IMG/VR virus record: IMGVR_UViG_3300019132_000034
Coordinates: 1 to 51,158 of that record
Reading direction: 5' to 3' (one strand)
Length of the DNA stretch: 51,158 nucleotides
Source of the DNA: a virus
Part shown: positions 1-51,158 of the stretch, piece after piece
How positions within the stretch are numbered: the stretch's first letter is position 1
How the letters are laid out: each line of letters starts with the position of its first letter
Notes under the pieces: generated by a model
What the model was told of the DNA's origin: nothing
The model's input: the letters and a program-made list of their open reading frames with translations, nothing else
The model's database searches: none
Position numbers and translations under genes: made by a program

Positions 1-99
1 ACCATCGATGAGATTCGTTAAAAACTAATAAGTTTCAGCATATCATATATTAGTAAAGGTTGTGTGACTAGAAGCATCTACCTCCACATGAGGATGAAG
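1..99. repeat. Terminal direct repeat, copy 1 (identical to 51060-51158)
   Basis: Base-by-base identity with the last 99 nt. Nt 1-21 repeat the 3' end and stop codon of the ORF ending at 51080. Confidence 0.95.
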
Positions 100-111
100 G
101 TATATGCTTCC

Positions 112-143
112 AAATAAAAAAGAAAACCGTTAAAAACGGTTTT
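112..143 (-). terminator. Intrinsic terminator downstream of the recombinase gene
   Basis: Stem AAACCGT/ACGGTTT (124-130/136-142) is followed by a T-run on the minus strand. Confidence 0.6.
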
Positions 144-148
144 AATGT

Positions 149-1708
149 TCAGAATTTCGGGTATAATCGAATTGTAAAGTCTTTTGGATCAGTCGACTCG
201 AGGGAACGTCGATAAGTCACCTTTTCAAGCACGGATTTGAGAAGGTGATTTTTCTTTTCCGCATCATCTGTACATAAATAGGTATCAATCACGTATTCTA
301 CTTGTTTGACATAGGAGTGCAGGTCTTTGTTTAGGTTTTCTTTTTCCTTCTTCATTTGTTCTTCAATCGTGTAAATTTCTTGCTGCTTTTCACGAATCCG
401 GTCAGCTATACGCTGCTGGCGACTCATAAATGTATGAATATCATAGACTCCTTGTTCTAGTAAATCGTGAAGATTTTCCTTTTGTTTTTCAAGGCTTTGT
501 AATTCTTTTTGTTTTTCTTTGAGGATTCGCTCCCAATTTTGTGTGAGAGTTCGCTGTTGCTTTTTTTGTTTAGCAGCGATATTTAAGTGTTTTAATAGTT
601 CGCGCATTCCTTCAACCACCGCTTCTTCAACATACTCCATCTTTGCAGACTTTTGTACTTTGTTAGCCCGGCATTCCATCGAGATACAACGGTAATAACA
701 ATGTACCCCATGATTTCGCTTTCTTGCGTAATTCCGTTCCATCGTGTGGCCGCATACTTCACACTTTAATAATCCTGCTAAAGGATTGACAAGGCTTTTA
801 GTTTGATTTTTTGGCGGTCTGTAACGGTTTGACATAATCCGTTGGGCACTTTCAAATATCTCACGTGACACTAGCGGAGCATGAGCATCTTTAGCGACGA
901 TAAGGGCGTTTTTGTCGGTGTATGTACGGGAAGTCTTGCCGTTCCCTTTTTTAAGTACAGACTTACGATAAACAATATCTCCCGCATAGGCTTCTCGCTT
1001 CAGGATCTTCATGACGCCATTATCTGTCCATCTTGACCCTCCAGGAGAAGGGATATTCAGTTGATTCAGATGTTCAGAAATCTCCGCACGTAGTTTTCCT
1101 TGATTGACAAACATATCAAAAATGAGTTGCACAATCCACGCGGTGTTCTCATCGGGGACGAGTTTTAGATTCTTATCTTTTTTATACCCATAGGGTGGTT
1201 TTGTCCCAATAAATTTGCCTTCTCGAGCACTTTGGTTCCGACCCCGAATCAGTCTCTTATTGATTTGTTTTAACTCTTCTCGAGCAATCAAAGATTTGAT
1301 GCTGAACGTTAATTCTTGTGACTCGTCAGATGGATCAATGACTTCTAAAGGGGTAATGATGAGAGTCTCGGTGTATTTTAAAATACGGTAAATCGTTCCC
1401 TGATCAGCCATGTCTCCACGACCTAAACGATCCAAATCCATTACCAATACCGCATCAACCGGCTGATGCTGTAAATCTCGCAACATTTCTTGCATTTTGG
1501 GGCGCTGATCCAAGTACTCACCAGACACCACTTCTTCATAGACTCCGATAATCGTATGTTTTTCATCTTTGGCAAGGTTGAATAGTTGTTTCCGGTGCCG
1601 CTCTAATGTGTCAAAAGTCCTACCTTGTGTCGCTGCTTTTTGTTCTTCTTCAATATCACGTCGGCTTTTTCGAAGATAGATAAATACGTTTAATCCCTGT
1701 GGTCTCAT
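149..1708 (-). CDS. Large serine recombinase (phage integrase)
   Basis: The 519-aa ORF has an N-terminal resolvase-type catalytic region (IYLRKSRRD...VMDLDRLGR) and a recombinase domain. It also has a Cys-rich zinc ribbon (CEVCGH...CYYRC) and a long coiled-coil C-terminus. Confidence 0.9.
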   Translation of the reverse strand: MRPQGLNVFIYLRKSRRDIEEEQKAATQGRTFDTLERHRKQLFNLAKDEKHTIIGVYEEVVSGEYLDQRPKMQEMLRDLQHQPVDAVLVMDLDRLGRGDMADQGTIYRILKYTETLIITPLEVIDPSDESQELTFSIKSLIAREELKQINKRLIRGRNQSAREGKFIGTKPPYGYKKDKNLKLVPDENTAWIVQLIFDMFVNQGKLRAEISEHLNQLNIPSPGGSRWTDNGVMKILKREAYAGDIVYRKSVLKKGNGKTSRTYTDKNALIVAKDAHAPLVSREIFESAQRIMSNRYRPPKNQTKSLVNPLAGLLKCEVCGHTMERNYARKRNHGVHCYYRCISMECRANKVQKSAKMEYVEEAVVEGMRELLKHLNIAAKQKKQQRTLTQNWERILKEKQKELQSLEKQKENLHDLLEQGVYDIHTFMSRQQRIADRIREKQQEIYTIEEQMKKEKENLNKDLHSYVKQVEYVIDTYLCTDDAEKKNHLLKSVLEKVTYRRSLESTDPKDFTIRLYPKF

Positions 1709-1772
1709 GGTTTCACCTCACTATACAAAATTGTAAAGTGTGAGTGGAGGATAAACAATAAAAAGAGGTTAA

Positions 1773-1898
1773 TTAAATAACCTCTTTTAACGTAGTAGCT
1801 CCTTTGAGAACATAGGATGGTCCTGTTCCAACAATAATGATATCCCCGAGTATCAGACGAACACCCTTTTCGAACTTATCGGAATAGATAACCTGCAT
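1773..1898 (-). CDS. Hypothetical 41-aa protein between repressor and integrase
   Basis: ATG is preceded by GAGGGGGA at good spacing. The ORF is too short to appear in the ORF track. Confidence 0.35.
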   Translation of the reverse strand: MQVIYSDKFEKGVRLILGDIIIVGTGPSYVLKGATTLKEVI

Positions 1899-2044
1899 AA
1901 GAACTTCCCCCTCATTCTCGAAAAAACGAACATATGTTTCTGTTTTTTTATACTGTTATTATATAACTATTTTACTATGTATTTCTAGAGGGAGGTGAAA
2001 AGCAGGGTGCGGTAGATTTCGATATTTTTCAACAAATTTTGACA

Positions 2045-2392
2045 CTATAATTTATTCCTTAATTCAGTAATTGCCTCTATATATTTTCTAATTTTATCTG
2101 GGGTCAATTCTTTCTCCTTCATTTCTTTGGCGAAAAATATCCACTCAACACCTATCTCCTTTAATTCAGATGGAACAGGTTGTGATTCCCCGAATAAATC
2201 AGCTAAGGTCGCGCCGTATAATTCCACCAATTGCTTTAACACTTTGATAGATGGGAGACTGCCTTTTTCAATTTTGCTAATATAACTGTAATCCATTCCT
2301 AAACTTTCGCCAACAAAGCGCATAGTATACCCTTTCTTTTCGCGTAACTCCTTCAATTTTTCGCCTATTTCTTTTTCGAAATCCTTTGGCAA
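2045..2392 (-). CDS. XRE-family HTH repressor (CI-like)
   Basis: The 115-aa ORF has an N-terminal HTH_3 motif (LKELREKKGYTMRFVGESLGMDYSYISKIEKG). It diverges from a Cro-like gene and lies next to the integrase. Confidence 0.8.
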   Translation of the reverse strand: MPKDFEKEIGEKLKELREKKGYTMRFVGESLGMDYSYISKIEKGSLPSIKVLKQLVELYGATLADLFGESQPVPSELKEIGVEWIFFAKEMKEKELTPDKIRKYIEAITELRNKL

Positions 2393-2546
2393 TCAATTCA
2401 CCCCCGATCCTTTCTTCATATTACACTTTTATAATTTACTAAAAGATATTACAAATTGTATTATACAGGGTTAGTGGAATAAGATTCAAAAGGAAATTAA
2501 GGAAATATGATAATACATATTTACGAAAAAAAATCAAAAAATAATG

Positions 2547-2576
2547 TTGACCAATAATCAACAAATGTGATAAGAT
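2547..2576 (+). promoter_or_regulatory. Putative early rightward promoter
   Basis: TTGACC (2547-2552), an 18-nt spacer, and a TG-extended TAAGAT (2568-2576), upstream of the cro-like gene. Confidence 0.5.
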
Positions 2577-2612
2577 GCAATTGAGGTTGAAGTTGAAAAA
2601 AAATCAACAAAT
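2556..2612. promoter_or_regulatory. Putative operator repeats AATCAACAAAT (2 copies)
   Basis: Identical 11-mers lie at 2556-2566 and 2602-2612 in the divergent repressor/cro intergenic region. One overlaps the promoter spacer. Confidence 0.4.
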
Positions 2613-2634
2613 ACAAATGAAAGGAGATGATTAG

Positions 2635-2817
2635 ATGGATGGAAAACTGCGTCAATTCCGTGAGAAAAAGCAGATATCTCAAGCGGAATTGGCTAGGCGG
2701 CTTGGTGTTGACCGATCGACCATTAATAAGATTGAAAATGGAAAAACCAAACCAAGTATCGCGTTATTGGAGCGAATTGCTGCGGAACTCGATGTGTCAA
2801 TCCGAGATTTTTTTTAA
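2635..2817 (+). CDS. XRE-family HTH protein (Cro-like)
   Basis: The 60-aa ORF carries the motif QISQAELARRLGVDRSTINKIENG. RBS AAAGGAG lies upstream. Confidence 0.85.
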   Translation: MDGKLRQFREKKQISQAELARRLGVDRSTINKIENGKTKPSIALLERIAAELDVSIRDFF

Positions 2818-2915
2818 CGAATTGTTGAAATATAGTCAATGAATACAATTCAACAAAACCAAGAGGGTTGTCATGAGTTGTCCCTTGTATATGTTGTACA
2901 AAGGGGGGGAGTGCT

Positions 2916-3095
2916 GTGAATCAAGAAATTCCATCTAAGACCATTTATCACGGCAAAACAAAAATCATCATTCATTCTCATCTAATGGGAATGACGGATG
3001 AAGAGCAAAAACAGTGGTTTGAAGAGCAGTGGGAAAAAGGAAATCCCATTATCCATGAAATTGTAGATGCAGCATGGAGGTGTCTAGAAGATTAA
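2916..3095 (+). CDS. Hypothetical protein (59 aa)
   Basis: GTG start follows GGGGGGGA. The ORF fills the gap in the early operon. Confidence 0.45.
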   Translation: MNQEIPSKTIYHGKTKIIIHSHLMGMTDEEQKQWFEEQWEKGNPIIHEIVDAAWRCLED

Positions 3096-3112
3096 AGAAG
3101 TGAGGTGGGAAC

Positions 3113-3319
3113 TTGGAAAACCTAATCCGTTTCCGTATCGACCTTGTCAAAAATCGAATACAAGGTCTTGAAAAAGAGTGTCGATCAGCTACATGTCCAG
3201 AACACAAGGCATTTATTCGAGGTAGGTTGATCGGTGCAAAATCCGAACTCAATACCCTCGAAGATATGCTTAGGGGTTGGGAAGAAGTTCAAAAATTTGG
3301 GGAAGCAATTCCATATTAA
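3113..3319 (+). CDS. Hypothetical protein
   Basis: A 68-aa ORF with a TTG start after GAGGTGGGA, in the early operon. Confidence 0.5.
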   Translation: MENLIRFRIDLVKNRIQGLEKECRSATCPEHKAFIRGRLIGAKSELNTLEDMLRGWEEVQKFGEAIPY

Positions 3320-3334
3320 AAAGGAGGAGATCGC

Positions 3335-3814
3335 ATGAAACTTTATGAGTTAGCCCAAAATTACGCCTACTTGATGGAAACGGCAGAGGAAATGGAATCA
3401 GATGCATTGGTTGATACGCTGGAATCTTTACAGGATGAAATCGAGGAAAAAGCGGAGAATATCGCTAAGTTTATTCGGAATCTTGAAGCCGATGCCAAAA
3501 TTATCAAAGAAGAAGAACAACGTCTAGCAGATCGCAGACGCTCTATTGAAAACAAAGTCATCCGGTTAAAGGAATACTTACAAGAACAATTGGAGGTGGC
3601 TGGATTGCAAAAAGTGAAGCGGCCAACTATCACGGTTGCAATCCAGAACAATCCACCTAGCGTAGAAATCGCCGATGAAAATTTAATTCCATCAGAGTTT
3701 ATGATACCACAAGCACCAAAAATTGATAAGAAGGCAATCCTGGAACGATTGAAAAATGGTGAGGAAATCAGTGGTTGTGTACTGAAACAAACGAAGGGGG
3801 TACGGATACGATGA
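3335..3814 (+). CDS. Siphovirus Gp157-family protein
   Basis: The N-terminus MKLYELAQNYAYLMETAEE, an acidic coiled coil, and the position just upstream of the ERF gene are all typical of Gp157. Confidence 0.7.
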   Translation: MKLYELAQNYAYLMETAEEMESDALVDTLESLQDEIEEKAENIAKFIRNLEADAKIIKEEEQRLADRRRSIENKVIRLKEYLQEQLEVAGLQKVKRPTITVAIQNNPPSVEIADENLIPSEFMIPQAPKIDKKAILERLKNGEEISGCVLKQTKGVRIR

Positions 3815-4404
3815 AACGTTCGGAAAGTATTGCTAATATCGCAGCGGCCCTTTGTAAATTCCAGGCGGAATGTCCGGCACCAAAGAAAACTGCAGAAAAC
3901 CCGCATTTCAAAAGTAAATATTCACCGCTTGAAGAAATCATCAGCACGATCAAACCACACCTTTCAAAAAATGGACTCTCTTTCTTCCAATCCACGACCA
4001 CCGAGGGAGACAACATTTGCGTGACCACGCTTGTTCTTCACTCTAGCGGTGAGTATATCGAATCCGAACCGTTGAAACTCCCAATGGGGAAAATTACCGC
4101 ACAGGGCGCAGGAAGTGCGGTCACATATGCAAGACGTTATAGCTTATGTGCGGCGTTAGGGATAGCGGCAGAAGAAGATGATGATGGAAATGCCGCCACT
4201 GAGCAACCAAAAGCAAGTGACAAACAACTCAATTACATTGATTCTCTTCTCAGTAAAAAGGTGTCGGAAAAATTCACAAAAGAAGCATTGTATCAACATC
4301 TTAAACAACAACTCGGCACAGACAAAGAAATAGAGCATTGGACCGCAACCGAAGCGAGTCGAGCGATTGAAATTCTGACAGGGAGACAAAAGCAAGGGGC
4401 GTAA
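3811..4404 (+). CDS. ERF-family single-strand annealing recombinase
   Basis: Motifs IAAALCKFQAE...NPHFKSKYSPLEEI...GAGSAVTYARRYSL. The start is taken at the internal ATG that overlaps the upstream stop codon. Confidence 0.8.
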   Translation: MKRSESIANIAAALCKFQAECPAPKKTAENPHFKSKYSPLEEIISTIKPHLSKNGLSFFQSTTTEGDNICVTTLVLHSSGEYIESEPLKLPMGKITAQGAGSAVTYARRYSLCAALGIAAEEDDDGNAATEQPKASDKQLNYIDSLLSKKVSEKFTKEALYQHLKQQLGTDKEIEHWTATEASRAIEILTGRQKQGA

Positions 4405-4432
4405 TGCTCCTTGCGTTATAGGAGTGAGGGAA

Positions 4433-4549
4433 ATGGAGAAGAAATCGATGGATGAATTAATTGAGGAACTTGGTTGGTGGTGGTTTCCTTACTTGATTTT
4501 CGGCCTTATATTCGTGTTCCCAATGATAATTGCGGGGTGGATGGAATGA
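4433..4549 (+). CDS. Small membrane protein (38 aa)
   Basis: One hydrophobic helix (WWWFPYLIFGLIFVFPMIIAGW). An ATGA overlap joins it to the next ORF. Confidence 0.4.
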   Translation: MEKKSMDELIEELGWWWFPYLIFGLIFVFPMIIAGWME

Positions 4550-4761
4550 TGGTGGTACTCAAGCGGTATCGGTTGAAAGAAATTGTACGAGCGGTGCAGG
4601 AACACGAAAAGAAAGGGTTTGAATGTATCACTCCTATTCGGAAAGTGTATGACCGAAAAAAGGTGTGGAACTACAACCGAAGCAACAATGATTTTCTAGA
4701 CTTTGGCGGTGTACAGGAACGTGAATTTTATTTCGTGAGAATGAGGAAGGTGGCGGAGTGA
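4546..4761 (+). CDS. Hypothetical protein
   Basis: In frame with track ORF 4474-4761. The ATG at 4546 forms an ATGA overlap with the upstream ORF. Confidence 0.5.
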   Translation: MMVVLKRYRLKEIVRAVQEHEKKGFECITPIRKVYDRKKVWNYNRSNNDFLDFGGVQEREFYFVRMRKVAE

Positions 4762-4871
4762 TTATCTTCTACTGCCCGACATGTGGTTGGGAAGAATGGG
4801 GAATCAAACCGATTATCAAAATTTGCTGCGGTTGCTATGTAGAACATAAGGAAGAGGAGGGAGAGAAATGA
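4758..4871 (+). CDS. Small Cys-rich protein (37 aa)
   Basis: CPTCG...CCGC motif. Start and stop overlap with both neighbouring ORFs. Confidence 0.4.
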   Translation: MIIFYCPTCGWEEWGIKPIIKICCGCYVEHKEEEGEK

Positions 4872-5062
4872 AATGCCCAAACTGCAACGGGAAAACGTGC
4901 GTCAAAAATTCTCGCACCTTTGGCAAATTAGTCACACGCCAACGTACCTGCCTAAGTTGCGGCACACGATTTGTCACACACGAAGAATTTTCTCACTTTT
5001 GTGAAAGAGAACGGTATCCGTTTGATGAAGAAATGTTTGAACAGTATTTCATGCGTATGTAA
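4868..5062 (+). CDS. Zinc-ribbon protein (NrdR-N-terminus-like)
   Basis: CPNCNG...CLSCGTRF four-Cys ribbon. Confidence 0.5.
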   Translation: MKCPNCNGKTCVKNSRTFGKLVTRQRTCLSCGTRFVTHEEFSHFCERERYPFDEEMFEQYFMRM

Positions 5063-5079
5063 GGGAAGGAGAACGCGGT

Positions 5080-5760
5080 ATGAAACAAGTGCTCGATAAA
5101 GGTTATGTTCGTTTAGTTGATGTGATGGGGTCAGACTTGACGGTGGTAAATTCCGCAAGGGTTAGCTACAACAAGGCAAAAACGGAACTAGACGAAAAGG
5201 ATATTCGACTTATCAAATTTTTGGCTCGTGAAGGGCATACCAGTCCGTTTCGACACGCAACTTTACAGTTCGAAATTTATGCACCGTTAATGGTCGCTCG
5301 CCAATGGTGGAAATACGTAGTGGGTAGCGATCATGTAATGGATGCGTGGAATGAATCATCCAGACGCTATATTACAGAAGAACCGGCGTTTTATATTCCG
5401 AAAGCAGATCAATGGAGAAGCGCGCCACAAAACTCCAAACAAGGAAGCGGTGAACCGCTTTCTAGTATGATAGGTGAATGGTTTAATCAAGAACTTGAAA
5501 AGCACATTCAAACTGGCCAGAAGCTATATGAAGAAGCGTTGAAAATAGGGATTGCAGCGGAACAAGCCCGCCTATTCTTACCGGCCTACGGCATGTATGT
5601 CAGATGGTATTGGACAGCTTCCTTACAAAGCGTGGCACATTTTCTAAATCAGCGGTTGGAACACGATGCTCAAAAGGAAATTCAGGAGTATGCCATAGCG
5701 GTGTATGAGTTAGCTATTGAGAAGTTCCCTGTTTCGTTAGGGGAGTTGTTAAGACTTTAA
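5080..5760 (+). CDS. thyX: FAD-dependent thymidylate synthase ThyX
   Basis: The ORF begins with GYVRLVD and shows FRHATLQFEIYAPLMVARQW plus the SSRRY ThyX signature. Its length is 226 aa. Confidence 0.9.
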   Translation: MKQVLDKGYVRLVDVMGSDLTVVNSARVSYNKAKTELDEKDIRLIKFLAREGHTSPFRHATLQFEIYAPLMVARQWWKYVVGSDHVMDAWNESSRRYITEEPAFYIPKADQWRSAPQNSKQGSGEPLSSMIGEWFNQELEKHIQTGQKLYEEALKIGIAAEQARLFLPAYGMYVRWYWTASLQSVAHFLNQRLEHDAQKEIQEYAIAVYELAIEKFPVSLGELLRL

Positions 5761-5798
5761 AAGAGAAGAGCAATTCGTTTAAAAGGGGGAAATATTGA

Positions 5799-6506
5799 AT
5801 GAGTCAGTTACCACAAGTTTTCACTTATGGTGAAACACAGGTCAGAACCGTTGTTCAAGATGGGGAAGTCTGGTTTGTTGCGAAAGATGTGTGTGATGTT
5901 CTTGAGATAACGAATCCGACGATGGCACTTCAAAGATTAGATGAAGATGAACGGTCTAAATTCAATTTAGGTCGTCAAGGTGAAACCAATGTTGTGAACG
6001 AAGCTGGTCTTTACAGTTTGATTTTAGGCAGCAGAAAACCGGAAGCCAAACAATTCAAGCGATGGGTGACGCATGAGGTATTACCTTCCATTCGTAAACA
6101 TGGCGCATACATGACCGATGAAGTGTTAGAGCGTTCCATTCAAGACCCGGATTATATGATTGGTCTTTTAACCGCGCTAAAACAGGAGAGACAAAAGTGG
6201 TTAGAAGCAGAAAAAACGGTCAATATTCTCATGCATGTCAACAAGACCTATACCGCTACTGAGATCGCTAAAGAATTAGGATTCAAATCCGCTCAACAAC
6301 TCAACAAAGACTTAGAGAAGCGCAAAATTCAATATAATCAAAACGGTACATGGGTGTTATTCAGCAAATATGCAGATAAAGGATATGTAGAGATTAAGCA
6401 AGAGGTGCTGGATAACGGAAAAGTAATTTATCATCGCAGATTCACACAGAGCGGTCGAGAGTTTTTGCTCAAACTGTATGGGGTCCAGGAAAGCGAGACC
6501 GCATAA
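5799..6506 (+). CDS. Phage antirepressor (Bro-N plus KilAC domains)
   Basis: N-terminal VRTVVQDGEVWFVAKDVCDVLEI (Bro-N) and a C-terminal ANT/KilAC-like region (TATEIAKELGFKS...YADKGY). Confidence 0.8.
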   Translation: MSQLPQVFTYGETQVRTVVQDGEVWFVAKDVCDVLEITNPTMALQRLDEDERSKFNLGRQGETNVVNEAGLYSLILGSRKPEAKQFKRWVTHEVLPSIRKHGAYMTDEVLERSIQDPDYMIGLLTALKQERQKWLEAEKTVNILMHVNKTYTATEIAKELGFKSAQQLNKDLEKRKIQYNQNGTWVLFSKYADKGYVEIKQEVLDNGKVIYHRRFTQSGREFLLKLYGVQESETA

Positions 6507-6591
6507 AAAAGCCTGATGCGCCAACATCGGACCAAATATAAATAAAAAATGAGTCGTGTTAATTATAACACAGATAGAGAGGGTGAAAACA

Positions 6592-7401
6592 ATGGCTAAC
6601 TACCGTCATGTACACACATCTTTTTGGCAGGATGCTAAGGTACTTGAAGAGATGACGCCGGAAGATAAATATTTTTACCTTTATCTCTTAACGAATCCGA
6701 ACACTACACAAATCGGTGTGTACCAGATTACCAAAAAACAAATGGCTTTTGATTTAGGTTACTCGGTTGAATCGGTCAATAGTCTAATGCAGCGGTTTGA
6801 AACGGTTCACAATTTGATTCGATATAATCCAGAAACCAGAGAAATCGCTCTTCTGAATTGGGGGAAATACAATCTTAATAAGGCCGGAAAACCTGTTCTG
6901 GATTGCATCAATAAAGAGTTACAGGGTGTTAAGGATATATCGCTGCTTAAATTGATTGCTGAAAAAATTCCAAACGAAGAAGTACTCAAGTTATTTTCAC
7001 GATACGTTGACGACACGTATAACGACACGTTAGACGATACGTCAACGACACGTACCACGCCAAGTGGGGAAAAAGAAAAACAAAAAGAAAAAGAAAAACA
7101 AAAAGAAAAAGATAATATACCTTTTGTCGACGTGGTCGACTATCTCAATTCCAAGGCTAATACCAATTATCGGCATACATCTAAAAAGACACAACAACTC
7201 ATTAAAGCACGCTGGAACGAAGGTTTTCGTCTTGATGATTTTAAAACAGTGATAGATAAAAAAGTCACTGAATGGCTCAATGATCCGAAAATGAATAAAT
7301 ATTTACGGCCGGAAACCTTGTTTGGTACGAAGTTTGAATCCTATCTCAACCAAAAAGGCGGTGCGAATCATGCAAGCAGTCCGTACTCTGATCTCTTCTA
7401 G
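6592..7401 (+). CDS. Replisome organiser (DnaD-like)
   Basis: The N-terminal FWQD...YFYLYLLT and the C-terminal IPFVDVVDYLNSKANTNYRH...FESYLNQ are typical of phage replisome organisers. Start is at ATG 6592. Confidence 0.75.
   Translation: MANYRHVHTSFWQDAKVLEEMTPEDKYFYLYLLTNPNTTQIGVYQITKKQMAFDLGYSVESVNSLMQRFETVHNLIRYNPETREIALLNWGKYNLNKAGKPVLDCINKELQGVKDISLLKLIAEKIPNEEVLKLFSRYVDDTYNDTLDDTSTTRTTPSGEKEKQKEKEKQKEKDNIPFVDVVDYLNSKANTNYRHTSKKTQQLIKARWNEGFRLDDFKTVIDKKVTEWLNDPKMNKYLRPETLFGTKFESYLNQKGGANHASSPYSDLF
6999..7053. repeat. Five phased iterons ACGAYACGT (candidate ori)
   Basis: Copies start at 6999, 7010, 7022, 7034 and 7045, a spacing of 11-12 nt. All lie inside the organiser gene. Confidence 0.6.
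7064..7110. repeat. A-rich tandem repeat (GAAAAAGAAAAACAAAAA, 2 copies) next to the iterons
   Basis: Direct reading. The repeat encodes an EKEKQK repeat and forms an AT-rich tract. Confidence 0.6.
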
Positions 7402-8182
7402 GTTACAGATCGTTGGGACACGGGTTTGTGAAGGTTGTGGGAGTGAGGTCAACATCATCAAAACGGTATTCAGCGGTGAGGAACGGGAAATTAGTTATTG
7501 CTTGCGGTGCGAGGATAAAAAGATTCAAAAGGAGTGCAGTGATTACTACCAAGCGAGAGAGAAGCGCAAAGCGGAAATGATTTTTGAACGGTTTAGCTTT
7601 ATTTCTGATGATTTGAAGTACGCAAACTTTAGTAATTACATTCCCGATCATCCAAGCAAAGAGGAAGCTAAAAAGAAAGCGCAATGGTATGCAGAGAATT
7701 TCCCTCACATCTTGAACAGAGAATGGGATTGGCAGTCACTTCTCTTTCAAGGTAGCTACGGTTTAGGAAAATCTCACTTAGCATACAGCATTGCGCAGTA
7801 TGTAAAAAAACTCGGTTACGTTGTGATATTCCTAGATTCACCAAGTTTGCTGCGGGTTATACGCGAAAGTTACGACAAAGACAGTAAGTTTACGGAATCG
7901 GAAATCTTAGAAGCGTGTTACAATTCCGACTTATTGATATTAGATGACATAGGTGCAGAATATGTGAAAAGTGAAAACGGCTCCGAAAGTTGGGCGACTG
8001 ATAAATTGTTCCAAGTCATCTATTCGCGAATGGGAAAACCTACGATTTACACTACGAATTATACGGCGGATGAATTGGTGAAAAAATACGGTCAACATGG
8101 AGGTCGCATTGTTTCGCGGATGATGAAAGGAACAAAGGTTGTGAAGTTTGACGGGAAAGATTATCGCTTAAAAGGATTCTAA
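7370..8182 (+). CDS. DnaC/IstB-like AAA+ helicase loader
   Basis: Walker A (GSYGLGKSHL), Walker B (LLILDDIG) and an N-terminal Cys cluster. It follows the organiser gene. Confidence 0.8.
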   Translation: MQAVRTLISSRLQIVGTRVCEGCGSEVNIIKTVFSGEEREISYCLRCEDKKIQKECSDYYQAREKRKAEMIFERFSFISDDLKYANFSNYIPDHPSKEEAKKKAQWYAENFPHILNREWDWQSLLFQGSYGLGKSHLAYSIAQYVKKLGYVVIFLDSPSLLRVIRESYDKDSKFTESEILEACYNSDLLILDDIGAEYVKSENGSESWATDKLFQVIYSRMGKPTIYTTNYTADELVKKYGQHGGRIVSRMMKGTKVVKFDGKDYRLKGF

Positions 8183-8202
8183 CACGAAAGTAGGTGGCGT
8201 AG

Positions 8203-8376
8203 ATGTGCATGAAATGTAACGATACCGGTCGGGTATATACCGAAGTCATGAGGGGAGTGTATTCCTTCTCCCCTTGTACCTGCCATCATACTATGCAAGC
8301 AAGACAAGATTTAGAACAAGAACTTGCGGAAGTTCGAAAAAGGCTGGCGATGTTACGTGCTCAACAAACAGATTAA
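8203..8376 (+). CDS. Small Cys-rich protein (57 aa)
   Basis: CMKCNDTG...CTCHH motif, with RBS AGGTGG upstream. Confidence 0.45.
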   Translation: MCMKCNDTGRVYTEVMRGVYSFSPCTCHHTMQARQDLEQELAEVRKRLAMLRAQQTD

Positions 8377-8386
8377 TTTACTCAAT

Positions 8387-8611
8387 GTGGGACAATGGTT
8401 AACCTATATTGCGCTTGAAGATATGAATTTTCTTTGGTCGCATAACCAAGTCCGCGAATTTGATGAACTATGGAAGAGAGGGTATTCCATTCGTTATATA
8501 GCGGAATATTTTCACCGAAAACCGATAGAAGTTTTGCTTCTTGCGTTAGACCGAGCGGAAAAAGGGAAGATCGAGGAACGGAAAAACGGAATTTGGGGAG
8601 AAATAGACTGA
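8387..8611 (+). CDS. Hypothetical protein (start ambiguous: 8324, 8387 or 8423)
   Basis: Part of track ORF 8324-8611. An early start would overlap the preceding small ORF. Confidence 0.4.
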   Translation: MGQWLTYIALEDMNFLWSHNQVREFDELWKRGYSIRYIAEYFHRKPIEVLLLALDRAEKGKIEERKNGIWGEID

Positions 8612-8656
8612 GGTTTGTAGTAGACATATATAGCGTAACAAAGGAAGGGGATAGTC

Positions 8657-8809
8657 TTGTTTCTTAAGCAAATGAATGACCTAAAGAAAATAGCAAGAAA
8701 TATGAAGAAACAAGGGAAATCGGATGAACAAATTAAAAAAGCAATTAATTTATATCTTGTAACAAGCAAAAAGAAAATTAATCCTAATGGTGACTTAGAT
8801 GTAGTTTGA
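8657..8809 (+). CDS. Hypothetical small basic protein
   Basis: TTG start after AAGGAAGGGG. The ATG at 8672 is an alternative start. Confidence 0.3.
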   Translation: MFLKQMNDLKKIARNMKKQGKSDEQIKKAINLYLVTSKKKINPNGDLDVV

Positions 8810-8839
8810 TTAATACACAGTACGAAGATAAAACGCAAT

Positions 8840-9055
8840 ATGGGGGAGATGAACATGAAACGAGTGGGGAAAGTAATCGTTCTCCGTCCAAGGCAGCAGG
8901 ACAAATGGGATGTACTACGATACATTCAGCTAGCGGAAGGTAACGTCACGATGGAAGAACTGAATCAACATTTTGAAGATGTTTACGATGAGGAAATTGG
9001 TGAAGCAGTGATTGAATATCTCGCCGCTCGCCGTTCTCGAGTGGTGATTCAATGA
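8840..9055 (+). CDS. Hypothetical protein
   Basis: A 71-aa ORF. The internal ATG at 8855 has the better RBS (GGGGGAG). Confidence 0.5.
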   Translation: MGEMNMKRVGKVIVLRPRQQDKWDVLRYIQLAEGNVTMEELNQHFEDVYDEEIGEAVIEYLAARRSRVVIQ

Positions 9056-9597
9056 ATCTTTCAAAAGAATGGAATCCTGTACCGAAGCCGGTAAAAGAAC
9101 GAAAGGAAAAGCTACGCCCGAAGATACATGAGAAGCGTCCGAAGAAGAATCGAAAGAAGATAGAAGTATACAAGGGTCGTGTGATCCCGAAAGCAAAAGA
9201 CCGTACGAAAATCAGCAAGACCAACTACCACCGTATGATCGAGGAATTCGGATACCGCTGCTTGATTTGCGGAAAGACACCAATTGAAGCTCACCACATT
9301 GTTTTTCGTAGTCAGCTAGGTTCGGGGAATTGGAGAAACCTAGCACCTCTTTGTCAAATGCATCATAGAAAAGCCCACCAGGATAGAAACTTTGCTGAAT
9401 ACTTACGCCAGGAGCGAGCAGAACGATTTGGACCGCACTTTTGGAAAGACAAATATAGGCTCTTTAAAGAGGGATTGATTCTGAATACAACGGATTCGTC
9501 CTTTGAACAATTCATGAAGGAGGAAGAAAAACGTGGATTGGCTCGAATGGCAGAAAAAAGTGATAATCGAGGAATATGTGGAGGGGGAGAAAAATGA
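9052..9597 (+). CDS. HNH endonuclease with a Lys-rich N-terminus
   Basis: CLICGK...EAHHIVFRS...NLAPLCQMHHRKAH. Confidence 0.7.
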   Translation: MNLSKEWNPVPKPVKERKEKLRPKIHEKRPKKNRKKIEVYKGRVIPKAKDRTKISKTNYHRMIEEFGYRCLICGKTPIEAHHIVFRSQLGSGNWRNLAPLCQMHHRKAHQDRNFAEYLRQERAERFGPHFWKDKYRLFKEGLILNTTDSSFEQFMKEEEKRGLARMAEKSDNRGICGGGEK

Positions 9598-9713
9598 AAC
9601 GGTACGTAGTGGAGAAAACAACCAAAACGCCGGATGGAGAAAATCTAAAGGTCGTTGAGGTGCTGGATAGCAAACCAAAGAATTTTTCTTATATCGTGTT
9701 TATTGGAAAATAG
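9594..9713 (+). CDS. Hypothetical 39-aa protein
   Basis: ATGA overlap with the HNH gene. RBS GGGGGAGA. Confidence 0.35.
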   Translation: MKRYVVEKTTKTPDGENLKVVEVLDSKPKNFSYIVFIGK

Positions 9714-9783
9714 TCAATAATTCACCAATATACAATTGTAGTCTATTTGAATGGGAACAAAAAAGCGAACAGGGGGATTTGCC

Positions 9784-10215
9784 ATGATAAATCGAGTGAT
9801 TCTAGTAGGAAGATTAACTGCTGATCCTACCTTACGATACACACCTAATGGAGTAGCGGTTGCAACCTTTACATTAGCGGTCAACCGACCGTTTGCTAAT
9901 CAACAAGGGGAACGTGAAGCGGATTTTATTAACGTTCAAGTATGGCGTAAGCCGGCTGAGAACGTAGCGAATTATTTGCGAAAAGGAAATCTTGCTGGAG
10001 TAGATGGGAGATTGCAGACACGAAGCTATGAAGGACAAAACGGAAGGGTATATGTAACGGAAGTAGTCGCTGATTCGGTACAGTTTTTAGAGCCGAAGGG
10101 GAAAGGTAACGGAACACCAAACAACACGCCTACATACCAAAATCAAGTGTCTGCTGATCCGTTTAAAGGGGAGGGGACGTCAATTGACATATCCGATGAC
10201 GACTTGCCGTTCTAA
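9784..10215 (+). CDS. ssb: Single-stranded DNA-binding protein
   Basis: [15 protein letters not shown]...[11 protein letters not shown] fold and an acidic DDDLPF tail. Confidence 0.9.
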
Positions 10216-10351
10216 CTTTCACTATGAAAAAGCGACGAAACAACAGCTACTTACGATTGCATTATATGAAAATTGCCCGATGAGCCTCAAATACGAGGCT
10301 TGTCGGGAACTGCAAAAGAGAGGGCGGAACAATGGACAAAACAAAATTTAA
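10196..10351 (+). CDS. Hypothetical 51-aa protein
   Basis: Open frame overlapping the ssb 3' end. No clear RBS. Confidence 0.25.
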
Positions 10352-10511
10352 TTTGAGTAGATATGATCATCAGTTAGTAGCGGGCATTTTAACAATATTA
10401 GTTGAGGATTTTGGATATAGCCCACATGAAGTATTTGAGTTACTTGAAGATGTAAAGAATCAGATGTGGCACGCGCTAAACGAACTCAAGAACGAGAAGG
10501 CGAGAAAATGA
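10332..10511 (+). CDS. Hypothetical 59-aa protein
   Basis: ATG follows AGAGGGCGG. The stop overlaps the next start (ATGA). Confidence 0.45.
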   Translation: MDKTKFNLSRYDHQLVAGILTILVEDFGYSPHEVFELLEDVKNQMWHALNELKNEKARK

Positions 10512-10690
10512 ACAAAGAGTATTGGCGTGGATTCCGTGACGGTCAGGAGCATGAGCGAAAGAAGGCGGCGCAGGTGTTGGCTTGCTACATAGAGTCATTG
10601 CGAGGCGTGAAGGGAATCGGCCCTGCGCTGTATCAAAGGATTGTGGAACATATCAATAAGGTGGATGTGAGAAAGGGGAAGGAAAAGTGA
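10508..10690 (+). CDS. Hypothetical protein
   Basis: In frame with track ORF 10466-10690. ATG 10508 is coupled to the upstream stop. Confidence 0.5.
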   Translation: MNKEYWRGFRDGQEHERKKAAQVLACYIESLRGVKGIGPALYQRIVEHINKVDVRKGKEK

Positions 10691-11013
10691 ATTTTAACGA
10701 ATATCAACAAGCAACTGATCGAACTTCTCCAGCATTTGATGATGAGATCGGTTGTATGGTCAATTTTGCAATGGGATTGAGTGGAGAAGCTGGGGAAATA
10801 ACTGATTACGTGAAAAAAGTGGTGTTTCAAGGTCATTCACTAGAAAAAGAAAGAATTGCTGAAGAACTAGGTGACTTACTTTGGTATGTTGCAAGAATGT
10901 CAAGTTTATTGGGATATGACTTAAGCAAAATCGCGCAAATGAACATTAAAAAACTCGAAAAGCGCTATCCAGAAGGTTTTAGTGTAGAAGCGAGCGTGAA
11001 CCGAAGCGAATGA
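10687..11013 (+). CDS. MazG-type nucleoside triphosphate pyrophosphohydrolase
   Basis: GLSGEAGEITDYVKK and EELGDLLWYV motifs. Length 108 aa. Confidence 0.8.
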   Translation: MNFNEYQQATDRTSPAFDDEIGCMVNFAMGLSGEAGEITDYVKKVVFQGHSLEKERIAEELGDLLWYVARMSSLLGYDLSKIAQMNIKKLEKRYPEGFSVEASVNRSE

Positions 11014-11966
11014 AAAACCACATCATCTTCTTTAGCGGAGGAAAATCGAGTTTTTCAGTGGCGGATTTTGTGAAAACGAATTATCCAAACGACAATATCG
11101 TTTTGTATTTCACCGATACGCTCTGGGAAGATGAGGATTTATATCGGTTCATTCATGAAGCGTCAGACAAACTCCAATTACCACTATTAACGCATAGTAT
11201 GGGCATCAATCCAATACAGTTAATGTTCCAGCAAAAAGTTTTGTTCAACAGTCGAATAGGGAACTGCTCCAAGATACTGAAAATGAAAGTGGCATCGGAT
11301 TTTCTAAAGAAAGGGAAAAAGCCAAAGATTGAAAAATGGTATAACAGGCAACATCTCAAGCAGGAAGATTTTATTTCACACGCAACTTTATACTTTGGAA
11401 TCAGCTTTGACGAAATGCATAGACAAGACGCCATCGTGAGGAATTGGCAACCATTTAGAGTAGAAATGCCGCTGATTGATAACATAGTAGATAATAACGA
11501 GATTTTACGGAAATACAACATCAGACAACCGAGACTATACGATTTAGGATTCTCTCATAACAACTGCAAAGGACGTTGCGTAAAAGCAGGACAAGGGCAT
11601 TTCCGTAATTTAAAGGAGAAAATGCCGCATGTGTTTCAAAAACTCATGGAACAAGAGCATCACATGAAAGTATATGTGTCCAGCTATCACTACATTAAGA
11701 GTTTGGATTTAGACGATGAGGTAAAAGAAATTTACCTATACGAACTAGATAAAGCCTATGAGGATTACTTCAATGGAAAAGCAGAAAAACCAAACCCATA
11801 CGTTCCTCCTAACTTGCATTTGAAACAATACAGCTTCATGAAAAAGAGTGGGAACGGAGAGGTAAGGCCTTATCCAATACGAGATTTACATTACGATGTA
11901 GAACGTGAGGGCACACAAATTGATCTGTTTGATATTGGCGGTTGTGGTTGTTTTGTAGAGTTTTAG
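11010..11966 (+). CDS. PP-loop ATPase of the PAPS-reductase-like family
   Basis: N-terminal IIFFSGGKSS PP-loop and a C-terminal Cys cluster (GGCGCF). Length 318 aa. Confidence 0.6.
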   Translation: MKNHIIFFSGGKSSFSVADFVKTNYPNDNIVLYFTDTLWEDEDLYRFIHEASDKLQLPLLTHSMGINPIQLMFQQKVLFNSRIGNCSKILKMKVASDFLKKGKKPKIEKWYNRQHLKQEDFISHATLYFGISFDEMHRQDAIVRNWQPFRVEMPLIDNIVDNNEILRKYNIRQPRLYDLGFSHNNCKGRCVKAGQGHFRNLKEKMPHVFQKLMEQEHHMKVYVSSYHYIKSLDLDDEVKEIYLYELDKAYEDYFNGKAEKPNPYVPPNLHLKQYSFMKKSGNGEVRPYPIRDLHYDVEREGTQIDLFDIGGCGCFVEF

Positions 11967-11978
11967 GAAGGGGATAGT

Positions 11979-12143
11979 ATGCAAGAAAAAATCCAGCACA
12001 TGATACGGGAACAAGAACAGCAGATTGAGAAGCTGCTAGAAACGAAGAGAAGCACGAACCCAGAGGATATTCTCTATGCGATATGTGAGGTTGTAATTTT
12101 ACAAAAACAAACCTTCATAAAGGAGTTGAGGGCTTTACTATGA
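11979..12143 (+). CDS. Hypothetical 54-aa protein
   Basis: ATG follows GGAAGGGGA. Confidence 0.45.
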   Translation: MQEKIQHMIREQEQQIEKLLETKRSTNPEDILYAICEVVILQKQTFIKELRALL

Positions 12144-12277
12144 ATCAAAAAGAACGAGAACACTTAATCGAATGGCTAGCTGTATGGACTAGTTACCATC
12201 GGGATTACTTCAAAAATTGGACCGATGAACAGCTAGTAAACTTCTATAACGAACAGATGGCGAAGTGGTCATCATGA
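12140..12277 (+). CDS. Hypothetical 45-aa protein
   Basis: ATGA overlaps on both sides. Confidence 0.4.
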   Translation: MNQKEREHLIEWLAVWTSYHRDYFKNWTDEQLVNFYNEQMAKWSS

Positions 12278-12582
12278 GCGGCAAAAAATCACGAAGCAAA
12301 GGGCAGCGCAGGGAAAGGGAGTTTGCGAAAGCGATTGAGGGTATTCGCATTCCCCTTTCCGGGGCGCAGAAAGGTTTTGGGAATGATGTGGAGGGATTAG
12401 GTCTCAAGTGGGAAGTCAAATCGAGGAAAGATGGTTTTCAGACGCTCTACAAGTGGCTTGAAGATGAACGGGAGAAGCCGGATGCGTTGGCACTGAAAGC
12501 AGATCGGAAGGATTGGCTTGTTGTGTTGAAGCTCGATAGATTCATCGAATTGATGGGAGGAAAAGAAAATGGTGCAAATTAG
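12274..12582 (+). CDS. Putative PD-(D/E)XK Holliday-junction resolvase (Hjc-like)
   Basis: KGQRREREF...GNDVEGLGLKWEVKSRK (a D...E-x-K arrangement). Small size and replication-module context agree. Confidence 0.5.
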   Translation: MSGKKSRSKGQRREREFAKAIEGIRIPLSGAQKGFGNDVEGLGLKWEVKSRKDGFQTLYKWLEDEREKPDALALKADRKDWLVVLKLDRFIELMGGKENGAN

Positions 12583-12727
12583 CTTTGAAGTAGCGATGAA
12601 ATACTTAAAAGAAGGCGGTAGGGTGTATGTGGAATACAATGGCAAGAAACATGAGGTGGTAACGCCCGATGGTATCGTAAGTTTTCCGTTAGAGTTGACT
12701 AAAGGTCTTTGGTTTATTGGCGATTAA
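12569..12727 (+). CDS. Hypothetical 52-aa protein
   Basis: ATG follows GGGAGG. Confidence 0.45.
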   Translation: MVQISFEVAMKYLKEGGRVYVEYNGKKHEVVTPDGIVSFPLELTKGLWFIGD

Positions 12728-12746
12728 TCCGAAAGGGGCTGGTGCT

Positions 12747-12887
12747 ATGATTTTTGTTTTACGTCATCCAGCAACACAGAGAGAACTCAAGACAGAGGAT
12801 GAACTCAAGGCGAAGTATCTACAAGAAATCGGCTACAAACTTGTGAATCAGTATGATGAAAAGTCGGTAAGCAAGTATAAGGGGTGA
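12747..12887 (+). CDS. Hypothetical 46-aa protein
   Basis: ATG follows AAAGGGG. Confidence 0.4.
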   Translation: MIFVLRHPATQRELKTEDELKAKYLQEIGYKLVNQYDEKSVSKYKG

Positions 12888-12891
12888 GGGG

Positions 12892-13287
12892 ATGAACAAG
12901 GTTGAAAAACTCACCGAACTCTACAAAAAGGCGGCTTCTCTAAACGAGGAGCTGCCGGCTCAACTCATCGAGAAAATGGGTCTGTACGGTCAAATATATG
13001 AACTTCTCGGTTCTCTTCATGCGGAAGCAGAAGGAGAATATGGCCTGAAGGAAGCGGAACGGAAAGAAGTGATTGCCACCGTCTTTTGTTTGGATCCAGA
13101 AAAGACCGTAAAAGAACGAGAGATGAAAGCCGAACTTGCTTCCATTCCCAAACGAAAGGAGGAAGCGGAAGCCCGAAAAGAAGCCATACGATGGAAGAAT
13201 GCAAGGGAATCGGTGCTTGAGCAAATCAATATCATGAAAAAGAAATATGAGCACCTGTGCAATGTATTACAAAAAGGGGGAATTTAG
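12892..13287 (+). CDS. Hypothetical coiled-coil protein
   Basis: A 131-aa ORF with RBS GGGGTGAGGGG. Confidence 0.55.
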   Translation: MNKVEKLTELYKKAASLNEELPAQLIEKMGLYGQIYELLGSLHAEAEGEYGLKEAERKEVIATVFCLDPEKTVKEREMKAELASIPKRKEEAEARKEAIRWKNARESVLEQINIMKKKYEHLCNVLQKGGI

Positions 13288-13290
13288 TTT

Positions 13291-13722
13291 ATGGCCGTTG
13301 CGGCTCCGAAAATCAAAAAAGCAACCTTCAAACACATTGAAGCAGAACTACACAGCTACCGTGATACGCTACGTGAAATTGACCAGCTGCGCAAAGACAT
13401 TATGTTTTGTAGCGAACATACAGATGAAAATGTCGGTGGGGGAAGGAGCAACCTTCCTTCTAGTCCAACAGAACGAATCGGAACAACATTGGTGACACAT
13501 CGGAGACTGCAACAGCTAGAAACCATTGCAAACGCCATCCAATTAGTCTATGATCGGGTGCCAGATGACCACAAAAAATTGATTCAATTAAAATATTGGA
13601 CCAAACCACAACGCTACACATGGGATGGCATTGCCGAAAAACTACATATCAGTAAGCGGCAAGCCATGCGATGGCGGGATGAGATTGTATATACAATTGC
13701 GGAAGTATTGGGATGGAGGTAA
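13291..13722 (+). CDS. RinA-family / sigma-region-4-like late transcriptional activator
   Basis: HIEAELHSYRD...GGGRSN...S.TE... and a C-terminal HTH (ISKRQAMRWRDEIV). It is the last gene before the accessory island and late genes. Confidence 0.7.
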   Translation: MAVAAPKIKKATFKHIEAELHSYRDTLREIDQLRKDIMFCSEHTDENVGGGRSNLPSSPTERIGTTLVTHRRLQQLETIANAIQLVYDRVPDDHKKLIQLKYWTKPQRYTWDGIAEKLHISKRQAMRWRDEIVYTIAEVLGWR

Positions 13723-13730
13723 AAGTAAAG

Positions 13731-13746
13731 TGTCATTTTTATGTCA
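13731..13746. promoter_or_regulatory. Two TGTCA boxes 11 nt apart, upstream of RNA element A
   Basis: TGTCA at 13731 and 13742, which is the reverse complement of the TGACA boxes upstream of element B. Confidence 0.3.
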
Positions 13747-13789
13747 CTTTTAGCATAAAATAATAGTTTACAATAATAGTGTGAGATTA

Positions 13790-13902
13790 TAGCTATTCTC
13801 AAAGTCTGTCACTAGAACGAGCTAGTCTGAATCCTTTTGGCTTGGAAAACCAAAAGGAGCGAGTTTCGACAAACGCTGCTCCAATCGGGGGTGGCGTTTT
13901 TT
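13790..13902 (+). ncRNA. Structured RNA-like element A (paralogue of 20723-20835), ending in an intrinsic terminator
   Basis: Conserved 5' block TAGCTATTCTCAAAGYCTGTCACTAGAAC, then hairpin CCTTTTGG/CCAAAAGG. This is followed by conserved GGAGCGAGTTYCGACAA and a GC stem plus T-run. Confidence 0.5.
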
Positions 13903-14085
13903 ACTTTACAATAAAAAAACCCTTTGGCATATAAAGGTGAAAGAGTTGCCAAAGGAATGTCGAAAAAGGGTAAGTATTTAGAAACTAAGTATCGTATTAC
14001 AAATCGAAAATATCACAAAAATTACCAATTGTGAATATGTATTCTAAGTAAACTATGTTCTAAATGCGAAAATGAGGTGAAAGGC

Positions 14086-14241
14086 ATGGAACGATACAAG
14101 GATGATGAGGAAGAAAAATGGCTGAATGAGGTCTATGAAAAACACCAATGCAAAGGGTGCGTATGGGCTTTTTGGCAACAAAAACGGATCGTGTCATGCC
14201 TTTTTTCTCGTTGTGTGAAGGAATCTCTCTCTTCTGGATAA
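14086..14241 (+). CDS. Hypothetical Cys-containing 51-aa protein
   Basis: ATG follows GAGGTGA. Confidence 0.4.
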   Translation: MERYKDDEEEKWLNEVYEKHQCKGCVWAFWQQKRIVSCLFSRCVKESLSSG

Positions 14242-14262
14242 GCTATCCATGAGGTGAGAAAC

Positions 14263-14424
14263 ATGTACAATTGGGAGGACAAATGTACGTTTATTGAATT
14301 AAAACTGATGGCAGCGAGTATTCTTTGCAAAGTGATGGGTGATGAGGTGTACCGGAAAGAACACCTAATAACCGATTTACAAACGTTAATCAGAAGGTTA
14401 GATGCGGAGGAACCGAAGTTATAA
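14263..14424 (+). CDS. Hypothetical 53-aa protein
   Basis: ATG follows GAGGTGAGA. Confidence 0.4.
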   Translation: MYNWEDKCTFIELKLMAASILCKVMGDEVYRKEHLITDLQTLIRRLDAEEPKL

Positions 14425-14644
14425 AAAGATGGGAGGTCCGTGTTTTTAGACCGGACCGAAAAAAAGCCAGAACTGTTCCCGGCGCTCGCTACATTAAGTA
14501 TATCACGGGAGGGGGCCAAGTGGTGAAGCAATTGTCATTTAACCTTCCTGAGATAGAAAGAGAAAAAACGAAAGAAGTGTTGAAGCTGCACTGGAGAAAT
14601 ATCGATTTTATCTCCTAACGGTTCCGGAGGAACGATTACCAAAA

Positions 14645-14965
14645 GTGGCAGCGACATATTCACTTGTTCCTCCTGCTCACAAAAATGCCTTTCATTCACC
14701 TACAGAAACAGCAGTGATTGACAAAGTGGATTTCGAACGAGAAAGAGATGAGTATATGGAATGGATTAGACGCAGCGTGAATCGCCTCAGTCCGAGGGAA
14801 CGAGAGTTAATCGTCAAGCGATACTTGAGTGATGAGGAAATGTATGATTATGAACTTTACAATGAGATGGGAATGTCTGGACGGCAGTACTACCGAACGA
14901 AGGCGAGAACATTATATAAACTTGCAGTAATTCTTCGTATAGAAGTTTACAAAAAGAAAGCGTAA
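14645..14965 (+). CDS. ArpU-family transcriptional regulator, paralogue 1
   Basis: Paralogous to 17633-18037 (VPPAH...DFERERDEYME...RYL..EE.YDYE.YN.MG). The expected N-terminus (LPEIEREK) lies in the -1-related frame from GTG 14523. Confidence 0.65.
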   Translation: MAATYSLVPPAHKNAFHSPTETAVIDKVDFERERDEYMEWIRRSVNRLSPRERELIVKRYLSDEEMYDYELYNEMGMSGRQYYRTKARTLYKLAVILRIEVYKKKA

Positions 14966-15268
14966 ATAAAAAATCTAAGGTACACATTCTTTAAAATGAA
15001 ATAGGTAATTTTCTCTTTTTTCTCAATCAAAATGGCCGTAAAATATGAAGTATCTAATTCATTTTTACATACCTGTTAAATTTAGTAATACTAACGGATT
15101 CAGTGGATTACCCAATAATACGAAATATGGGTATGGGTAATTAGAGAAAAATCTAAATAAACATTAGTTCCTAGTAGTTTAGTGAACCATTAAATAGTTA
15201 GTTGTATTACCATTCTGTGAGTATGTAGAGTGAAGTTTGGCGGGGGGAACTTTGGAAGGGGAGTGGCT

Positions 15269-16108
15269 ATGACCTTTAATCATAGAATAGTTCCGGGACA
15301 AATACTAGAGAATCATGAAATTGTTTCTATTTTTAAATGTGCTCCTCGGGGTGGGATGCGTCGGTCATTAAGGACTAATTCTCTTGTAATAGTATCGGAC
15401 CATACCGAATCTTTATACGAAGATCGCTGGGAAGATGATGTGTTTCATTACACTGGAATGGGAAGGACAGGAGACCAAAAGTTAGATTCCGGACAAAATA
15501 AGACATTAGCAGAGTCACGTGCCAATGGGGTAGACATTTATCTTTTTGAAGTGTTTCGGGAAAAAGAATATGTTTTCATAGGACAGGTTGAGTTGGCTGG
15601 TCAGCCATATCAAGAGGAGCAGTTGGATATAGAAAATAATTTAAGATTAGTTTGGGTTTTTCCATTAAGATTAAGAGGCAACACCAAACCATTTGAACTT
15701 CCCCAAGAGTGGATTGAAACAAAAAATAAATCCAGGGAGAAAAAGGCAAAGAAGTTGTCAGATGGGGAGTTAAAGGTAAGAGCAAGGCATACCAGCAAGA
15801 AAGCAGTTAAACGTGCGACTAGTAAGATCTCATATGAGCGAAATCCTTATGTCAGCGAGTATGCAAAAAGATGGGCAAACGGTATATGCCAACTTTGTGG
15901 TGAGGAAGCGCCATTTCGAGATAAAAATGGGACCCCGTATTTAGAGTCCCACCACATTGAATGGTTAGCGCGCGGTGGAGATGATACAATTGAGAATACA
16001 ATTGCCCTTTGTCCAAACTGTCATAAGAAGATGCATATACTCGATCGAAAAAGCGATGTAGAAAAGCTAAAAAATCGTGTTAGAGAGCATCTTCTGTCCT
16101 TAATGTAA
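15269..16108 (+). CDS. SRA/YDG-like reader domain fused to an HNH nuclease (putative type IV modification-dependent restriction enzyme)
   Basis: N-terminal SLVIVSDH..LYEDRWEDDVFHYTGMGRTGDQ...QNKTLAES resembles the SRA YEDD..YTG.GG pattern. C-terminal HNH is CQLCG...ESHHIEW...NTIALCPNCHKKMH. The ATG at 15269 has RBS GGAAGGGGA. Confidence 0.6.
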   Translation: MTFNHRIVPGQILENHEIVSIFKCAPRGGMRRSLRTNSLVIVSDHTESLYEDRWEDDVFHYTGMGRTGDQKLDSGQNKTLAESRANGVDIYLFEVFREKEYVFIGQVELAGQPYQEEQLDIENNLRLVWVFPLRLRGNTKPFELPQEWIETKNKSREKKAKKLSDGELKVRARHTSKKAVKRATSKISYERNPYVSEYAKRWANGICQLCGEEAPFRDKNGTPYLESHHIEWLARGGDDTIENTIALCPNCHKKMHILDRKSDVEKLKNRVREHLLSLM

Positions 16109-16136
16109 ATGTTCGTAATTAGGTGGTCGATCAATA

Positions 16137-16466
16137 ATGAAAGAATTGATTCAGAAAGTTGTCATGTTTCGAGATAAACGAAACTGGAAACAATTTCACA
16201 ATGCTAAAGATCTTGCAATATCTTTATCTATTGAGGCAAGTGAGCTTCTTGAAAATTTTCAGTGGAAGACAAGCGAGGAAGCTGTTAAGGAAAACTTAGA
16301 AGATATTAAAGATGAGGTTGCTGATGTTGTTATTTATGCAATGTTGCTTTCGAATGAATTAGATTTTAACTTAGAAGAAGTTATTGAGCAGAAAATAAAG
16401 AAAAATGAAGAAAAGTATCCGATTGAAAAGGCATACGGAAGTAATAAAAAGTACAACGAATTATAG
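16137..16466 (+). CDS. MazG-like all-alpha NTP pyrophosphatase (dCTPase/DCTPP1-like)
   Basis: EASELLENFQW and EVADVVIYAMLL metal-binding motifs. Length 109 aa. Confidence 0.7.
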   Translation: MKELIQKVVMFRDKRNWKQFHNAKDLAISLSIEASELLENFQWKTSEEAVKENLEDIKDEVADVVIYAMLLSNELDFNLEEVIEQKIKKNEEKYPIEKAYGSNKKYNEL

Positions 16467-16519
16467 GAATATGAGGGATTTACCTATATTTCGTTTTTCT
16501 AAGGACGGGTGATATTAGG

Positions 16520-17527
16520 ATGTTGTACTACTTTACTGCTAGCGACGATGATGCACAGAAACATTTCTATGATACTATTGAACAGCCGTGTAACATTGGA
16601 AAGTATATCTCTATGCTTGACTCTGCTACTGTAGATATTTTAAAGCAGAACAGTAAAGATAAATATGTACATATGTGGGGGGCAACACCAGGAAAATCTA
16701 ACCGAGATCGGTGGGATAAATTAAAATCTGGAGATAAAATATTGGCTTACTCTAAGGGAGTATTTCTGTATTACGGAACAATTTTCGCTAAAACACAAAA
16801 CCAGAGAGTTGCTGAGTTAATTTGGGGGACCAATAAAGAAGGGGAGACTTGGGAGTATATCTACTTTATTAAAGATCTCAGGAAGGTAGAAATTCCTGTA
16901 GAAAAATTTAACGCATTTTTTGATTATAAAATGAACTTTACCCCTCAAGGCTTTTCGAATATTGAAAAGAAAAGGTTTACTTTGAGATATGAAAAATACG
17001 GATCAATTGACAAAATAATTGAAGTTCTTGAAAGTCAATTTATTATCTCTGAAGAAGAAATAGAAGAGGATAATTATCAAATAAGTATTCAGTCTTCTTC
17101 ATTGAATAAGGTTAAGATTGAGGGGGGGATTAAACCTGAAAAACGTCCGAAACCAAGGAAAGAAAAGGGAAAGCAGGTATGGCCAAGGGATCCGAAAAAA
17201 GCTCAACAAGCGTTGAAGAGAGCTGAGTTTAAATGTGAGATTGATGAATCACATATAACGTTCATGAGTGAGGCAAGTAATGTCCCTTATATGGAAGCAC
17301 ATCATTTAATACCACTGAAAATGCAACATGAGTTTGAACAAAGCTTAGATGTGATCGGTAATATTGTTAGTTTATGTCCAAACTGTCATCGAATGATTCA
17401 CCATGCGAAACCTAGGGAAAAGAAGAAGTTATTAGAACAATTGTATCAGAAACGAAAATGTGAGTTAGAACAAAGTAGTTTAAATATTGATCTTGAATAT
17501 TTGTTGAGTGTATACGCAATAAAATAG
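16520..17527 (+). CDS. HNH nuclease with an N-terminal PUA/EVE-like putative reader domain
   Basis: C-terminal MEAHHLIPL...NIVSLCPNCHRMIHH. The N-terminal 150 aa (WGATPGKSN..W..LKSGDKILAY...WEYIYFI) is assigned only tentatively. Confidence 0.55.
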   Translation: MLYYFTASDDDAQKHFYDTIEQPCNIGKYISMLDSATVDILKQNSKDKYVHMWGATPGKSNRDRWDKLKSGDKILAYSKGVFLYYGTIFAKTQNQRVAELIWGTNKEGETWEYIYFIKDLRKVEIPVEKFNAFFDYKMNFTPQGFSNIEKKRFTLRYEKYGSIDKIIEVLESQFIISEEEIEEDNYQISIQSSSLNKVKIEGGIKPEKRPKPRKEKGKQVWPRDPKKAQQALKRAEFKCEIDESHITFMSEASNVPYMEAHHLIPLKMQHEFEQSLDVIGNIVSLCPNCHRMIHHAKPREKKKLLEQLYQKRKCELEQSSLNIDLEYLLSVYAIK

Positions 17528-17632
17528 CATCTTACCGGTTAATCGGGGCATACTGAAAGGGTTTTGGTGCTTGTTTGGTCAAATAGATGTTAAGATGAAA
17601 TAAACGGTTTGTTATTTACCTGAAGTTAACAG

Positions 17633-18037
17633 GTGGGGAGGAGAGTTGAATCTGCATTGGAGAAATATCGATTTTATCTCCTAACGGTTCCAGAGGAAAA
17701 GCTACCGAGGGTGGCAGTGGCATATTCATTTGTTCCTCCTGCTCACATCAATCGTTTTTATTCATCTACAGAAAGCGCGGCCATCCAAATAGCAGATTTT
17801 GAACGAGAACGCGATGAGTACATGGAGAGAATACGCCGCGTAGTGAATCGGCTCAATAAAACGGAGCGAGGATTGATTAGACGATATATGACGCTTGAAG
17901 AACCTTATGATTACGAGATCTACAACGACATGGGAATCAGTGAATCGAGGTTCTACCGCGTTCGCGAAAAGGCGTTCTACAAGCTGGCCTTTGCGTTGCG
18001 GATTGAGGTTTACAAAGAAGAAGAGGCACCTGTTTAG
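17633..18037 (+). CDS. ArpU-family transcriptional regulator, paralogue 2
   Basis: A 134-aa ORF with the ArpU-type pattern LEKYRFYLL...S.TE.A...DFERERDEYM...YRVREKAFYKLA. Confidence 0.7.
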   Translation: MGRRVESALEKYRFYLLTVPEEKLPRVAVAYSFVPPAHINRFYSSTESAAIQIADFERERDEYMERIRRVVNRLNKTERGLIRRYMTLEEPYDYEIYNDMGISESRFYRVREKAFYKLAFALRIEVYKEEEAPV

Positions 18038-18052
18038 GGTGCTTTATTATTT
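18026..18052 (+). terminator. Possible intrinsic terminator
   Basis: GCACC/GGTGC stem followed by a T-rich run. Confidence 0.4.
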
Positions 18053-18194
18053 ACTCAGTATATAGTGTGATATTGGTAAAAACCAGGATGTAACATTGTA
18101 TATGTTTACCTGAGTATTTTCAACATTTTTTAATTGATTAAATATAAATTAATTACTAAAATATTACTATAAAGGAAGAAAAGGAGGGGATTAA

Positions 18195-18659
18195 ATGCCA
18201 ACGGTCTTCGAGGTCGCAAGATACTTTTTAAGTAAAAGCGTCCCAAATACTCCGTGGGCAATTACCCACCTAAAATTACAAAAATTAGCTTATTATGCAC
18301 AAGGTTGGTATCTAGCTTTTACTGGAAATGTTCTATTTAATGAAAGACTAGAGGCATGGGTTCATGGGCCTGTTAGTCCTGATCTTTTTCATAAATATAG
18401 GAGATTCGGACACAATGAAATACCACAAGAAGATTTCCCAGATAGTAGGTCCATTTTTACAAAAAAACAACTAGAGGTGCTCGATGCCGTATGGGAAGCA
18501 TATGGGGAATACAGTGGAAAGTTTTTAGAAGAATTAACCCACCAAGAACTTCCTTGGCTTGAAGCAAGATCAAATCTTGATTCCAATGATTATTCAAATG
18601 AAGTTATTTTGGTTGATACAATACGTTCATATTTTAGAAACCAGCTAGGAGACGAATAA
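18195..18659 (+). CDS. DUF4065 / Panacea-domain (GepA/SocA-like) antitoxin-like protein
   Basis: THLKLQKLAYYAQGWYLAF.G..LF.E..EAWVHGPV hallmark. Confidence 0.75.
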   Translation: MPTVFEVARYFLSKSVPNTPWAITHLKLQKLAYYAQGWYLAFTGNVLFNERLEAWVHGPVSPDLFHKYRRFGHNEIPQEDFPDSRSIFTKKQLEVLDAVWEAYGEYSGKFLEELTHQELPWLEARSNLDSNDYSNEVILVDTIRSYFRNQLGDE

Positions 18660-18679
18660 CCTTTTTCGTCTCTTAATTT

Positions 18680-20569
18680 GTGTTAAATGGAGGGAAAGCA
18701 TTGTATTTGGAAAGGGTAAGAGAGATTATCAGATGGGTTATTATTGTGCTCAAAAACCTACTAATTTTTTGTTTTAGACTCATTTTTTCTATTAGTCAAT
18801 TGTACGGACTCTTAGTCAGAAGAACGTTTGTTTTATTGATACTTTACGCAATTATTTATTATTTATTATTTTACAGGTTTTCTATTGCACAGTTTCAGGC
18901 AGATATTAATCAAGAAAATGAAATGTTTTTAGCAAAAATATTTAAGTATGTGCATATTTTTCAAGCGAATGATGAAGTAGTGATGCAAATTATCTCTTCC
19001 GGAACAAAGTTTTTAAGTGTTGTATTCTCTGTAATATTGACACTATTTATTTTTTCGCATAGGGAACAAAGAGCAATCGCACCTTCGTCAACTTACCGGT
19101 TTTATAAAAACTATATTTTTTTATTTTTTCTTTCATTATTAATGATAACTATGCCTTACGGGTTTCACTTATCACTTATCTATAAGTCTAGTTTACATAC
19201 ACAATATTCGGAATTGGGTATTACTATTACATACTTTGGACGATTTGTTACATGGATTATTCTCTTCTTATTTTCCATTGTGCTTATTGGATATACAATT
19301 GTTTCTTTATTTCGAACTATTAACATTAATTGGTTATTACCTGTAACTATTCAACAAGTAAGATCCACATTAATAAACCTGGAGGTTGTGTTGGATAACA
19401 GGTGGTTTAGGAAAACAAGAATAAATGAATACAATGAATTGAATTTTAATATTGAAAGTGTTTATCAAATGCTTGAATATGCTGCTGAAAATAATATGAG
19501 CAAAGACTATTATGATAATATAGAAAAACTACGAGAAACGTTCTCTATTCTAAAAAAGGAACATTTTTATTATAAATCATCATCAGTCTACGCAAGTTTT
19601 TATAATAGGGACCAAGAAGAGTTTAGATCTTTTCATAGGTCTGTCTTAAAAAATACCTTATCATTAGCTACTGCTCTATATAAAAATAATAAGTTTAACA
19701 AAGGACAGAAAGCATTGGACCTATTATTTTCTCTATACTCAGATAAAATTCCTCCCGTTTTGAGGCATGACTATATTGCGAGTATTTATGAGTTAATACA
19801 ATTAACTGATTTAAAAAATGGGGCAAAAGTTCGTGCAATTTTAAACGGTTTGGAAACAATGAAGACGGAATATACACTCATTTTGTATCAAGCTCTAATA
19901 CTTCGAATAATTAGTGAGAACAACATACAATTACTAACGTCAGTTGTTTACTCAATGAAAAAAAATATAGATAGGAATATAAAGCCTAATAACGGTGGAA
20001 TACCACGTATTGAGTTAATTATTAATAAAGCTTTAAAAAGAAAATATAAGCTGTTGAATATAGGGATACTTTTACAGTGTATGGTGAAAAGTATTGAGTT
20101 GTCTCATTACGCTTGTACAGGCTTTTTAATAAAATTTCTTGTTACAAACTTCAGTGGAAAATTGGTGAAGGAAGCTTTTAATGCTTTGTTGAATAATGGA
20201 ATGGTTTTTGGTACTATCTATCCCAACATGGGGGAGAACGTGCATTTAGACATTGATTACTACTTCAACGAAAAAACATACGATTATTGCTTAAAGAAAT
20301 TGTGTATTCTATTGTACGGGCAACAAAGGTATGCAGTAAGAAACGGTCTATCTTTTATTGAAGAATTTCATAAAGAGTCGTATGAATACATTGATATAGG
20401 ATCGGCATTCGTAGAGTGTGACTACAAAGAATATATATTTACTAAGGTATTGTCAGCAGGGAAAAAGTATGGATTTCTTTATCTAAAGGATAAGGAATTC
20501 TTAAGAGATCTTGCTAAGGATTTTGGTGTTCAAACATTATTGATGGAGGAGTTGCTTCCTGACCTTTAA
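18680..20569 (+). CDS. Large polytopic membrane protein of unknown function (candidate toxin/effector partner of the Panacea protein)
   Basis: About 6 hydrophobic helices in the first ~215 aa, then an alpha-helical soluble region of about 400 aa. The gene is AT-rich. The likely true start is TTG 18701, after GGAGGG. Confidence 0.6.
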   Translation: MLNGGKALYLERVREIIRWVIIVLKNLLIFCFRLIFSISQLYGLLVRRTFVLLILYAIIYYLLFYRFSIAQFQADINQENEMFLAKIFKYVHIFQANDEVVMQIISSGTKFLSVVFSVILTLFIFSHREQRAIAPSSTYRFYKNYIFLFFLSLLMITMPYGFHLSLIYKSSLHTQYSELGITITYFGRFVTWIILFLFSIVLIGYTIVSLFRTININWLLPVTIQQVRSTLINLEVVLDNRWFRKTRINEYNELNFNIESVYQMLEYAAENNMSKDYYDNIEKLRETFSILKKEHFYYKSSSVYASFYNRDQEEFRSFHRSVLKNTLSLATALYKNNKFNKGQKALDLLFSLYSDKIPPVLRHDYIASIYELIQLTDLKNGAKVRAILNGLETMKTEYTLILYQALILRIISENNIQLLTSVVYSMKKNIDRNIKPNNGGIPRIELIINKALKRKYKLLNIGILLQCMVKSIELSHYACTGFLIKFLVTNFSGKLVKEAFNALLNNGMVFGTIYPNMGENVHLDIDYYFNEKTYDYCLKKLCILLYGQQRYAVRNGLSFIEEFHKESYEYIDIGSAFVECDYKEYIFTKVLSAGKKYGFLYLKDKEFLRDLAKDFGVQTLLMEELLPDL

Positions 20570-20632
20570 GGGGGATAAGAAGATTGTTCCCCATTGGAAT
20601 CCATTCAGGAATTCCATTTTAATTAGGGATAG

Positions 20633-20670
20633 TGACAGAAAACTGAAGGAAAAATGACGGAAAGATGACA
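20633..20670. promoter_or_regulatory. Three phased TGAC(A/G) boxes upstream of RNA element B
   Basis: Boxes at 20633, 20655 and 20666, a spacing of 22 and 11 nt. Confidence 0.3.
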
Positions 20671-20722
20671 GATTATTTTGGTTTAGACGTGTTATGATGG
20701 TATCGTGGATCTTTTGTTGAAG

Positions 20723-20835
20723 TAGCTATTCTCAAAGCCTGTCACTAGAACTAGCGAGTCCGAATCTCGTTTGTGTGGAAAGCAGGCGGGAGCGAGTTCC
20801 GACAAGCGTCACCCGATCAGGTGGCGTTTTTATTT
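20723..20835 (+). ncRNA. Structured RNA-like element B (paralogue of 13790-13902), ending in an intrinsic terminator
   Basis: Same conserved blocks as copy A. The central stem CTCGTTTG/CAGGCGGG and the terminator stem CGTCACC/GGTGGCG differ in sequence from copy A but still pair. Confidence 0.5.
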
Positions 20836-20880
20836 TGGCGGTTTAAATATTATAATTAACTTGAGGGAGGGCGGAAAAGG

Positions 20881-21615
20881 ATGGAAAATTTTATTTCTCT
20901 ACTAGTTTTTACGTTACCAGGTTTATTAACTTATTTCTGGATCCAATTATTCGGTTTAACCCCAACCGTTAAACATCAAAGTACAGAGATGTTGGCAATT
21001 AGTGCTCTATTATGGATACCGGTTATGGTTACAGTATTATTCTTTTATCAATTATTGGCGTATGCTTCAAGCTTAGACATGTTCTATTTGGGAGTTGATA
21101 TACCAATTTTAAAAAAAGATTGGACCATGATAAATAAGTTAAGTGACATAGTTACTTTGCCCGACAATGTATGGTTTTTATTATATTTTGTAGCATCAAG
21201 TATAATAGTTAGTTTTTATGTAGCAAAATTTATATGTAAAAAGGGTTATAAAAAATTATTACATAAGGTTAACCAAATTCGTAAAGAAAATGGGTTAGCT
21301 CCATTATCTGGAAATACAACAGTTTGGAACGAAGCATTTTTGGGAAATGAAGGGCAATTAGTCGAGGTTTACAAAATTGATAAACCAGACGAAAAGGTGA
21401 TTGGTTGTATAAAAAAAGTGTCCAGAGCGTTCGAGCCCGAAAAAAATATTGTTCTTGAGGGCGTCGAGCACTGGACAGAAGTGATGAAACATTATCACGT
21501 TGAAATCGATGATATATTTATTGATACTAAAACAGGATTGGTAATTAAGATATATAATACAGATCAGGCACTAGAGGCGCAGAACTTATACAACAACAGT
21601 AAAGCTACTTCTTAG
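20881..21615 (+). CDS. Membrane protein of unknown function
   Basis: A 244-aa ORF with about 4 N-terminal hydrophobic helices. RBS GAGGGAGGG. Confidence 0.6.
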   Translation: MENFISLLVFTLPGLLTYFWIQLFGLTPTVKHQSTEMLAISALLWIPVMVTVLFFYQLLAYASSLDMFYLGVDIPILKKDWTMINKLSDIVTLPDNVWFLLYFVASSIIVSFYVAKFICKKGYKKLLHKVNQIRKENGLAPLSGNTTVWNEAFLGNEGQLVEVYKIDKPDEKVIGCIKKVSRAFEPEKNIVLEGVEHWTEVMKHYHVEIDDIFIDTKTGLVIKIYNTDQALEAQNLYNNSKATS

Positions 21616-21736
21616 GCTGAACACCTGTTGAAGGTGGCTTCATGGTTAATGAAGGCTTGTCTGCAGAATTCTGTTGATGTCCCTGTCCAGTACCAATTGG
21701 TTTGACATTAGTCTGAAATGGGGGTCTTTTTCCCAT
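21605..21736 (-). CDS. Hypothetical 43-aa Pro/Gly/Gln-rich protein
   Basis: ATG follows GGAGGTAAAAATT on the minus strand, downstream of the DUF2188 gene. Confidence 0.4.
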   Translation of the reverse strand: MGKRPPFQTNVKPIGTGQGHQQNSADKPSLTMKPPSTGVQPKK

Positions 21737-21943
21737 AATTTTTACCTCCTTTGCTATATATACTTTAGTAAACTATAAACCAATGTACAAAGTTAGTTAG
21801 GCTAAAGTCCCCGGGTAAGAGGTATTTTTTTGCTCTTAGAAGCCGTAAAGATAAAAAAAGGTGATAATTAAAAGCACCTTAGGATGTTTCTTCTTTTTTC
21901 ATAAAAAGAACCACCAAGACGTTGGTAAAGTTAATTTTAAGAA

Positions 21944-22168
21944 TTAGCCTTTAGGTGGAAAAGTGTCGTTTCCATATGAATCTTTAGCACGAATTCTTCC
22001 ATCTGGTCTGTGAATAACAAGCTCCAACGCTTCTTTCCGGGCAATATCTCTTGCTTTATCTACTGCATCTTTTTGAGTATCATGTCGCGAAGAAGCTCTC
22101 GGCGCCCCACCTCTTTTTACTTGCCATCCACCGTCTGGATGTGGTGTAACGTGTATTGTATCTGACAT
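21944..22168 (-). CDS. DUF2188-family protein
   Basis: DGGWQVKRGGA.RASS.H.TQKDAV..AR.IA......LVIHRPDGRI...SYGND..PPKG. Confidence 0.7.
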   Translation of the reverse strand: MSDTIHVTPHPDGGWQVKRGGAPRASSRHDTQKDAVDKARDIARKEALELVIHRPDGRIRAKDSYGNDTFPPKG

Positions 22169-22238
22169 AATTCCACCTCCTTTCTTTTTACAAAATTCCC
22201 CAAAAAGGAAGAAAATTCCTTCTTTTTTGTCGAATTAG

Positions 22239-22466
22239 GTGGATAGAAGGGGGAGAAATTTGGAAGAGGCAACTCAAGCTATTCAAAAACTTGCGTGGAC
22301 ACTAACCTTAAAACTCGTATGGCTTATATTATTGATGTTTGTGTTTTATGCTTTGGCCTTCTTTCTCGCGAGGTCTCTTCGTTTACCATTTAAGATAGCC
22401 AATACATTCGGCAGCCTGGCTAGCCTGGTTGGTTTTTACTTTTGGACTCAATACATAATTTCTTAA
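22239..22466 (+). CDS. Small two-helix membrane protein
   Basis: Hydrophobic segments LVWLILLMFVFYALAFFLA and LASLVGFYFW. TTG 22260 after AGGGGGAG is an alternative start. Confidence 0.5.
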   Translation: MDRRGRNLEEATQAIQKLAWTLTLKLVWLILLMFVFYALAFFLARSLRLPFKIANTFGSLASLVGFYFWTQYIIS

Positions 22467-22483
22467 TCATATTGAGAAATTTG

Positions 22484-22510
22484 GCATCCGAATAATCGGG
22501 TGCTTTTTTA
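22484..22510 (+). terminator. Intrinsic terminator
   Basis: GCATCCG/CGGGTGC stem followed by TTTTTT. Confidence 0.7.
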
Positions 22511-22594
22511 TTTGCTACAAATACTGAAAGGTGATACTGCATAAAAATTGTCCGTATTCTCGTAGAAATGATAAATCCAACACCATAATACTCC

Positions 22595-22738
22595 ATGGAA
22601 AAGTATCGAAAAATTGAGCAAGCGGGGATTGGACAATGGCTAAAAGATTTCAAAAGCGGCCAGATCAAGATAAGTACAGTAGATGATTTAGAAAAACTCA
22701 TCAAAATTGACCTCATGCTACAAAAGCGAAAGCTGTAA
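22595..22738 (+). CDS. Hypothetical 47-aa protein preceding terminase
   Basis: An ATG ORF just upstream of terS. Confidence 0.4.
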   Translation: MEKYRKIEQAGIGQWLKDFKSGQIKISTVDDLEKLIKIDLMLQKRKL

Positions 22739-22797
22739 AACAAACACAACTCAATGGATTATAGGTTTTTCTGTGCAGGAGGTGGTGAATATGAGAG

Positions 22798-23691
22798 GTG
22801 GCTAGGCAAAGAGATCCTAAACGAGATGAAGCTTTTGAAATATGGAAAAATAGCGGAGGAACTAAAAAATTAAACGAGATTGCCGAGGAGCTCGGAGTAA
22901 GTCCAGGAACGGTTCGTGGTTGGAAAAATAAAGATGCCTGGGAAGAAAAATTAAACGGAACGTTCCAAAAAAAGAAACGGAGCGCTCTTGTAAATGAAAC
23001 GGAACGTTCCAAACCTAAAAGGGGAGCGCCGCTAGGAAATAAAAATGCTTTAGGTAACAAAGGAGGGGCTCCGCCTGGTAATAAAAACGCAGTAGGTAAT
23101 AAAGGTGGAGCCGCTCCTCTGAGAAATGCTAATGCGGTGAAAACCGGTGAGTTCAGGAGTCTGTGGTATGACATATTAGATGAAGATGAAAAGCAATTGG
23201 TGAATCAAATTGAGGTTGTCGAACCGATTCAACAAGTGATTGATGAAATTAAATTGTACTCTTTCCGGGAAGCGTTCATTATGAAACGGATTAAGGCACT
23301 CAAAGAAGGGATGACCTCCGCTCAAAAACGGGTGTTAAAACAACTAAAAAAAGTGAAGGACAAAGTGAAGGTAGATGATCCGAATAGCAGCGAAGGCTAC
23401 CGCATAATCGAAAAGGAAGATTATAAGTTGATGGAGACGGAAATTGAGGAGATTTCCGCAGATCCGGTGGAACAAGTTTTAGCCCACGAGGAAGCCCTTA
23501 CTCGAGTTCAAGATAAAAAGGTTAAGGCTTTGGATTTGCTGTTTCGTATGACAGATGAGTTTAATCATAAAAAGTTGATGGATGAAATTAAAACAACCAT
23601 CCTGCAAGAGAAATGGGACAAAGAGAAAAAAGGAAATGAGGATGACAAACCGATTGAAATCATCATTAAACGAAAAGGTGATGATGGATGA
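22798..23691 (+). CDS. terS: Terminase small subunit
   Basis: N-terminal HTH ([22 protein letters not shown]) and repeated GAPxGNKNAxGNKGG motifs. It lies directly upstream of terL. Confidence 0.8.
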
Positions 23692-24977
23692 CTGTAAAAG
23701 AAGTGAATCCTCATTTTGAAGAATTTTTGTTTAATTGGAAACATAAGTTTTATTTCCTTGTAGGGGGGTATGGTTCATCCAAAAGTTATCATATTGCGCT
23801 TAAAATTGTGCTGAAGTTGTTAGAGGAAAAGCGAACCGCTCTTGTGGTTCGTGAAGTTTACGACACCATACGCGACTCCTGCTATTCCTTATTTGAAGAA
23901 ATCGTAATTGATTTGGGGCTAGACAATCGAATTAAGTTTACTTCCTCCCCAATGATGGTCCGTTTTCCGAACGGTTCCAAAATCATTTTTAAGGGGATGG
24001 ATAAACCCGCTAAACTCAAATCCATTCACAATGTATCGATTATATGGATCGAAGAGTGTTCAGAGGTCAAATACGACGGGTTTAAAGAGTTGTTGGGGCG
24101 CTTGCGTCATCCAACGTTACAGCTGCACATGATTCTTTCTACTAACCCGGTAAGCAAAAGCAACTGGTGTTATAAATTCTTTTTTAAAGACGAAAAGAAC
24201 AAGTATTTTGTGTTGGATGATGAGGAGTTATATCGAAAGCGGAAGATGGTAATCAAAAACACCTATTACCATCACTCAACCGCTGATGATAATTTATTTT
24301 TGCCTCAAGACTATATTGAACAGCTAGAAGAATTGAAAACCCATGATCCAGACCTCTACCGAATCGCGAGAAAAGGTCGATTTGGTGTAAATGGTACATT
24401 GGTATTCCCGCAGTTTGAAGTAATGGCGCATGAGGAAGTCATGAAGCACATTCAATCGATTAAAAATCCAATTAAACGGGCGGGAATGGACTTTGGTTTT
24501 GAAGATTCATATAATGCGTTGCTGCGGGTAGCGGTGGACCATGATGAAAAGATTCTATATATCTATTGGGAGTATTACAAAAACAAAATGACGGATGACC
24601 GGACAGCGGAAGAAATTATGGAGTTTAAGGAAAAGAGGGAACTGATTAAAGCAGATAGCGCGGAACCAAAAACAATTCAATATTTTAGACAACGAGGGTT
24701 CCGTATGGTAGCGGCTAAGAAGTTCCAGGGCTCAAGGCTCCAATATACAAAGAAAATTAAACGATTCAAACGGATTATATGCTCTGACGCGTGTCCGAAT
24801 ACTATTGATGAGTTAAAGGAACTGACTTATAAAATGGACAAAGATGGGAATATCATCGAGGATGAATTCAATATCGACCCACATACTTTGAGTGCCATAT
24901 GGTATGCGCTTGATGATTATGAGGTTTCCGACCTAAAAGGAAGTTATCAGGCACGTGCTGTTCCGTCTCTATATTAA
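23688..24977 (+). CDS. terL: Terminase large subunit (PBSX family)
   Basis: Walker A (VGGYGSSKS), Walker B (IIWIEE) and a C-terminal nuclease region. Length 429 aa. Confidence 0.9.
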
Positions 24978-25178
24978 TGTATATTGTATACATTTCTAGT
25001 TAACATAATCAAACCTATAGGAAGTTGGGAATTTTCAAAATCCTTGATAAGTCAACATTTTTTGAGGGGTGAATTTTTATCGTTTATGCAGGATTTTATA
25101 CATTGCGTAAGATCAACCATTTCCCGCTTTCTTTAAATAAAAAAGATGCATAAAAATTGCATAAAAGTGAGGTGAAAA

Positions 25179-26540
25179 ATGGTGCGTTCGACGATTCAAT
25201 TAAGCGTTTCAGAGGTTAATTCAGATGTCATTAAAGAGATTATAGAATGGCATAAACCACATCGCAACAAAATGTTAGGATTATTTAACCGCTGGAAAGG
25301 AGAAGGGATACCGATTCAAAGTCGTGTGTTGCCGGATCCAAAAAAACCGAATAATAAGATACCTAATGATTACCGAGGTTATATTATTGGCCAGATTGTA
25401 GGCTACTTATGGGGACAACCTATTTCTTACAGCATCGATAGCCGCAATTATGGAGAAGAGAAAGCGAAACAATTCCATAACAAAATAGCACGATTCAATG
25501 TGTTGAACACGATCGATGATTTGGATAGTGAAACAGGAAAGCTTATGAGTATTTGTGGATATACCGCTCGTCTCTTGTATATTGATAAAAACGGAGACGA
25601 ACGAGTGATGAATATTTTCCCTTGGGAAGCGGTATTTATTGAGGAGAATGGGGAAATCAGGCATGCTATCCGATATTTCAAGGTGAAAAACAAGCAAAAT
25701 GAAGAGGTTACAAGGGTAGAATGGTATGATGACACCAATATAACCTTTTATATCGAAAAGGATGGGAAGTATGTTCTTGAAGGAGAACGGGAACCCCATC
25801 TTTTTAATTATGTGCCACTCGTCCGATTCCAGAACAATGATGAAGAACAAGGGGACTTTGAGAAGGTTGAGGCTCTTATTGATGCCTATGACAAGATTGT
25901 GAGTGATTCGGTGAATGAAATCGAGACATTCGCCAACGCTTACATGAAATTTAAGGGAACGTATGTGGATAGGGAAACGATTGACAAAGCTAAACAGACA
26001 GGGGCATTTGAAGTTCCGCCAGAGGGTGATGCAGATTTTATCACCAAGAACATTAATGATACCTTCGTTGAAAACAACAAGAGAACTCTGAATGAAAATA
26101 TCCATAAATTTTCGTCAAGTGTAGATATGTCCGACGAGAAATTCAGCGGTGGTTCCCAAACAGGGGAAAGTCGTAAGTGGAAATTGCTTGCTCTTGAAAA
26201 TAAAGCGGGTATCAAGGCGCGAAAATTTGGGAAAGGCCTGCGTGAGCAATTTAAAGTACTGTGCAGTGCGTGGAAGAAGAAAAACATTAATATCGACTAT
26301 CTCGATATTTTTTGGGAATTCAAACGGAATATTCCGATTGATTTGTCATATGTAGCGGAATATGCATCCAGATTAAAAGGAATTCATAGCGACCAAACGT
26401 TATTGGCCCAAATCCCTTATATTGATGACGTGAATTATGAGTTGGATCTTATGCGTCAGGAACAAGAGGAACGCATTGATTTAGATTTATTTACGAATCA
26501 GTCAGTTGAGGAAAATACAAAAGAGAACGAACTCGAATGA
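25179..26540 (+). CDS. Portal protein (SPP1 Gp6-like)
   Basis: A 453-aa ORF positioned after terL, with a typical acidic C-terminus. Confidence 0.8.
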   Translation: MVRSTIQLSVSEVNSDVIKEIIEWHKPHRNKMLGLFNRWKGEGIPIQSRVLPDPKKPNNKIPNDYRGYIIGQIVGYLWGQPISYSIDSRNYGEEKAKQFHNKIARFNVLNTIDDLDSETGKLMSICGYTARLLYIDKNGDERVMNIFPWEAVFIEENGEIRHAIRYFKVKNKQNEEVTRVEWYDDTNITFYIEKDGKYVLEGEREPHLFNYVPLVRFQNNDEEQGDFEKVEALIDAYDKIVSDSVNEIETFANAYMKFKGTYVDRETIDKAKQTGAFEVPPEGDADFITKNINDTFVENNKRTLNENIHKFSSSVDMSDEKFSGGSQTGESRKWKLLALENKAGIKARKFGKGLREQFKVLCSAWKKKNINIDYLDIFWEFKRNIPIDLSYVAEYASRLKGIHSDQTLLAQIPYIDDVNYELDLMRQEQEERIDLDLFTNQSVEENTKENELE

Positions 26541-26656
26541 GGACGTTCTTTTTTATTGCGTTCTTGTCCTGAGCATGACGTTAAACTGCTTAAAATTATA
26601 AAAAATGAACTTTACGGGGGCATAAGCAACCGTAAAGGGCAAGGAGGAAATAAAGG

Positions 26657-27376
26657 ATGGGAACTAACAAACAACCATTTTATAAATCTTCAACATTTCC
26701 GCTACGCATTAATCTTCAATATTTTGCGGAAGGTGGAGACGGCGGTGAAGGTGGCGAAGGAAATCCGCCAGCAGGACAGCAGGGAGAAGGGCAACCAAGC
26801 GGGCAACAACAAGGCGAGCCGAGCCACACACAAGGGTTGCAATTGACACTTGATGTGGTGCAAAAGTTCGTCAACGAGAATGATGATGCAAAAAGATGGT
26901 TGCAGTCACTTACAGATTCACGCGTGACGGAAGCGATTAAGACCTACGAAAAAAAGACTCTTCCGAAAAAAATTGAAGAAGAAATTGCAAAACGTTATCC
27001 GCCAGAGACACCCGAACAGAAACAACTCCGTGAACTGCAGCAAAAGTTGGAGCAAATCGAGCAAGAAAAAATCCGTGAATCTTTGAGAAACAGAGCCTTG
27101 TCGATTGCAACAGAAAAACAACTGCCTACTAAGCTAGTTGATTTCTTTATTGGTAACGATGAAGAGACAACACTAAAAAATCTTTCTGCCTTTGAGGAGG
27201 TGTTTTCTGCTGCTATACAAACAGCAGTGGAGGAACGATTCAAGAGCGGTGGTCGCAATCCGAAACCATCCAATCCAGATGACAAACCGCTTACCCGCGA
27301 ACAAATTGAGAAGATGACACCGGATGAAATTAATAAGAATTGGGAGCAAATTGAAAAGTTTTTACAAGGAAAATAG
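26657..27376 (+). CDS. Scaffolding protein
   Basis: N-terminal NLQYFAE motif, a Gly/Glu/Gln-rich linker and a coiled coil. It precedes the capsid gene. Confidence 0.7.
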   Translation: MGTNKQPFYKSSTFPLRINLQYFAEGGDGGEGGEGNPPAGQQGEGQPSGQQQGEPSHTQGLQLTLDVVQKFVNENDDAKRWLQSLTDSRVTEAIKTYEKKTLPKKIEEEIAKRYPPETPEQKQLRELQQKLEQIEQEKIRESLRNRALSIATEKQLPTKLVDFFIGNDEETTLKNLSAFEEVFSAAIQTAVEERFKSGGRNPKPSNPDDKPLTREQIEKMTPDEINKNWEQIEKFLQGK

Positions 27377-27390
27377 GAGGATGATGAATC

Positions 27391-28254
27391 ATGCCAATCA
27401 ATAACTTTATCCCTACAGTATGGAGTGCCCGCTTACTTCAAAACTTACAAAAAACGCTTGTATATGGCCAAGCAGCGGTTATTAATCGCGATTATGAGGG
27501 AGAAATTAGAGCATACGGTGATACAGTAAAAATCAACAATATTGGCCGTATTTCCGTTGGTGACTATACAAAGAACTCGGACATGAATGATCCGGAGACA
27601 TTAACGGATGAAACACGTTCACTTGTGATTAATCAAGCGAAATACTTTAACTTCCAAGTGGATGATGTGGATCGAATTCAACAAAATCCCAAACTTATGG
27701 ATGAGGCAATGAGAGAAGCCGCTTATGCTTTACGAAATGCAGCTGATCAATATATTGCTTCACATTATGTTGATGCGGCTCAAACGATTGGGAATGATGC
27801 TACACCAATCGAGCCAACGAAAAATGATGCTTACGAATATCTTGTTGACTTGTCTGTAAAATTGGACGAAGCCGATGTGCCAGAACAAGGTCGCTTCGTT
27901 ATTGTTCCGCCGTGGTACGAAGGTTTGATGTTAAAGGATGATCGCTTTGTTAAAACGGGTAGCCTTCCAGCGGAGGATCGCTTGGTAAACGGTGTGATTG
28001 GCCGTGCCGCTGGATTCTTAGTTTTAAAGTCAAATAACGTTCCGAAAATTCCAGCGGGAACAGGGGTAGTAGAAAACTATAAAATTATTGCTGGACACAA
28101 CATCGCATGGTCATTTGCAGAACAAGTAAATAAAGTGGAAGCATACCGTCCAGAGAAACGCTTTGCGGATGCAGTAAAAGGATTACATTTATACGGTGCT
28201 AAAGTGACTCGTCCGGAAGCACTAGCGGTATTAAGCGCGAAACGTCCGGCTTAA
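27391..28254 (+). CDS. Major capsid protein
   Basis: A 287-aa ORF beginning NFIPTVWSARLL, in the expected position and followed by a terminator. Confidence 0.8.
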   Translation: MPINNFIPTVWSARLLQNLQKTLVYGQAAVINRDYEGEIRAYGDTVKINNIGRISVGDYTKNSDMNDPETLTDETRSLVINQAKYFNFQVDDVDRIQQNPKLMDEAMREAAYALRNAADQYIASHYVDAAQTIGNDATPIEPTKNDAYEYLVDLSVKLDEADVPEQGRFVIVPPWYEGLMLKDDRFVKTGSLPAEDRLVNGVIGRAAGFLVLKSNNVPKIPAGTGVVENYKIIAGHNIAWSFAEQVNKVEAYRPEKRFADAVKGLHLYGAKVTRPEALAVLSAKRPA

Positions 28255-28258
28255 TAAC

Positions 28259-28285
28259 AAGGGGGGCTTATGCTCCCTTTTTTCT
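28259..28285 (+). terminator. Intrinsic terminator after the capsid gene
   Basis: AGGGGGGC/GCTCCCTT stem and a T-run. Confidence 0.55.
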
Positions 28286-28309
28286 ATGGTGATAGGAGGT
28301 GGATAAGAA

Positions 28310-28462
28310 ATGTGGTTGCAGAGCAAGAAAACCGGAAAGAAGTGGTTTATTGCCAATGAGGATCATGCCAAACGCTTACTGAAAAATGGCGATTTTGAAC
28401 AAGTAGAGGTAGAAGAGAAAAAGTTACAGAAAAAAGCGGCATCTAAAAGTGATCAAGAATGA
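28310..28462 (+). CDS. Hypothetical 50-aa protein
   Basis: ATG follows GGAGGTGGA. ATGA overlap with the next gene. Confidence 0.45.
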   Translation: MWLQSKKTGKKWFIANEDHAKRLLKNGDFEQVEVEEKKLQKKAASKSDQE

Positions 28463-29769
28463 AAAATCTCAATAAAACCCCAGAAATGATTGAACAACTC
28501 GTAAATAAACGAGTGAAAAAGGGGGAGCGGGATATCGTCAAACGGTACGCTCTCCTTTTAAATGACATTCGTAAGGAATTAGCCAAGCTGTATGAAAAAT
28601 ATGAGGTAGACGGCAAGCTTACGTTTGCAGAAATGGCCAAATATGATCGGCTCAAGAAGTTTCTTGATTATATGAATTGGCTATTGGGGGCCGTGTACAG
28701 AGACCTTAAAAAAGTAGTTTACAATATTCTCGGTGAATCGTATCTGGATGGCTATTATCTCACTGCGTGGGCGGTTGAAACGGATACATTAAGCCGTTTA
28801 AACTATTCCGCTGTTCCTGCGTCTACCATTGCTGCCATGATTGAGAATCCCATTTCCGGCCTAACCTTATCACAGCGCCTGGAAAAGAATCGAGCGGGGA
28901 TTATCTATACCATACAGCAAGAAGTGACACAGGGATTGGTTAACGGTGAAAGCTATAAGAAAATGGCCAAACGCCTAAAGAGCGCTCTTGAAGGTGATAC
29001 AGTCAAAGCTATGCGAATTGTACGGACAGAGGCTCATCGAGTTGTTGAATCCTCAAAACATGATGCCGCTGAACATGCTCATAAAAATGGTGTAATCATG
29101 ATGAAGGAATGGAACAGTATGCAGGATCAGCGGGTTCGTGACCGCCATAAGCGGCTGGATGGACAGAAAGTTCCGGTTGATCAAGATTTTAAATTAGGTC
29201 CTGTTATCGGAAAAGCGCCAGGACAAATGAGCGGAGGAGCCGCCATGAATGTTAACTGTCGCTGTTTTCTCACATATTCCGTGGAACGTATCGAGAAAGT
29301 TGATGCAAAAGAATTGGAAGGTATGACGTTTGAGGAGTGGAAGGAAACTAGACTTAGCGGTGCGAAAAAACGGACGATGAGTGATGTTGAAAATGAGATA
29401 AAACGTGATATCATTAATGGTAAATATAACCTGAAAATGAAAAAAGAAAGTTATGAGAAACACTTAAAGGGGCATAAACGTTATATAGAATATCAGCAAC
29501 GAAACCGAGCCCAAGGAAAATTCGGACCGAGTTATTTAACCGTTAGCGCCGAAGAAGCTCAAGAACTCATCTATAAGTATGCAGGTACCGGAACCCTGGA
29601 ATTTGATCGTAAAGGTAACTGGACTCACAAAGAAATTATCGAAGCGGATCAGGATATCGGCGTTCATGTATCATTAACTGATGGAGCGGAAACGCCGAGC
29701 AATCGCTTTAAAATACATTATTCAAAATCAGGAACACATATTGTACCTACTCAAAGAAGGGAGGATTAA
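28459..29769 (+). CDS. Head morphogenesis protein (SPP1 gp7 / Mu F-like) with a C-terminal extension of about 145 aa
   Basis: The Mu F-like core (RIVRTEAHRV...W.S..D.RVRDRH..LDGQ...NCRC) ends near aa 280. An extra domain follows. Confidence 0.75.
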   Translation: MKNLNKTPEMIEQLVNKRVKKGERDIVKRYALLLNDIRKELAKLYEKYEVDGKLTFAEMAKYDRLKKFLDYMNWLLGAVYRDLKKVVYNILGESYLDGYYLTAWAVETDTLSRLNYSAVPASTIAAMIENPISGLTLSQRLEKNRAGIIYTIQQEVTQGLVNGESYKKMAKRLKSALEGDTVKAMRIVRTEAHRVVESSKHDAAEHAHKNGVIMMKEWNSMQDQRVRDRHKRLDGQKVPVDQDFKLGPVIGKAPGQMSGGAAMNVNCRCFLTYSVERIEKVDAKELEGMTFEEWKETRLSGAKKRTMSDVENEIKRDIINGKYNLKMKKESYEKHLKGHKRYIEYQQRNRAQGKFGPSYLTVSAEEAQELIYKYAGTGTLEFDRKGNWTHKEIIEADQDIGVHVSLTDGAETPSNRFKIHYSKSGTHIVPTQRRED

Positions 29770-29770
29770 C

Positions 29771-29968
29771 ATGAAACTATGGGAGTATGACGGCAAGGTC
29801 ATCATTGTTCATACTAAAGATTCGGAATCATTTAAGGGCTTTGCCACGTATAACGACAAAGAGGACTATGAGGAAGAACAGGATAGTCTATCGATTGAAC
29901 TATCCGGTCAATCAAGTAGCATTTGTATTTACGAAAATGAAATAGATCGGATCGAGATAATTAGGTAA
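29771..29968 (+). CDS. Hypothetical 65-aa protein
   Basis: ATG lies 1 nt after the upstream stop, with RBS GAAGGGAGGA. A strong terminator follows. Confidence 0.5.
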   Translation: MKLWEYDGKVIIVHTKDSESFKGFATYNDKEDYEEEQDSLSIELSGQSSSICIYENEIDRIEIIR

Positions 29969-29997
29969 GCACTTACGACGGCGTAAGTGTTTTTTTA
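29969..29997 (+). terminator. Intrinsic terminator
   Basis: ACTTACG/CGTAAGT stem followed by TTTTTTT. Confidence 0.8.
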
Positions 29998-30018
29998 TAT
30001 CCTCCGATTCATGAGTAG

Positions 30019-30333
30019 GTGATGAAAATGACATTAGAGGAACTGAAAATCCGACTTAAGATTCCATCCAGCGATACATCTCAGGACGAATATTTGCAAG
30101 TGGCTTTAGAGGATGCTGTAGACTACGTGAAGCAGTATTGCTGCTATTCGTTTGAAGAAGGATTCCCAGCGGGAGTAAAACAGGCTTTAACAAAGCTAGT
30201 CAAAGCCTACCAAGAAAACAGCAATGTGGCTTCTCAATCGCTGGGGGATATGTCTAAAAGCTTTTTTGAAGGTGGCACAATGAATGAGGTTCACCGCTTA
30301 TTACAACCGTATAGAAGGGCTCGATTTGTATGA
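30019..30333 (+). CDS. Head-tail connector (gp6-like)
   Basis: LEELKIRLKIPSSDTSQDEYLQVALEDA pattern. It is the first gene of the neck module. Confidence 0.65.
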   Translation: MMKMTLEELKIRLKIPSSDTSQDEYLQVALEDAVDYVKQYCCYSFEEGFPAGVKQALTKLVKAYQENSNVASQSLGDMSKSFFEGGTMNEVHRLLQPYRRARFV

Positions 30334-30836
30334 GTGTAGTTATTAAAGACACGAATCATATCGATAAAGTCATACGGAACCTTAAACAACTAGGAGGCAA
30401 ACAAATCAAAGTTGGTTTGTTTGGTTCGGATGATTCGGAGTTAGTGATGATTGGAGCGGTTCATGAATACGGTGCGGAAATACGGGTTACGCCACGAATG
30501 AGAGCATGGTTTGCTTACCAGGGATATCCGCTCAAAAAAGAAACAACGGTCATTAGAATTCCAGAACGCTCCTGGCTTCGCAGCGGTTTTGATGAGAACA
30601 TTGATAAGATTGCAAAGAAGATTGAAGAAATGGTCCCGGAGGTCTTAGAGTGCAATGTCAACCCTAAGCTTTTTATGGATGCGATTGGGATGGAGTTTGC
30701 CGGACTCATCCAAAAGAAGATGCGGGCATTGAAGGAGCCGCCTAACAGTAGCATGACTATCGAGCGAAAAGGTTCAGATAATCCGCTGATCGATACAGGT
30801 CGCTTAGTGGGTTCGATTCGTCATGAGGTGGAATAA
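30330..30836 (+). CDS. Neck / head-closure protein (HK97 gp10-like, tentative)
   Basis: Called on position and size, plus the VHEYG motif. Confidence 0.4.
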   Translation: MSVVIKDTNHIDKVIRNLKQLGGKQIKVGLFGSDDSELVMIGAVHEYGAEIRVTPRMRAWFAYQGYPLKKETTVIRIPERSWLRSGFDENIDKIAKKIEEMVPEVLECNVNPKLFMDAIGMEFAGLIQKKMRALKEPPNSSMTIERKGSDNPLIDTGRLVGSIRHEVE

Positions 30837-31178
30837 ATGAAGGCTTTTGAATTTTCGGATTTTGTAGAGGAATTCAAAGTCCCTTTTACGTATATTGAGA
30901 AAAACAATGGGGGACATTGGCAAGCGGGTGAATGGGTAAAAGGGACAGAAACACGTATAAAAATGTATGGGATTGTATTGCCGCTGTCAGAAGATGATTT
31001 ACAATACGCCGAGGCAGGGACTTATCGAGCTAAAGACAAGAAGATATACACCACCCAACCGCTTCAATTGAATGCTGAGGTAGAATACAAGGGTGACCGT
31101 TATACGATTCAAAATTTTAAGGATTATAGTGAGTATGCAGATGTGTATATCTACTATGCAAGGTGGCGGGAAAAATGA
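30837..31178 (+). CDS. Neck/tail-joining protein (hypothetical)
   Basis: A 113-aa ORF in the neck module. Confidence 0.45.
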   Translation: MKAFEFSDFVEEFKVPFTYIEKNNGGHWQAGEWVKGTETRIKMYGIVLPLSEDDLQYAEAGTYRAKDKKIYTTQPLQLNAEVEYKGDRYTIQNFKDYSEYADVYIYYARWREK

Positions 31179-31654
31179 TAGAAATCGTGAAACAAATGAT
31201 TGTTCAAGCGATTCGCTCTGTAGATTTCGAAATTATTCCAACCCATACCACAAAGCCGCCGCCGCCACTTCCTTATGCGACATATAACATCACCGCTCCA
31301 TATATCCAAGAAAGAGGACATCCAAATATCACCGCTAAAGAACGAGGCGGGGAACTGTATCAATACTTTGAAGTACAGTATCTTATAACTATCTCGTTCA
31401 ACGTCTATGCGGATAAAAACGAATCAACCATTGACCAAACAATGAAGCTGAGGCAATGGTTTTTGTTTTTGGGGCAAGATTTTTTGCAAGATAGCGGGAT
31501 AGCGGTTGTGAGTGTAGGGAACATCGAAAATCGCACGACATTTTTGGTAGATAGCTACGAGTACAAATATGGCTTTGATGTCCAATTGCGTATGACACAA
31601 ACAACAGAGGTTAAATCTGATTGGTTTGATAAAGTAACCTTCAAAGGAGAGTGA
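31175..31654 (+). CDS. Tail terminator/completion protein (hypothetical)
   Basis: ATGA overlap with the upstream gene. It precedes the sheath gene. Confidence 0.45.
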   Translation: MIEIVKQMIVQAIRSVDFEIIPTHTTKPPPPLPYATYNITAPYIQERGHPNITAKERGGELYQYFEVQYLITISFNVYADKNESTIDQTMKLRQWFLFLGQDFLQDSGIAVVSVGNIENRTTFLVDSYEYKYGFDVQLRMTQTTEVKSDWFDKVTFKGE

Positions 31655-31658
31655 GAAC

Positions 31659-32672
31659 ATGGGGAATCGTTATGTAGATGTCACTATTACACGACAAACC
31701 AAACCGGTATCTGAAGTTGGATTTGGGTTGCCGCTTGTATTAGCAACTTCGAAAACACTCGCTTACAAGGTCTATAACGATATCGAAGAGGTTTTAGCTG
31801 ATTTCGCAGATACAACAGAGGAATATAAGCTACTTTCACGTATGTTTGGTCAGAACCCACGTCCAGCCCAGATTGCTGTTTATGGAGTTCCGTATGATAG
31901 CGCTACTGATGAGCCATCTACATTAGCCGAAGCATTAACTACGCTAATAACAATGGGAAAAAACGATTTTTATTATCTCCTATCCGTTCAGCAAGGGGAT
32001 GAGGAAATCACCTCCTTAGCGGAATGGGCTAGCACAAAAGACAAGATTTATGCCGCTTCTACATCTAGCACAACATTGTATCAGAATTTAAAAGACTTAT
32101 ACGATAACGTATTTTTACTTGTCCACGATCAACCTCGTCAATATCCAGCGGAAGGGCTTGTAGCGCAGTTAGCACCCCTACCGATTGGAAGCTATACCTG
32201 GACCTTTAAAACGATACAGGGGGTAACCCCAGCGGCATATGACGCTACCAAAATTAATGACATACACGAAAATAACGCTTGTACTTACATTCAAGAGGGT
32301 GGCGTAAATATTACTTCTCACGGGGTAGCAACAAGCGGTGAATACGTCGATGTAGTGCAATCTACACACTATATTAAATCACGAATGACCGAGGCGGTAT
32401 TCCGTTTACTAGCACAGAATTCAAAAATCCCTTATACCGACGCGGGGATTGCTATGGTTGTAGCGGAAGTGGACAACGTATTAAAACAGGCATTCAGACA
32501 AGGTATTATTGCAGAGGAAAACGGAGAACCGCTTTATAGTATTAATGTTCCAAAACGTGAAGATATTCCGGCCAATACGAGAGCGCAACGAGTTTTACCG
32601 GATGTTAAATGGACTGCGACGATTGCTGGAGCGGTGGAGAAAGTAGAAATTCGAGGCGTTCTTACCATTTAA
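31659..32672 (+). CDS. Tail sheath-like protein
   Basis: A 337-aa ORF directly upstream of the tube, chaperone and tape-measure genes and an Xkd-type baseplate. Confidence 0.55.
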   Translation: MGNRYVDVTITRQTKPVSEVGFGLPLVLATSKTLAYKVYNDIEEVLADFADTTEEYKLLSRMFGQNPRPAQIAVYGVPYDSATDEPSTLAEALTTLITMGKNDFYYLLSVQQGDEEITSLAEWASTKDKIYAASTSSTTLYQNLKDLYDNVFLLVHDQPRQYPAEGLVAQLAPLPIGSYTWTFKTIQGVTPAAYDATKINDIHENNACTYIQEGGVNITSHGVATSGEYVDVVQSTHYIKSRMTEAVFRLLAQNSKIPYTDAGIAMVVAEVDNVLKQAFRQGIIAEENGEPLYSINVPKREDIPANTRAQRVLPDVKWTATIAGAVEKVEIRGVLTI

Positions 32673-32685
32673 GGAGGGAGTATAG

Positions 32686-33093
32686 ATGGAAAACGTTACA
32701 GTTACTACCTATGATTTTAAGAAAGTATCCACCATTGTAAATGGGGTGTATATTACCGGATACATGGACGGTGAACCTATTCAGGTAGAAAAAAATGAAG
32801 ATGACGTAACGGCGCATGTTGGAGCGGATGGCGGAGTAACTTATGCCGAGAGTGCCGACCGAACAGGTACCATTACACTTACGTTAAAGCAAACATCCGC
32901 TTCTCTTCCTTACCTGCAGCAATTACGTAAATCGAAAAAGATTTTTCCAATCCAAATCATTGATAATAACACCCGTGCCTATCGTACAGGCGGGAGTCAG
33001 GCGCGAATTATCAAAATGCCTTCCCGTTCCTGGGGGAATGAGGTACAAGGGGTAGAGGTTCAAATTCATGTAGCGGATTTAACAGAAGCATAA
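32686..33093 (+). CDS. Tail tube protein
   Basis: A 135-aa ORF between the sheath and chaperone genes. Confidence 0.55.
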   Translation: MENVTVTTYDFKKVSTIVNGVYITGYMDGEPIQVEKNEDDVTAHVGADGGVTYAESADRTGTITLTLKQTSASLPYLQQLRKSKKIFPIQIIDNNTRAYRTGGSQARIIKMPSRSWGNEVQGVEVQIHVADLTEA

Positions 33094-33108
33094 AAGGAGG
33101 AATAACCA

Positions 33109-33402
33109 ATGGGTTTTAAACCAAAAACAGAAGAATATGTAAGTCAATCCGGAAATAAATATGTTTTTCAATCCGTTTTTCCATCGAAATGGGCTCAAAT
33201 TGTGGATCAGATTACAGATAAACACGGAAAAGTCTTAAACTCTAAAGCAATGCCAGCTATGCTTGAACATGTTGTGGTTGAACCATCTGGATTAAAGATG
33301 GATGATTTTGAAGAATGGGCCGAATTAGAGGAAGTGACTCAGGCCGCTTTTTTGTTTCAACAAGGGAGAAAACGACAAGTTGCTAAATCTGAGGAACGTT
33401 GA
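33109..33402 (+). CDS. Tail assembly chaperone
   Basis: A 97-aa acidic protein immediately upstream of the tape measure. Confidence 0.55.
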   Translation: MGFKPKTEEYVSQSGNKYVFQSVFPSKWAQIVDQITDKHGKVLNSKAMPAMLEHVVVEPSGLKMDDFEEWAELEEVTQAAFLFQQGRKRQVAKSEER

Positions 33403-33580
33403 CGCCGTTCCTTTTTTGTTTGCTCAAAAAGTAAAAGAGCATTGGTGGAAATACGTAATTCCACAGTATTTCCCCGCTTATAAACCAACTGAAATTGAGG
33501 AATGGCCCGCTGATGTGATTTTAGAACATCTCGCCGCTATTAATCTATTGAAACCAAAAGGCGGTGAAGGTAATGGATAG
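33380..33580 (+). CDS. Second chaperone ORF, either stand-alone (TTG start) or a frameshift extension
   Basis: It overlaps the 3' end of the chaperone gene in the +1 frame and ends at the tape-measure start. Confidence 0.4.
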   Translation: MLNLRNVDAVPFLFAQKVKEHWWKYVIPQYFPAYKPTEIEEWPADVILEHLAAINLLKPKGGEGNG

Positions 33581-35783
33581 TGTACGTGATATGTATGTTG
33601 GCATCCGTCTCCGAGATGAAGCAACACGGGATCTTGAGCGGATAGACCGAAAGATGGATGAAATCCATGTAGGATTTGAACGAATAGGCTTAGAGGCTGA
33701 TGAGGCAGCAATAGGTTTCAACCGTATGGGTATTAGCGGTAGCCGGGCGATGGATGGACTAGATGATGCTATAGAGGATTTAAAGGATGAAATTAGTACC
33801 CTTTCCATGCACATCAGGGCGCTGTCTCTATCATTTTCACAGGCTTTTGAAAGAATGGAAGATGACGTAGAGGATGTCGAGGATGAAGTTGAGGATTTAG
33901 GAAAGCAAATCGATTGGACCACAGCAAAAGTCGGTTTATTAGGGGGAACCTTAACCGCGGTATTTGCAGGGGCTGTAGCTGCCTCCGCGCCGCTATTAGC
34001 CGGGATGGGGGCATTAGCCGCTTCATTAGGAGCAGCGGCGATAGGAGCGGCTGCGTTTGGGGCTGTAGCTGTAGGGGCCCTAACAGATATATTTGAGGCG
34101 CAAAAAGAGGTCACAAAGCTGCAAGAAAAGATCGAAAATGCCGATACCGCAAAGGAACGTATCGAAGCGCAAAAAGAATTAGCGGCGCTCTATGCCGAAA
34201 TGAGTCAGGAACAACGAAATGCGCTTACGTCATTACAGGCCTTTAAATCATTTTGGAGCGGATTTGTTAAACAGTTTGAAAAACCTGTTTTTCAAATGTT
34301 TGCAAATGGATTGCAAGGATTACAAGGCCTTTTAACAAGATTGCAGCCGGCCATTGGAAATGTAGCCAATGTGTTTGTGGAACTCACCGCACAGTTCAAT
34401 CAATCACTCGATAGTCCATCGATGAAACGATTTTTTGAGTGGCTTGAAACGAATGCAGCCGAAAGCCTTTATCATTTCGCTCAAATTTTTGGAAACACCT
34501 TTTTAGGATTTACAAACATGTTTAGTGCCTTTGCGCCGCTGGGGGCTAGTGTAGAGGAATGGTTGGTAAGAATTACTCAGCGGTTTGAAGATTGGGCGGC
34601 TGGATTGAGTCAGTCAACGGCGTTTCAGAACTTTGTTAACTATGCCAAAGCGAACGGACCGCTCTTATCTTCCTTGTTTGGCAATGTCATCAATATCATT
34701 TCAGGTTTAGCGCAGGCTTTTGCACCGCTTGGAAGCGATATTTTAAAGGCATTGATGGGGATTACAGATTTTATTGCCGATATGACTCCATCGTTTAGTG
34801 GTTTAGGAGCTGCTCTTTCTGGAATTATAGGCGGTCTTACGCCATTGTTCCAGCAACTCGCACCATCGATTGCTCAAGGGTTTACTTATCTTATGAACAC
34901 GTTAAAGGGGCTGCAGCCACAGTTCCAAGCATTCTTTCAAAATTTAGGAGTCATCATACAATTTTTACTGCCTGTTATTAAAAGTACTTTTATGGGGATT
35001 GTGACTGGAATCAAAGGAGCTCTCAATATTATTTTCGGTGTGGTAAAGGTTTTTGCTAGCCTGATTCAAGGAGACTTTAGAGCGGCCTGGGAAGGTGTTA
35101 AACAAATATTTACGGGCGCTATTCAGTTAGTTGTCGGACTTGTTACGGTTGGCTTTATAGGAAGGATCGGCAGTTTGTTTAAGTTATTTGGCTCGAAAGT
35201 AGCGTCCGTGTTCTCTTCCTTAGCATCAAAAATGGGTTCTGCGATGTCAGCGGCCAAAAATAAGGTAGTATCGTTCTTTACCCCGCTCAATAATTTTATT
35301 TCAAAAACGAAATCAGCCTGGGAAAAACTCGTCAATGCCTTTAAGAACTTCAAGATGCCGAAAATCGGGCTTCCTAAGTGGATGGGCGGTAAAGGTTTAA
35401 TACAAGTTCCAGGACACGCCACAGGTCTTTCAAGGGTTCCCTACGACAATTACTTAATGCGGGCACATAAGGATGAAACAATTTTACGTGCCGACCAAGC
35501 GGAATCACTTGAACAAGCGGGGATTTTAGACCGGTCTGGATATACACCAAAAGTGAATCTACCAACGGATTCATCCGTTTCGTCAGCGGTATTTCAACAT
35601 CGATTAGGGGAGCCGACTACAGGACCGAGGGGAGCATCCATTAATTTCGCTCCAAATGTGAATATTTATGTGACCGCTCAAGATGTACAAGGCGCTGGTA
35701 ACTTAGAAGCGGCATTGAATAGGAAGTTAGACGAACTGTTTCAAATGCTTTTAGATATCTATCCAGCGGAGGTGGTGCGCTAA
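33573..35783 (+). CDS. Tail tape measure protein
   Basis: About 735 aa, with coiled coils, Gly/Ala-rich hydrophobic segments and the expected position. The start is taken at ATG 33573. Confidence 0.85.
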   Translation: MDSVRDMYVGIRLRDEATRDLERIDRKMDEIHVGFERIGLEADEAAIGFNRMGISGSRAMDGLDDAIEDLKDEISTLSMHIRALSLSFSQAFERMEDDVEDVEDEVEDLGKQIDWTTAKVGLLGGTLTAVFAGAVAASAPLLAGMGALAASLGAAAIGAAAFGAVAVGALTDIFEAQKEVTKLQEKIENADTAKERIEAQKELAALYAEMSQEQRNALTSLQAFKSFWSGFVKQFEKPVFQMFANGLQGLQGLLTRLQPAIGNVANVFVELTAQFNQSLDSPSMKRFFEWLETNAAESLYHFAQIFGNTFLGFTNMFSAFAPLGASVEEWLVRITQRFEDWAAGLSQSTAFQNFVNYAKANGPLLSSLFGNVINIISGLAQAFAPLGSDILKALMGITDFIADMTPSFSGLGAALSGIIGGLTPLFQQLAPSIAQGFTYLMNTLKGLQPQFQAFFQNLGVIIQFLLPVIKSTFMGIVTGIKGALNIIFGVVKVFASLIQGDFRAAWEGVKQIFTGAIQLVVGLVTVGFIGRIGSLFKLFGSKVASVFSSLASKMGSAMSAAKNKVVSFFTPLNNFISKTKSAWEKLVNAFKNFKMPKIGLPKWMGGKGLIQVPGHATGLSRVPYDNYLMRAHKDETILRADQAESLEQAGILDRSGYTPKVNLPTDSSVSSAVFQHRLGEPTTGPRGASINFAPNVNIYVTAQDVQGAGNLEAALNRKLDELFQMLLDIYPAEVVR

Positions 35784-36355
35784 TGGCGAAACTAGGAAAC
35801 TATCACTTATTTGTTTTAAACGAATCCCCTCAGTATAGCGTACAAACCACCTCCTATCCGGTGGAAAAAGGGATTGCATTAACCGATCATGTGCAACCGG
35901 AGCCAGAATCACTAAAGATTGAAGTGTTTCTAAGCGGTCCCCACTACCTACGCATACTCGATCAACTCAAAAACAGTATGTATAAGGGCGAACTCATGAA
36001 CTATGCCGGACGTTTTCTTATGCGAAACATGGTCATAGATAACATATCACCAGGCGCGAATGCCCAAGCAAAAAATGGGGTGATGGTTTCCATTTCTCTC
36101 AAACAAATTCGTGTAGCGACCACTCCATATACCAAAACATCTGTAAATCGTACACAGGTAAAAAAGGTAACGAGCTCTGGACAAAAACAACCAATACCAA
36201 AGAAACCAAGTACAGCTGTCTATCACGTGGTCAAAAGAGGCGATACCTATTGGAAGTTATCAAAAAAATACGGAATCTCTGTTAATCAGTTGCGAAAATG
36301 GAACAAATATCCTGATACCAAGATCCCTATAGGTATAAAGCTTCGTGTAAAGTAG
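35783..36355 (+). CDS. LysM-domain tail protein (XkdP-like)
   Basis: C-terminal LysM domain YHVVKRGDTYWKLSKKYGISVNQLRKWN. Confidence 0.7.
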   Translation: MAKLGNYHLFVLNESPQYSVQTTSYPVEKGIALTDHVQPEPESLKIEVFLSGPHYLRILDQLKNSMYKGELMNYAGRFLMRNMVIDNISPGANAQAKNGVMVSISLKQIRVATTPYTKTSVNRTQVKKVTSSGQKQPIPKKPSTAVYHVVKRGDTYWKLSKKYGISVNQLRKWNKYPDTKIPIGIKLRVK

Positions 36356-36676
36356 GTGAACGAGATGAGAGTGATTGAGATTGATAAATATAACCTACCG
36401 GAGCGATTCGATATCGAGTTAGGAACGGAGTTGTTCTCCCTCGAAATTAACTATAATGCAACAGGAGACTTTTTTACTGTTGATTTATATAAAGAGGATG
36501 AACCGCTTGTTTTGGGGGAGAAAATTATGTACAACCAACCACTATTCCAAGAGGTAGAAGATAACCGTTATCCTGCTCCTCAACTGCTGGCTACTGATTT
36601 AGCGGGGAAAGAAAGCCGAGTTTCATGGGAAAATTTCGGTGTAACCGTATTTTTGGTGGTGAATGATGGTGAGTAA
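36356..36676 (+). CDS. Hypothetical tail protein
   Basis: A 106-aa ORF in the baseplate module. Confidence 0.45.
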   Translation: MNEMRVIEIDKYNLPERFDIELGTELFSLEINYNATGDFFTVDLYKEDEPLVLGEKIMYNQPLFQEVEDNRYPAPQLLATDLAGKESRVSWENFGVTVFLVVNDGE

Positions 36677-37487
36677 TGTACTGTTTGGCCGTGTGATACG
36701 TGTGAAAATTGGAAACAGGGCCTTTACGAATGATGAGTTAGAAATTCGTTTTTCTGTTCCTTTTGACGATGATCCAAAGCCGAATATAGCAAAAATTGAG
36801 ATTTTCAACCTTTCTGCAGATACTATTAACCGCTTAAAACGTGGGAATACTTGCATTATTGAAGCGGGTTATCGTGGTGATGTAGGAGTCATTGCAAAAG
36901 GAAAGATTACAAGCGTTATTACCCAACGTGACCAAATCGATAAAATCACAACCATTCAAGTAATGGAAGGAGACGACTATTCCCGTATTAAAGTCGATGC
37001 GAAACATGCGACAGACAAAAAGAATAACAAAATCACATTTAAAAAGGGAACAAAGGCATCTGTTATCATTAGGCGTTTATGCAGCGTGTTAGGGATCAAG
37101 ATAGTTTCTATAAAACTGCCGAAAGATGTTGTGTATAAAAACGGGTATTCCGTGACAGGACAAATTCTTAATAATTTAGAAGAAATTATTAAAGATTGCG
37201 GGGCTTCTATGTACTATCGAAGAGGACAAATGGTTATACGAAGTATCAAAGAAGGGAACGATGAGCGGTTTTTATTAAACAGTGACACAGGCCTTATCGA
37301 AAGTCCAGAACCGTTTGAGGAAGAAGGGGTAAAAGGTTATAAGGTTAAGTGTTTGCTGCAGCACCGGATTACCACCGCTAGTATTATTGAGATTGATAGC
37401 AAAACCGCTAAAGGGAAATATCGCGCTCGAAAAGGAGAGCATCGAGCGGATGGAAATGATTTTTTAACCGAATTCGAGGTGGTTTGA
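36663..37487 (+). CDS. Baseplate hub protein (XkdQ/late-control-D-like)
   Basis: Called on size and on synteny with PBSX xkdP-Q-R-S-T-U. Confidence 0.55.
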   Translation: MMVSNVLFGRVIRVKIGNRAFTNDELEIRFSVPFDDDPKPNIAKIEIFNLSADTINRLKRGNTCIIEAGYRGDVGVIAKGKITSVITQRDQIDKITTIQVMEGDDYSRIKVDAKHATDKKNNKITFKKGTKASVIIRRLCSVLGIKIVSIKLPKDVVYKNGYSVTGQILNNLEEIIKDCGASMYYRRGQMVIRSIKEGNDERFLLNSDTGLIESPEPFEEEGVKGYKVKCLLQHRITTASIIEIDSKTAKGKYRARKGEHRADGNDFLTEFEVV

Positions 37488-37915
37488 TGGCGAAAGATAC
37501 GAAATTTTTTGATGACTTTGCGAGACAAATCAAGTTGTCTATTCATACCATCGCTCCCGCTAAAGTGGTAAGATATCACGAATCAAAACAGAGGGCTGAC
37601 ATTCAGTTACTATTTATGACCGTTTATAAGGATGGAACAAAGGAACCATATGGATTACTAGAAGATGTGCCCGTACAGTTTCAACGGTTTAAATTAAATA
37701 AGGGACAATCCTTCCAGATTCAAATTAACGGCGTGACACAAACCGCTCAAGTAGAGCAAGACCTTGTGTATACGCCGTTTTTACGTGCAGGGGACATTGT
37801 AGTGGTTGGTTTTGCGGAACGGGCTCTCGATAACTTAACCGATAAACCATTTGATCCGGAATTCCATCGCACCCATAGTGTACAGGATGCTGTTGTTTTG
37901 GGGGTATTGAAATGA
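37484..37915 (+). CDS. Baseplate spike/plug protein (XkdR-like)
   Basis: Synteny; 143 aa. Confidence 0.45.
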   Translation: MMAKDTKFFDDFARQIKLSIHTIAPAKVVRYHESKQRADIQLLFMTVYKDGTKEPYGLLEDVPVQFQRFKLNKGQSFQIQINGVTQTAQVEQDLVYTPFLRAGDIVVVGFAERALDNLTDKPFDPEFHRTHSVQDAVVLGVLK

Positions 37916-38271
37916 GAGCACCAAAAATAGTAGACGGGGATTTGGTCATTGAAAATGGCGATGTGGTGATGGTAGAAAGAGATGAGGAATTATCTCAGTC
38001 CCTCCGTTCCATCTTCCAAACCAATAAAGGGGAATGGTTTCTTGATCATGAACACGGACTTGATCGCTCCCCGTTTCTTGTCAAAAAATTTGAAGAAGAA
38101 TTGGCCAACGACGCCTTAGCAGAAGCTACCTTGCAAGAGGACCGAATACAGCGAATTGAACAAATTTCCTTTCAACGGGAAGGACGATTTATGAAGGTGG
38201 ATGCCACATTCATGAAAAAGGATGGTCAGCCGCTCCAAGTGGAAGGGGTGAATGTAATTGCTGGACCGTAA
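37912..38271 (+). CDS. Baseplate wedge protein (XkdS/DUF2634-like)
   Basis: DGDLVIENGDV...LSQSLRSIFQTNKGEWFLD pattern. Confidence 0.5.
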   Translation: MRAPKIVDGDLVIENGDVVMVERDEELSQSLRSIFQTNKGEWFLDHEHGLDRSPFLVKKFEEELANDALAEATLQEDRIQRIEQISFQREGRFMKVDATFMKKDGQPLQVEGVNVIAGP

Positions 38272-39433
38272 CGGATTTAAAAGGAAACGATACAGTGACT
38301 TAATAGAGGATATGACAATAAAAGCGAAAGAACTGTTTGGTGAGGATATCAATGTAACGGAGCGTTCGTTTCTTGGTATCCTCATCCGTTTTTTTGCGTG
38401 GTCTTTGGCTATTCTGTGGGAAGTAGCGGAAAAGGTCTATAATAGCGGTTATATGCATAAAGCAGAGGGAATTCAATTAGACCGAAAAGCGTGGGAATTT
38501 GGTTTAACACGATTACAGGAACAACATGCAAGGGGAAGAATAGAAATTTTCGGTTCTCCCGGTTATATCATTCAAGAGGGAACGCTATTTGAAACAGAAA
38601 AAGGAATTCTCTTTGAGTTAACTGCAGATGTCACACTCAGTGCAAACGGAGCGGGTGTGGGTGAGATTGTATGTATTGAGCCTGGAACTAAGGGGAATGT
38701 GGCCGCTCATACAATTACAATCCTTAGCAATCCAGATGGAAATATAACGAGTGTAACCAATCCTGAACCAACTACGGGCGGAAGAGAACGAGAAACAGAC
38801 GCCGAATTTTTAGAGCGCTATCAACATTCCCTATCCGGACTAGGTTCTGCCAATGTCGATTCTATTCGAGCGGAATTGTTAAAGTTGAATGGTGTTCGTG
38901 CTGCTATTGTGATAGAAAACAACAAATCCACTCCTGACGAAGCAGGAAGGCCGCCTAATAGTATTTGCGCTTATGTCCTTGGTGGGGATTCTGATGAGAT
39001 TGGCTATGTAATTTTTAAGAAGAAAGCGGCGGGAATTGAAGCGTACGGTACTGAACAAGTCCAAGTATCCGATTTAGGGGGATATCCGCACACCGTTGGA
39101 TTTAGCCGTGCTATCGAAATTCCAATATCAATACAACTCTCTATTTACAAAAATGAGAATTTTCCATCCGATGGCGTCGAGAAAATAAAAACGGAGTTAA
39201 TCAAATATGTTGGCGGAGTGGCGGAAGATGGAACTTTCTATACGGGCTTAAATATGGGGGAACCAGTAGTATTCTCCAAATTAATTAGCCGGGTCTATCA
39301 GATTGAAGGGATTGACGACGTGGAGTTGCTTGTAGGTATGAAAGGGCAAACACTAGGGACAAACAACATCAACCTAGATATTATGGAAGTTGCTCAAATT
39401 TCTCACACCGATATTGAGGTGCAAGTTCTATGA
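38258..39433 (+). CDS. Baseplate J-like protein (XkdT-like)
   Basis: A 391-aa ORF with the motif TGGRERETDAEFLERY. Confidence 0.7.
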   Translation: MLDRNGFKRKRYSDLIEDMTIKAKELFGEDINVTERSFLGILIRFFAWSLAILWEVAEKVYNSGYMHKAEGIQLDRKAWEFGLTRLQEQHARGRIEIFGSPGYIIQEGTLFETEKGILFELTADVTLSANGAGVGEIVCIEPGTKGNVAAHTITILSNPDGNITSVTNPEPTTGGRERETDAEFLERYQHSLSGLGSANVDSIRAELLKLNGVRAAIVIENNKSTPDEAGRPPNSICAYVLGGDSDEIGYVIFKKKAAGIEAYGTEQVQVSDLGGYPHTVGFSRAIEIPISIQLSIYKNENFPSDGVEKIKTELIKYVGGVAEDGTFYTGLNMGEPVVFSKLISRVYQIEGIDDVELLVGMKGQTLGTNNINLDIMEVAQISHTDIEVQVL

Positions 39434-40074
39434 GTTTTTTTACGGATATGTTAAATCGCTTAACAAGCGTATATTGTAAGAATCCACAAAGCAACATTGG
39501 AAAGGTCATAAAAATTCTTACGGATGAACTAGACGACTTAAAACAAACAATGATTCGAATCGAAGAGTGGCGGAATGTTGATCAAGCGGAGGGGACCGTA
39601 CTTGATGATTTAGGTCAAAATATTGGCCAACTAAGAGGAGCGGCTACCGATGAGGTTTACCGTATTTTATTACGTTCGAAGGCAGCCAGAAACTTTTCAG
39701 ATGGAACAATTGATACCATCATCCGAGTCATTTCCATCGCATTAAATGCGGATCCCAGGGAACTTCGCATTAAGGAACTATACAACGATCCAAACAATCC
39801 AGAGCCGGCCGCTATTGGTTTAATTGAAGTCCCTTTACGTCGGTTAAATGAAGTTGGAATGTCGCCAAAACAGTTCAGACGGATCGTACAAAAAACCGTA
39901 GCATCCGGTGTTAGAGTGGCAAATATTGAATTATCCGGAACATTTAGTTTTTCCTCTCAATCCTCCCAATCAGAATTAAGTGATACAGCAGGATTTGCAG
40001 ATATAAATCAAACAACTGGTGGCTATCTAGGAGCCTTATTTGTGGATTCAACGGATACAGAATTACCAATTTAA
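39430..40074 (+). CDS. Baseplate/tail-fibre adaptor (XkdU-like)
   Basis: Synteny; 214 aa. Confidence 0.55.
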   Translation: MSFFTDMLNRLTSVYCKNPQSNIGKVIKILTDELDDLKQTMIRIEEWRNVDQAEGTVLDDLGQNIGQLRGAATDEVYRILLRSKAARNFSDGTIDTIIRVISIALNADPRELRIKELYNDPNNPEPAAIGLIEVPLRRLNEVGMSPKQFRRIVQKTVASGVRVANIELSGTFSFSSQSSQSELSDTAGFADINQTTGGYLGALFVDSTDTELPI

Positions 40075-40089
40075 GAGAGGTGAAAAAGG

Positions 40090-42345
40090 ATGCCTTTTGA
40101 TTCAAACCAATTACCTGAATGGAATGCACCAGGAGTTGAACCACCACAAAGTAAAAAGGACGAAGGATGGGGTGTCACTGAAAAACCCCCGGCAGATTGG
40201 TTCAACTGGTTTTTTTATAGGACCTATAATGCGTTAAAGTCCTTGTTTAATCTAGCGCAACACAAAGAGGAAAAAGGTCAACCAAACGGATATGCCAGTT
40301 TAGATGGGAATGGAAAAATTCCTGAGACACAAATAAAGGATGCTACCGTATCACAAAAAGGAATTGTTCAATTGAACAATACTGTGTCGAGTACAAGTAC
40401 AACTCAAGTAGCAACCGCAAATGCGGTGAAAACAGCCTATGATCGAGCTGTAAATGCTGAAAATAATGCAAAAGCGGCATCGGCGCCTATTGATCATGTT
40501 GGTGCAGGCGGAAATGCTCACGCGGTAGCAACTACATCCCAAGCAGGGTTTATGAGTGCATCCGACAAAACCAAACTAGATGGTATTACGGCGGGTGCGG
40601 AAGTGAACCAAAACACATTCAGTAACGTAAAAGTGGGAACATCGACTATCGCTGCTGACAGTAAAACAGATACACTCGAATTAGTGGCGGGTTCAAATAT
40701 CACTTTAACCGCTGACACTATCAATGATAGGGTTACTATCGCGGCGAATGTGCCTGTTACAAGTGTCAACAGTAAAACCGGCGCGGTCACATTATCCGCA
40801 TCGGATGTAGGAGCGGAAACGCCGAGCGGCGCACAAGCAAAGGCTGACCAAGCGGAAATTAATGCCAAAAACGCAAGTTTACCAAGAACAGGTGGAAAAC
40901 TAACAGGAGATTTAGAAATTAATGGATGGAAAACAAAGAATATTAACGGAAGCACAGGAACAAGTGTTCAATGGATTAAAGTGGCTCGAATACAGAATAC
41001 CTCCGCTATTGACGGTAACGAATATGCGACTTTCACAGGCGTTCTAGTGGTTCAGCGAGATTATGGGAATACCGCTAACGAAACAATAGGGGAAGTTAAT
41101 TTTTCATTTGGAGTTAGAGGAGAAATTAAACCTGTGTTATTTGTCACAGGGGATGCCGCAAAATTAAGCACTATTCAAGGCTTTAAATTCCGAGTATATA
41201 GGGATGCTAGTGGATGGCATTATCTCTATTTCATGCGACCTAAGCACTCTCGATTCGCATCATTCCTATATCGTTCCGATGGATGTACGGAATATTGGAC
41301 ACAGGAGGACCCAACAACGATTAGTGGTCTCACGTTGGTATGGGATAGCGACAACGGAAGTGTCCAGGATGTATATGTAGGGAAAAACAAAGTATGGCAT
41401 GAAGGGAATGGTGGCGCAGGAAGTGGACTAGATGCCGACACCGTAGACGGTAAGCATTTTTCGGATATACAAGCTGATGCACAAGTAAAAGCCGACCAAG
41501 CGGAAGCAAATGCAAAAGCGGCATCGGCGCCTATTGATCATGTTGGTGCGGGCGGAAATGCTCACGCAGTAGCAACTCAATCTCAAGCAGGTTTCATGAG
41601 CGCATCCGACAAAACAAAATTAGATGGCATAGCGTCAGGTGCAGAAGTCAATCAAAATGCGTTTAGTAACGTCAAAGTAGGAACAACGACTATTGGCGCT
41701 AATAGCAAAACAGATACATTAGAACTTGCGGCGGGTTCAAATATTACTTTAACAGTTGATAGCGCGAATGACAGAGTAACTATAGCGGCGAATGTGCCTG
41801 TTACGAGCGTAAACAACAAAACCGGAGCGGTAGTGTTAAGTGCTAGTGATGTGGGTGCGGAAACACCGAGTGGAGCGCAAGCGAAAGCAAACCAAGCCGA
41901 GACAAACGCGAAAAACGCTGCTCATTTGAAAACGGCGAATAATATGTTGAGTGTTCCGAGTCAATCGCAGGTTATCGCTTCAAAAAGCGCAACGCAAACC
42001 GTATCGCATGGAATTTACACAAAAGTGACGCTAGACGTTGAACACGCAGATACACAAGGGGAATTTTCAAACAGTGCCTTTATCCCCAAAGAAAGCGGAA
42101 CATATTTAATCATTACGCACACAGTTTTACAATCTGCGCCGACAGGTGATGTATATCACGATATTTGGGAAAATGGCGTCCAATTAACGCATAACGGGGT
42201 AGGATACAACCAAAAAATAGGGATTAACACTCGATTACTGCAGCTAGTAGCAGGAAGAACCTATGAGTTTTATATACAAGTCTGGAACTCTAATAATGCT
42301 GCAACCATTTCAGCAGCGCAACTGTTCATATATCGTCTAGGGTAG
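40090..42345 (+). CDS. Tail fibre protein with an internal duplication
   Basis: A 751-aa ORF with repeated GFMSASDKTKLDG fibre-repeat modules and a distinct C-terminal domain. Confidence 0.75.
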   Translation: MPFDSNQLPEWNAPGVEPPQSKKDEGWGVTEKPPADWFNWFFYRTYNALKSLFNLAQHKEEKGQPNGYASLDGNGKIPETQIKDATVSQKGIVQLNNTVSSTSTTQVATANAVKTAYDRAVNAENNAKAASAPIDHVGAGGNAHAVATTSQAGFMSASDKTKLDGITAGAEVNQNTFSNVKVGTSTIAADSKTDTLELVAGSNITLTADTINDRVTIAANVPVTSVNSKTGAVTLSASDVGAETPSGAQAKADQAEINAKNASLPRTGGKLTGDLEINGWKTKNINGSTGTSVQWIKVARIQNTSAIDGNEYATFTGVLVVQRDYGNTANETIGEVNFSFGVRGEIKPVLFVTGDAAKLSTIQGFKFRVYRDASGWHYLYFMRPKHSRFASFLYRSDGCTEYWTQEDPTTISGLTLVWDSDNGSVQDVYVGKNKVWHEGNGGAGSGLDADTVDGKHFSDIQADAQVKADQAEANAKAASAPIDHVGAGGNAHAVATQSQAGFMSASDKTKLDGIASGAEVNQNAFSNVKVGTTTIGANSKTDTLELAAGSNITLTVDSANDRVTIAANVPVTSVNNKTGAVVLSASDVGAETPSGAQAKANQAETNAKNAAHLKTANNMLSVPSQSQVIASKSATQTVSHGIYTKVTLDVEHADTQGEFSNSAFIPKESGTYLIITHTVLQSAPTGDVYHDIWENGVQLTHNGVGYNQKIGINTRLLQLVAGRTYEFYIQVWNSNNAATISAAQLFIYRLG
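40471..40875 (+). repeat. Tail-fibre internal repeat, copy 1
   Basis: A highly similar segment of about 405 nt recurs 1044 nt downstream. Confidence 0.8.
41515..41919 (+). repeat. Tail-fibre internal repeat, copy 2
   Basis: Partner of 40471-40875. The encoded peptide is KAASAPIDHVGAGGNAHAVAT...VGAETPSGAQAKA. Confidence 0.8.
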
Positions 42346-42648
42346 GTGATAGATAAAATGATTTATAGTATTAAAAAGAGGTATCCAGAGCTGACGGAAA
42401 GTGATTTTATGATCGCGGATCGTTCCGATGGAAAAGGTCCTGTTGTCGTGTATTGGAATAGTGACAAACCAAAACCGACAACCGAACAATTACTAATATG
42501 GATGGTAGAGGATGCTAATGATATTCCAGCCACCAAAACACACGAACAAATTATCCAGGAAGAAAATCAGGAATTAAAAAGACAAATAGCGCAATTAAAC
42601 GCCGATTTTGCGGCATTTATGGAATATATCATTAGTGGGAGGGTGTAA
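42346..42648 (+). CDS. XkdW-like protein
   Basis: About 100 aa, with the pattern DF.I.DRSDGKGP.V..WNSDKPKPT. It lies after the fibre gene. Confidence 0.5.
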   Translation: MIDKMIYSIKKRYPELTESDFMIADRSDGKGPVVVYWNSDKPKPTTEQLLIWMVEDANDIPATKTHEQIIQEENQELKRQIAQLNADFAAFMEYIISGRV

Positions 42649-42650
42649 CC

Positions 42651-42878
42651 ATGTCAACAACCCAAACTATTTATCCGTTTTTAAGAAACACATATGCCAG
42701 AGAGATTTACTTATACGGAAACCGCCGTTTTTCCGACATCCCAACTCATTATCATGAACCTGTTAAGGAATATGCTGCAGTAACTTTCACCCAAACACAA
42801 ATTGACAATGCCTTAGCGCAAGGATGGATTACACAACAAGAATATGATGAAACGATGGCTTACAAACAAACCGTGTAA
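42651..42878 (+). CDS. XkdX-family protein
   Basis: A 75-aa ORF with the motif GWITQQEYDETM. It lies just before the holin. Confidence 0.6.
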   Translation: MSTTQTIYPFLRNTYAREIYLYGNRRFSDIPTHYHEPVKEYAAVTFTQTQIDNALAQGWITQQEYDETMAYKQTV

Positions 42879-42919
42879 GTCATTTTTATTTTGGCTATTA
42901 GGGAAAGGAGAATGGGAAC

Positions 42920-43429
42920 ATGAGATTTTCATTAGAGATTTTTAACGTAAAAAAATTGCTTTCTCCCGCTGTAGGGTTTGCTTCGGCTGTTAGCGGTACA
43001 ATCGGTTCCACGCTACAAGTGATTTACGGTTCCGCTAATCTAATCTGGATGGGGATTTATGTATCTATGATTGTGATGGATTGGATTTCTGGAACGGTGG
43101 CGGCTAAAAAAGACAAATCGTATGGTAGTCAGTATGGAATTGAGGGGATTTTTAGAACAGTATTCTTGTTACTATTTCCGGCTGTTGCGAATCAATTAGA
43201 CAAAGCTTTGGGAACGCAAAGCTTTTTATTTTTTACCGTAATCGGTGGACTTATCTATCACACATGGCAAAGTATCATGGCCAACACTGCACGCGCTGGA
43301 TGGGAAAAATGGATTCCCCAGCGACTATTAGAAAGTGTTGCCTCTGAAATTGAATTGAAAAATCAGCGTTCACGAGAAAGAAACCCATTTATAAATTCGG
43401 AAAAGGCTTTTAACGACGATGGAAAATAA
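42920..43429 (+). CDS. Holin (LL-H / phage_holin_4_1-like)
   Basis: Several TM helices and the MDWISGTVAAKKDK motif. It precedes the endolysin. Confidence 0.75.
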   Translation: MRFSLEIFNVKKLLSPAVGFASAVSGTIGSTLQVIYGSANLIWMGIYVSMIVMDWISGTVAAKKDKSYGSQYGIEGIFRTVFLLLFPAVANQLDKALGTQSFLFFTVIGGLIYHTWQSIMANTARAGWEKWIPQRLLESVASEIELKNQRSRERNPFINSEKAFNDDGK

Positions 43430-43485
43430 GCTGCTTGGTTAAACCAAGCGGCTTTTACTTTGTAATGACGAAGGAGGTATATCAT

Positions 43486-44484
43486 ATGGGGTACTTATTT
43501 GAGAAACTTCCGCAACTTATAGATATGCGAGGAAAACTCCCAAAAAAAGGGCAGTATTCCATGCGAAACGGTGGAATCAAAGCGATTAGAACGAGGGTAT
43601 GGCATCATTCTCTAACAAAATTGAACTTAAAGGGCTCTAACGTAGAAGCATTTGCAAATTATCATGTAGGGACACATGGGTGGCCGGAAATTGGGTATAC
43701 CTTTGTGATTGATCCCAATAAAGTCGTAGACAATCGTGCTGCCATTTATTATTGCGTGGATATTGCTAAAAAATCCTATCATGTGGGAAATAGCAATAAC
43801 TTCTCGTTAGGTATTTGTGTGATTGGGGATTATCGATACGACCAACTATCTGAACCCGCTATGCGTTCGGTATCAGAATTACATGCCGCTCTTGTAGCCG
43901 ATGGAATTGGCCAAGAAGATAAATCCCATCATGAAATGCCGGGATATAGTTGGAAAGAATGTTGTGTTTATAACTACCGAAAAGCCATCCAATGGAAGGG
44001 GAACGTTACTCCATCTGCACCGACACCACTTCCGAACACCTATGTCATTCAGGAGGGGGATACATTCTGGAGTATTGCGAACAGAGATGGAGTTGGTGGG
44101 ATAACGGTAGAGGATTTGATTGCCGCTAATCCTGGAGTAGATCCTAGAAACCTTAAGGTCGGTCAGAGCATCAATCTAGGAAAGGCAAAACATGTGTTTA
44201 CCCGTAATCCGGAGGAACCGAAAAAGCCGCAGTCCTCCTATCGTTTCCCTTTACCGAGCGGGGTTTTACGAAAAGGAGACCGGGGGGATAAGGTTAAACA
44301 ACTTCAGAGAGCGCTCGATACTGTTCACTTCCGCCCAGGAACAATTGATGGAATATATGGTTCAAAGACTGAGGATGCGGTCAAACGATTCCAATCGGTA
44401 TATATACCGTATCAAGTAGATGGCATTTATGGACCGAAAACAGCGGAAAAGCTAAAAGCGGTGCTAAAATCAAAAGGTTATTAG
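43486..44484 (+). CDS. Endolysin: N-acetylmuramoyl-L-alanine amidase plus LysM and PG_binding_1 domains
   Basis: Amidase_2 motifs (WHHSLT...YHVG.HGWPEIGYTFVI...YHVGNSNNFSLGICV), LysM (YVIQEGDTFWSIA) and PG-binding repeats (DGIYGSKTEDAVKRFQ). RBS GAAGGAGG. Confidence 0.9.
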   Translation: MGYLFEKLPQLIDMRGKLPKKGQYSMRNGGIKAIRTRVWHHSLTKLNLKGSNVEAFANYHVGTHGWPEIGYTFVIDPNKVVDNRAAIYYCVDIAKKSYHVGNSNNFSLGICVIGDYRYDQLSEPAMRSVSELHAALVADGIGQEDKSHHEMPGYSWKECCVYNYRKAIQWKGNVTPSAPTPLPNTYVIQEGDTFWSIANRDGVGGITVEDLIAANPGVDPRNLKVGQSINLGKAKHVFTRNPEEPKKPQSSYRFPLPSGVLRKGDRGDKVKQLQRALDTVHFRPGTIDGIYGSKTEDAVKRFQSVYIPYQVDGIYGPKTAEKLKAVLKSKGY

Positions 44485-44493
44485 GCCTTGAGC

Positions 44494-44525
44494 ATCCCTG
44501 TCGATTGACAGGGATTTTTTATTTT
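44494..44525 (+). terminator. Intrinsic terminator after the lysis cassette
   Basis: ATCCCTGTC/GACAGGGAT stem and a T-run. Confidence 0.8.
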
Positions 44526-44610
44526 TGGGGGATGTTTTTCTTGATACCTATTTACAATTGTAAATGGTTTTGGTATAATATAATCAGAAAGGAGGTGAAC
44601 AAAGAGGGGG

Positions 44611-44736
44611 ATGAAATGGCTCGACATAATTGAAAAACTATGTAGCATCGCAGGATTCGCAATATCGCTCATAGTTTTTCTAGAAGGAAAAAAGAAAAAT
44701 AAAAAGCGACGCTTCCAAAAGAAACGTCGCAAATAA
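44611..44736 (+). CDS. 41-aa peptide with one TM helix and a poly-basic tail
   Basis: MKWLDIIEKLCSIAGFAISLIVFLEGKKKNKKRRFQKKRRK. AGGAGGTG and GAGGGGG lie upstream. A stable UUCG-loop hairpin follows at 44747-44772. Confidence 0.4.
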   Translation: MKWLDIIEKLCSIAGFAISLIVFLEGKKKNKKRRFQKKRRK

Positions 44737-44803
44737 CCCAGAAACGGAAGCCCAACCTTCGGGAAGGGCTTCTGTAAAAAAATCATATCATCTCCCTTAG
44801 TAT

Positions 44804-44977
44804 ATGTCAAAATTAGCATGGTTAGCCAACATTCTGTTAGCGTTTGTAGCGGTACGATTTTTCATGACCACCGATTTTACCAATATGGGTGTTTTAGATA
44901 TCGTACTACTCGTCATGATAGTGGGATGGTTCTTAGCAGGAATTAGCTATATGGTTTCACACTTCCGTAGCAGATAA
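44804..44977 (+). CDS. 57-aa two-helix membrane peptide
   Basis: Hydrophobic ORF (LANILLAFVAV...LDIVLLVMIVGWFLAGISYMV). No clear RBS. Confidence 0.3.
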   Translation: MSKLAWLANILLAFVAVRFFMTTDFTNMGVLDIVLLVMIVGWFLAGISYMVSHFRSR

Positions 44978-44989
44978 GGAGGCTATACA

Positions 44990-45238
44990 ATGCAATATCA
45001 TCTCCGCTCCCGTGAAGAGGTGGAGGACTTCATTAAAAATGAGGTCCTCACCACGTCTGAGGTTGTAGAAATGTTGGGAGTTACACGGCAGAGGGTAAGT
45101 CAACTGATCTCAAGTGGGAAATTGACTCCCGTGAAGAAACTTCGTGGTGACAGTCTGTTTTTACGTAGCGATATTTTGGAGAAGAAAAAAGAACTCGAGG
45201 TCCTGAGAAAGAAGTATCGACCGTATGACGAAGAATAG
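44990..45238 (+). CDS. Small HTH DNA-binding protein (excisionase/MerR-like HTH_17)
   Basis: LTTSEVVEMLGVTRQRVSQLISSGKL, with RBS AAGGAGG. Confidence 0.65.
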   Translation: MQYHLRSREEVEDFIKNEVLTTSEVVEMLGVTRQRVSQLISSGKLTPVKKLRGDSLFLRSDILEKKKELEVLRKKYRPYDEE

Positions 45239-45245
45239 ATATTAA

Positions 45246-45276
45246 AATTCCTGGCAAATGCCAGGGAATTTTTATT
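45246..45276 (+). terminator. Intrinsic terminator between the HTH gene and cas12f
   Basis: AATTCCTGGC/GCCAGGGAATT stem and a T-run. Confidence 0.7.
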
Positions 45277-45343
45277 GTTAGAAGGAGTTTGAAAATAAAT
45301 ATTGAATAAAATAATTATCTTATAAAAGGAGAACGCTCTAGTT

Positions 45344-46615
45344 ATGAAACATACCAAAGTCATGCGGTACCAAATTGTTAAACCACTTGATACAGAATGG
45401 TCGACATTCGGAACGGTTCTTCGAGAAATACAGAAGGAAACCCGCGTTGCACTTAATAAAACGATTCAGTTATGTTGGGAATATCAAGGATTTAGTGCGG
45501 ACTATAAGTTTATACATGGGAAGTATCCTAGAAAAATGGATGTTCTAAGATACACAAGTATGCACGGCTATGCCTATAAGCGTTTGAAACCTGAGTTTAC
45601 CAAAATTGCGTCTGGCAATCTTGCACAAACTATAAAGAGAGCGGTAGACAAATGGAACAGCGATGTAAAAGAAATCTCGCGTGGGGAACGTTCTATACCA
45701 AGTTTCAAAAAAGATTGCCCAATCGATGTTGTGAAAAAGTCTATGAAACTAAAGAAATCCGGTGATGGTTATATCCTTAGCCTAAGCTTAATAAACAGAG
45801 AGTATACTAGTGAATTAGGGCGGAAAAATGGTGTATTTGATGTTTTTATAAGGGCTAATGATAAATCCCAACAAACAATTCTAGACCGAATATTAGAAGG
45901 AGAATACATCTTTACGGCGTCCCAAATTCTGAATCATAAAAACAAATGGTTTATTAATCTCACTTATCAATTTGAATCACAAGAAGTTACCTTGGATCCT
46001 AACAATGTGATGGGAGTAGATTTAGGGATTGTCTATCCGGTTTATATCGCATTCAATAATAGCCTACATCGATACCACATTAAAGGTGGAGAAATCGAGC
46101 GATTCAGACAACAGGTGGAAAAACGAAAAAAGGAATTATTGGAGCAAGGGAAATACTGTGGTGATGGACGAAAAGGACATGGGTATGCAACGAGGACCAA
46201 ATCTGTTGCATCCATTCGTGATAAAATTGCAAGGTTCCGTAATACCTGCAATCACAAGTATTCACGGTTCATCATCGACATGGCTATCAAACATAAATGT
46301 GGTACAATTCAAATGGAGGATTTAACAGGGATCAGTCAAGAAAGTACTTTTTTAAAGAACTGGCCATACTATGATCTTCAACAAAAAATTGAATATAAGG
46401 CAAAAGAAGCGGGGATACAAATCATTAAGGTAGATCCAAGCTATACTTCGCAGCGTTGTAGCAAGTGTGGTAATATTAATAGGAAAAATAGACAAGAGCA
46501 ATCCGTCTTTCTATGCGGGAAATGTGGTTTTGAAACCAATGCGGATTACAATGCATCGAGAAACATTGCAATACCTCGAATCGATCAAATCATTAAGGAA
46601 ACATTAGCAAAATAA
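45344..46615 (+). CDS. cas12f: Cas12f-like (type V-F, TnpB-derived) miniature RNA-guided nuclease
   Basis: RuvC-I (VMGVDLGIV), RuvC-II (GTIQMEDLTG), a CSKCG...CGKCG zinc ribbon and RuvC-III (ETNADYNASRNIA). The N-terminus YQIVKPLD..W..FGT.LR..Q.ETR.ALNK matches the AsCas12f1 sequence as I remember it. A CRISPR array lies 290 nt downstream. Confidence 0.8.
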   Translation: MKHTKVMRYQIVKPLDTEWSTFGTVLREIQKETRVALNKTIQLCWEYQGFSADYKFIHGKYPRKMDVLRYTSMHGYAYKRLKPEFTKIASGNLAQTIKRAVDKWNSDVKEISRGERSIPSFKKDCPIDVVKKSMKLKKSGDGYILSLSLINREYTSELGRKNGVFDVFIRANDKSQQTILDRILEGEYIFTASQILNHKNKWFINLTYQFESQEVTLDPNNVMGVDLGIVYPVYIAFNNSLHRYHIKGGEIERFRQQVEKRKKELLEQGKYCGDGRKGHGYATRTKSVASIRDKIARFRNTCNHKYSRFIIDMAIKHKCGTIQMEDLTGISQESTFLKNWPYYDLQQKIEYKAKEAGIQIIKVDPSYTSQRCSKCGNINRKNRQEQSVFLCGKCGFETNADYNASRNIAIPRIDQIIKETLAK

Positions 46616-46621
46616 AAAATA

Positions 46622-46806
46622 GCTCTGGGGCGATTCAGCGTCCTTAAGTCGAGAAGTGCCGTGTACAGCGTCTTGGTCTAGCGGTAACACTCGATAAGGT
46701 AGTCCTGTCTAACAGGCTGAAACCCTAGCCACAAAATCCGGCTAGGCATCATACATAGAAAGTCGTCGATCTACAATCGTGCAAAAACCTAGGGGGATCG
46801 ACGACA
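46622..46806 (+). ncRNA. Candidate tracrRNA / guide scaffold
   Basis: Stems CCTAGCC/GGCTAGG (46724-46746) and GTCGTCGATC/GATCGACGAC (46762-46805). The anti-repeat CATCATACATAG (46747-46758) pairs with repeat positions 14-25, with one G-U pair. Confidence 0.5.
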
Positions 46807-46905
46807 GGGATAATGTCAACGATAACAAGGTTTATGAGGATTTGTAGAAGGGAATTTTATATCTCCGGTACTTGATAAGGTGTTGCTACATCAACACTTT
46901 TTGGG

Positions 46906-47136
46906 GTTTCTGAGGAAACTATGTGTGATGTGAAGCGGGCGATTTTGACGAGTTTGATTATGTTTAAGTCGTTTCTGAGGAAACTATGTGTGATGTGAAG
47001 CAATCAGAGAAAAGGATGCTATTTGGTTTGATATTGTGTGTTTCTGAGGAAACTATGTGTGATGTGAAGATACGGTTTTCAGTGAGTTTATATCCAAGAA
47101 AAATAGGTTTCTAAGGAAACTATGTGTGATGTGAAG
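46906..47136 (+). CRISPR. CRISPR array: 4 copies of a 30-nt repeat (GTTTCTGAGGAAACTATGTGTGATGTGAAG) and 3 spacers (35, 39 and 37 nt)
   Basis: Repeats lie at 46906, 46971, 47040 and 47107. The first three are identical and the last has one G-to-A change. The spacers are unique. Confidence 0.9.
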
Positions 47137-47198
47137 ACTTCCCTATTGTGGTCATGGATACTAGATGCAAAAATAATAATGAGAATTTTTTTGAAATA

Positions 47199-47229
47199 AA
47201 AACCCCTTCTCACTTGAGAAAGGGGTTCT
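47199..47229 (-). terminator. Terminator of the TM2 gene; its hairpin also closes the CRISPR locus
   Basis: AACCCCTTCTC/GAGAAAGGGGTT stem with a T-run on the minus strand. Confidence 0.7.
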
Positions 47230-47234
47230 ATGTA

Positions 47235-47561
47235 TTATACAGCCGAATCATTTTTTTGTGCACTTCTCAACACTCTGATTTCCTCAATAATTTTCCGCTC
47301 AATTTCCTCATGGGTTTTACGAATCATGCTATTTAGTAAAAATAAGTCAATTAATGTCCAAATTCCCAAACAACCGAGCGTTAATGTCATAGCAATCGCT
47401 GTACCGATTTTTCCTAAATAATAGCGATGTCCGCCAATTCCACCTGTAAAAAACCACAATAGCCAGGTAACTCCCGTAGATTTTTTTCTTTTCTCCATTT
47501 CGGTTGACAAAATTTGCAATTCTTGCGTATTCAAATCGTGCTTAGATAAAATACTACTCAT
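47235..47561 (-). CDS. TM2-domain membrane protein
   Basis: WLLWFFTGGIGGHRYYLGK...GCLGIWTLIDLF is the TM2 signature. The start is at MSSILSK, after AAGGAG. Confidence 0.7.
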   Translation of the reverse strand: MSSILSKHDLNTQELQILSTEMEKRKKSTGVTWLLWFFTGGIGGHRYYLGKIGTAIAMTLTLGCLGIWTLIDLFLLNSMIRKTHEEIERKIIEEIRVLRSAQKNDSAV

Positions 47562-47690
47562 GATGAACACTCCTTGTATTTGGTAATCATGGATATATAT
47601 TACTATATTATCCTGTTAATTTCTACAAGTATTTTAGGGTATAAGTTTAGTCCGTTTTGTCTATCCTAACGATGAAAAGGAGTGGAGAAG

Positions 47691-48296
47691 ATGTTATTTG
47701 CATTAGAACTTGCTTTTGGAATCATTGTATTAATCGCTGCTATTCATTTCTGGATCACAAAAAGACAACATGAATATAAAACCATGCTGATTACCGATCA
47801 GATGGAACACAGCCTGGAAATAAAAATGACTTTGGCGATGGGTTTATATATGCGATTTTGTAAGGAAAAAGACGACAAACCGCCTAGATACTCCAAAATC
47901 TACATCAAGCAGAATCCGTTGCAATTTGAAACCTTTTGCGCAAAGGTCATGGAAGAAAAATACGGGGGAACTACGTGGGTTTCTCCTGCTTCCGGTGATT
48001 TTGGGGTGGACTTTGAACACCGCAGGGACGATGGGTTGTATTTAGGTCAGGTGAAATGCTACGAAGGTGATTTACCTTATGATCCAATAGCAAAATTACA
48101 TTCGAACATGGTGAAAAGTGGCGCAGTCGGTGGATATGTCATTACGACAGGAAGCTTTAGTGACAACGCTCGAAAATTTGCTGAAGGTTTAAATATCGAA
48201 CTCATTGACGGCGTGAAACTTGTGGAATATTGGATTGACGGACTAAAGGAAACGGAAAATGCGATTGCTGAGTGGAAAGAAGCCCCTACGATTTAG
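47691..48296 (+). CDS. Membrane-anchored Mrr-cat-type restriction endonuclease-domain protein
   Basis: An N-terminal TM helix, then FETFCAKVME..Y......SGDFGVDFE....GLYLGQVKCY...GYVITTGSFSDNARKFA...IELIDG. Confidence 0.65.
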   Translation: MLFALELAFGIIVLIAAIHFWITKRQHEYKTMLITDQMEHSLEIKMTLAMGLYMRFCKEKDDKPPRYSKIYIKQNPLQFETFCAKVMEEKYGGTTWVSPASGDFGVDFEHRRDDGLYLGQVKCYEGDLPYDPIAKLHSNMVKSGAVGGYVITTGSFSDNARKFAEGLNIELIDGVKLVEYWIDGLKETENAIAEWKEAPTI

Positions 48297-48504
48297 GGGC
48301 TCTTTTTTTGTACAGATCATCCGCTAAACACCCGAACAATTCAGCCAGCATAAATAATCGTGGTACGGAAGGAAAACTTTCCCCTTTGATGTATTTGTCA
48401 AGTTGTCGAATTCCGATTCCTAACTTGTTAGCCACGTAATCTTTTCGGTAACCACTTCTTTCTAACCATTCCCCGATTTTGCTTTCTAATTCCATACTCA
48501 TCAC
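48286..48504 (-). CDS. XRE-family HTH regulator
   Basis: YRKDYVANKLGIGIRQLDKYIKGESFPS. It diverges from the FtsK operon. The start could be any of three nearby Met/Val codons. Confidence 0.7.
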   Translation of the reverse strand: MMSMELESKIGEWLERSGYRKDYVANKLGIGIRQLDKYIKGESFPSVPRLFMLAELFGCLADDLYKKRAPKS

Positions 48505-48640
48505 CTATGTAATTCATTCCATTTCTTCTCGGTTTCTCCTTCCTAGAAATTAAAATTCCGAAATAGAGAAATTAAAGGTCATAAATTCCAAGCTGTTGAC
48601 CATATCCTATACCAAGACCAAGCGAAAGGAGTGTCCGTGA

Positions 48641-48829
48641 GTGCATCTGGAACACCTATTGGCACGTTTGCCGCACATGACCGACGAAGTGTTAGAGGCC
48701 TTTATTCGTGATGCCCAACATCGAGCAAGAACCGCGATTGAAAGTGAATATCGAGAAATGCAACTTATTTTGATTATGAGTGGATTAGGGGAATTGGCAA
48801 AAAGAAAGGGGATGAGAGGTCATGGGTAA
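48641..48829 (+). CDS. Hypothetical protein
   Basis: GTG start after AAAGGAG; 62 aa. Confidence 0.5.
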   Translation: MHLEHLLARLPHMTDEVLEAFIRDAQHRARTAIESEYREMQLILIMSGLGELAKRKGMRGHG

Positions 48830-48980
48830 TCCATTTCAAGATTACTGCCCAAAATGTGGAGCGGAGAAGTGGTCATCATACGAGGGTTATTGTGATAGTT
48901 GTGGGTATGAAAAATACACAGAAGTAACCTATTTCAAATCTTCCTGGGGCGTTTGTTCCAAATATGAGGATGAAGAATAA
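48822..48980 (+). CDS. Zinc-ribbon 52-aa protein
   Basis: CPKCG...CDSCG motif. It overlaps the upstream stop codon. Confidence 0.45.
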   Translation: MGNPFQDYCPKCGAEKWSSYEGYCDSCGYEKYTEVTYFKSSWGVCSKYEDEE

Positions 48981-49153
48981 TGGAATTGGTTTGGACACCG
49001 TTGGCGATAAATTCGATTTTGGTGTTTCTACTTCATCATCTAGAGAAATGGATGGACATTCCGATTGAATGGAACATTTTGAAACTTGGATTGATGATGC
49101 AGGTAGGAATTGCTTTATACAAGCTAGGCGGTATACTTGTTACGTTTTTATAG
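48980..49153 (+). CDS. 57-aa membrane protein
   Basis: Two hydrophobic segments. The ATG overlaps the upstream TAA. Confidence 0.4.
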   Translation: MELVWTPLAINSILVFLLHHLEKWMDIPIEWNILKLGLMMQVGIALYKLGGILVTFL

Positions 49154-49273
49154 GAATATTCCAAGGTATTGACCAGCTAGGAAGTATCAAAGGTATGCGT
49201 AGGCGCTTGAGAAATCAAGTGTCTTTTTCTTCTTTTCATTTGGGACTTAACTATAAAGTTAAGAGGTGGGAGT

Positions 49274-50575
49274 ATGATTGAATTGATTGCCATCCCGATT
49301 GCTACAGGGATTGGAGCAATATGGATGGGAAAACGATATTTTTCCGATGAACACCGCTTAGAAAAAGTCTTTGAAGCTTGTAAATTGTATGTAACCAAAG
49401 GAAGCGGTGACAAGTTAAAACAAGACAAAATGAAGCTAATCCGTAAAGAGGAACACGAGTGGGGAACGGAATACACATACCGCTTACCGGTGGGATTAAG
49501 TTTTGAACAGGTGCAAGCGTGTTATCCAGCGATTAAAGACGGTTTGAATTATAAAGAGGGGTTGGATCGTCACGTAGAAATCTTTTACGAGGGTGCTTTG
49601 AAAATTCAAGTCTACCGTGAGCCGATACCGAAAATGGTGCAATATGACCGCGGTTTAATTCAGTTGTGCCAATCATGGGAAATTCCACTTGGTATGAGTT
49701 ACAAGGAACTTGTATTTCACGATTTTGAAAAGTCTCCACATATGTTGGTGGCCGGAACCACTCGCTACGGAAAAACGGTATTCCTTAAGAACATCATTAC
49801 CACTCTCACGGTACAGCAGCCAGAAAACGTGATTTTTAGTTTGATTGATTTAAAGGGAATGTTGGCATTTTCTCGGTTTGAACATCTGAGACAAGTAAAA
49901 TATACCGCTTCGAACGGATATGAAGCATTGGATGTTTTACAAAAAGTCGTTCATGAAATGAATCGCCGAATGGAAAGGTTTCGAGGAAAATACGAAGATG
50001 TGACGGAAGCAAATCTAAGAGAGCGGCATTTCATCATTGTTGATGAAGGGGCGCAACTTTCAAGTAGAGGAACAAGAGACTTGAAGTTAAAAAAAGTGCT
50101 GCAGGAATGTGAGCGGCTGATGGAGGAAATTGCACGAATCGGTGGGGGACTTGGATTCCGGCTCATTTATGCAACACAGTACCCCCTCCGCGAAAACCTT
50201 CCGGCTAACATCAAACAAAACTGCGATGCTAAAGTGGTGTTTCGTTTACAGAATGAAGTCGCATCACGTACAGTGATGGATTATTCAGGAGCGGAACAGT
50301 TACCGAGAAAAGACGACTCTTACAAAGGCGGTCGCGCCATATATATGACCGATGCGCCTATTATCGTGCAAACGCCATTTGCAGAAAATCATGTCATTGA
50401 GGAGTTGATTAAACCGTATCGAGTCCAGAAAACAGAGGAAAAGGAGGAACAACACCATGCCAATGATGTTGAAGAACCAGGAGAGGGTGGAGGCCATCTT
50501 ATACAGTTTGGATCGTTTGGGGTTTTTAACACGAAGTCAAATTCAAAAGTTACACGACTTAAAAAGCGCACGTAA
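49274..50575 (+). CDS. FtsK/SpoIIIE-family DNA translocase-like ATPase
   Basis: An N-terminal TM segment, Walker A (GTTRYGKT) and Walker B (FIIVDEGAQL). The 3' end overlaps the next gene by 119 nt. Confidence 0.85.
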   Translation: MIELIAIPIATGIGAIWMGKRYFSDEHRLEKVFEACKLYVTKGSGDKLKQDKMKLIRKEEHEWGTEYTYRLPVGLSFEQVQACYPAIKDGLNYKEGLDRHVEIFYEGALKIQVYREPIPKMVQYDRGLIQLCQSWEIPLGMSYKELVFHDFEKSPHMLVAGTTRYGKTVFLKNIITTLTVQQPENVIFSLIDLKGMLAFSRFEHLRQVKYTASNGYEALDVLQKVVHEMNRRMERFRGKYEDVTEANLRERHFIIVDEGAQLSSRGTRDLKLKKVLQECERLMEEIARIGGGLGFRLIYATQYPLRENLPANIKQNCDAKVVFRLQNEVASRTVMDYSGAEQLPRKDDSYKGGRAIYMTDAPIIVQTPFAENHVIEELIKPYRVQKTEEKEEQHHANDVEEPGEGGGHLIQFGSFGVFNTKSNSKVTRLKKRT

Positions 50576-51080
50576 CGCCAATCGTATCCTTTATAATATG
50601 TCTCCTTACCTTAACTCTTTCCGCTTACAAGAAAACGTCTATTACCTTAATAAAAAAGGAAGGGAAATGATTAACAGCCATAAAGTAATGAATCGTAACA
50701 TGCAGGTGCATCACATTTTGATGAGAAACGAAGCTTATATTCACTTTGGATGCCCAAAGAAATGGGGAGTCGAGCAAGCGATACAAGATGAAAAAGGAAA
50801 TGTGTATTTAAGATCCGATGTGATTTTTGCCTTACAGGAAAAAGATAGAGAGGTCTATTATTTTTTAGAGATTGATTACATGCAGAAAATGGTGAACAAC
50901 AAAAAGAAGGTGGAGCGGTATGCACAAGTCAAAGCGATGAACCTTCTCCAACCTTCTTTGGGGTATTTTCCTCAACTCTTTTGGGTGACGACATCTGAAC
51001 ATCGGAAAAAGAAATTAATACAGATGTGTCGTGAACAACAGTTGCAACATATTGTCTATACCATCGATGAGATTCGTTAA
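50457..51080 (+). CDS. Replication-relaxation family protein
   Basis: N-terminal wHTH-like region ILYSLDRLGFLTRSQIQKLH...ARNANRILYNM. RBS AAGGAGG lies 9 nt upstream. The gene runs into the terminal repeat. Confidence 0.65.
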   Translation: MPMMLKNQERVEAILYSLDRLGFLTRSQIQKLHDLKSARNANRILYNMSPYLNSFRLQENVYYLNKKGREMINSHKVMNRNMQVHHILMRNEAYIHFGCPKKWGVEQAIQDEKGNVYLRSDVIFALQEKDREVYYFLEIDYMQKMVNNKKKVERYAQVKAMNLLQPSLGYFPQLFWVTTSEHRKKKLIQMCREQQLQHIVYTIDEIR

Positions 51081-51158
51081 AAACTAATAAGTTTCAGCAT
51101 ATCATATATTAGTAAAGGTTGTGTGACTAGAAGCATCTACCTCCACATGAGGATGAAG
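51060..51158. repeat. Terminal direct repeat, copy 2 (identical to 1-99)
   Basis: Direct comparison with nt 1-99. Confidence 0.95.

What the first reader, a model, noticed from the sequence alone, without database searches (positions are those of the whole stretch)
13790..13902. Paralogous ~113-nt terminator-ended structured RNA-like element (partner at 20723-20835) with compensatory stem changes
The two copies share near-identical blocks: TAGCTATTCTCAAAGYCTGTCACTAGAAC...AGTCYGAATC and GGAGCGAGTTYCGACAA.

The two intervening stems differ in sequence but both still pair:
- Central hairpin: CCTTTTGG/CCAAAAGG in copy A versus CTCGTTTG/CAGGCGGG in copy B. The loop keeps TGGAAA in both.
- 3' terminator stem: CGCTGCTCC/GGGGGTGGCG in copy A versus CGTCACC/GGTGGCG in copy B. 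A T-run follows in both.

In both copies the conserved GGAGC/GGG segment could instead pair with the left arm of the terminator. This would be an attenuator or riboswitch-like design. I do not recognise the element as any named RNA family.
Basis: seen in the sequence. Interest (0 to 1): 0.75.

Follow-up and report, generated by a model that had tools for sequence, protein, structure and literature searches.

The report
Phage late-operon leader RNA with terminator
The two ~113-nt copies are the transcribed leaders of this phage's two late-gene promoters: a rare, previously undescribed ~82-nt folded RNA domain fused to a widely conserved terminator that late transcription must read through.

Summary
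Copies A (13790-13902) and B (20723-20835) are about 80% identical, and the similarity stops at their edges. The apical hairpin and the terminator differ by pair-preserving changes, including G.U pairs that fit only the + strand. No Rfam family matches.

Context changes the reading. Each copy lies just downstream of one of the only two tandem regulator-box promoters in the window. One is RinA-type (boxes at 13730) and one is ArpU-type (boxes at 20632-20671).

The 3' third, the terminator, is a standard part of ArpU-type late-promoter modules: 29 distinct modules were collected. In at least 7 of 30, the first late gene's ribosome-binding site lies 30 nt or less after the terminator. Late transcripts must therefore read through it.

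The 5' ~82 nt is a rare insert between start site and terminator. Five sequence variants are known. Its best-supported fold is a long irregular hairpin capped by a GGAA loop.

Best guess, inferred: a cis-acting leader module that affects read-through. A trans-acting by-product sRNA is the main rival.

The parts
13291..13722 (+). RinA-family late transcription regulator (Ltr) gene, immediately upstream of module A
   Evidence: NCBIfam TIGR01636 phage_rinA, 107.6 bits against a cut-off of 31.9.
13730..13747 (+). Tandem regulator boxes GTGTCAT-N4-ATGTCAC with an 11-bp period
   Evidence: One of only two tandem-box sites in the window. The same ATGWCAC-N4-ATGWCAC motif sits right after the stop codon of RinA-family homologues in 19 of 35 loci examined. 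Direct repeats distal to ltr genes are the experimentally defined Ltr binding sites (PMC3753634).
13750..13777 (+). Sigma-A-like promoter of module A (TTAGCA-16-AATAAT). Inferred start site about 13784.
   Evidence: Promoter scan. The spacing from the boxes is the same as in homologous loci, which carry TTGACA/TTGGCA-16-TATGAT followed by AGTGTG. The start site is inferred, not measured.
13790..13871 (+). Copy A of the ~82-nt structured leader domain. It has a 17-nt conserved 5' tail and a long irregular hairpin: TGTC 13807-13810 with GACA 13868-13871, and apical stem 13832-13840 with 13850-13858. The GGAA loop is at 13844-13847.
   Evidence: Covariance model R1 scores it 100.6 bits.
13871..13902 (+). 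Intrinsic terminator of copy A: stem 13871-13899 and T-run 13897-13902
   Evidence: Terminator scan, 12 pairs. Hairpin energy -15.3 kcal/mol. The 3' arm is the same as in the common ArpU-type terminator (one extra G). The 5' arm differs by three transitions that all still pair, as C-G, U.G and G.U (my reading).
14521..14965 (+). Second ArpU-family regulator gene, frameshifted in an A-run. The intact ORF is 14645-14965.
   Evidence: TIGR01637, 105.9 bits. The N-terminal part reads in another frame. It is 82% identical to the L003 regulator.
17633..18037 (+). ArpU-family late regulator gene (Pfam DUF1492, the LtrB family of PMC3753634) associated with module B
   Evidence: TIGR01637, 105.1 bits. 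Pfam DUF1492, E = 0.0019, below the curated cut-off. It is 69% identical to the regulator in L003, which carries the same promoter and element.
20632..20671 (+). Array of ArpU-type boxes: GTGACAG 20632, CTGAAGG about 20643, ATGACGG 20654, ATGACAG 20665
   Evidence: The same array is conserved in 29 distinct modules from related phages.
20690..20698 (+). Extended -10 element TGTTATGAT of module B. Inferred start site about 20705.
   Evidence: Conserved as TGnTATGAT at a fixed distance from the boxes in nearly all of the 29 modules; two have TACAAT. The start site is inferred.
20723..20804 (+). Copy B of the ~82-nt structured leader domain. Apical stem 20765-20773 with 20783-20791. GGAA loop 20777-20780.
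   Evidence: R1 scores it 109.9 bits.
20804..20835 (+). Conserved promoter-proximal intrinsic terminator GCGTCACCCGATCAGGTGGCG followed by a T-run
   Evidence: Terminator scan. The same sequence ends the leader of 29 distinct ArpU-type modules, including Geobacillus phage GBSV1 (L224 and L223, which carry an identical module).

Best explanation
Each copy is the 5' leader of one of the phage's two late transcription units. A promoter carrying direct-repeat boxes for a RinA-family regulator (copy A) or an ArpU-family regulator (copy B) starts transcription 6-18 nt upstream of the element.

The nascent RNA first folds into the ~82-nt domain: a conserved single-stranded 5' tail plus a long irregular hairpin with a GGAA cap. 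It then meets a strong intrinsic terminator.

By default the product is therefore a terminated small RNA of about 115-135 nt. Expression of the downstream accessory, packaging and structural genes requires polymerase to read through the terminator. This is the logic of lambda pR'-tR'/Q.

The terminator is the generic part of the module. The 82-nt domain is an accessory insert present at both late units of this phage. I infer that it acts in cis on the RNA that carries it, as a recognition or handling site that tunes read-through of the adjacent terminator. That would be nut-, put- or RAT-like, but it would not work through a simple terminator/antiterminator hairpin switch.

Shown:
- the anatomy
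- the promoter context
- conservation of the terminator module
- the need for read-through
- RNA-level selection on the hairpin

Inferred:
- the start sites
- terminator efficiency
- the cis-acting role of the domain
For: (1) Context.
- The only two tandem-box sites in 51 kb lie directly upstream of the two copies.
- The adjacent or nearby genes belong to the RinA and ArpU families.
- Such proteins bind direct repeats distal to their genes to switch on late operons (PMC3753634).

(2) The terminator is generic.
- 29 distinct ArpU-type promoter-leader-terminator modules share GCGTCAC(T)CC...GG(G)GTGGCG followed by a T-run.
- 19 of them have only 24-26 nt between the -10 box and the terminator.
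- Of 19 RinA-type loci with tandem boxes, 16 have a terminator-like hairpin and T-run within 260 nt after the boxes. The window region 12500-22500 holds only 10 terminator-like sites on both strands in 10 kb, so I estimate about 0.1 expected by chance.

(3) Read-through is required. In at least 7 of 30 modules the first late ORF's RBS and start codon lie 30 nt or less after the terminator, which leaves no room for another promoter.

(4) Selection acts at the RNA level.
- The apical stem has 4 pairs with changes on both sides. It is 98% paired across 5 variants and contains + strand-only G.U pairs.
- Regions outside the stems are about 91% identical between A and B, while the stem is about 33% identical (my count).
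- The 5' terminator arm of copy A changed by three wobble-compatible transitions against an otherwise unchanged 3' arm.

(5) A cis role.
- The same domain sits at both late units, behind two unrelated promoter types.
- The domain's helix ends 0-2 nt before the terminator stem in every variant.
- Columns 16 and 84 (U-A in A, C-G in B, U.G in L001 and L003) would extend the domain helix into the base of the terminator.

(6) Precedent. The Listeria phi10403S sRNA rliG is listed among the phage genes next to LMRG_01530, near the ArpU-like llgA (LMRG_01529). It is expressed in lysogeny and is dispensable for virion production (PMC7397523).
Against: - There is no transcript data. Start sites, termination efficiency and read-through are all inferred.
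- Most related phages manage with the bare terminator, so the domain is not needed for the basic mechanism.
- No conserved antiterminator pairing exists.
- No candidate RNA-binding partner co-occurs with the element. The only extra shared ORF is a 75-aa membrane protein, and it also occurs without the element in L318 and L319.
- Only 5 sequence variants exist. All changes on both sides come from the single A-versus-rest contrast.
- The lower helices cannot be told apart from an alternative two-hairpin fold by covariation.
- Two copies could also result from mosaic recombination rather than from selection for a cis site.
Confidence: 0.42

Rival explanations
1. The element is a trans-acting small RNA. 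The terminated leader is itself the product, a by-product of terminator-controlled late promoters like E. coli StxS from pR' or Listeria rliG. The 82-nt insert would be RNA cargo whose conserved unpaired blocks pair with host or phage mRNAs, or sequester a protein.
For: - The default product is a discrete terminated RNA.
- Leader inserts differ between closely related modules, as cargo would: none, a 43-nt type, a 57-59-nt type, and the 82-nt type.
- Precedents exist in PMC7547250 and in rliG.
- The 5' tail and the loops are the most conserved parts.
Against: - A trans-acting RNA needs only one gene, yet this phage keeps a copy at each late promoter.
- No complementary target in the window rises above chance. 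The counts were 9-mers 34 and 26, 10-mers 9 and 6, and 11-mers 3 and 1 for A and B. The chance expectations were about 28, 7 and 1.7. Duplex scans gave no shared outlier.
- Host targets could not be searched.
Confidence: 0.22
2. The element is a ligand-sensing riboswitch or a classical transcription attenuator. The conserved domain would be an aptamer that switches between terminator and antiterminator.
For: - The conservation pattern resembles an aptamer: invariant junctions and loops with variable stems.
- The domain lies directly 5' of a terminator.
- Copy A can form GGAGC:GCUCC.
Against: - The antiterminator pairing is absent in B, L001, L003 and L263.
- The terminator hairpin is in the minimum-free-energy fold of all variants.
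- The same terminator works in modules with no upstream RNA.
- There is no Rfam match even at E<=10.
- The downstream genes give no metabolic theme.
Confidence: 0.07
3. The element is an RNA processing or stability element. The long irregular hairpin (about 21 bp with internal loops) would be an RNase III-type cleavage site or a 5' stabiliser for read-through late mRNA. Such a site would be needed at each transcription unit, like the repeated RNase III sites of T7 or the SP82 5' stabiliser (from my own knowledge of those systems).
For: - The long interrupted helix is the minimum-free-energy fold in 3 of 5 variants and beats the two-hairpin fold in 4 of 5.
- The element is present once per late unit.
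- A cis-acting element explains the duplication.
Against: - A processing site would not need about 60 nt of near-invariant sequence.
- Related phages lack it.
- No cleavage data exist.
Confidence: 0.1
4. The element is a DNA-level regulator site. CTGTCAC within the element is an inverted ArpU-type box (GTGACAG). It also matches the RinA-type box (ATGTCAC) at six of seven positions (TGTCAC). The late regulator would bind it downstream of the start site, as a roadblock, a loop or a loading site.
For: - CTGTCACTA in the element is the exact inverted copy of the distal box TAGTGACAG at 20630.
- The terminator's 5' arm CGTCAC is also box-like (my reading).
Against: - The box is mutated in L003 (CTGCCAC) and in L263 (CTGTCAA).
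- A 7-mer match in 82 nt has about a 1% chance probability, so it is suggestive only.
- A DNA site cannot explain the compensatory, G.U-containing stem changes.
Confidence: 0.08
5. The element is a neutral relic. The second copy would exist only because two late-regulation modules from different phages were joined by recombination, and the insert would have no function.
For: - The region between the copies is a mosaic holding three Ltr genes: one RinA-family and two ArpU-family, one of them frameshifted.
- Leaders in this family are indel hot-spots.
Against: The stem is about 33% identical but fully paired, while the loops and junctions are about 91% identical. That pattern is not neutral. Copy A also sits behind a RinA-type promoter, and the other RinA-type promoters examined carry different leaders.
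Confidence: 0.08

Closest known systems
Lambda-type late control: pR' promoter, short 6S leader, tR' terminator, Q antiterminator (and the StxS sRNA made from it, PMC7547250)
   Same: - The late-regulator gene is followed by a promoter carrying regulator sites.
- A short leader ends in a strong intrinsic terminator.
- The late genes lie behind the terminator, so late expression needs read-through.
- The default product is a small terminated RNA.
   Different: - The regulators are RinA/ArpU-family proteins. They are described as activators, and no antitermination activity is known for them.
- No sigma-dependent pause element was identified.
- Whether the regulator itself confers read-through is unknown.
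HK022 put RNAs (putL/putR) and lambda nut sites
   Same: - There are two paralogous copies per phage, each just downstream of a promoter.
- The stems vary with compensation.
- They are cis-acting elements needed once per operon.
   Different: - Model R1 finds nothing in HK022. The best hit is E = 0.65, and none of the eight hits lies between 23.2 and 30.4 kb.
- Here a terminator abuts the element.
- Interaction with polymerase or with Nus factors is untested.
- The resemblance of the 5' tail to boxA is weak: 7 of 12 positions against a consensus I recalled from memory.
Listeria sRNA rliG (Rfam RF02415)
   Same: - It is a small RNA listed next to the phage's ArpU-like late activator gene.
- It is expressed in lysogeny.
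- Its function is unknown and it is dispensable for virion production.
- The weak Rfam hit covers the box region upstream of copy A.
   Different: The hit scores 15.5 bits against a gathering score of 55, at E = 0.45. It aligns only the 3' end of the regulator gene, the boxes and the first part of the element, with most of the model deleted. The element is not a member.
Protein-dependent attenuators (LicT/SacY RAT-terminator) and riboswitch expression platforms
   Same: - A structured leader sits directly 5' of an intrinsic terminator.
- There is a possible 2-bp overlap of the domain helix with the base of the terminator (columns 15-16 with 84-85).
   Different: - There is no conserved alternative hairpin.
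- The terminator also exists without any upstream structure.
- No ligand or binding protein has been identified.

Membership tests
Any Rfam 15 family | Score at or above the family's gathering threshold | tested here: not met
   There were 0 hits at gathering score in the whole window. At E<=10 around A and B, and at E<=1 in L001, L003 and L263, only chance-level hits of 25 bits or less appeared.
Intrinsic (Rho-independent) terminator | G+C-rich hairpin immediately followed by a U-tract | tested here: met
   13871-13899 has 12 pairs and is followed by TTTTTT. 20804-20829 has 10 pairs and is followed by TTTTTATTTT. The hairpins are kept in the minimum-free-energy folds of all variants. Efficiency in vivo was not measured.
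Ltr-dependent (RinA/ArpU) late promoter region | [quoted passage not shown] | tested here: met
   TIGR01636 scores 107.6 bits for 13291-13722. TIGR01637 scores about 105 bits for 17633-18037 and for 14645-14965.
Ltr-dependent (RinA/ArpU) late promoter region | Direct repeats distal to the ltr gene and upstream of the late genes (PMC3753634) | tested here: met
   Tandem boxes occur at 13730-13747 and 20654-20671 and nowhere else in the window. They are conserved in homologous loci. Binding by the proteins was not tested.
Transcription attenuator / riboswitch | Conserved, mutually exclusive antiterminator that sequesters a terminator arm | tested here: not met
   In truncated-transcript folds, the 5' arm is paired with GGAGC only in copy A. 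Pairing is inconsistent or weak in B, L001, L003 and L263.
Transcription attenuator / riboswitch | Ligand- or factor-dependent change of termination | not testable with these tools
   This needs in vitro transcription or probing.
HK022 put-type cis antiterminator RNA | Sequence and structure homology to putL/putR | tested here: not met
   R1 was run against the whole HK022 genome with filters off. The best hit is E = 0.65 at 23170-23241, and no hit lies between 23.2 and 30.4 kb.
HK022 put-type cis antiterminator RNA | Acts in cis on the transcribing polymerase to suppress downstream terminators | not testable with these tools
   This needs reporter or in vitro assays.
Listeria rliG (RF02415) | Match to the covariance model at gathering score | tested here: not met
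   15.5 bits against a gathering score of 55, covering 13689-13839. The aligned core is the box region upstream of the element.
Structured RNA under selection (generic) | Pair-preserving variation beyond controls | tested here: inconclusive
   The apical stem has 4 pairs changed on both sides, and 7 of 500 shuffles reach that value. The slid controls give 0-2. There are only 5 sequences and one deep contrast. The lower helices show one-sided changes only.

The most novel reading that the evidence does not exclude
The 82-nt domain is a new class of cis-acting read-through (antitermination) RNA for Gram-positive phage late operons. More broadly, RinA/ArpU 'late activators' would work through promoter-proximal terminators in a Q-like manner rather than, or in addition to, simple promoter activation. 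The conserved CGTCAC...GTGGCG terminator, whose arms resemble the regulators' own DNA boxes, would be part of the recognition system.
Probability: 0.22. Interest if true: 0.8.

Novelty: new variant of a known kind. Interest (0 to 1): 0.55.

Why it matters
RinA/ArpU-family regulators control packaging, lysis and phage-mediated gene transfer in many Gram-positive temperate phages. How they act is unresolved. For example, RinA needs sequences more than 155 bp upstream of the mapped terS 5' end, and a terminator lies in between (PMC3152322).

The loci collected here show that both a RinA-type and an ArpU-type late promoter family place a strong, sequence-conserved terminator between the promoter and the first late gene. 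This makes terminator read-through a testable step of late control.

The 82-nt domain is a compact, rare add-on present at both late units of one phage. Constructs with and without the domain occur naturally on otherwise nearly identical promoter-terminator modules, so they offer a convenient handle for dissecting that step.

If the domain has no cis effect, the finding reduces to a narrow-range phage sRNA of unknown role.

Tried and rejected
Searches for more copies:
- Exact or gapped pattern scans were run for more copies. IMG/VR yielded only L001, L002 and L003 among many chance hits, which were screened with nhmmer.
- A pattern scan of one genome per species found 0.
- The JGI metagenome pattern scan found 0.
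- Loci were fetched through the two regulator proteins from viral, genome and metagenome collections, about 150 loci and 2 Mb. They were screened with nhmmer and covariance model R1. Only L263 was added.
- Look-ups through the neighbouring proteins gave identical copies only.
- INPHARED phage genomes match only the promoter part, not the domain.

Other tests:
- tRNA/tmRNA: none found.
- Trans-target search within the window by duplex energy and exact complementarity: nothing above chance.
- Co-occurring protein partner: none convincing.
- Two-hairpin fold against one long hairpin: covariation cannot separate them. Energies favour the long hairpin in 4 of 5 variants.
- K-turn and boxA readings of the conserved loops were considered by eye and dropped. 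The registers conflict with the covarying apical stem, and the match is weak.
- pLS20 conAn2 was rejected as an analogue because it is 260-600 bp long and differently organised.

Full report
OBSERVATION

An alignment that includes 90 nt of flank on each side shows that similarity begins at TAGCTATTC. It ends with the T-run after GGTGGCG, and the flanks are unrelated. A profile of the element finds exactly two places in the 51-kb window, at E = 1e-31 and 1e-37. This is therefore not a recent segmental duplication with extended flanks.

Both copies end in a hairpin plus T-run that the terminator scan calls: 13871-13899 and 20804-20829. No tRNA or tmRNA is present. No Rfam 15 family matches at gathering score or even at E<=10.

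WHAT SURROUNDS THE COPIES

The gene at 13291-13722, directly upstream of copy A, belongs to the RinA family (TIGR01636, 107.6 bits). The genes at 17633-18037 and 14645-14965 belong to the ArpU family (TIGR01637, about 105 bits). The gene at 14645-14965 is the 3' part of a frameshifted gene that starts near 14521.

These are the 'Ltr' late regulators of Gram-positive temperate phages. They bind direct repeats just distal to their own genes and are required for transcription of the packaging, morphogenesis and lysis operon (PMC3753634).

The window holds only two tandem-box sites:
- GTGTCAT-N4-ATGTCAC at 13730-13747
- ATGACGG-N4-ATGACAG at 20654-20671, which is part of a longer array starting with GTGACAG at 20632

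Each site lies just upstream of a sigma-A-like promoter, and each promoter lies just upstream of one copy.
- For copy A the promoter is TTAGCA-16-AATAAT at 13750-13777. The inferred start is about 6 nt before the element.
- For copy B an extended -10 element, TGTTATGAT, lies at 20690-20698. The inferred start is about 18 nt before the element.

Downstream of A lie small ORFs, the frameshifted ArpU-family gene, two HNH genes, a MazG-like gene, the second ArpU-family gene, a Panacea-domain gene and a 629-aa ORF. Downstream of B lie a DUF6338 membrane protein and then terS, terL and portal.

RELATED LOCI: THE ELEMENT HAS TWO PARTS WITH DIFFERENT HISTORIES

I fetched 53 loci through the RinA-family protein and 95 through the ArpU-family protein: 45 viral, 25 genomic and 25 metagenomic.

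In the RinA-type loci, the stop codon is followed by the same tandem ATGWCAC boxes, a near-consensus promoter (TTGACA/TTGGCA-16-TATGAT, then AGTGTG) and a leader of unrelated sequence.
- Of 19 loci with recognisable boxes, 16 have a terminator-like hairpin and T-run within 260 nt after the boxes.
- One search found 10 terminator-like sites on both strands in 10 kb, from which I estimate about 0.1 would be expected by chance.

In the ArpU-type loci I collected 29 distinct promoter-leader-terminator modules.
- All share the box array and a -10 element that is TGnTATGAT in nearly all (two have TACAAT).
- All share the same terminator, GCGTCAC(T)CC-loop-GG(G)GTGGCG followed by a T-run.
- In 19 of them only 24-26 nt separate the -10 box from the terminator.
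- Isolated phages such as Geobacillus GBSV1 (L224; L223 carries an identical module), phiOH2, vB_GthS_PK5.2 and Parageobacillus NIIg3.2 match the promoter part.

The 5' ~82 nt (TAGCTATTC...CGACAA) is an insert between start site and terminator. I found it only in:
- window copies A and B
- L001/L002
- L003 (the same as L243 and L320)
- L263 (the same element as in L316 and L317; a Metabacillus MAG and ENA contigs from the same study as the window)

That makes five distinct sequences. Pattern scans of species-representative genomes and JGI metagenomes found none. Covariance model R1 found no diverged copies in about 2 Mb of related loci.

READ-THROUGH IS REQUIRED

In at least 7 of 30 ArpU-type modules, the first late ORF's ribosome-binding site and start codon lie 30 nt or less after the terminator's T-run. 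There is no room for another promoter, so late transcripts must pass the terminator.

This is the logic of lambda pR'-tR'. I found no paper that assigns antitermination to RinA or ArpU proteins. Older data note a terminator between rinA and terS. They also note a RinA site more than 155 bp upstream of the mapped terS 5' end, which those authors found hard to reconcile with simple activation (PMC3152322).

In Listeria phi10403S, the sRNA rliG is listed among the phage genes next to LMRG_01530, close to the ArpU-like llgA (LMRG_01529). It is one of the few prophage transcripts made in lysogeny, and it is dispensable for virion production (PMC7397523). The only Rfam near-hit around copy A is rliG (E = 0.45), and its aligned core is the box region. 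I treat this as an analogy, not as membership.

STRUCTURE OF THE 82-NT DOMAIN

The apical hairpin (alignment columns 43-51 with 61-69) is well supported.
- Four pairs have changes on both sides (A against the others).
- Further one-sided changes keep pairing, in L001 (U.G, C-G) and L263 (G.U, U-A).
- 98% of cells are paired, against 26-49% when the 3' partners are slid.
- Several pairs are U.G, so the structure belongs to the + strand RNA.
- The loop keeps U-GGAA-A, a GNRA-type cap (my reading).

For the lower part, two folds fit about equally by pair counts.
- One is a two-hairpin fold, 93% paired.
- The other is a single long irregular hairpin: TGTC/GACA, GAACU/AGUUC and GC/GC below the apical stem, 97% paired.
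- Energies favour the long hairpin in 4 of 5 variants, and it is the minimum-free-energy fold of L001, L003 and L263.
- The 2-nt deletion in L263 falls in its internal loop, and the A-to-T change in L003 creates a U.G pair in it.
- With five sequences this remains provisional.

Outside the stems, A and B differ at only 5-6 of about 62 positions, whereas 12 of 18 apical-stem positions differ. That contrast argues for selection on sequence in the tail, internal loop and cap, and for selection on pairing only in the stem.

The terminator of copy A keeps the common 3' arm (with one extra G). Its 5' arm differs by three transitions that all still pair.

THE ATTENUATOR IDEA

I folded each transcript up to the terminator loop. 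The 5' terminator arm is sequestered by GGAGC only in copy A. In B, L001, L003 and L263 there is no consistent competitor, and in the full-length folds the terminator always forms. The many modules with a bare terminator close to the start site cannot use an RNA switch either. A classical attenuator or riboswitch is therefore not supported.

A small overlap remains possible. Columns 16 and 84 (U-A in A, C-G in B, U.G in L001 and L003, mismatch in L263) and columns 15 and 85 (G-C) would extend the domain helix by two pairs into the base of the terminator. That would resemble protein-stabilised RAT elements. This is my inference.

MECHANISM: WHAT I COMMIT TO

The elements are the leaders of the two Ltr-controlled late units. 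By default they give a terminated RNA of about 115-135 nt. Late expression needs read-through of a conserved terminator.

The 82-nt domain is an accessory, cis-acting module that affects that step. Two points favour a cis role:
- The same domain was retained at both late units behind unrelated promoter types.
- The domain abuts the terminator in every variant.

Three points weigh against it:
- Most relatives lack the domain.
- No partner protein co-occurs with it.
- There are no transcript data.

The main rival is a trans-acting by-product sRNA of the StxS or rliG kind. I found no target in the window above chance and could not search a host genome.

The remaining rivals are:
- RNase III-type processing or stabilisation
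- A DNA-level regulator site, since CTGTCAC is an inverted ArpU-type box and an exact inverted copy of the box at 20630
- A neutral recombination relic

COMPARISON WITH KNOWN SYSTEMS

The domain works most like lambda's pR'-leader-tR' arrangement. The domain itself is most like put or nut sites in copy number and position. However, R1 finds nothing in HK022, no Rfam family fits, and pLS20 conAn2 is much larger.

I therefore class it as a new variant of a known kind: a phage late-operon leader and cis-regulatory RNA. It has a very narrow known distribution.

SCORES

- Interest is 0.55. The element is real, under RNA-level selection and unclassified. The family-wide terminator architecture makes an open question about RinA/ArpU action testable.
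- Function is inferred, only five variants exist, and much of the 113 nt is a generic terminator.

Noticed in passing
L165-L198 (RinA-type) and L218-L312 (ArpU-type); window 13730-13902 and 20632-20835: Family-wide architecture: regulator boxes, then a sigma-A-like promoter, then a short leader, then a strong intrinsic terminator, then the first late gene. The terminator is present in 16 of 19 RinA-type loci with boxes and in 29 distinct ArpU-type modules. In at least 7 of 30 modules the first late RBS lies 30 nt or less after the terminator. This suggests that terminator read-through is a general step of Ltr-controlled late expression. I found no paper saying so.
   Followed up: partly
window 14521-14965: A third late-regulator gene (ArpU family, 82% identical to the L003 regulator) is split by a frameshift in an A-run. 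It could be a pseudogene, an assembly error or programmed slippage. The phage thus carries one RinA-family and two ArpU-family genes.
   Followed up: partly
window 20805-20826; 13806-13812 and 20739-20745; the modules listed: The conserved terminator arms resemble the regulators' DNA boxes. The 5' arm CGTCAC matches the RinA box ATGTCAC at five of six positions, and its reverse complement GTGACG resembles the ArpU box. In L235 the 3' arm is GTGACG. The domain itself contains CTGTCAC, an inverted ArpU box. This may be coincidence, common origin or a recognition feature.
   Followed up: no
L166 16620-17090: A phage related to the window has an ArpU-type promoter-terminator module. About 40 nt later come RinA-type tandem boxes and a ~230-nt leader. 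That leader's final hairpin uses the same CGTCACTC...GGGGTGGCG arms around a roughly 60-nt insert. Leaders in this group are hot-spots for structured inserts.
   Followed up: partly
window 13912-13965, - strand: Immediately after copy A there is a - strand terminator-like hairpin (CCTTTGGCA...TGCCAAAGG) followed by a T-run on the - strand. It caused the weak L10_leader and nse_sRNA Rfam hits. Its purpose is unclear because the neighbouring conserved ORFs are on the + strand.
   Followed up: no
window 15230-20569: An accessory cassette lies between the two leaders. It holds two HNH endonuclease genes (15230-16108 and 16520-17527), a MazG-like pyrophosphohydrolase (16137-16466), a SocA/Panacea-domain protein (18195-18659) and an adjacent 629-aa ORF with no family hit (18680-20569). 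The last two may be a toxin-antitoxin or defence pair.
   Followed up: no
window 13689-13839: There is a weak Rfam match to the Listeria sRNA rliG (15.5 bits, E = 0.45). Its aligned core is the tandem box motif. In the Listeria phage, rliG is listed next to the ArpU-like llgA and is expressed in lysogeny. The Rfam rliG model may in part describe a late-promoter region.
   Followed up: partly
L313-L317, L320 (ENA ERZ27286101, -116, -119, -122): The window corresponds to ENA contig ERZ27286119 k141_476855 (51.2 kb). Three other assemblies with neighbouring ENA accession numbers (probably the same study) hold related phages carrying the L003-type and L263-type variants of the element. That data set is therefore the best place to look for more variants.
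   Followed up: partly

What the first reader, a model, noticed from the sequence alone, without database searches (positions are those of the whole stretch)
13790..20835. AT-rich accessory island of about 7 kb, bracketed by the two RNA-element copies, between the late activator and the packaging genes
Everything between the two element copies is non-essential-looking cargo:
- two tiny ORFs;
- two ArpU paralogues;
- two HNH nucleases;
- a MazG-like enzyme;
- a Panacea protein;
- a 629-aa membrane protein.

From about 15.0 kb onward the island looks clearly more AT-rich than the flanking phage backbone. I judged this by eye and did not compute it.

The direct-repeat bracket suggests the cargo entered or is exchanged by recombination between copies of a late-operon leader. 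That would make this a defence/moron hotspot.
Basis: partly seen in the sequence, partly recalled or inferred. Interest (0 to 1): 0.7.

Follow-up and report, generated by a model that had tools for sequence, protein, structure and literature searches.

The report
Stacked late-gene switches with defence cargo
The 7-kb AT-rich "island" in this temperate Bacillaceae phage is not one insertion. It is a patchwork of two or three late-gene control modules with defence-type cargo wedged between each activator gene and its promoter, a position that turns out to be a cargo hotspot in dozens of related phages.

Summary
The repeat pair, the gene list and the AT-richness are real. However, the two repeats do not delimit one island.

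- **The repeats.** Copy 1 (13790-13875) lies behind a RinA-type promoter. Copy 2 (20723-20808) lies behind an ArpU-type promoter. Each copy ends in an intrinsic terminator. They are 76% identical to each other, whereas copy 2 is 90-91% identical to leaders of other phages.
- **The interval.** It is a fine mosaic. It holds a first-late-gene segment, two 5'-damaged arpU genes, and three AT-rich cargo blocks:
  - McrA-like HNH / MazG-like / HNH;
  - a Panacea + 629-aa membrane-protein cassette;
  - DUF6338/DUF2188, which lies beyond copy 2.
- **The hotspot.** In 37 related phages the slot between arpU and its box promoter ranges from 16 nt to 3.2 kb. It holds 75 ORFs in 58 clusters. It is AT-richer than its phage in 32 of 33 cases and is rich in toxin-antitoxin and defence genes.

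"Moron/defence hotspot" is therefore supported. "Exchange by recombination between the two leader copies" is not.

A side observation may matter more. All late promoters of this kind carry a terminator just downstream, which hints at lambda-Q-like antitermination.

The parts
13291..13722 (+). rinA, an intact late activator of the RinA family
   Evidence: TIGR01636 at 107.6 bits against a cut-off of 31.9. phrog_36. 349 homologs, all carrying PF05263.
13731..13774 (+). RinA-type late promoter: two TGTCA(T/C) boxes 11 nt apart (13731-13736 and 13742-13747), with a -10 TACAAT 21 nt further on (13769-13774)
   Evidence: 84% identical to L155 12485-12540 and similar to L156 11602-11654. The same layout of boxes, spacing and -10 occurs in L018, L021, L022, L025, L027, L029, L032 and L033. 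Binding by RinA is inferred from PMC3753634.
13790..13875 (+). Leader element copy 1: an 85-nt insert folding as a long interrupted stem-loop
   Evidence: The apical hairpin is kept by 4 compensatory pairs relative to the other copies. No Rfam match.
13871..13905 (+). Intrinsic terminator 1. Its 3' arm GGGGTGGCGTTTTT equals the consensus of the ArpU-type cassettes.
14077..14241 (+). 54-aa Cys-rich ORF of the 'first gene after the late promoter' type
   Evidence: Homologs lie directly after the cassette in L159, L160 (twice), L162, L164 and L176. phrog_32677.
14254..14424 (+). 56-aa ORF of the 'gene preceding arpU' type. The 14241/14254 boundary is a joint between a late-operon start and an early-region end.
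   Evidence: Homologs lie just upstream of arpU in L006, L158 and L172.
14520..14965 (+). arpU pseudogene 1. A 1-nt deletion near 14575 shifts the frame after about codon 19. The residual ORF is 14645-14965.
   Evidence: TIGR01637, profile positions 37-136 only. The lesion is identical in two other assemblies. 82% aa identity to the arpU of L002 and L173.
15039..15166 (+). Non-coding remnant homologous to the slot of an L173-like phage
   Evidence: 77.5% identical to L173 12163-12291.
15167..17640 (+). Cargo block A (GC about 0.357, measured on 15001-17600): HNH1 15230-16108, MazG-like 16137-16466, HNH2 16520-17527
   Evidence: No DNA or protein relative in any fetched locus. The HNH domains match E. 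coli McrA 6ghc (E 2e-19 and 7e-12). PADLOC mREase_IV hits are at domain level. Precomputed SRA_ScoMcrA+HNH for HNH1; own scan gives only a weak SAD_SRA hit. PF12643 MazG-like.
17633..18037 (+). arpU copy 2 (134 codons starting at a GTG with no obvious SD). The ancestral ATG at 17595 is followed by TAA at codon 3 and a 7-nt deletion. GC is 0.457. A terminator lies at 18023-18045.
   Evidence: TIGR01637, profile positions 12-136. 60-85% identical to 45 viral loci.
18048..20569 (+). Cargo block B (GC 0.311): the Panacea (panA) gene 18195-18659 and the 629-aa membrane/alpha-solenoid protein 18680-20569. A promoter-like site lies at 18134-18162.
   Evidence: The cassette is 70.5% identical at the DNA level to L206, which is a non-late context. 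Panacea sits immediately upstream of the homolog in all four contexts. PF13274. No family or fold match for the 629-aa protein.
20633..20698 (+). ArpU-type late promoter: four 11-nt-spaced boxes (20634-20671) and an extended -10, TGTTATGAT (20690-20698)
   Evidence: An nhmmer profile hits 49 places, always downstream of arpU on the same strand and never in RinA-only loci. Column conservation is shown.
20723..20808 (+). Leader element copy 2
   Evidence: 90-91% identical to the leaders of L002 and L006..
20804..20834 (+). Intrinsic terminator 2, of the family-consensus type
20838..22228 (.). Cargo block C, beyond copy 2 (GC 0.350): DUF6338 membrane protein 20881-21615 (+) and DUF2188 21944-22168 (-)
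   Evidence: L002 has only 254 nt here, against 1422 nt in the window. A DUF2188 homolog sits right after the cassette in L188. Pfam. GC.
22239..22504 (+). 75-aa single-TM ORF, which is the first late gene in L002 and L006, plus its terminator at 22483-22504
   Evidence: 93% DNA identity to L002 4539-4793..
22798..24977 (+). terS (22798-23691) and terL (23688-24977), marking the start of the packaging genes
   Evidence: PF10668; PF04466 and PF17288.

Best explanation
The interval 13.8-22.2 kb is the early/late boundary of a temperate Bacillaceae siphovirus. It was built by repeated recombination with other phages and is not a single inserted island.

**Three control modules lie in tandem.**
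- Module A: an intact rinA, its two-box promoter, leader 1 with its terminator, and a typical first late gene (54 aa).
- Module B: the 56-aa pre-arpU gene, a frameshifted arpU, and the slot that follows it. That slot now holds two McrA-like HNH nucleases and a MazG-like enzyme.
- Module C: a second arpU with a destroyed start. Its slot holds a Panacea + 629-aa membrane-protein cassette. It is followed by the cognate four-box ArpU promoter, leader 2 and a terminator.

A third cargo block (DUF6338/DUF2188) follows module C, and then the normal first late gene and the terminase.

**Why this position collects cargo (inferred).**
- The activator works in trans on its boxes, so the distance between gene and promoter is free.
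- The terminator after the promoter insulates the late genes from whatever is inserted upstream.
- The flanks (arpU, the box promoter, the leader/terminator) are conserved among otherwise mosaic phages. They offer homology for exchange, probably through annealases such as this phage's own ERF protein.

**Shown:** the anatomy, the mosaic joints, the hypervariability, and the cargo families.

**Inferred:** the direction and order of the recombination events; that RinA is now the working late activator; and that the cargo acts in defence or toxin-antitoxin roles.
For: - Two different promoter types sit in front of the two leader copies.
- The element travels with arpU, not with rinA. It is absent from 27 RinA prophages and from the closest RinA relatives. 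It is present in L002 and L006, which carry arpU.
- The DNA mosaic map has sharp joints and three blocks without any DNA-level relative.
- The 54-aa ORF is the first post-cassette gene elsewhere, and the 56-aa ORF is the pre-arpU gene elsewhere.
- The arpU lesions are real and reproduced in independent assemblies.
- Slot survey: 37 loci, 16-3161 nt, 75 ORFs in 58 clusters, slot GC below locus GC in 32 of 33 slots of at least 500 nt.
- Cargo families in those slots: Panacea x5, RelA_SpoT x2, PIN, Shosta/PsyrTA, PDC-M04, integrase-family genes and others.
- The cassette lies 0.7-7.5 kb upstream of terL in 28 loci across three terminase families.
- L160 shows the same stacking: arpU, slot, cassette, 54-aa ORF, arpU fragment, slot, cassette.
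- L176 carries rinA and arpU together.
- The Panacea + 6xx-aa pair is conserved in four unrelated contexts.
- The HNH domains are McrA-like.
- The phage encodes an ERF annealase.
- Ltr activators are known to bind direct repeats (PMC3753634).
Against: - No relative close enough (more than 90% backbone identity but a different island) was found, so the order of events could not be reconstructed.
- arpU2 keeps a 134-codon ORF with a strong family score. It may still be functional, in which case the arrangement could be a working cascade rather than decay.
- The promoters and terminators are sequence predictions only.
- The window's own cargo gives no complete PADLOC system.
- The SRA domain of HNH1 rests on a precomputed annotation. 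My own scan gave only a weak hit.
- The slot survey used mechanical ORFs, not curated genes.
Confidence: 0.65

Rival explanations
1. It proposes one accessory island that entered, or is swapped, by homologous recombination between the two copies of the late-operon leader that bracket it.
For: - Direct repeats of 86-115 nt flank about 6.9 kb of mostly cargo-like, AT-rich genes.
- The phage has an ERF annealase that tolerates short homologies.
Against: - The copies are 76% identical, with a longest exact run of 15 nt. Copy 2 is 90-91% identical to leaders in other phages.
- The interior holds backbone-type segments with dozens of relatives, namely arpU twice and the 54-aa and 56-aa ORFs.
- AT-rich cargo continues 1.4 kb past copy 2.
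- The copies follow different promoters.
- No relative with a single leader replacing the interval was found.
Confidence: 0.12
2. This model proposes a working regulatory cascade. RinA activates its promoter at 13.7 kb and drives a 'middle' operon containing arpU2. ArpU2 then activates the box promoter at 20.6 kb to switch on the packaging and late genes. On this view the interval is functional timing circuitry that has picked up passengers.
For: - The order and orientation fit: rinA, then P_RinA, then arpU, then P_ArpU, then terS.
- L176 also carries rinA upstream of arpU.
- arpU2 scores 105 bits on TIGR01637 and has backbone-like GC.
- The ArpU promoter in the window is well conserved.
Against: - The ancestral start codon and SD of arpU2 are destroyed, and the ORF restarts at a GTG without an SD. 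The other copy is frameshifted.
- Nearly all relatives manage with a single activator of one type.
- A strong terminator follows each promoter.
Confidence: 0.2
3. This model proposes an assembly artefact: a chimeric contig or a collapsed or duplicated repeat that creates a false island.
For: The sequence is of metagenomic origin. Repeated sequences are classic sites of mis-assembly.
Against: Four independent assemblies (Logan, two ENA, JGI) are 100% identical over the parts they cover. L211 spans the whole interval.
Confidence: 0.02

Closest known systems
Ltr late-activator systems of Gram-positive siphoviruses (RinA, ArpU, LtrA-C) with activator-specific direct repeats upstream of the late (terS) promoter: Ferrer 2011 (PMC3152322), Quiles-Puchalt 2013 (PMC3753634)
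   Same: [quoted passage not shown]
- Activator-specific direct repeats lie upstream of the late promoter.
- A terminator lies in the activator-terS interval.
- Family membership passes NCBI cut-offs.
   Different: - Two activator types and three gene copies are stacked in one phage.
- The activator gene is usually separated from its repeats by up to 3 kb of cargo, rather than the repeats being 'immediately distal'.
- The terminator lies downstream of the predicted -10, inside the late leader, in every cassette examined.
- An extra 85-nt structured insert occupies the leader.
Moron/cargo hotspot at the lambda Q - pR' - tR' late switch of lambdoid phages, for example stx genes (own knowledge)
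   Same: - Accessory genes of foreign composition accumulate at the early/late boundary, next to the late regulator and a promoter-proximal terminator.
- The position is conserved while its content is hypervariable.
   Different: - Most cargo here lies upstream of the late promoter, between the activator gene and its binding boxes, so it is not late-co-transcribed.
- The regulator families are unrelated to Q.
- Antitermination is not shown.
PanA-PanT (Panacea) toxin-antitoxin pairs: Kurata 2022 (PMC8832971)
   Same: - A Panacea-domain protein lies immediately upstream of a conserved partner, as a bicistronic pair on mobile elements.
- Membrane-targeting partners are a known class.
- Five other slots in related phages hold Panacea genes, two of them alongside RelA_SpoT toxSAS-type genes.
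   Different: - The partner is a 620-730-aa protein with a multi-TM N-terminus and an alpha-solenoid-like C-terminus, and it has no family or fold match.
- The membrane PanTs described in the passages I read are small peptides.
- Toxicity and neutralisation are untested.
McrA-type (type IV, modification-dependent) HNH restriction nucleases, for example E. coli McrA of prophage e14 (PDB 6ghc) and ScoMcrA (5zmm)
   Same: - The C-terminal HNH domain is similar and lies at the same position in proteins of similar size.
- The genes are prophage-borne.
- An SRA-type N-terminal domain is annotated for HNH1.
   Different: - The N-terminal domains are divergent. My own scan gave only a weak SAD_SRA hit, and HNH2 has no named N-terminal domain.
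- Two paralogous genes flank a MazG-like gene.
- Activity is untested.
cis-acting leader RNAs that govern read-through of downstream terminators (HK022 put, riboswitch or attenuator leaders) (own knowledge)
   Same: - A structured RNA sits between the promoter and the first terminator.
- Two copies occur per genome, each behind a promoter.
- The structure is kept by compensatory changes.
   Different: - No sequence or structure match to any Rfam family.
- No alternative antiterminator pairing is evident.
- Most related phages lack the insert yet keep the terminator.

Membership tests
RinA family late activator (TIGR01636 / PF05263) | Profile score above the curated cut-off over the full length | tested here: met
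   107.6 bits against 31.9, residues 8-141. PF05263 is precomputed in all homologs.
ArpU family late activator (TIGR01637) | Profile score above the curated cut-off | tested here: met
   105.9 bits and 105.1 bits against 43.1.
ArpU family late activator (TIGR01637) | Intact full-length gene with a start codon and RBS, as in homologs | tested here: not met
   Copy 1 is frameshifted by a 1-nt deletion. Copy 2 has its ancestral ATG followed by TAA plus a 7-nt deletion. Profile coverage is 37-136 and 12-136, against 2-136 in L002.
Ltr-type late promoter (PMC3753634) | Activator-specific direct repeats upstream of the late promoter, downstream of the activator gene | tested here: met
   Four 11-nt-spaced boxes lie in front of copy 2 and are conserved in 42 cassettes. 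Two 11-nt-spaced boxes lie in front of copy 1 and are shared with RinA phages.
Ltr-type late promoter (PMC3753634) | Activator binds the repeats and is required for late transcription | not testable with these tools
   Needs EMSA or reporter assays.
Moron (Hendrix/Juhala sense, own knowledge) | An extra gene or genes between genes or sites that are adjacent in relatives, with deviant base composition | tested here: met
   arpU abuts its promoter in L175 (37 nt) and L192 (20 nt), against 2.6 kb in the window. Block GC is 0.311-0.357 against 0.407. The blocks have no relatives in sister loci.
Moron (Hendrix/Juhala sense, own knowledge) | Own promoter and terminator | tested here: inconclusive
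   Consensus-level promoter-like sites lie at 18134-18162 and 15064-15092. Terminators lie at 18023-18045 and 20804-20829. Promoter-like sites are no more frequent than in shuffled sequence.
PanA-PanT toxin-antitoxin | Panacea (PF13274) domain protein | tested here: met
   81.5 bits against 25.7. The NCBIfam SocA_antitoxin equivalog cut-off is not reached: 58 bits against 190.
PanA-PanT toxin-antitoxin | Conserved two-gene adjacency with a partner across unrelated contexts | tested here: met
   L206, L207/L208 and L209 all have a 147-154-aa Panacea gene immediately upstream of the 6xx-aa homolog.
PanA-PanT toxin-antitoxin | The partner is toxic and is neutralised by PanA | not testable with these tools
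   Needs expression assays. The partner has no known toxin domain.
Type IV (McrA-like) restriction nuclease | C-terminal HNH domain of McrA type | tested here: met
   6ghc at E 2.4e-19 (HNH1) and 6.6e-12 (HNH2). PADLOC mREase_IV at 1.4e-20 and 4.4e-12, C-terminal part only.
Type IV (McrA-like) restriction nuclease | N-terminal modified-DNA reader domain (SRA or similar) | tested here: inconclusive
   HNH1 has a precomputed PF26348 SRA_ScoMcrA hit, but my own scan gave only SAD_SRA at E 0.017, below the cut-off. HNH2 has none.
Known anti-phage defence system (PADLOC-DB 2.0) | Full complement of system proteins | tested here: not met
   Only HNH-domain hits were found among the 10 island proteins. 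Slots of related phages do hold PADLOC families.
Any described RNA family (Rfam 15) | Covariance-model match to the 85-nt element or the leader | tested here: not met
   No hit at gathering threshold over the window. Only noise at E up to 10 around copy 1.
Integrative genomic island (site-specific) | Integrase or recombinase within the island, and att-like flanking repeats | tested here: not met
   No recombinase lies among the island ORFs. The flanking repeats are promoter-proximal leaders found at the same place in other phages.
Lambda-Q-type late antitermination | Promoter-proximal terminator that late transcripts must pass | tested here: met
   A hairpin plus T-run lies about 50-130 nt after the -10 in all ArpU cassettes (35 of 42 pass strict criteria; the rest are expanded or interrupted). 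The same holds in 9 RinA-type promoters. This is sequence prediction only.
Lambda-Q-type late antitermination | The regulator renders RNA polymerase terminator-resistant | not testable with these tools
   Needs in vitro transcription or Term-seq. No paper linking RinA or ArpU to antitermination was found.

The most novel reading that the evidence does not exclude
RinA/ArpU-family 'late activators' may work as lambda-Q-like antiterminators, or together with one.

- In every ArpU-type cassette (42 of 42) the activator boxes and -10 are followed within about 50-130 nt by an intrinsic terminator that late transcripts must cross. The same holds in every RinA-type promoter that directly follows rinA (9 loci across several genera).
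- The hairpin is kept by covariation across at least 6 unrelated stem sequences.
- This reading would explain the unexplained requirement of staphylococcal RinA for DNA more than 155 bp upstream of the mapped terS 5' end, with a terminator in between.
- It would also explain how this phage, with both arpU copies damaged, could reach terS from the RinA promoter across four terminators.
- The 85-nt leader insert would then be an accessory modulator of that read-through.
Probability: 0.3. Interest if true: 0.75.

Novelty: new member of a known kind. Interest (0 to 1): 0.45.

Why it matters
- **A predictable place to look for new genes.** The slot between the late activator gene and its promoter collects toxin-antitoxin and defence-type genes in a whole group of Geobacillus/Parageobacillus/Bacillus-type temperate phages. 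It is a useful place to mine for new systems. One example is the Panacea + 6xx-aa membrane-protein pair, which is conserved in four unrelated mobile contexts and matches no known family.
- **How the regulatory DNA evolves.** Late-switch modules (activator, boxes, leader, terminator) are shuffled and stacked between phages.
- **A testable mechanistic question.** A terminator sits downstream of these promoters in every case examined. This raises a question about a widely annotated but mechanistically unresolved regulator family.

Tried and rejected
- **Rfam.** The whole window at gathering threshold and copy 1 at E up to 10 gave nothing.
- **tRNA or att-type island.** No tRNA genes and no recombinase in the island.
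- **GenBank phages, near-identity search.** Only short arpU-type hits to GBSV1/BV1/PK5.2 and one to virus E2.
- **Exact-pattern scans for the element.**
  - The first pattern gave a chance hit in a coding region (L001).
  - The 3'-block pattern gave three chance hits (L003-L005).
Copies in metagenomes may therefore have been missed.
  - A tolerant pattern found only L002, L006 and L007.
- **Assumption that the element travels with rinA.** Rejected. It is absent from 27 RinA prophages and from the two closest RinA relatives.
- **Idea that tandem -10-like hexamers after the RinA boxes mark a sigma-dependent pause.** Dropped. The conserved 21-nt spacing identifies the second hexamer as the -10.
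- **Hand-searched antiterminator pairing within the element.** None was convincing.
- **629-aa protein.** No Pfam, PHROG, NCBIfam, PADLOC or PDB sequence match. The AlphaFold model (pLDDT 77.8) has no significant Foldseek match in PDB or BFVD.
- **Cos/pac-site reading of the box array.** Rejected. The boxes co-vary with the activator and not with the terminase family, and they lie up to 7.5 kb from terL.

Full report
**Setting.** The window is a temperate siphovirus of a Bacillaceae host.
- It encodes a serine-recombinase integrase, a CI-like repressor, Gp157, an ERF annealase, ThyX, an antirepressor and replication genes. These are followed by rinA, the interval in question, and then terS/terL.
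- Its RinA is 82-85% identical to proteins from a Parageobacillus genomosp. 1 prophage and from a metagenomic contig.
- No near relative exists among GenBank phages.
- The same phage was assembled independently four times, and those assemblies are 100% identical over the parts they cover.

**Observation check.**
- The two repeat copies are real: 13790-13875 and 20723-20808, 79% identical. The core word occurs twice, against 0.08 expected.
- Each copy runs into an intrinsic terminator.
- The gene list holds. RinA passes TIGR01636. Both ArpU paralogues pass TIGR01637. There are two HNH proteins, a MazG-like protein, a Panacea protein, and a 629-aa protein with about 5-6 N-terminal hydrophobic helices.
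- GC is 0.355 inside the interval against 0.407 outside, but the signal is patchy:
  - 13790-15000 is 0.399 and arpU2 is 0.457, both backbone-like;
  - the low blocks are 15.0-17.6 kb (0.357), 18.05-20.63 kb (0.311) and 20.84-22.23 kb (0.350);
  - the last block lies beyond copy 2.

**What the repeats are.**
- Genuine copies outside the window exist only in L002 and L006/L007.
- In those loci the element does not accompany rinA. It follows an ArpU-family gene, after one cargo gene, and it precedes a homolog of window ORF 22239-22466.
- I fetched 45 viral loci through the ArpU protein.
- These revealed a cassette present in essentially all of them. It always lies downstream of arpU on the same strand, and it never occurs in RinA-only loci.
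- The cassette consists of four boxes (G[A/G]CAGAAA) at an 11-nt period, then about 20 nt, then an extended -10 (TGnTAnnnT, with T1, A2 and T6 invariant).
- A short leader and a hairpin plus T-run follow.
- The basal leader is 42-46 nt.
- It folds as one long interrupted stem-loop. Its apical hairpin is kept by four compensatory pairs. It matches no Rfam family.
- The cassette lies 0.7-7.5 kb upstream of terL in 28 loci, irrespective of terminase family. It is therefore the late-operon promoter.
- The box array matches what is known for Ltr activators, which bind activator-specific direct repeats (PMC3753634).

**Copy 1 is a chimera.**
- Its upstream region lacks the ArpU boxes.
- Instead it carries two TGTCA boxes 11 nt apart plus a -10 located 21 nt further on. 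This segment is 84% identical to a segment in L155 and similar to one in L156, the closest RinA phages.
- The same layout occurs in eight further RinA prophages.
- The terminator's 3' arm nevertheless equals the ArpU-cassette consensus.
- Copy 1 is 75-76% identical to every other copy, whereas copy 2 is 90-91% identical to L002 and L006. The longest exact run shared by copies 1 and 2 is 15 nt.

**Anatomy of the interval .**
1. RinA backbone, up to 13729.
2. RinA-type promoter, 13731-13774.
3. Leader 1 and its terminator.
4. The 54-aa ORF, which is the first gene after the cassette in L159, L160, L162, L164 and L176.
5. The 56-aa ORF, which precedes arpU in L006, L158 and L172.
6. arpU copy 1, frameshifted by a 1-nt deletion.
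7. A 129-nt remnant of an L173-type slot.
8. A block without relatives, 15167-17640 (HNH, MazG-like, HNH).
9. arpU copy 2. Its ancestral ATG is followed by TAA and a 7-nt deletion, and the ORF restarts at a GTG without an SD.
10. The Panacea cassette, 18048-20544, 70.5% identical to L206, which is a non-late context.
11. The ArpU promoter, leader 2 and terminator, 92% identical to L002.
12. A block without relatives, 20838-21942 (DUF6338), followed by DUF2188 on the minus strand. A DUF2188 homolog sits right after the cassette in L188.
13. The 75-aa ORF, 93% identical to L002. L002 has only 254 nt between its leader and this ORF.

L160 shows the same kind of stacking, and L176 carries rinA together with arpU.

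**Hotspot test (cargo naming).**
- In 37 non-redundant ArpU loci, the slot between the arpU stop codon and the first box ranges from 16 nt to 3161 nt.
- It holds 75 ORFs of at least 70 aa, which fall into 58 clusters, 48 of them singletons.
- Slot GC is below locus GC in 32 of 33 slots of at least 500 nt, by 6.8 points on average (my arithmetic on the values).
- Pfam families in the slots include Panacea (5), Phage_integrase (4), DUF3800 (3), RelA_SpoT (2), HATPase + DUF4325 (2), PIN, DNA_processing_A and FA_desaturase.
- PADLOC families include PDC-M04, ShosA/ShosT, PsyrA/PsyrT, DrmA-like, PDC-S33, PDC-S51 and PDC-M53B.
- The RinA-to-terS interval also differs completely among the closest RinA relatives.

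**The window's own cargo.**
- The C-terminal domains of HNH1 and HNH2 match E. coli McrA (6ghc) and ScoMcrA, and PADLOC mREase_IV at domain level.
- HNH1 is annotated SRA_ScoMcrA+HNH in the precomputed table. My own scan gave only a weak SAD_SRA hit.
- Both HNH proteins are rare among GenBank phages.
- The 629-aa protein has only 10 homologs. In every context examined, a 147-154-aa Panacea gene sits immediately upstream:
  - an integrase-proximal region (L206);
  - the lysis end of a Paenibacillus prophage, next to HicAB (L207/L208);
  - a site beside a Tn7-like transposon (L209).
- Its AlphaFold model (pLDDT 77.8) is all-alpha and has no significant structural match.
- The membrane PanT toxins described in the passages I read are small peptides (PMC8832971). 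If this partner is a toxin or effector, it would be a new partner class.

**Interpretation.**
- The interval is a stack of late-control modules with three cargo blocks sitting at two conserved insertion positions: activator-to-promoter, and terminator-to-first-late-gene.
- "Hotspot" is supported. "One island exchanged between its two bracketing leaders" is not.
- Which activator now drives late genes is open.
  - RinA is intact and abuts its promoter.
  - Both arpU genes look impaired, but arpU2 may still be expressed.

**Side observation.**
- The terminator lies downstream of the predicted -10 in all ArpU cassettes. It also does so in all nine RinA-type promoters that directly follow rinA.
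- The hairpin is conserved in structure and position across unrelated stem sequences.
[quoted passage not shown] It also noted that RinA needs DNA more than 155 bp upstream of the mapped 5' end, without offering an explanation (PMC3152322).
- I found no paper connecting these regulators with antitermination.
- A Q-like mechanism is an inference and has not been shown.

Noticed in passing
window 20633-20834 and 13731-13905; L157-L205 cassettes; L018, L021, L022, L025, L027, L029, L032, L033 after rinA: Every ArpU-type late promoter, and every RinA-type promoter that directly follows rinA, has an intrinsic terminator about 50-130 nt downstream of the -10. The hairpin is kept by covariation across at least 6 unrelated stem sequences. 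Late transcripts must cross it, which suggests Q-like antitermination.
   Followed up: partly
window 18195-20569; L206 5508-7920; L207 5498-8013; L209 5394-7835: The Panacea gene and a 620-670-aa protein (multi-TM N-terminus, alpha-solenoid C-terminus) form a conserved two-gene cassette in four unrelated mobile contexts. The large protein has no family or fold match and only 10 homologs in 5.8 billion proteins.
   Followed up: partly
window 14520-14965 and 17595-18037: Both arpU copies are damaged at the 5' end. Copy 1 has a 1-nt deletion causing a frameshift. Copy 2 has a stop at codon 3 plus a 7-nt deletion and a lost SD. The lesions are identical in independent assemblies.
   Followed up: yes
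L158/L186, L162-L164, L168, L165/L178/L179/L200, L173, L180, L184 leaders: At least four other unrelated sequence inserts occupy the same spot between the -10 and the terminator in other ArpU phages. One type expands the terminator loop itself. The L158 insert may be a shortened relative of the 85-nt element.
   Followed up: no
L160 1621-5471; L173 12983-13782; L197 12060-14760: Other phages also carry two late-promoter cassettes in tandem. L160 additionally has an arpU fragment between them, which mirrors the stacking seen in the window.
   Followed up: partly
L008 about 10790-10815 (389 nt after rinA): A RinA-only prophage carries a terminator (CGTCTATCCAATAGGGTAGGCG) nearly identical to that of the ArpU-type cassette in L158. 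Leader/terminator modules therefore seem to be shared between the two promoter types.
   Followed up: no
window 22483-22504: The terminator after the 75-aa ORF is 97-100% identical to 31-33-nt stretches in L164 and L155, although the flanks are unrelated.
   Followed up: no
window 10687-11966: The backbone carries a second MazG-type gene (10687-11013; PF03819 in the precomputed table) next to a PAPS-reductase-like gene (11010-11966). The phage therefore has two MazG-family enzymes.
   Followed up: no
window 14466-14483 (minus strand): A terminator-like hairpin with a T-run lies on the minus strand between the 56-aa ORF and arpU copy 1. No minus-strand gene is nearby.
   Followed up: no
window 3775-4404 and 9052-9597: The phage encodes an ERF-family annealase, which is relevant to mosaicism through short homologies. 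It also encodes a third HNH protein in the early region.
   Followed up: no
L176 9330-9690 (minus strand): By my reading of the translated sequence (no profile search was run), a CheY-like receiver-domain gene sits on the reverse strand between rinA and arpU in L176. This is another cargo insertion at the same boundary.
   Followed up: no

Follow-up and report, generated by a model that had tools for sequence, protein, structure and literature searches.

A Geobacillus-type prophage (source record IMGVR_UViG_3300019132_000034, the whole 51,158 nucleotides of which are the window analyzed here) encodes a nuclease with an SRA reader, a small MazG-like nucleoside-triphosphate pyrophosphatase, and a second nuclease with a PUA-superfamily reader. 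With confidence somewhat better than even, we interpret this cassette as stacked type IV restriction enzymes accompanied by an accessory pyrophosphatase that would hydrolyze modified deoxynucleoside triphosphates. The unit that is strongly conserved across genomes is not the trio but the pair formed by the MazG-like gene and the PUA-nuclease gene that follows it, and in the explanation we prefer, the small DCTPP1-like enzyme would be a dedicated accessory of the PUA-nuclease.

As the initial annotation had described from the letters alone, the three genes are tightly spaced and share a strand. P1 (15269-16108, plus strand) encodes the SRA-HNH nuclease, P2 (16137-16466, plus strand) the 109-aa pyrophosphatase, and P3 (16520-17527, plus strand) the 335-aa PUA-HNH nuclease, with gaps of 28 nt between P1 and P2 and 53 nt between P2 and P3 and with Shine-Dalgarno-like motifs before P2 (AGGTGG) and P3 (GGTGAT). 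P1 has 279 aa when read from its ATG, the form also present in the database copy (P0001); an upstream GTG at 15230 would extend it to 292 aa. The protein motifs quoted in that annotation (LYEDRWEDDVFHYTGMGRTGDQ...QNKTLAES, EASELLENFQW, and EVADVVIYAML) were found letter for letter.

The cassette lies in a prophage accessory or defense hotspot. Its stretch is lower in GC than the surrounding prophage, and the same low-GC island holds a SocA/Panacea pair and genes without known function. The left border is an N-terminally truncated or decaying ArpU-family gene (14573-14965, plus strand) that matches only profile positions 37-136 of TIGR01637 (phage_arpU; E 2e-30), in a frame that is open from 14552 and has no start codon before 14645. 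The right border is a full-length ArpU-family late regulator (17633-18037, plus strand; TIGR01637, E 3e-30), which travels with the cassette in the related locus L001. The two copies have diverged, with 77% nucleotide identity to each other; neither appeared in the earlier account of the cassette. An AT-rich leader 5' of P1 (15005-15268, plus strand) also travels with the cassette. A promoter-like match within the leader (15064-15092) is no better than chance, promoter-like matches in the window occur at no higher frequency than in shuffled sequence, and an Rfam search of the window returned zero matches.

P1 and P3 are both built like type IV modification-dependent enzymes, with an SRA reader in the one and a PUA-superfamily reader in the other joined to a McrA-like HNH domain. 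In P1, the reader spans approximately aa 10-135, and its SRA/YDG-like character, first proposed from a sequence pattern, is borne out by an AlphaFold2 model (pLDDT 89.4) whose Foldseek matches include ScoMcrA (7e-13), TagI (8e-9), and the SRA domains of SUVH5 and UHRF1/2 (TM 0.66-0.68), as well as by PF26348 (SRA_ScoMcrA) in Pfam's precomputed result for the identical database copy. The HNH core (approximately nt 15887-16036; PF01844, E 7e-11) resembles EcoKMcrA (6ghc, E 2e-19) in an alignment that retains HH...N...CPNCH, and its His/Asn/His residues and zinc cysteines are invariant across 34 homologues. P1 also matches the PADLOC mREase_IV category (E 1e-20) and belongs to a family of >3400 clusters, and PHROGs files both P1 and the P3 N-terminal domain solely in families of unknown function. 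Cleavage by P1 would depend on modified DNA, and the base that its SRA domain reads is likely 5mC or 5hmC.

P3 consists of an N-terminal reader (16520-17014, plus strand; aa 1-165) and a linker followed by a C-terminal McrA-like HNH domain (17015-17527, plus strand; Pfam core at approximately nt 17285-17404). The nuclease half matches PF01844 (E 9e-7) and EcoKMcrA (6ghc, E 7e-12), with C239, E259, H261, H262, N281, C286, H290, and H294 invariant across 35 homologues, and P3 likewise matches PADLOC mREase_IV models. The N terminus has no Pfam match, including to the EVE model PF01878, which is matched by only 5 of 115 relatives of the P3 reader and by P0154. The AlphaFold2 model (pLDDT 91.9) finds its best whole-chain Foldseek match in the EVE-HNH enzyme VcaM4I (2.5e-6), whereas the best match to the reader domain by itself is the N-terminal domain of Thermococcus gammatolerans McrB, or TgMcrB-N (6p0g/6p0f, TM 0.66-0.68); further matches are to PH1033, MJECL36, and YTH, ASCH, and EVE proteins. 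A profile of the reader family has TgMcrB-N (6p0f/6p0g) as its sole significant sequence match in the PDB (E 0.007). The PUA-superfamily fold in the tentative PUA/EVE-like assignment made for this domain is upheld by the model; judged by profile and predicted structure, the reader is a YTH/EVE-like domain that belongs to the YTH-like TgMcrB N-domain family. TgMcrB-N is reported to target 6mA DNA, not modified cytosine (PMC7680126, PMC7544203).

This reader family is large, with 1418 clusters of P3-reader homologues (about 1400 at 50% identity). Among 115 relatives, the reader is fused to McrB-type AAA_5 motors in 24, HNH_2 in 19, and HNH in 17, with NOV_C, NucS_C, Mrr_N, and SRA domains as other partners, a range of fusions characteristic of a type IV specificity module. 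The McrB homologue of an archaeal proviral McrBC system also matches the P3 reader (E 1e-41). A profile search of a word-indexed protein database with the N-domain alignment returned just 12 proteins; the exhaustive search of representatives was the informative one. As with P1, cleavage by P3 would require modified DNA, and its PUA domain would read either 6mA or a modified cytosine. Genes for C5 methyltransferases adjoin P3 homologues at three loci (L043, L236, and L237), which is awkward for a general 5mC-directed enzyme.

P2 was initially placed in the DCTPP1 branch of MazG-like enzymes, and the assignment is supported. The protein scores 78.6 bits against PF12643 (cutoff 27) and matches 4qgp (E 2e-20) and DCTPP1 (6sqw, E 1e-12) in the PDB. 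The metal ligands of its EXXE...EXXD motif (E33, E36, E60, and D63) are invariant in the family alignment, as are W17 and H21 in the pocket, with W43 and Y67 nearly so (at least 90%). P2 keeps 8 of 9 base-pocket residues of DCTPP1 (F41 as F11, W47 as W17, F50 as F20, H51 as H21, W73 as W43, I101 as I66, Y102 as Y67, and Y129 as Y94), including the cytosine N3 filter His51 (residue roles from PMC13291643); the ninth, His38, is replaced by the hydrophobic V8. Judged by these residues, the pocket looks cytosine-type, and the substrate would be a modified dNTP, although pocket conservation by itself is no proof of a substrate. We ruled out P2 as the ordinary MazG of the prophage because a second, canonical MazG (PF03819) is already encoded in the early region at 10687-11013.

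Evidence that P2 and P3 belong together comes from comparative genomics. In viral-contig loci found via P3, the MazG gene lies directly upstream of the PUA gene in 31 of 37 cases, at gaps of a few to about 75 nt, across HNH and HNH_2-like or Group-23-like C termini and different prophage backbones. Searching from MazG first, a PUA gene follows 3-34 nt downstream in 45 of 64 viral loci. Pairwise identities of the MazG proteins and PUA-nucleases rise and fall together (Mantel r = 0.89, a value reached in 0 of 2000 permutations), and two fusion proteins without a nuclease domain join the same parts in opposite orders, MazG-PUA (P0372) and PUA-MazG (L288). Adjacency, correlated divergence, and fusion make the link between the MazG-like gene and the reader-nuclease a real one, and indicate that MazG-like genes are enriched next to reader-nucleases. 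When the conservation of the whole three-gene neighborhood was checked, as the initial annotation had proposed, the pair, not the trio, proved to be the conserved unit. The viral-locus counts for P1, P2, and P3 come from alignment-based searches; single-protein scans recovered one locus for MazG in viral contigs and only two full-length loci for P3 in genome contigs.

The association has clear bounds. Nearly constant pairing of close P2 homologues is confined to the viral-contig collection (43 of 45 at ≥54% identity) and is not seen in metagenome contigs, where P2 homologues at 47-69% identity have a PUA partner in only 3 of 65 loci; the MazG-like family as a whole is mostly stand-alone. The MazG partner is also dispensable, because it is present in 13 of 21 PUA-nuclease clusters (70% identity) and absent from the other 8, and because the MazG gene of L001 has been destroyed by a 178-bp internal frameshifting deletion while both nuclease open reading frames (80-86% identity) are intact. 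We rejected MazG as the essential antitoxin of a toxin-antitoxin pair on account of this deletion, to which the 8 clusters lacking MazG can be added.

The orthologous trio was seen in four places only: the window, L001 with its deleted MazG, L002 with a swapped nuclease, and L230 with a changed gene order. Window positions 16381-18051 are collinear with L001 positions 7911-9604 (78%). Homology to L002 (81.5% at the nucleotide level) begins with the leader at 15005 and ends exactly at the MazG stop codon, after which L002 carries a different member of the same PUA family. In L230, another Bacillus prophage, the order is DUF1643-MazG-PUA-HNH-SRA-HNH (67%, 57%, and 56% identity to the window proteins), and the theme of two reader-type HNH nucleases plus MazG thus recurs in rearranged form. 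DUF1643, a recurrent neighbor that may be UDG-like, has no PDB sequence match, and we found no informative paper on it. An HNH-HNH-MazG cluster in a Vibrio prophage (PQ189364) and an HNH-MazG-HNH cluster in a metagenomic viral contig (L169) are similar to the cassette in combining two HNH nucleases with a MazG-like gene; in hhalign comparisons of the Vibrio HNH proteins with the P1 and P3 alignments, the match was confined to the HNH part. Other MazG-like genes overlap start-to-stop with genes for MrcB_N-HNH, HNH_2, and GIY-YIG-helicase proteins, and neighbors at other loci include a Septu-like PDC-M62 system, GmrSD, and other McrA-like HNH genes.

In the explanation we favor, each reader would flip out a modified base of the incoming DNA, near which its McrA-like HNH domain would cut, while the pyrophosphatase would hydrolyze the matching modified dNTP to dNMP and PPi. 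Hydrolysis could keep the modified base from random incorporation into the resident chromosome or prophage, where the neighboring nucleases would cut, a protective role that we model on the role of DCTPP1 for 5-methyl-dCTP. The same activity could also starve phages whose DNA is made from modified dNTPs. Destruction of the phage dNTP pool, as initially proposed, is one possible role of this activity, and at least one other, the exclusion of modified bases from resident DNA, fits equally well. Hypermodified cytosine, proposed as the target of the whole device, is not established for the second arm; because the closest relative of the P3 reader with a solved structure reads 6mA and the P2 pocket looks cytosine-type, P2 and P3 may not address the same base.

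The fusions of PUA and MazG without a nuclease suggest that the pyrophosphatase itself may be under the control of the PUA domain, and they speak for a possible if doubtful alternative, a sensor-effector complex of the abortive-infection type. Here the PUA domain would bind a free modified nucleotide rather than, or besides, modified DNA and would control both HNH and MazG, or MazG would make or destroy a dNMP ligand, so that the complex would survey the nucleotide pool and answer by cutting DNA and hydrolyzing dNTPs. The close spacing of the pair and its correlated divergence are consistent with such a complex, and PUA-Cal-HAD, which has rare variants with a MazG-like effector, is a precedent (PMC12871103). 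However, P3 has the full architecture of stand-alone DNA readers such as VcaM4I, its reader family typically sits on McrB motors and nucleases, and PUA-nucleases persist without MazG in the 8 clusters and in L001. Membership in the PUA-Cal-HAD group was rejected: the PUA-Cal motifs VWWGWWxKxxE and TPxYY are missing from the window reader, which has HMWGATPG and TWEYIYF, and no calcineurin-like (Calcineurin-CE) or HAD domain occurs in or around the cassette.

We regard it as unlikely that the MazG-like protein acts with the YTH-like PUA domain as a device for surveillance of the nucleotide pool, in which the PUA domain triggers the HNH domain on a modified free nucleotide, not on modified DNA. 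The pyrophosphatase would then turn a modified dNTP, made by a phage or arising from damage, into the sensed dNMP, or would remove the ligand, and in the fusion proteins the PUA domain would switch the pyrophosphatase itself. Such a device, if true, would give proteins with the look of type IV restriction enzymes a new input logic.

Quite unlikely, in our judgment, is a chance gathering of three independent accessory genes in a recombination hotspot lying between the replication module and the late module, with P2 an ordinary phage or house-cleaning enzyme. The low-GC island and its other cargo would fit, as would the duplicated ArpU borders, which point to modular recombination, the predominance of stand-alone MazG-like genes in metagenomes, and the P1-type SRA-HNH gene, which stands alone in 42 of 43 viral loci. 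Chance does not account well for MazG directly upstream in 31 of 37 loci on different backbones with two different nuclease domains, for two proteins that fuse MazG and PUA, for a recombination breakpoint between the window and L002 that preserves the pair, for a prophage already equipped with a canonical MazG, or for the recurrence of MazG with non-orthologous HNH nucleases in Vibrio and other viral contigs. Phages commonly carry MazG genes and HNH genes near terminase genes, and PHROGs assigns the nucleases no function, yet it is very improbable that the HNH proteins are homing or packaging nucleases or attack host DNA while MazG reprograms the nucleotide or alarmone pools of the host in favor of phage replication, as P1 and P3 carry modified-base readers and resemble McrA, TagI, and VcaM4I rather than homing enzymes, the small packaging-type HNH of L002 is a separate gene (93 aa) beside Terminase_4, and the cassette genes also occur outside obvious prophages, adjoining restriction-type genes.

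Type IV restriction enzymes have been treated as single-protein systems, and their main liability is self-damage once modified bases enter the host's own DNA. A pyrophosphatase traveling with a reader-nuclease would be either a built-in safeguard, the bacterial counterpart of the role of DCTPP1 in mammals, or a second, pool-directed arm of defense, and either reading leads to a testable two-gene module. The MazG and PUA-nuclease module is frequent in prophages of Bacillus cereus-group-like and other Bacillales hosts and is absent from PADLOC. With it, a large reader family to which PHROGs gives no function joins the type IV toolbox, and the stacking of readers of different specificity suggests a broadening of prophage-mediated superinfection exclusion.

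The belief that the trio had not been described as a unit is only partly true, as two papers noted related pairings (PMC5714182, PMC12871103); the PUA/MazG pairing has been noted in passing before and not studied. Jablonska et al. (2017) described His-Me finger Group 23 as unannotated HNH-like proteins without a Pfam model directly beside MazG genes, and linked them to MazEF without recognizing the N-terminal reader (PMC5714182). P3 relatives in L002 and L083 (324-331 aa) have no Pfam match and adjoin MazG, and they fit Group 23 by its description only; P3 itself does not belong there because it has a canonical PF01844 HNH domain. A 2026 preprint noted PUA-like domains in HNH and McrB fusions and, rarely, with MazG-like effectors, and described PUA-Cal-HAD, a dNTP-depleting system whose PUA-like pocket senses m6-dAMP (PMC12871103). 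Both that system and the cassette combine a PUA-like domain with a nucleotide-hydrolyzing enzyme, but the PUA domain of PUA-Cal-HAD sits on the phosphoesterase and that of the window on the nuclease.

Compared with the SRA-HNH type IV endonucleases TagI, ScoA3IV/Sco5333, TbiR51I, and the SRA-HNH part of ScoMcrA, P1 shares the domain order, the SRA fold, and the McrA-like HNH domain, but it is prophage encoded and a MazG-like gene starts 28 nt after it. P3 likewise follows the EVE-HNH group of VcaM4I and TspA15I (Lutz et al. 2019, PMC6765204; PMC7897488) in joining an N-terminal PUA-type reader to a C-terminal HNH domain, although its sequence identity to VcaM4I is only about 9-10% and its reader is missed by Pfam EVE. 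TgMcrB carries the related N-domain on a GTPase motor, where P3 has an HNH nuclease. P2 shares with DCTPP1/RS21-C6, whose proposed job is sanitizing, keeping methylated dCTP (5-methyl-dCTP) out of DNA (PMC13291643), the four acidic ligands, the Trp-Trp sandwich, and His51, but unlike DCTPP1 it is a bacterial or phage protein of minimal size (109 aa) whose gene is coupled to that of a nuclease.

The window is a Geobacillus/Parageobacillus-type prophage that carries a large serine recombinase on the minus strand (149-1708), early and replication genes including ERF, ThyX, SSB, and a DnaC-like gene, and late genes for both terminase subunits, small and large (22798-24977), a portal of the SPP1 type, and an amidase endolysin (43435-44484). 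The three plus-strand open reading frames described in the initial annotation are placed between these early and late modules, and every peptide motif quoted from it was found in the window's reading frames: P1, an SRA-HNH nuclease (15269-16108, 279 aa); P2, a MazG-like pyrophosphatase (16137-16466, 109 aa); and P3, a PUA-HNH nuclease (16520-17527, 335 aa). Gaps of 28 nt (P1-P2) and 53 nt (P2-P3) separate the genes, with Shine-Dalgarno-like motifs ahead of P2 and P3. GC content drops across the cassette from about 0.40-0.44 to 0.34-0.38 and is 0.29-0.35 directly 3' of it. ArpU-family late-regulator genes with 77% mutual DNA identity flank both sides. The downstream copy is complete (17633-18037); the upstream one (14573-14965) lacks its start region, its frame being open from 14552 without a start codon before 14645, and looks like a decaying duplicate left behind by modular recombination.

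A 154-aa SocA/Panacea antitoxin-like gene precedes, by 20 nt, the gene for a 629-aa transmembrane-rich protein without a match in Pfam, PADLOC, or PHROG (together 18195-20569); this region has the lowest GC of the window (0.29-0.32), and the two genes may form a Panacea-type toxin-antitoxin pair. A short noncoding stretch at 20635-20725 is 82-84% identical in two related loci (L001 and L002) despite differing surrounding genes, and a terminator-like hairpin lies at 20804-20829; this region had no Rfam match. Directly past the lysis module are a TnpB gene with a Cas12f1-like TNB domain (45344-46615), an Mrr_cat restriction endonuclease gene (47682-48296), and an FtsK/SpoIIIE-type gene (49274-50575). 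A separate 181-aa HNH gene occupies 9052-9597.

P1 is an SRA-HNH protein. Both PF26348 (SRA_ScoMcrA) and PF01844 are recorded for an identical database copy and for every listed homologue, and the HNH domain aligns with EcoKMcrA (E = 2e-19). The family is large, with 3,405 clusters. The AlphaFold2 model (pLDDT 89.4) matches ScoMcrA (7e-13) and TagI (8e-9), and plant and animal SRA domains at a TM score of 0.66-0.68. SRA enzymes characterized to date recognize 5mC or 5hmC (PMC6765204, PMC6212794).

The HNH domain of P3 is McrA-like (6ghc, E = 7e-12), and the N-terminal 165 residues, the reader domain, have no Pfam match. Along its entire chain the P3 model (pLDDT 91.9) resembles the EVE-HNH enzyme VcaM4I, and at the domain level the best match is the N-terminal domain of Thermococcus gammatolerans McrB (TgMcrB-N; TM 0.66-0.68), followed by PH1033, MJECL36, and YTH, ASCH, and EVE proteins. 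TgMcrB-N was also the sole significant match of the reader profile against PDB sequences (E = 0.007), and the P3 reader is a member of its family. A phmmer search of 1.84 billion representatives placed homologues of the reader in 1,418 clusters, 619 of them below 1e-10. In the top 115 of those exceeding the length of the domain alone, fusion partners were AAA_5 of the McrB type (24), HNH_2 (19), HNH (17), NOV_C (5), NucS_C (3), and SRA (2), with Mrr_N and a PD-(D/E)XK domain also represented, and in an Archaeoglobus provirus the reader sits on the McrB subunit of an McrBC pair. Given these partners, the P3 reader behaves as a type IV specificity module, and the tentative PUA/EVE-like assignment made earlier is correct at the superfamily level. 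Because TgMcrB-N is reported to target 6mA rather than 5mC DNA (PMC7680126, PMC7544203), we assign no base to the P3 reader. Genes for C5 cytosine DNA methyltransferases occur within a few kilobases of P3 homologues at three unrelated loci (L043:4627-5439, L236:5966-8422, and L237:7370-8506), an awkward fit with the reader as a general 5mC sensor.

P2 scores 78.6 bits against PF12643 (cutoff, 27); its sequence can be aligned to that of a pyrophosphatase from Archaeoglobus (4qgp, 2e-20) and to DCTPP1 (1e-12). Comparing the P2-DCTPP1 sequence alignment with the published description of the DCTPP1 base pocket (PMC13291643) places F41, W47, F50, H51, W73, I101, Y102, and Y129 at P2 F11, W17, F20, H21, W43, I66, Y67, and Y94, and the residues that bind metal and ribose, E63, E66, E95, and D98, at E33, E36, E60, and D63; His38 is the sole mapped residue replaced in P2 (V8). 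The 11 paired homologues all share the acidic ligands, F11, W17, H21, and Y94; F20, W43, and Y67 are nearly invariant (at least 90%), and I66 is variable. Retention of the pocket and ligands supports, short of proof, a DCTPP1-like substrate, which is probably of the pyrimidine type. The prophage already carries a canonical MazG in its early region (10687-11013, PF03819, 108 aa), which makes P2 an additional gene that goes with the cassette. The 3' end of that canonical gene runs into the start of one for a 318-aa PAPS-reductase-like protein, both lying within 10687-11966.

The link between P2 and P3 recurs at other loci. Searching viral contigs with an alignment of the P3 family gave 37 loci with a reader domain, and in 31 of these the reader gene is preceded by a P2 homologue (56-71% identical), the gap ranging from a few nucleotides to about 75 nt. 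The upstream MazG was kept with both kinds of C terminus, the McrA-like HNH and another nuclease domain, "AHIKKR...CxFGCD", which Pfam does not recognize. One distant protein of this second type scores as HNH_2. Searching from the MazG side placed a reader gene 3-34 nt downstream in 45 of 64 viral loci; these include two distant pairs, 34-39% identical, and where MazG identity was at least 54% the proportion was 43 of 45. When reader-nucleases were clustered at 70% identity, 13 of 21 clusters had the MazG gene and 8 lacked it. Pairwise identities of MazG and reader-nuclease were strongly correlated (Mantel r = 0.89; 0 of 2,000 permutations as high). The MazG-like domain and the YTH-like PUA domain are also joined within two single polypeptides, described below. 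The link is one-sided: of the 65 MazG-like loci with 47-69% identity in metagenome contigs, only 3 had a reader beside them, so the MazG-like family is mostly stand-alone and its reader-paired members are a recruited subset. Start-to-stop overlaps join other MazG-like genes to genes of the MrcB_N-HNH, HNH_2, GIY-YIG-helicase, and SNF2-methylase kinds. At L118, L162, L170, L173, L174, and L228, MazG-like genes without a PUA partner overlap in this way with Schlafen-group-3 (DUF2075-type) helicases, some bearing GIY-YIG nuclease domains, or with SNF2-helicase/N6_N4-methylase fusions. A DUF1643 gene abuts a PUA-nuclease in MazG's place at L082:5434-5934, and another lies directly upstream of MazG at L230:5102-5617; DUF1643 has no PDB sequence match, and PHROGs lists its function as unknown.

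The initial annotation treated all three genes as a unit. An orthologous trio does occur in four places, the window, L001, L002, and L230, but SRA-HNH homologues were solitary in 42 of 43 viral-contig loci, the exception (L193) having a PUA-nuclease directly upstream. L001 keeps the window's gene order and both nucleases, with MazG destroyed by a 178-bp internal deletion. L002 shares the leader, P1, and MazG with the window at 81.5% identity; past the stop codon of MazG the homology is lost, and another PUA-nuclease comes next. In L230, a prophage of Bacillus sp. FJAT-52991, the order is DUF1643-MazG-PUA-HNH-SRA-HNH, with proteins 67%, 57%, and 56% identical to those of the window; a SocA_Panacea gene with a 359-aa partner occupies the place there that corresponds to the window's SocA/Panacea gene. 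Analogous sets are built from nonorthologous parts: a McrA-like HNH, a second HNH, and an overlapping MazG-like gene in a Vibrio prophage (PQ189364); HNH-MazG-HNH in L169; a divergent 214-aa McrA-like HNH upstream of the pair in B. cereus-type loci, where a Septu-like PDC-M62 system adjoins; and MazG followed by two PUA-nucleases in L231. The core is thus the MazG-reader pair, around which stacked reader-nucleases are recurrent and not fixed. In the Vibrio locus (L227; phage 10N.286.55.A5_PE003, PQ189364.1 1885-4214), the two HNH genes (362 and 274 aa), both McrA-like, adjoin the integrase, RiboL-PSP-HEPN and type II restriction endonuclease genes lie 3' on the opposite strand, and the 274-aa protein aligns end to end, at 38% identity, with the HNH encoded ahead of MazG in L169.

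The architecture of the cassette, its intact active sites, the MazG-reader linkage, the fusions of these domains in other loci, and the defense-island context are established. From these we lean towards reading it as a mobile prophage cassette in which type IV restriction has a dedicated, coevolving dNTP pyrophosphatase as partner, with another type IV enzyme stacked beside it. P1 and P3 would each cut DNA bearing the base recognized by their own reader, and P2 would hydrolyze a modified dNTP. Such hydrolysis could prevent the modified base from entering resident DNA and thereby spare self from the nucleases, which is the logic of DCTPP1 (PMC13291643), or could starve phages that polymerize modified dNTPs. 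With MazG dispensable, as in L001 and the 8 clusters lacking it, both ends fit. The two-armed device against phages with hypermodified cytosine proposed earlier is upheld in part, in its type IV architecture and MazG linkage; destruction of the dNTP pool becomes one of two compatible ends.

A less likely alternative is that the enzymes are controlled by the PUA domain acting as a sensor of free modified nucleotides. Two fusions without a nuclease domain keep this reading alive, a MazG-PUA protein of 295 aa (P0372, L239:3926-4813) and a PUA-MazG protein of 318 aa with the opposite domain order (L288:1243-2199), as does the PUA-Cal-HAD precedent (PMC12871103); no HAD-type neighbor was evident among the reading frames around the two fusions. 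An essential, toxin-antitoxin-like antidote role for MazG is contradicted by L001, where both nucleases are intact beside a destroyed MazG.

The earlier impression that this arrangement had not been described holds in part. A 2017 paper noted, in one paragraph, an unannotated His-Me-finger group (Group 23) beside MazG genes, interpreting it via MazEF and missing the reader domain (PMC5714182), and a 2026 preprint mentions rare systems that combine PUA, MazG-like, and HAD components (PMC12871103). We found no functional study of the pair in the literature, neither P2 nor the PUA-"Group 23" nuclease is covered by a PADLOC model, and PHROGs lists both nuclease families as unknown. The components are familiar, SRA-HNH and PUA-HNH enzymes being established type IV families and DCTPP1-type enzymes established sanitizing enzymes; their coupling is strong, testable, and essentially unstudied.

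Follow-up and report, generated by a model that had tools for sequence, protein, structure and literature searches.

Within the 51,158-nt stretch of viral DNA analysed here (the window), a gene for a small Panacea-domain protein, panA, is followed on the same strand by a gene for a large membrane protein. The pair lies between an ArpU-like late activator gene and the small terminase gene, and its features are these:

18048-20544, plus strand: mobile two-gene cassette (promoter region, panA, hairpin, large gene), delimited by blastn against related locus L001
18134-18162, plus strand: promoter-like site upstream of panA (TTGATT, 17 nt, TAAAAT), from a consensus scan
18195-18659, plus strand: panA, encoding a Panacea (DUF4065) protein of 154 aa that has this one domain and bears the WVHGPV signature, from Pfam, PHROG and direct reading
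18646-18675, plus strand: intercistronic stem-loop of 11 bp, arms TAGGAGACGAA and TTCGTCTCTTA, followed by ATTTGTGTT, from a hairpin scan
18701-20569, plus strand: large partner gene, 622 aa, TTG start, from ORF reading and a gene caller (P0001)
18728-18796, plus strand: variable N-terminal hydrophobic helix (residues 10-32), from hydropathy
18824-19300, plus strand: conserved membrane core of four transmembrane helices, from hydropathy of P0001 and from hydropathy and charge across 90 family members
19061-19069, plus strand: R121-E122-Q123 at the cytoplasmic end of the second conserved transmembrane helix, from family alignments
19322-20566, plus strand: cytoplasmic all-alpha domain (residues 208-622, about 415 aa), from AlphaFold2 models and conservation
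20006-20530, plus strand: C-terminal subdomain (residues 436-610), the most conserved part of the large protein, from a 90-member alignment and AlphaFold2
20723-20831, plus strand: element of about 110 nt ending in the strong intrinsic terminator (20804-20829) of the transcription unit, from a terminator scan

The panA gene is preceded by a ribosome-binding site (AGGAGGG, 18182-18188), and its product matches the Pfam model SocA_Panacea (PF13274) over the full model length (E 1.1e-22, 81.5 bits against a cut-off of 25.7) as well as PHROG 1281 (E 5e-47). The Panacea hallmark that the original prediction had read from the letters is indeed there, both strings, LKLQKLAYYAQGWYLAF and EAWVHGPV, occurring in the 154-aa ORF. 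WVHGPV occupies residues 55-60, and the HGPV motif is kept in all ten partner PanAs that we extracted from related loci. The published Panacea survey found the GPV motif critical for neutralisation (Kurata et al. 2022, PMC8832971), and single-domain PanAs neutralise through direct contact (Ernits et al. 2023, PMC10440598). A phmmer search with PanA alone found no relative among PDB sequences, and its best match in PADLOC-DB v2.0.0, PbeC (E 0.04), is at chance level. The NCBIfam model NF047745 (SocA_antitoxin) is matched partially, over residues 8-92 (E 9.6e-16), and at 58 bits the protein falls so far under the equivalog cut-off of 190 that we rejected it as a SocA equivalog.

The downstream gene has two in-frame starts: a GTG at 18680, giving 629 aa, and a TTG at 18701, which begins 6 nt after a ribosome-binding site (GGAGGG, 18689-18694) and gives 622 aa. 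We consider the TTG the better start, and the gene caller also returned the 622-aa product. The distance from the panA stop codon is 20 nt with the GTG and 41 nt with the TTG, in line with an early estimate of 20-40 nt. That estimate came with about six transmembrane helices, which proved too many; family-averaged hydropathy gives four conserved helices (residues 42-60, 97-115, 139-157 and 182-200 of the 622-aa protein) and the one variable N-terminal helix, hence four to five. The topology predicted from hydropathy and the positive-inside rule only is N-in/C-in. The most conserved element of the membrane half is the motif around R121-E122-Q123, F-x-(Y/H)-R-E-Q-(K/R)-x-x-S-x-S; the triplet is invariant in a 10-sequence alignment, and in the 90-sequence alignment F118 is conserved at 100%, S129 at 84% and E122 at 82%.

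Beyond the membrane core, the helical domain of about 400 aa that had been proposed holds up as an all-helical region of some 415 aa in the full-length AlphaFold2 model (pLDDT 77.7, pTM 0.70), its middle part predicted to be a solenoid-like helical repeat. It is the cytoplasmic C-terminal subdomain, not the transmembrane helices, that carries the strongest conservation in the family, with K463, E466, G474, K478, Y529, K533, Q541, Y578, K582 and Y590 near-invariant. We modelled and searched this subdomain alone (pLDDT 80.2, pTM 0.80) as a guard against masking by the helical repeats. The original prediction recognised no motif in the C-terminal domain, and family models, PDB profiles and Foldseek bear it out, all being without a significant match. 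The large protein matches no model in Pfam, PHROGs or NCBIfam, and its best PADLOC-DB v2.0.0 match, Csx1 (E 0.027), is at chance level. Pfam searches of ten long relatives for fused domains gave nothing above cut-off; one of these relatives, P0031, has a sub-threshold match to CCB1 (E 0.0014, 18.5 bits against a cut-off of 25). A profile search of PDB sequences returned chance-level matches only, the best to Csm2 (E 0.011, over a short helical stretch), along with designed proteins. The fold match that the original prediction had suggested seeking for the C-terminal domain did not emerge from Foldseek, which, with both the full-length and the subdomain model, found none in PDB or BFVD at E <= 1e-3 (TM <= 0.31); the sub-threshold matches of the full-length model were generic ARM, HEAT and TPR proteins and designed repeats. 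Tryptophan dioxygenase was considered as a fold relative of the C-terminal subdomain and rejected (E 0.25, TM 0.28). We noticed no Walker A motif when reading the sequence of the large protein by eye.

Both genes are AT-rich, as had been remarked at the outset: panA has 37.0% GC (GC3 25%) and the large gene 29.8%, against a window mean of 40.0% (sd 2.9% among same-size windows), making the large gene the lowest-GC stretch of such size anywhere in the window. A blastn search with window positions 18041-20880 aligned query positions 8-2504 with positions 7361-9883 of L001, a recombinase/PrimPol island unrelated to the window's prophage. The similarity, 70.5% nucleotide identity, is confined to 18048-20544, and the flanks are unrelated; the pair thus travels as a 2.5-kb cassette among unrelated mobile elements. 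Upstream, a terminator-like hairpin (18023-18045) closes the ArpU-like gene, and the promoter-like site at 18134-18162 falls within the stretch conserved with L001, its position being only suggestive, since sites of this class are no more frequent here, in AT-rich sequence, than chance would give. Downstream, the element of about 110 nt has a second copy at 13790-13901 of the window, found by blastn and by alignment of both copies, and we therefore regard it as a repeated prophage module outside the mobile cassette. The consensus fold of the two copies has 3 compensatory pairs, and an Rfam scan of 17500-22900, which includes the copy at 20723-20831, gave no match. A downstream DUF6338 gene was rejected as a member of the module, being found in no related locus.

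An exhaustive profile search of 1.84 billion representatives places the large protein in a family of 214 clusters at 50% identity (E <= 1e-3), all of them named "hypothetical". The family is rare and belongs to Bacillota. A word-indexed homologue search had returned just 8-10 relatives, and so the apparent extreme rarity is partly an artefact of the index; the 90-sequence alignment is without a conserved 7-mer. Single-protein scans of IMG/VR with three distant family members found nothing, nor did tblastn against 50,697 deposited phage genomes. Members are 600-730 aa long.

What ties this family to Panacea is its neighbourhood. In 26 of 26 related loci with both flanks visible (about 21 distinct, since the set includes near-duplicate fetches), the large gene has a Panacea gene as its immediate neighbour on the same strand. 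The sole locus without a Panacea neighbour, L020, stops 67 nt past the large gene. Measured from longest ORFs, the gap ranges from -14 to 148 nt and is at most 100 nt in nearly all loci, L013 (148 nt) and L028 (131 nt) being the wide ones. Hosts include Paenibacillus, Brevibacillus, Bacillus, Parageobacillus and Pelosinus, and the flanking genes differ everywhere. The pairwise identities of PanA and the large protein co-vary (Mantel r 0.82, with 0 of 5000 permutations as high), and the two proteins co-evolve; the co-occurrence across genomes on which the original prediction had made itself depend therefore holds. This 214-cluster family with its conserved motifs, the adjacency across genera and mobile elements, the co-evolution and a confident AlphaFold2 model refute a chance juxtaposition or a spurious large ORF, for which nothing speaks except the general AT-richness of the region, favouring long spurious ORFs.

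Some of the loci show hallmarks of toxin-antitoxin pairs. Gene order is inverted in two loci (L005 and L012). A frameshift breaks the large gene of L012, and that of L014 has a large internal deletion and a stop codon; panA is intact in both, and a broken panA beside an intact large gene was seen in no related locus. Close PanA relatives have other small partners in the same slot: a PanA that is 44% identical to that of the window (cluster T1 in the published survey) is partnered by an overlapping 138-aa soluble protein, and another PanA by a DUF2335 protein.

The panA stop codon (18657-18659) lies within the loop of the intercistronic stem-loop, whose fold has a dG of -16.6 kcal/mol (z -5.1, with 0 of 200 shuffles equally stable). 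Of the 20 intact loci fetched in which the large gene follows panA, 18 (the window and 17 further, among them L023, L026, L027 and L029) have such a hairpin at the stop codon of panA. Stem sequences differ from locus to locus, and z-scores run from -2.3 to -7.1 in 13 such loci. The hairpin was not found in the two flipped loci nor in one degraded locus. It is terminator-like and may act as an attenuator; were it a true terminator, panA and the large gene might also be separate expression units, and the 3' end of panA contains a promoter-like site (18593-18622, consensus scan) from which the large gene could be transcribed independently.

The pair occurs in prophage accessory regions, on B. cereus-group plasmids, in a Tn7-like element and in serine-recombinase islands. 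It sits in defence islands, often beside anti-phage defence genes: PARIS AriA/AriB (L016), a type II restriction-modification pair (L012), a PD-T4-1-like protein and an Mrr-like nuclease (L001), a TIR-domain protein (L027), and Shedu with a retron-type ATPase/HNH and DUF262 (L028). HicAB is the neighbour in L002.

Why would a small antitoxin-like protein be kept beside so large a membrane protein? Judged by sequence, the large proteins are a new family of PanA partners, and, since the two genes are always together and often next to defence genes, the pair is probably a toxin-antitoxin or abortive-infection module. Our best explanation, which we hold at a probability of about 0.6, is that of a PanAT-type module on a temperate Bacillaceae phage, with PanA restraining a membrane toxin. 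The cassette would be an autonomously transcribed accessory (moron) of the phage, and PanA would keep the large protein inactive by binding directly to its cytoplasmic part. Upon loss or displacement of PanA, which phage infection or loss of the element might trigger, the membrane protein would become active and the cell would be arrested or killed, most likely because the integrity or the potential of the membrane is impaired. In this scheme the regulatory or sensing part, and also the docking site for PanA, would be the large cytoplasmic domain, and the hairpin at the panA stop codon would let only a fraction of transcripts pass, leaving antitoxin message in excess. The co-variation of the two proteins (Mantel r 0.82) is compatible with a PanA-partner complex. 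The active part may, however, lie outside the membrane domain, because the strongest conservation is in the cytoplasmic C-terminal subdomain. It also counts against this explanation that neither protein matches a PADLOC defence model.

A bolder reading of the same architecture, which we put forward tentatively, would make the large protein a self-contained abortive-infection sensor-effector with a new fold and PanA its guard. Its helical-repeat and C-terminal domains, both cytoplasmic, would detect either a phage component or that PanA has been lost, whereupon the four-helix core would open or oligomerise and collapse the membrane potential; the intercistronic terminator would be a safety device that keeps the guard in excess. 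If this reading were true, the family would be an uncatalogued anti-phage defence family in Bacillota, spread by prophages, plasmids and transposons.

With the biochemistry of the best explanation unchanged, the main role could instead be addiction, the pair stabilising its mobile element by post-segregational killing rather than acting against phages. Every setting is mobile (prophages, large B. cereus-group plasmids, a ParA-bearing contig, the Tn7-like element and the recombinase islands), as this would predict; the cassette is nevertheless found repeatedly among known defence genes, and in prophages it takes accessory positions where superinfection defences usually occur. We consider addiction as the main role unlikely, and note that addiction and defence roles are not mutually exclusive.

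About as doubtful, in our estimate, is that the large protein is no toxin at all but a membrane-anchored protein that would serve in superinfection exclusion at the membrane, as a sensor or scaffold, or as a new all-alpha enzyme, with the Panacea protein as its regulator, sensor or assembly partner. The conserved polar residues of the C-terminal subdomain (K463, E466, K478, Y529, K533 and Q541) resemble a binding or catalytic site, and a length of 600-730 aa, far above that of typical toxin-antitoxin toxins, counts against the toxin reading. So does the finding that eight PanT candidates, one of them phage-borne, were non-toxic in E. coli (PMC8832971), and the NetFlax authors propose Panacea as a possible sensor (PMC10440598). 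A dangerous partner nonetheless fits better than a benign one, because decay is asymmetric, the large gene being broken beside an intact panA twice and never the reverse, because close PanA relatives have unrelated partners in the same slot, and because the hairpin, which we take to limit downstream expression, is specific to the order panA-then-large.

Improbable to a greater degree is a SocAB-like type VI arrangement, in which PanA would be an adaptor that delivers its partner to ClpXP for degradation. For pulling a polytopic protein out of the membrane, FtsH would be a likelier requirement than ClpXP. SocA does have a Panacea domain, the window PanA has the partial SocA_antitoxin match (E 9.6e-16), and the Panacea survey leaves a protease role open (PMC8832971); yet that match covers residues 8-92 only, at 58 bits against 190, and the PanAs tested in the survey were independent of ClpXP and Lon and formed stable complexes (PMC8832971).

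Given the many unrelated toxins with which Panacea antitoxins are known to pair, a new PanA partner is in principle to be expected. What makes this one notable is that it represents a conserved family of 600-730-aa proteins without a family model, a name or a detectable fold relative, exceeding by far the size of previously described membrane PanTs, and that the pair is carried in the company of defence genes by prophages, plasmids and transposons of Bacillus, Paenibacillus and their kin. The conserved terminator-like hairpin between panA and the putative toxin gene is a layout otherwise documented for type III systems. Should the large protein prove toxic and protective, it would be a new effector class in the Bacillota defence repertoire, which is relevant to industrial Bacillus and Geobacillus strains and to phage-host work in the B. 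cereus group, and a tractable case of a small Panacea domain controlling a large membrane protein.

Several known systems invite comparison. There are single-chain defence proteins in which a helical-repeat sensor is joined to a membrane effector, and RexB-type proteins are membrane abortive-infection effectors. The large protein would resemble them in having transmembrane helices and an extensive alpha-helical repeat region to which a phage protein could bind; it differs in that no NTPase or STAND family model matches it and no sequence or fold similarity was detected. SocAB, the type VI system of Caulobacter, also has a Panacea domain in its antitoxin, and its toxin, SocB, is small and soluble. 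SocB is a replication inhibitor degraded by ClpXP (PMC8832971), and the window PanA, as noted, stays well below the SocA equivalog cut-off (58 bits against 190). RosmerTA of Gordonia phage Kita (RmrT D5 and RmrA D25) is, like the present pair, a phage-encoded two-gene module, and its toxin, which depolarises and permeabilises the membrane and gives experimental anti-phage defence (PMC10440598), has a membrane-localised part. Its antitoxin, however, is of the ImmA/IrrE type rather than Panacea, its toxin is unrelated, and defence, established there by experiment, is for the present pair a prediction.

[quoted passage not shown] The hairpin described here is in the equivalent position and could act alike, the analogy being one of regulation only, since the ToxIN antitoxin is an RNA repeat array and its toxin an endoribonuclease. 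No internal terminators are apparent in the type II operons of E. coli (PMC5535158).

The nearest relatives of the pair as a whole are the PanAT systems. Shared with them are a single-domain, GPV-bearing Panacea antitoxin whose gene immediately precedes that of its partner on the same strand; a two-gene arrangement kept across species and located on prophages and mobile elements; transmembrane helices in the partner; a variable gene order; and partner swapping among related PanAs. The parts of the supplementary tables of PMC8832971 and PMC10440598 that were covered hold neither the accessions of the family nor its host genomes. Cluster T1 was rejected as a home for the family, its partner being the unrelated 138-aa soluble protein; so was cluster T4, prompted by a Pelosinus entry and odd CDD hits, given its Helicobacter architecture of coiled coil and C-terminal transmembrane helices. 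Membrane-targeting PanTs have been experimentally validated (PMC10440598) and include those of E. coli STEC O31 (cluster T3), Bartonella apis (T12) and Helicobacter sp. (T4) and PanT D11 of B. choladocola (PMC8832971; PMC10440598). By their descriptions these differ from the present family: described membrane PanTs are small peptides or short proteins, whereas members here have 600-730 aa; the T4 PanT has a coiled-coil N-terminus and its transmembrane helices at the C-terminus, in contrast to the N-terminal four-helix core and 415-aa domain seen here; and typical PanAT genes overlap or nearly touch, whereas here a conserved terminator-like hairpin stands between them.

The 154-aa product of the ORF at 18195-18659 (PanA, a putative antitoxin) matches Pfam SocA_Panacea over the full model (E 1.1e-22) and carries the GPV signature, together with all of the Panacea hallmark strings quoted in the original prediction. 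The gene that follows, which encodes a membrane protein that we call the large protein, ends at 20569; its longest form opens at GTG 18680, and TTG 18701, 6 nt past a GGAGGG box, yields 622 aa, in agreement with the gene-caller product. Both genes had been noted as markedly AT-rich, and no stretch of equal length in the window has a lower GC content than the large gene (29.8% versus a mean of 40.0%, sd 2.9%).

Predicted signals in and around the cassette (panA plus the large gene)
18023-18045: terminator-like hairpin closing the ArpU-like gene
18134-18162: promoter-like site upstream of panA
18593-18622, plus strand: promoter-like site with an extended -10 (TTCAAA, 18 nt, TG-TACAAT), inside the 3' end of panA
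18646-18675: stem-loop over the panA stop codon
20804-20829: strong intrinsic terminator after the large gene

Nucleotide similarity to the closest relative, a recombinase/PrimPol island whose large protein is 66% identical, covers 18048-20544 only, and the mobile unit thus consists of the promoter region, panA, the hairpin and the large gene. The promoter-like site inside panA ends 24 nt upstream of the hairpin; sites resembling it arise at chance frequency in the region, and if active it would produce a separate large-gene transcript starting with a 5' stem-loop.

Do the two genes belong together? Related loci came from exact-protein look-ups (ten), species genomes (four), IMG/VR (six), metagenomes (one), a Parageobacillus chromosome reached through a PanA search (one) and B. 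cereus-group plasmids (four), and all of their ORFs were profile-searched for Panacea. As predicted, the genes are co-conserved: a same-strand Panacea gene directly adjoins the large gene in every locus with both sides visible, and the sole locus without one ends 67 nt past the large gene. panA comes first in most loci, with the order flipped in two. Across 15 non-redundant loci, pairwise identities of PanA and the large protein correlate (Mantel r 0.82, with 0/5000 permutations as high; Spearman 0.44), PanA being the more conserved partner (mean identity 49% versus 30%). Flanking genes differ locus by locus and include a lysis cassette with HicAB, an integrase/repressor module, Tn7-like tnsABC-tniQ, a serine recombinase with PrimPol, ParA and XerS; frequent defence neighbours are PARIS AriA/AriB, a type II restriction-modification pair, a PD-T4-1-like protein, Mrr-like nucleases, a TIR-domain protein, and Shedu with a retron-type ATPase/HNH and DUF262. 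The two genes very probably constitute one functional module.

The large protein has no match among the models of Pfam, PHROGs, NCBIfam or PADLOC. A word-indexed search found ten relatives only; with a profile run exhaustively against 1.84 billion representative proteins the number rose to 214, with 146 at E <= 1e-30. Named members are uniformly annotated "hypothetical protein". They occur in Paenibacillus, Brevibacillus, the Bacillus cereus group (several on large plasmids), Parageobacillus, Desulfuribacillus, Alkalihalophilus, Schinkia and Pelosinus. The family is real and rare and, as far as sampled, confined to Bacillota. The AlphaFold2 model, built from an alignment of ten sequences, is helical throughout (pLDDT 77.7, pTM 0.70). 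The protein is membrane-embedded as predicted, but the proposed count of about six TM helices does not stand, since hydropathy supports four conserved helices and one variable N-terminal helix. Charge counts averaged over 90 family members (7.2 K+R before the first conserved helix, an acidic first outer loop, 3.3 K+R in the loop bearing the F-x-Y-R-E-Q-K-x-x-S-x-S motif, and 8.0 K+R after the last helix) fit a predicted topology of a four-helix core with both termini cytoplasmic. The other 415 residues, helical in the model and close to the motif-free helical domain of about 400 aa originally described, fall into a helical-repeat region and a subdomain at the C-terminus; the latter is conserved more strongly than any other part of the protein, and K463, E466, K478, Y529, K533 and Q541 are near-invariant in it. 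Foldseek searches of PDB and BFVD with the full-length model returned only generic ARM/HEAT/TPR and designed repeats (TM-scores <0.31), and with the C-terminal subdomain alone (pLDDT 80.2) a best match at E 0.25; a sequence profile compared with PDB chains yielded nothing credible.

The way in which the cassette decays is suggestive of its function. In Alicyclobacillus macrosporangiidus the large gene (5500-6250 of that locus) has lost about 350 internal codons and has an in-frame stop inside the DYCLKK motif, and in Paenibacillus sp. WLX2291, one of the flipped loci, it is split (5611-7589 of that locus) by a frameshift near a T/A run at ~6640-6660, which could be a sequencing error. panA is intact in both, and a broken panA beside an intact large gene was seen in no locus examined; this asymmetry speaks for a toxin-antitoxin relationship. 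Close PanA relatives also have unrelated partners at the same position: a Thermoflavimicrobium PanA, 44% identical and belonging to survey cluster T1, overlaps the gene of a 138-aa soluble protein, and another overlaps a DUF2335 protein gene. The large protein thus occupies a slot used elsewhere by toxins, and such partner swapping likewise speaks for a putative toxin-antitoxin pair.

A stable stem-loop lies at or just past the panA stop codon, usually followed by a T-run, in all 13 intact panA-first loci compared with shuffled sequence (z from -2.3 to -7.1). L023, L026, L027 and L029 have it too, L028 does not, and its stem sequences vary among loci. No hairpin was found at either junction of the two flipped loci, in the degraded locus, or in the T1 and DUF2335 pairs. 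By analogy, the natural reading is an attenuator that would hold the antitoxin message in excess, and the recurrence of the hairpin, too, speaks for a toxin-antitoxin relationship.

Taken as a whole, the best-supported account, to which we assign a probability of roughly 0.6, is a PanAT (Panacea toxin-antitoxin) module whose membrane protein is held by PanA and harmful once freed. PanA would bind the cytoplasmic part of the large protein and keep it inactive; loss or displacement of PanA would free it, and the freed protein would arrest or kill the cell, most likely via the membrane. We infer toxicity, binding, target, trigger and attenuation alike, and the mechanism draws support from precedents: membrane-targeting PanTs (the toxin partners) have been validated experimentally and PanA-PanT complexes demonstrated for five soluble toxins (PMC8832971), and for one single-domain PanA, contact of its Panacea domain with the region before the TM segment of a toxin was predicted, with support from mutagenesis (PMC10440598). 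The same biochemistry might serve chiefly to addict cells to the mobile element, which we think rather unlikely. We give similarly little weight to a non-toxic membrane function of the large protein with PanA as its regulator or sensor, a reading favoured by the size of the protein and by the way its conserved polar residues cluster in the cytoplasmic subdomain. It is more doubtful still that PanA is a SocA-like proteolytic adaptor, as its SocA score is below threshold (58 versus 190 bits) and tested PanAs are protease-independent (PMC8832971). Chance adjacency of the two genes is excluded.

The window constitutes the genome of a temperate phage, present as a prophage in one of the Bacillaceae.

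Phage features around the cassette
149-1708, minus strand: serine recombinase, left end
left end of the window: cI-like repressor
13790-13901 and 20723-20831: two copies of a ~110-nt element (identity 77-82%) ending in an intrinsic terminator
within 15230-17527, plus strand: two proteins with HNH domains, 292 and 335 aa long (hits to PADLOC models of type IV methyl-directed restriction, E 1.4e-20 and 4.4e-12)
between the two HNH genes, plus strand: MazG-like pyrophosphohydrolase gene
20881-21615, plus strand: AT-rich (32% GC) 244-aa membrane protein, DUF6338 below threshold
21718-21736: terminator-like hairpin of the 244-aa gene
21944-22168, minus strand: DUF2188 gene (E 8e-27)
22798: small terminase
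right of the small terminase: large terminase, SPP1-type portal, tape measure, amidase
28459-29769, plus strand: Mu F-type head-morphogenesis protein with a C-terminal Ntox50 toxin domain (E 4.8e-28)
45344-48296, right of the lysis gene: TnpB-like protein (Cas12f1-like TNB domain) and Mrr_cat restriction-endonuclease-like protein

Among deposited phages only Geobacillus phage GBSV1 shows DNA similarity, and only in its ArpU-like activator. The HNH/MazG cluster, directly upstream of the late activator and near the cassette, has type IV restriction matches confined to the HNH regions, and could act in defence or counter-defence or consist of packaging-associated HNH genes. The 244-aa gene (DUF6338 E 9e-6, 25.8 bits where 26.5 are required) has the look of another accessory gene adjoining the cassette, and is beside it in no related locus. 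From the late activator to the terminase genes, the DUF2188 gene alone is on the minus strand. The Ntox50-bearing product resembles a fusion of MuF with a toxin and is probably carried in the virion, and the TnpB-like and Mrr_cat genes are additional cargo, mobile or defensive, at the end of the prophage.

The terminator at 20804-20829 is part of the ~110-nt element, one copy of which sits in the 235-nt untranslated stretch 3' of the large gene; the element belongs to the prophage and not to the cassette. The consensus fold of the two copies combines a long-range stem and an inner hairpin with the terminator, and three pairs in it are compensatory between the copies. Rfam gave no match for the copy at 20723-20831, the one scanned, and the conserved 29-mer was not found in IMG/VR. 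The element is a candidate structured RNA or repeated prophage terminator module.

How does the pair compare with known systems? No paper among those searched describes a large polytopic protein as the partner of a Panacea gene, and the family was not found in the consulted portions of the supplementary tables of PMC8832971 and PMC10440598, the two surveys, other portions of which may list it as an unnamed cluster. In all of the sequence-level terms of the Panacea survey (PMC8832971) the pair resembles PanAT pairs, and we file it on that basis as putatively PanAT-type. Among such pairs it is unusual in architecture and regulation: the large protein differs from described membrane PanTs in how big it is, in where its TM helices lie and in having a large conserved cytoplasmic domain, and the operon differs from described PanAT operons in the hairpin between its genes. 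In type III loci a palindrome separating toxI from toxN has a demonstrated attenuator role (PMC3401426), and the cassette resembles ToxIN in placing a hairpin, here with a proposed role, between the genes of a putative antitoxin and a putative toxin. Type II operons of E. coli show no evident intercistronic attenuation of this kind (PMC5535158).
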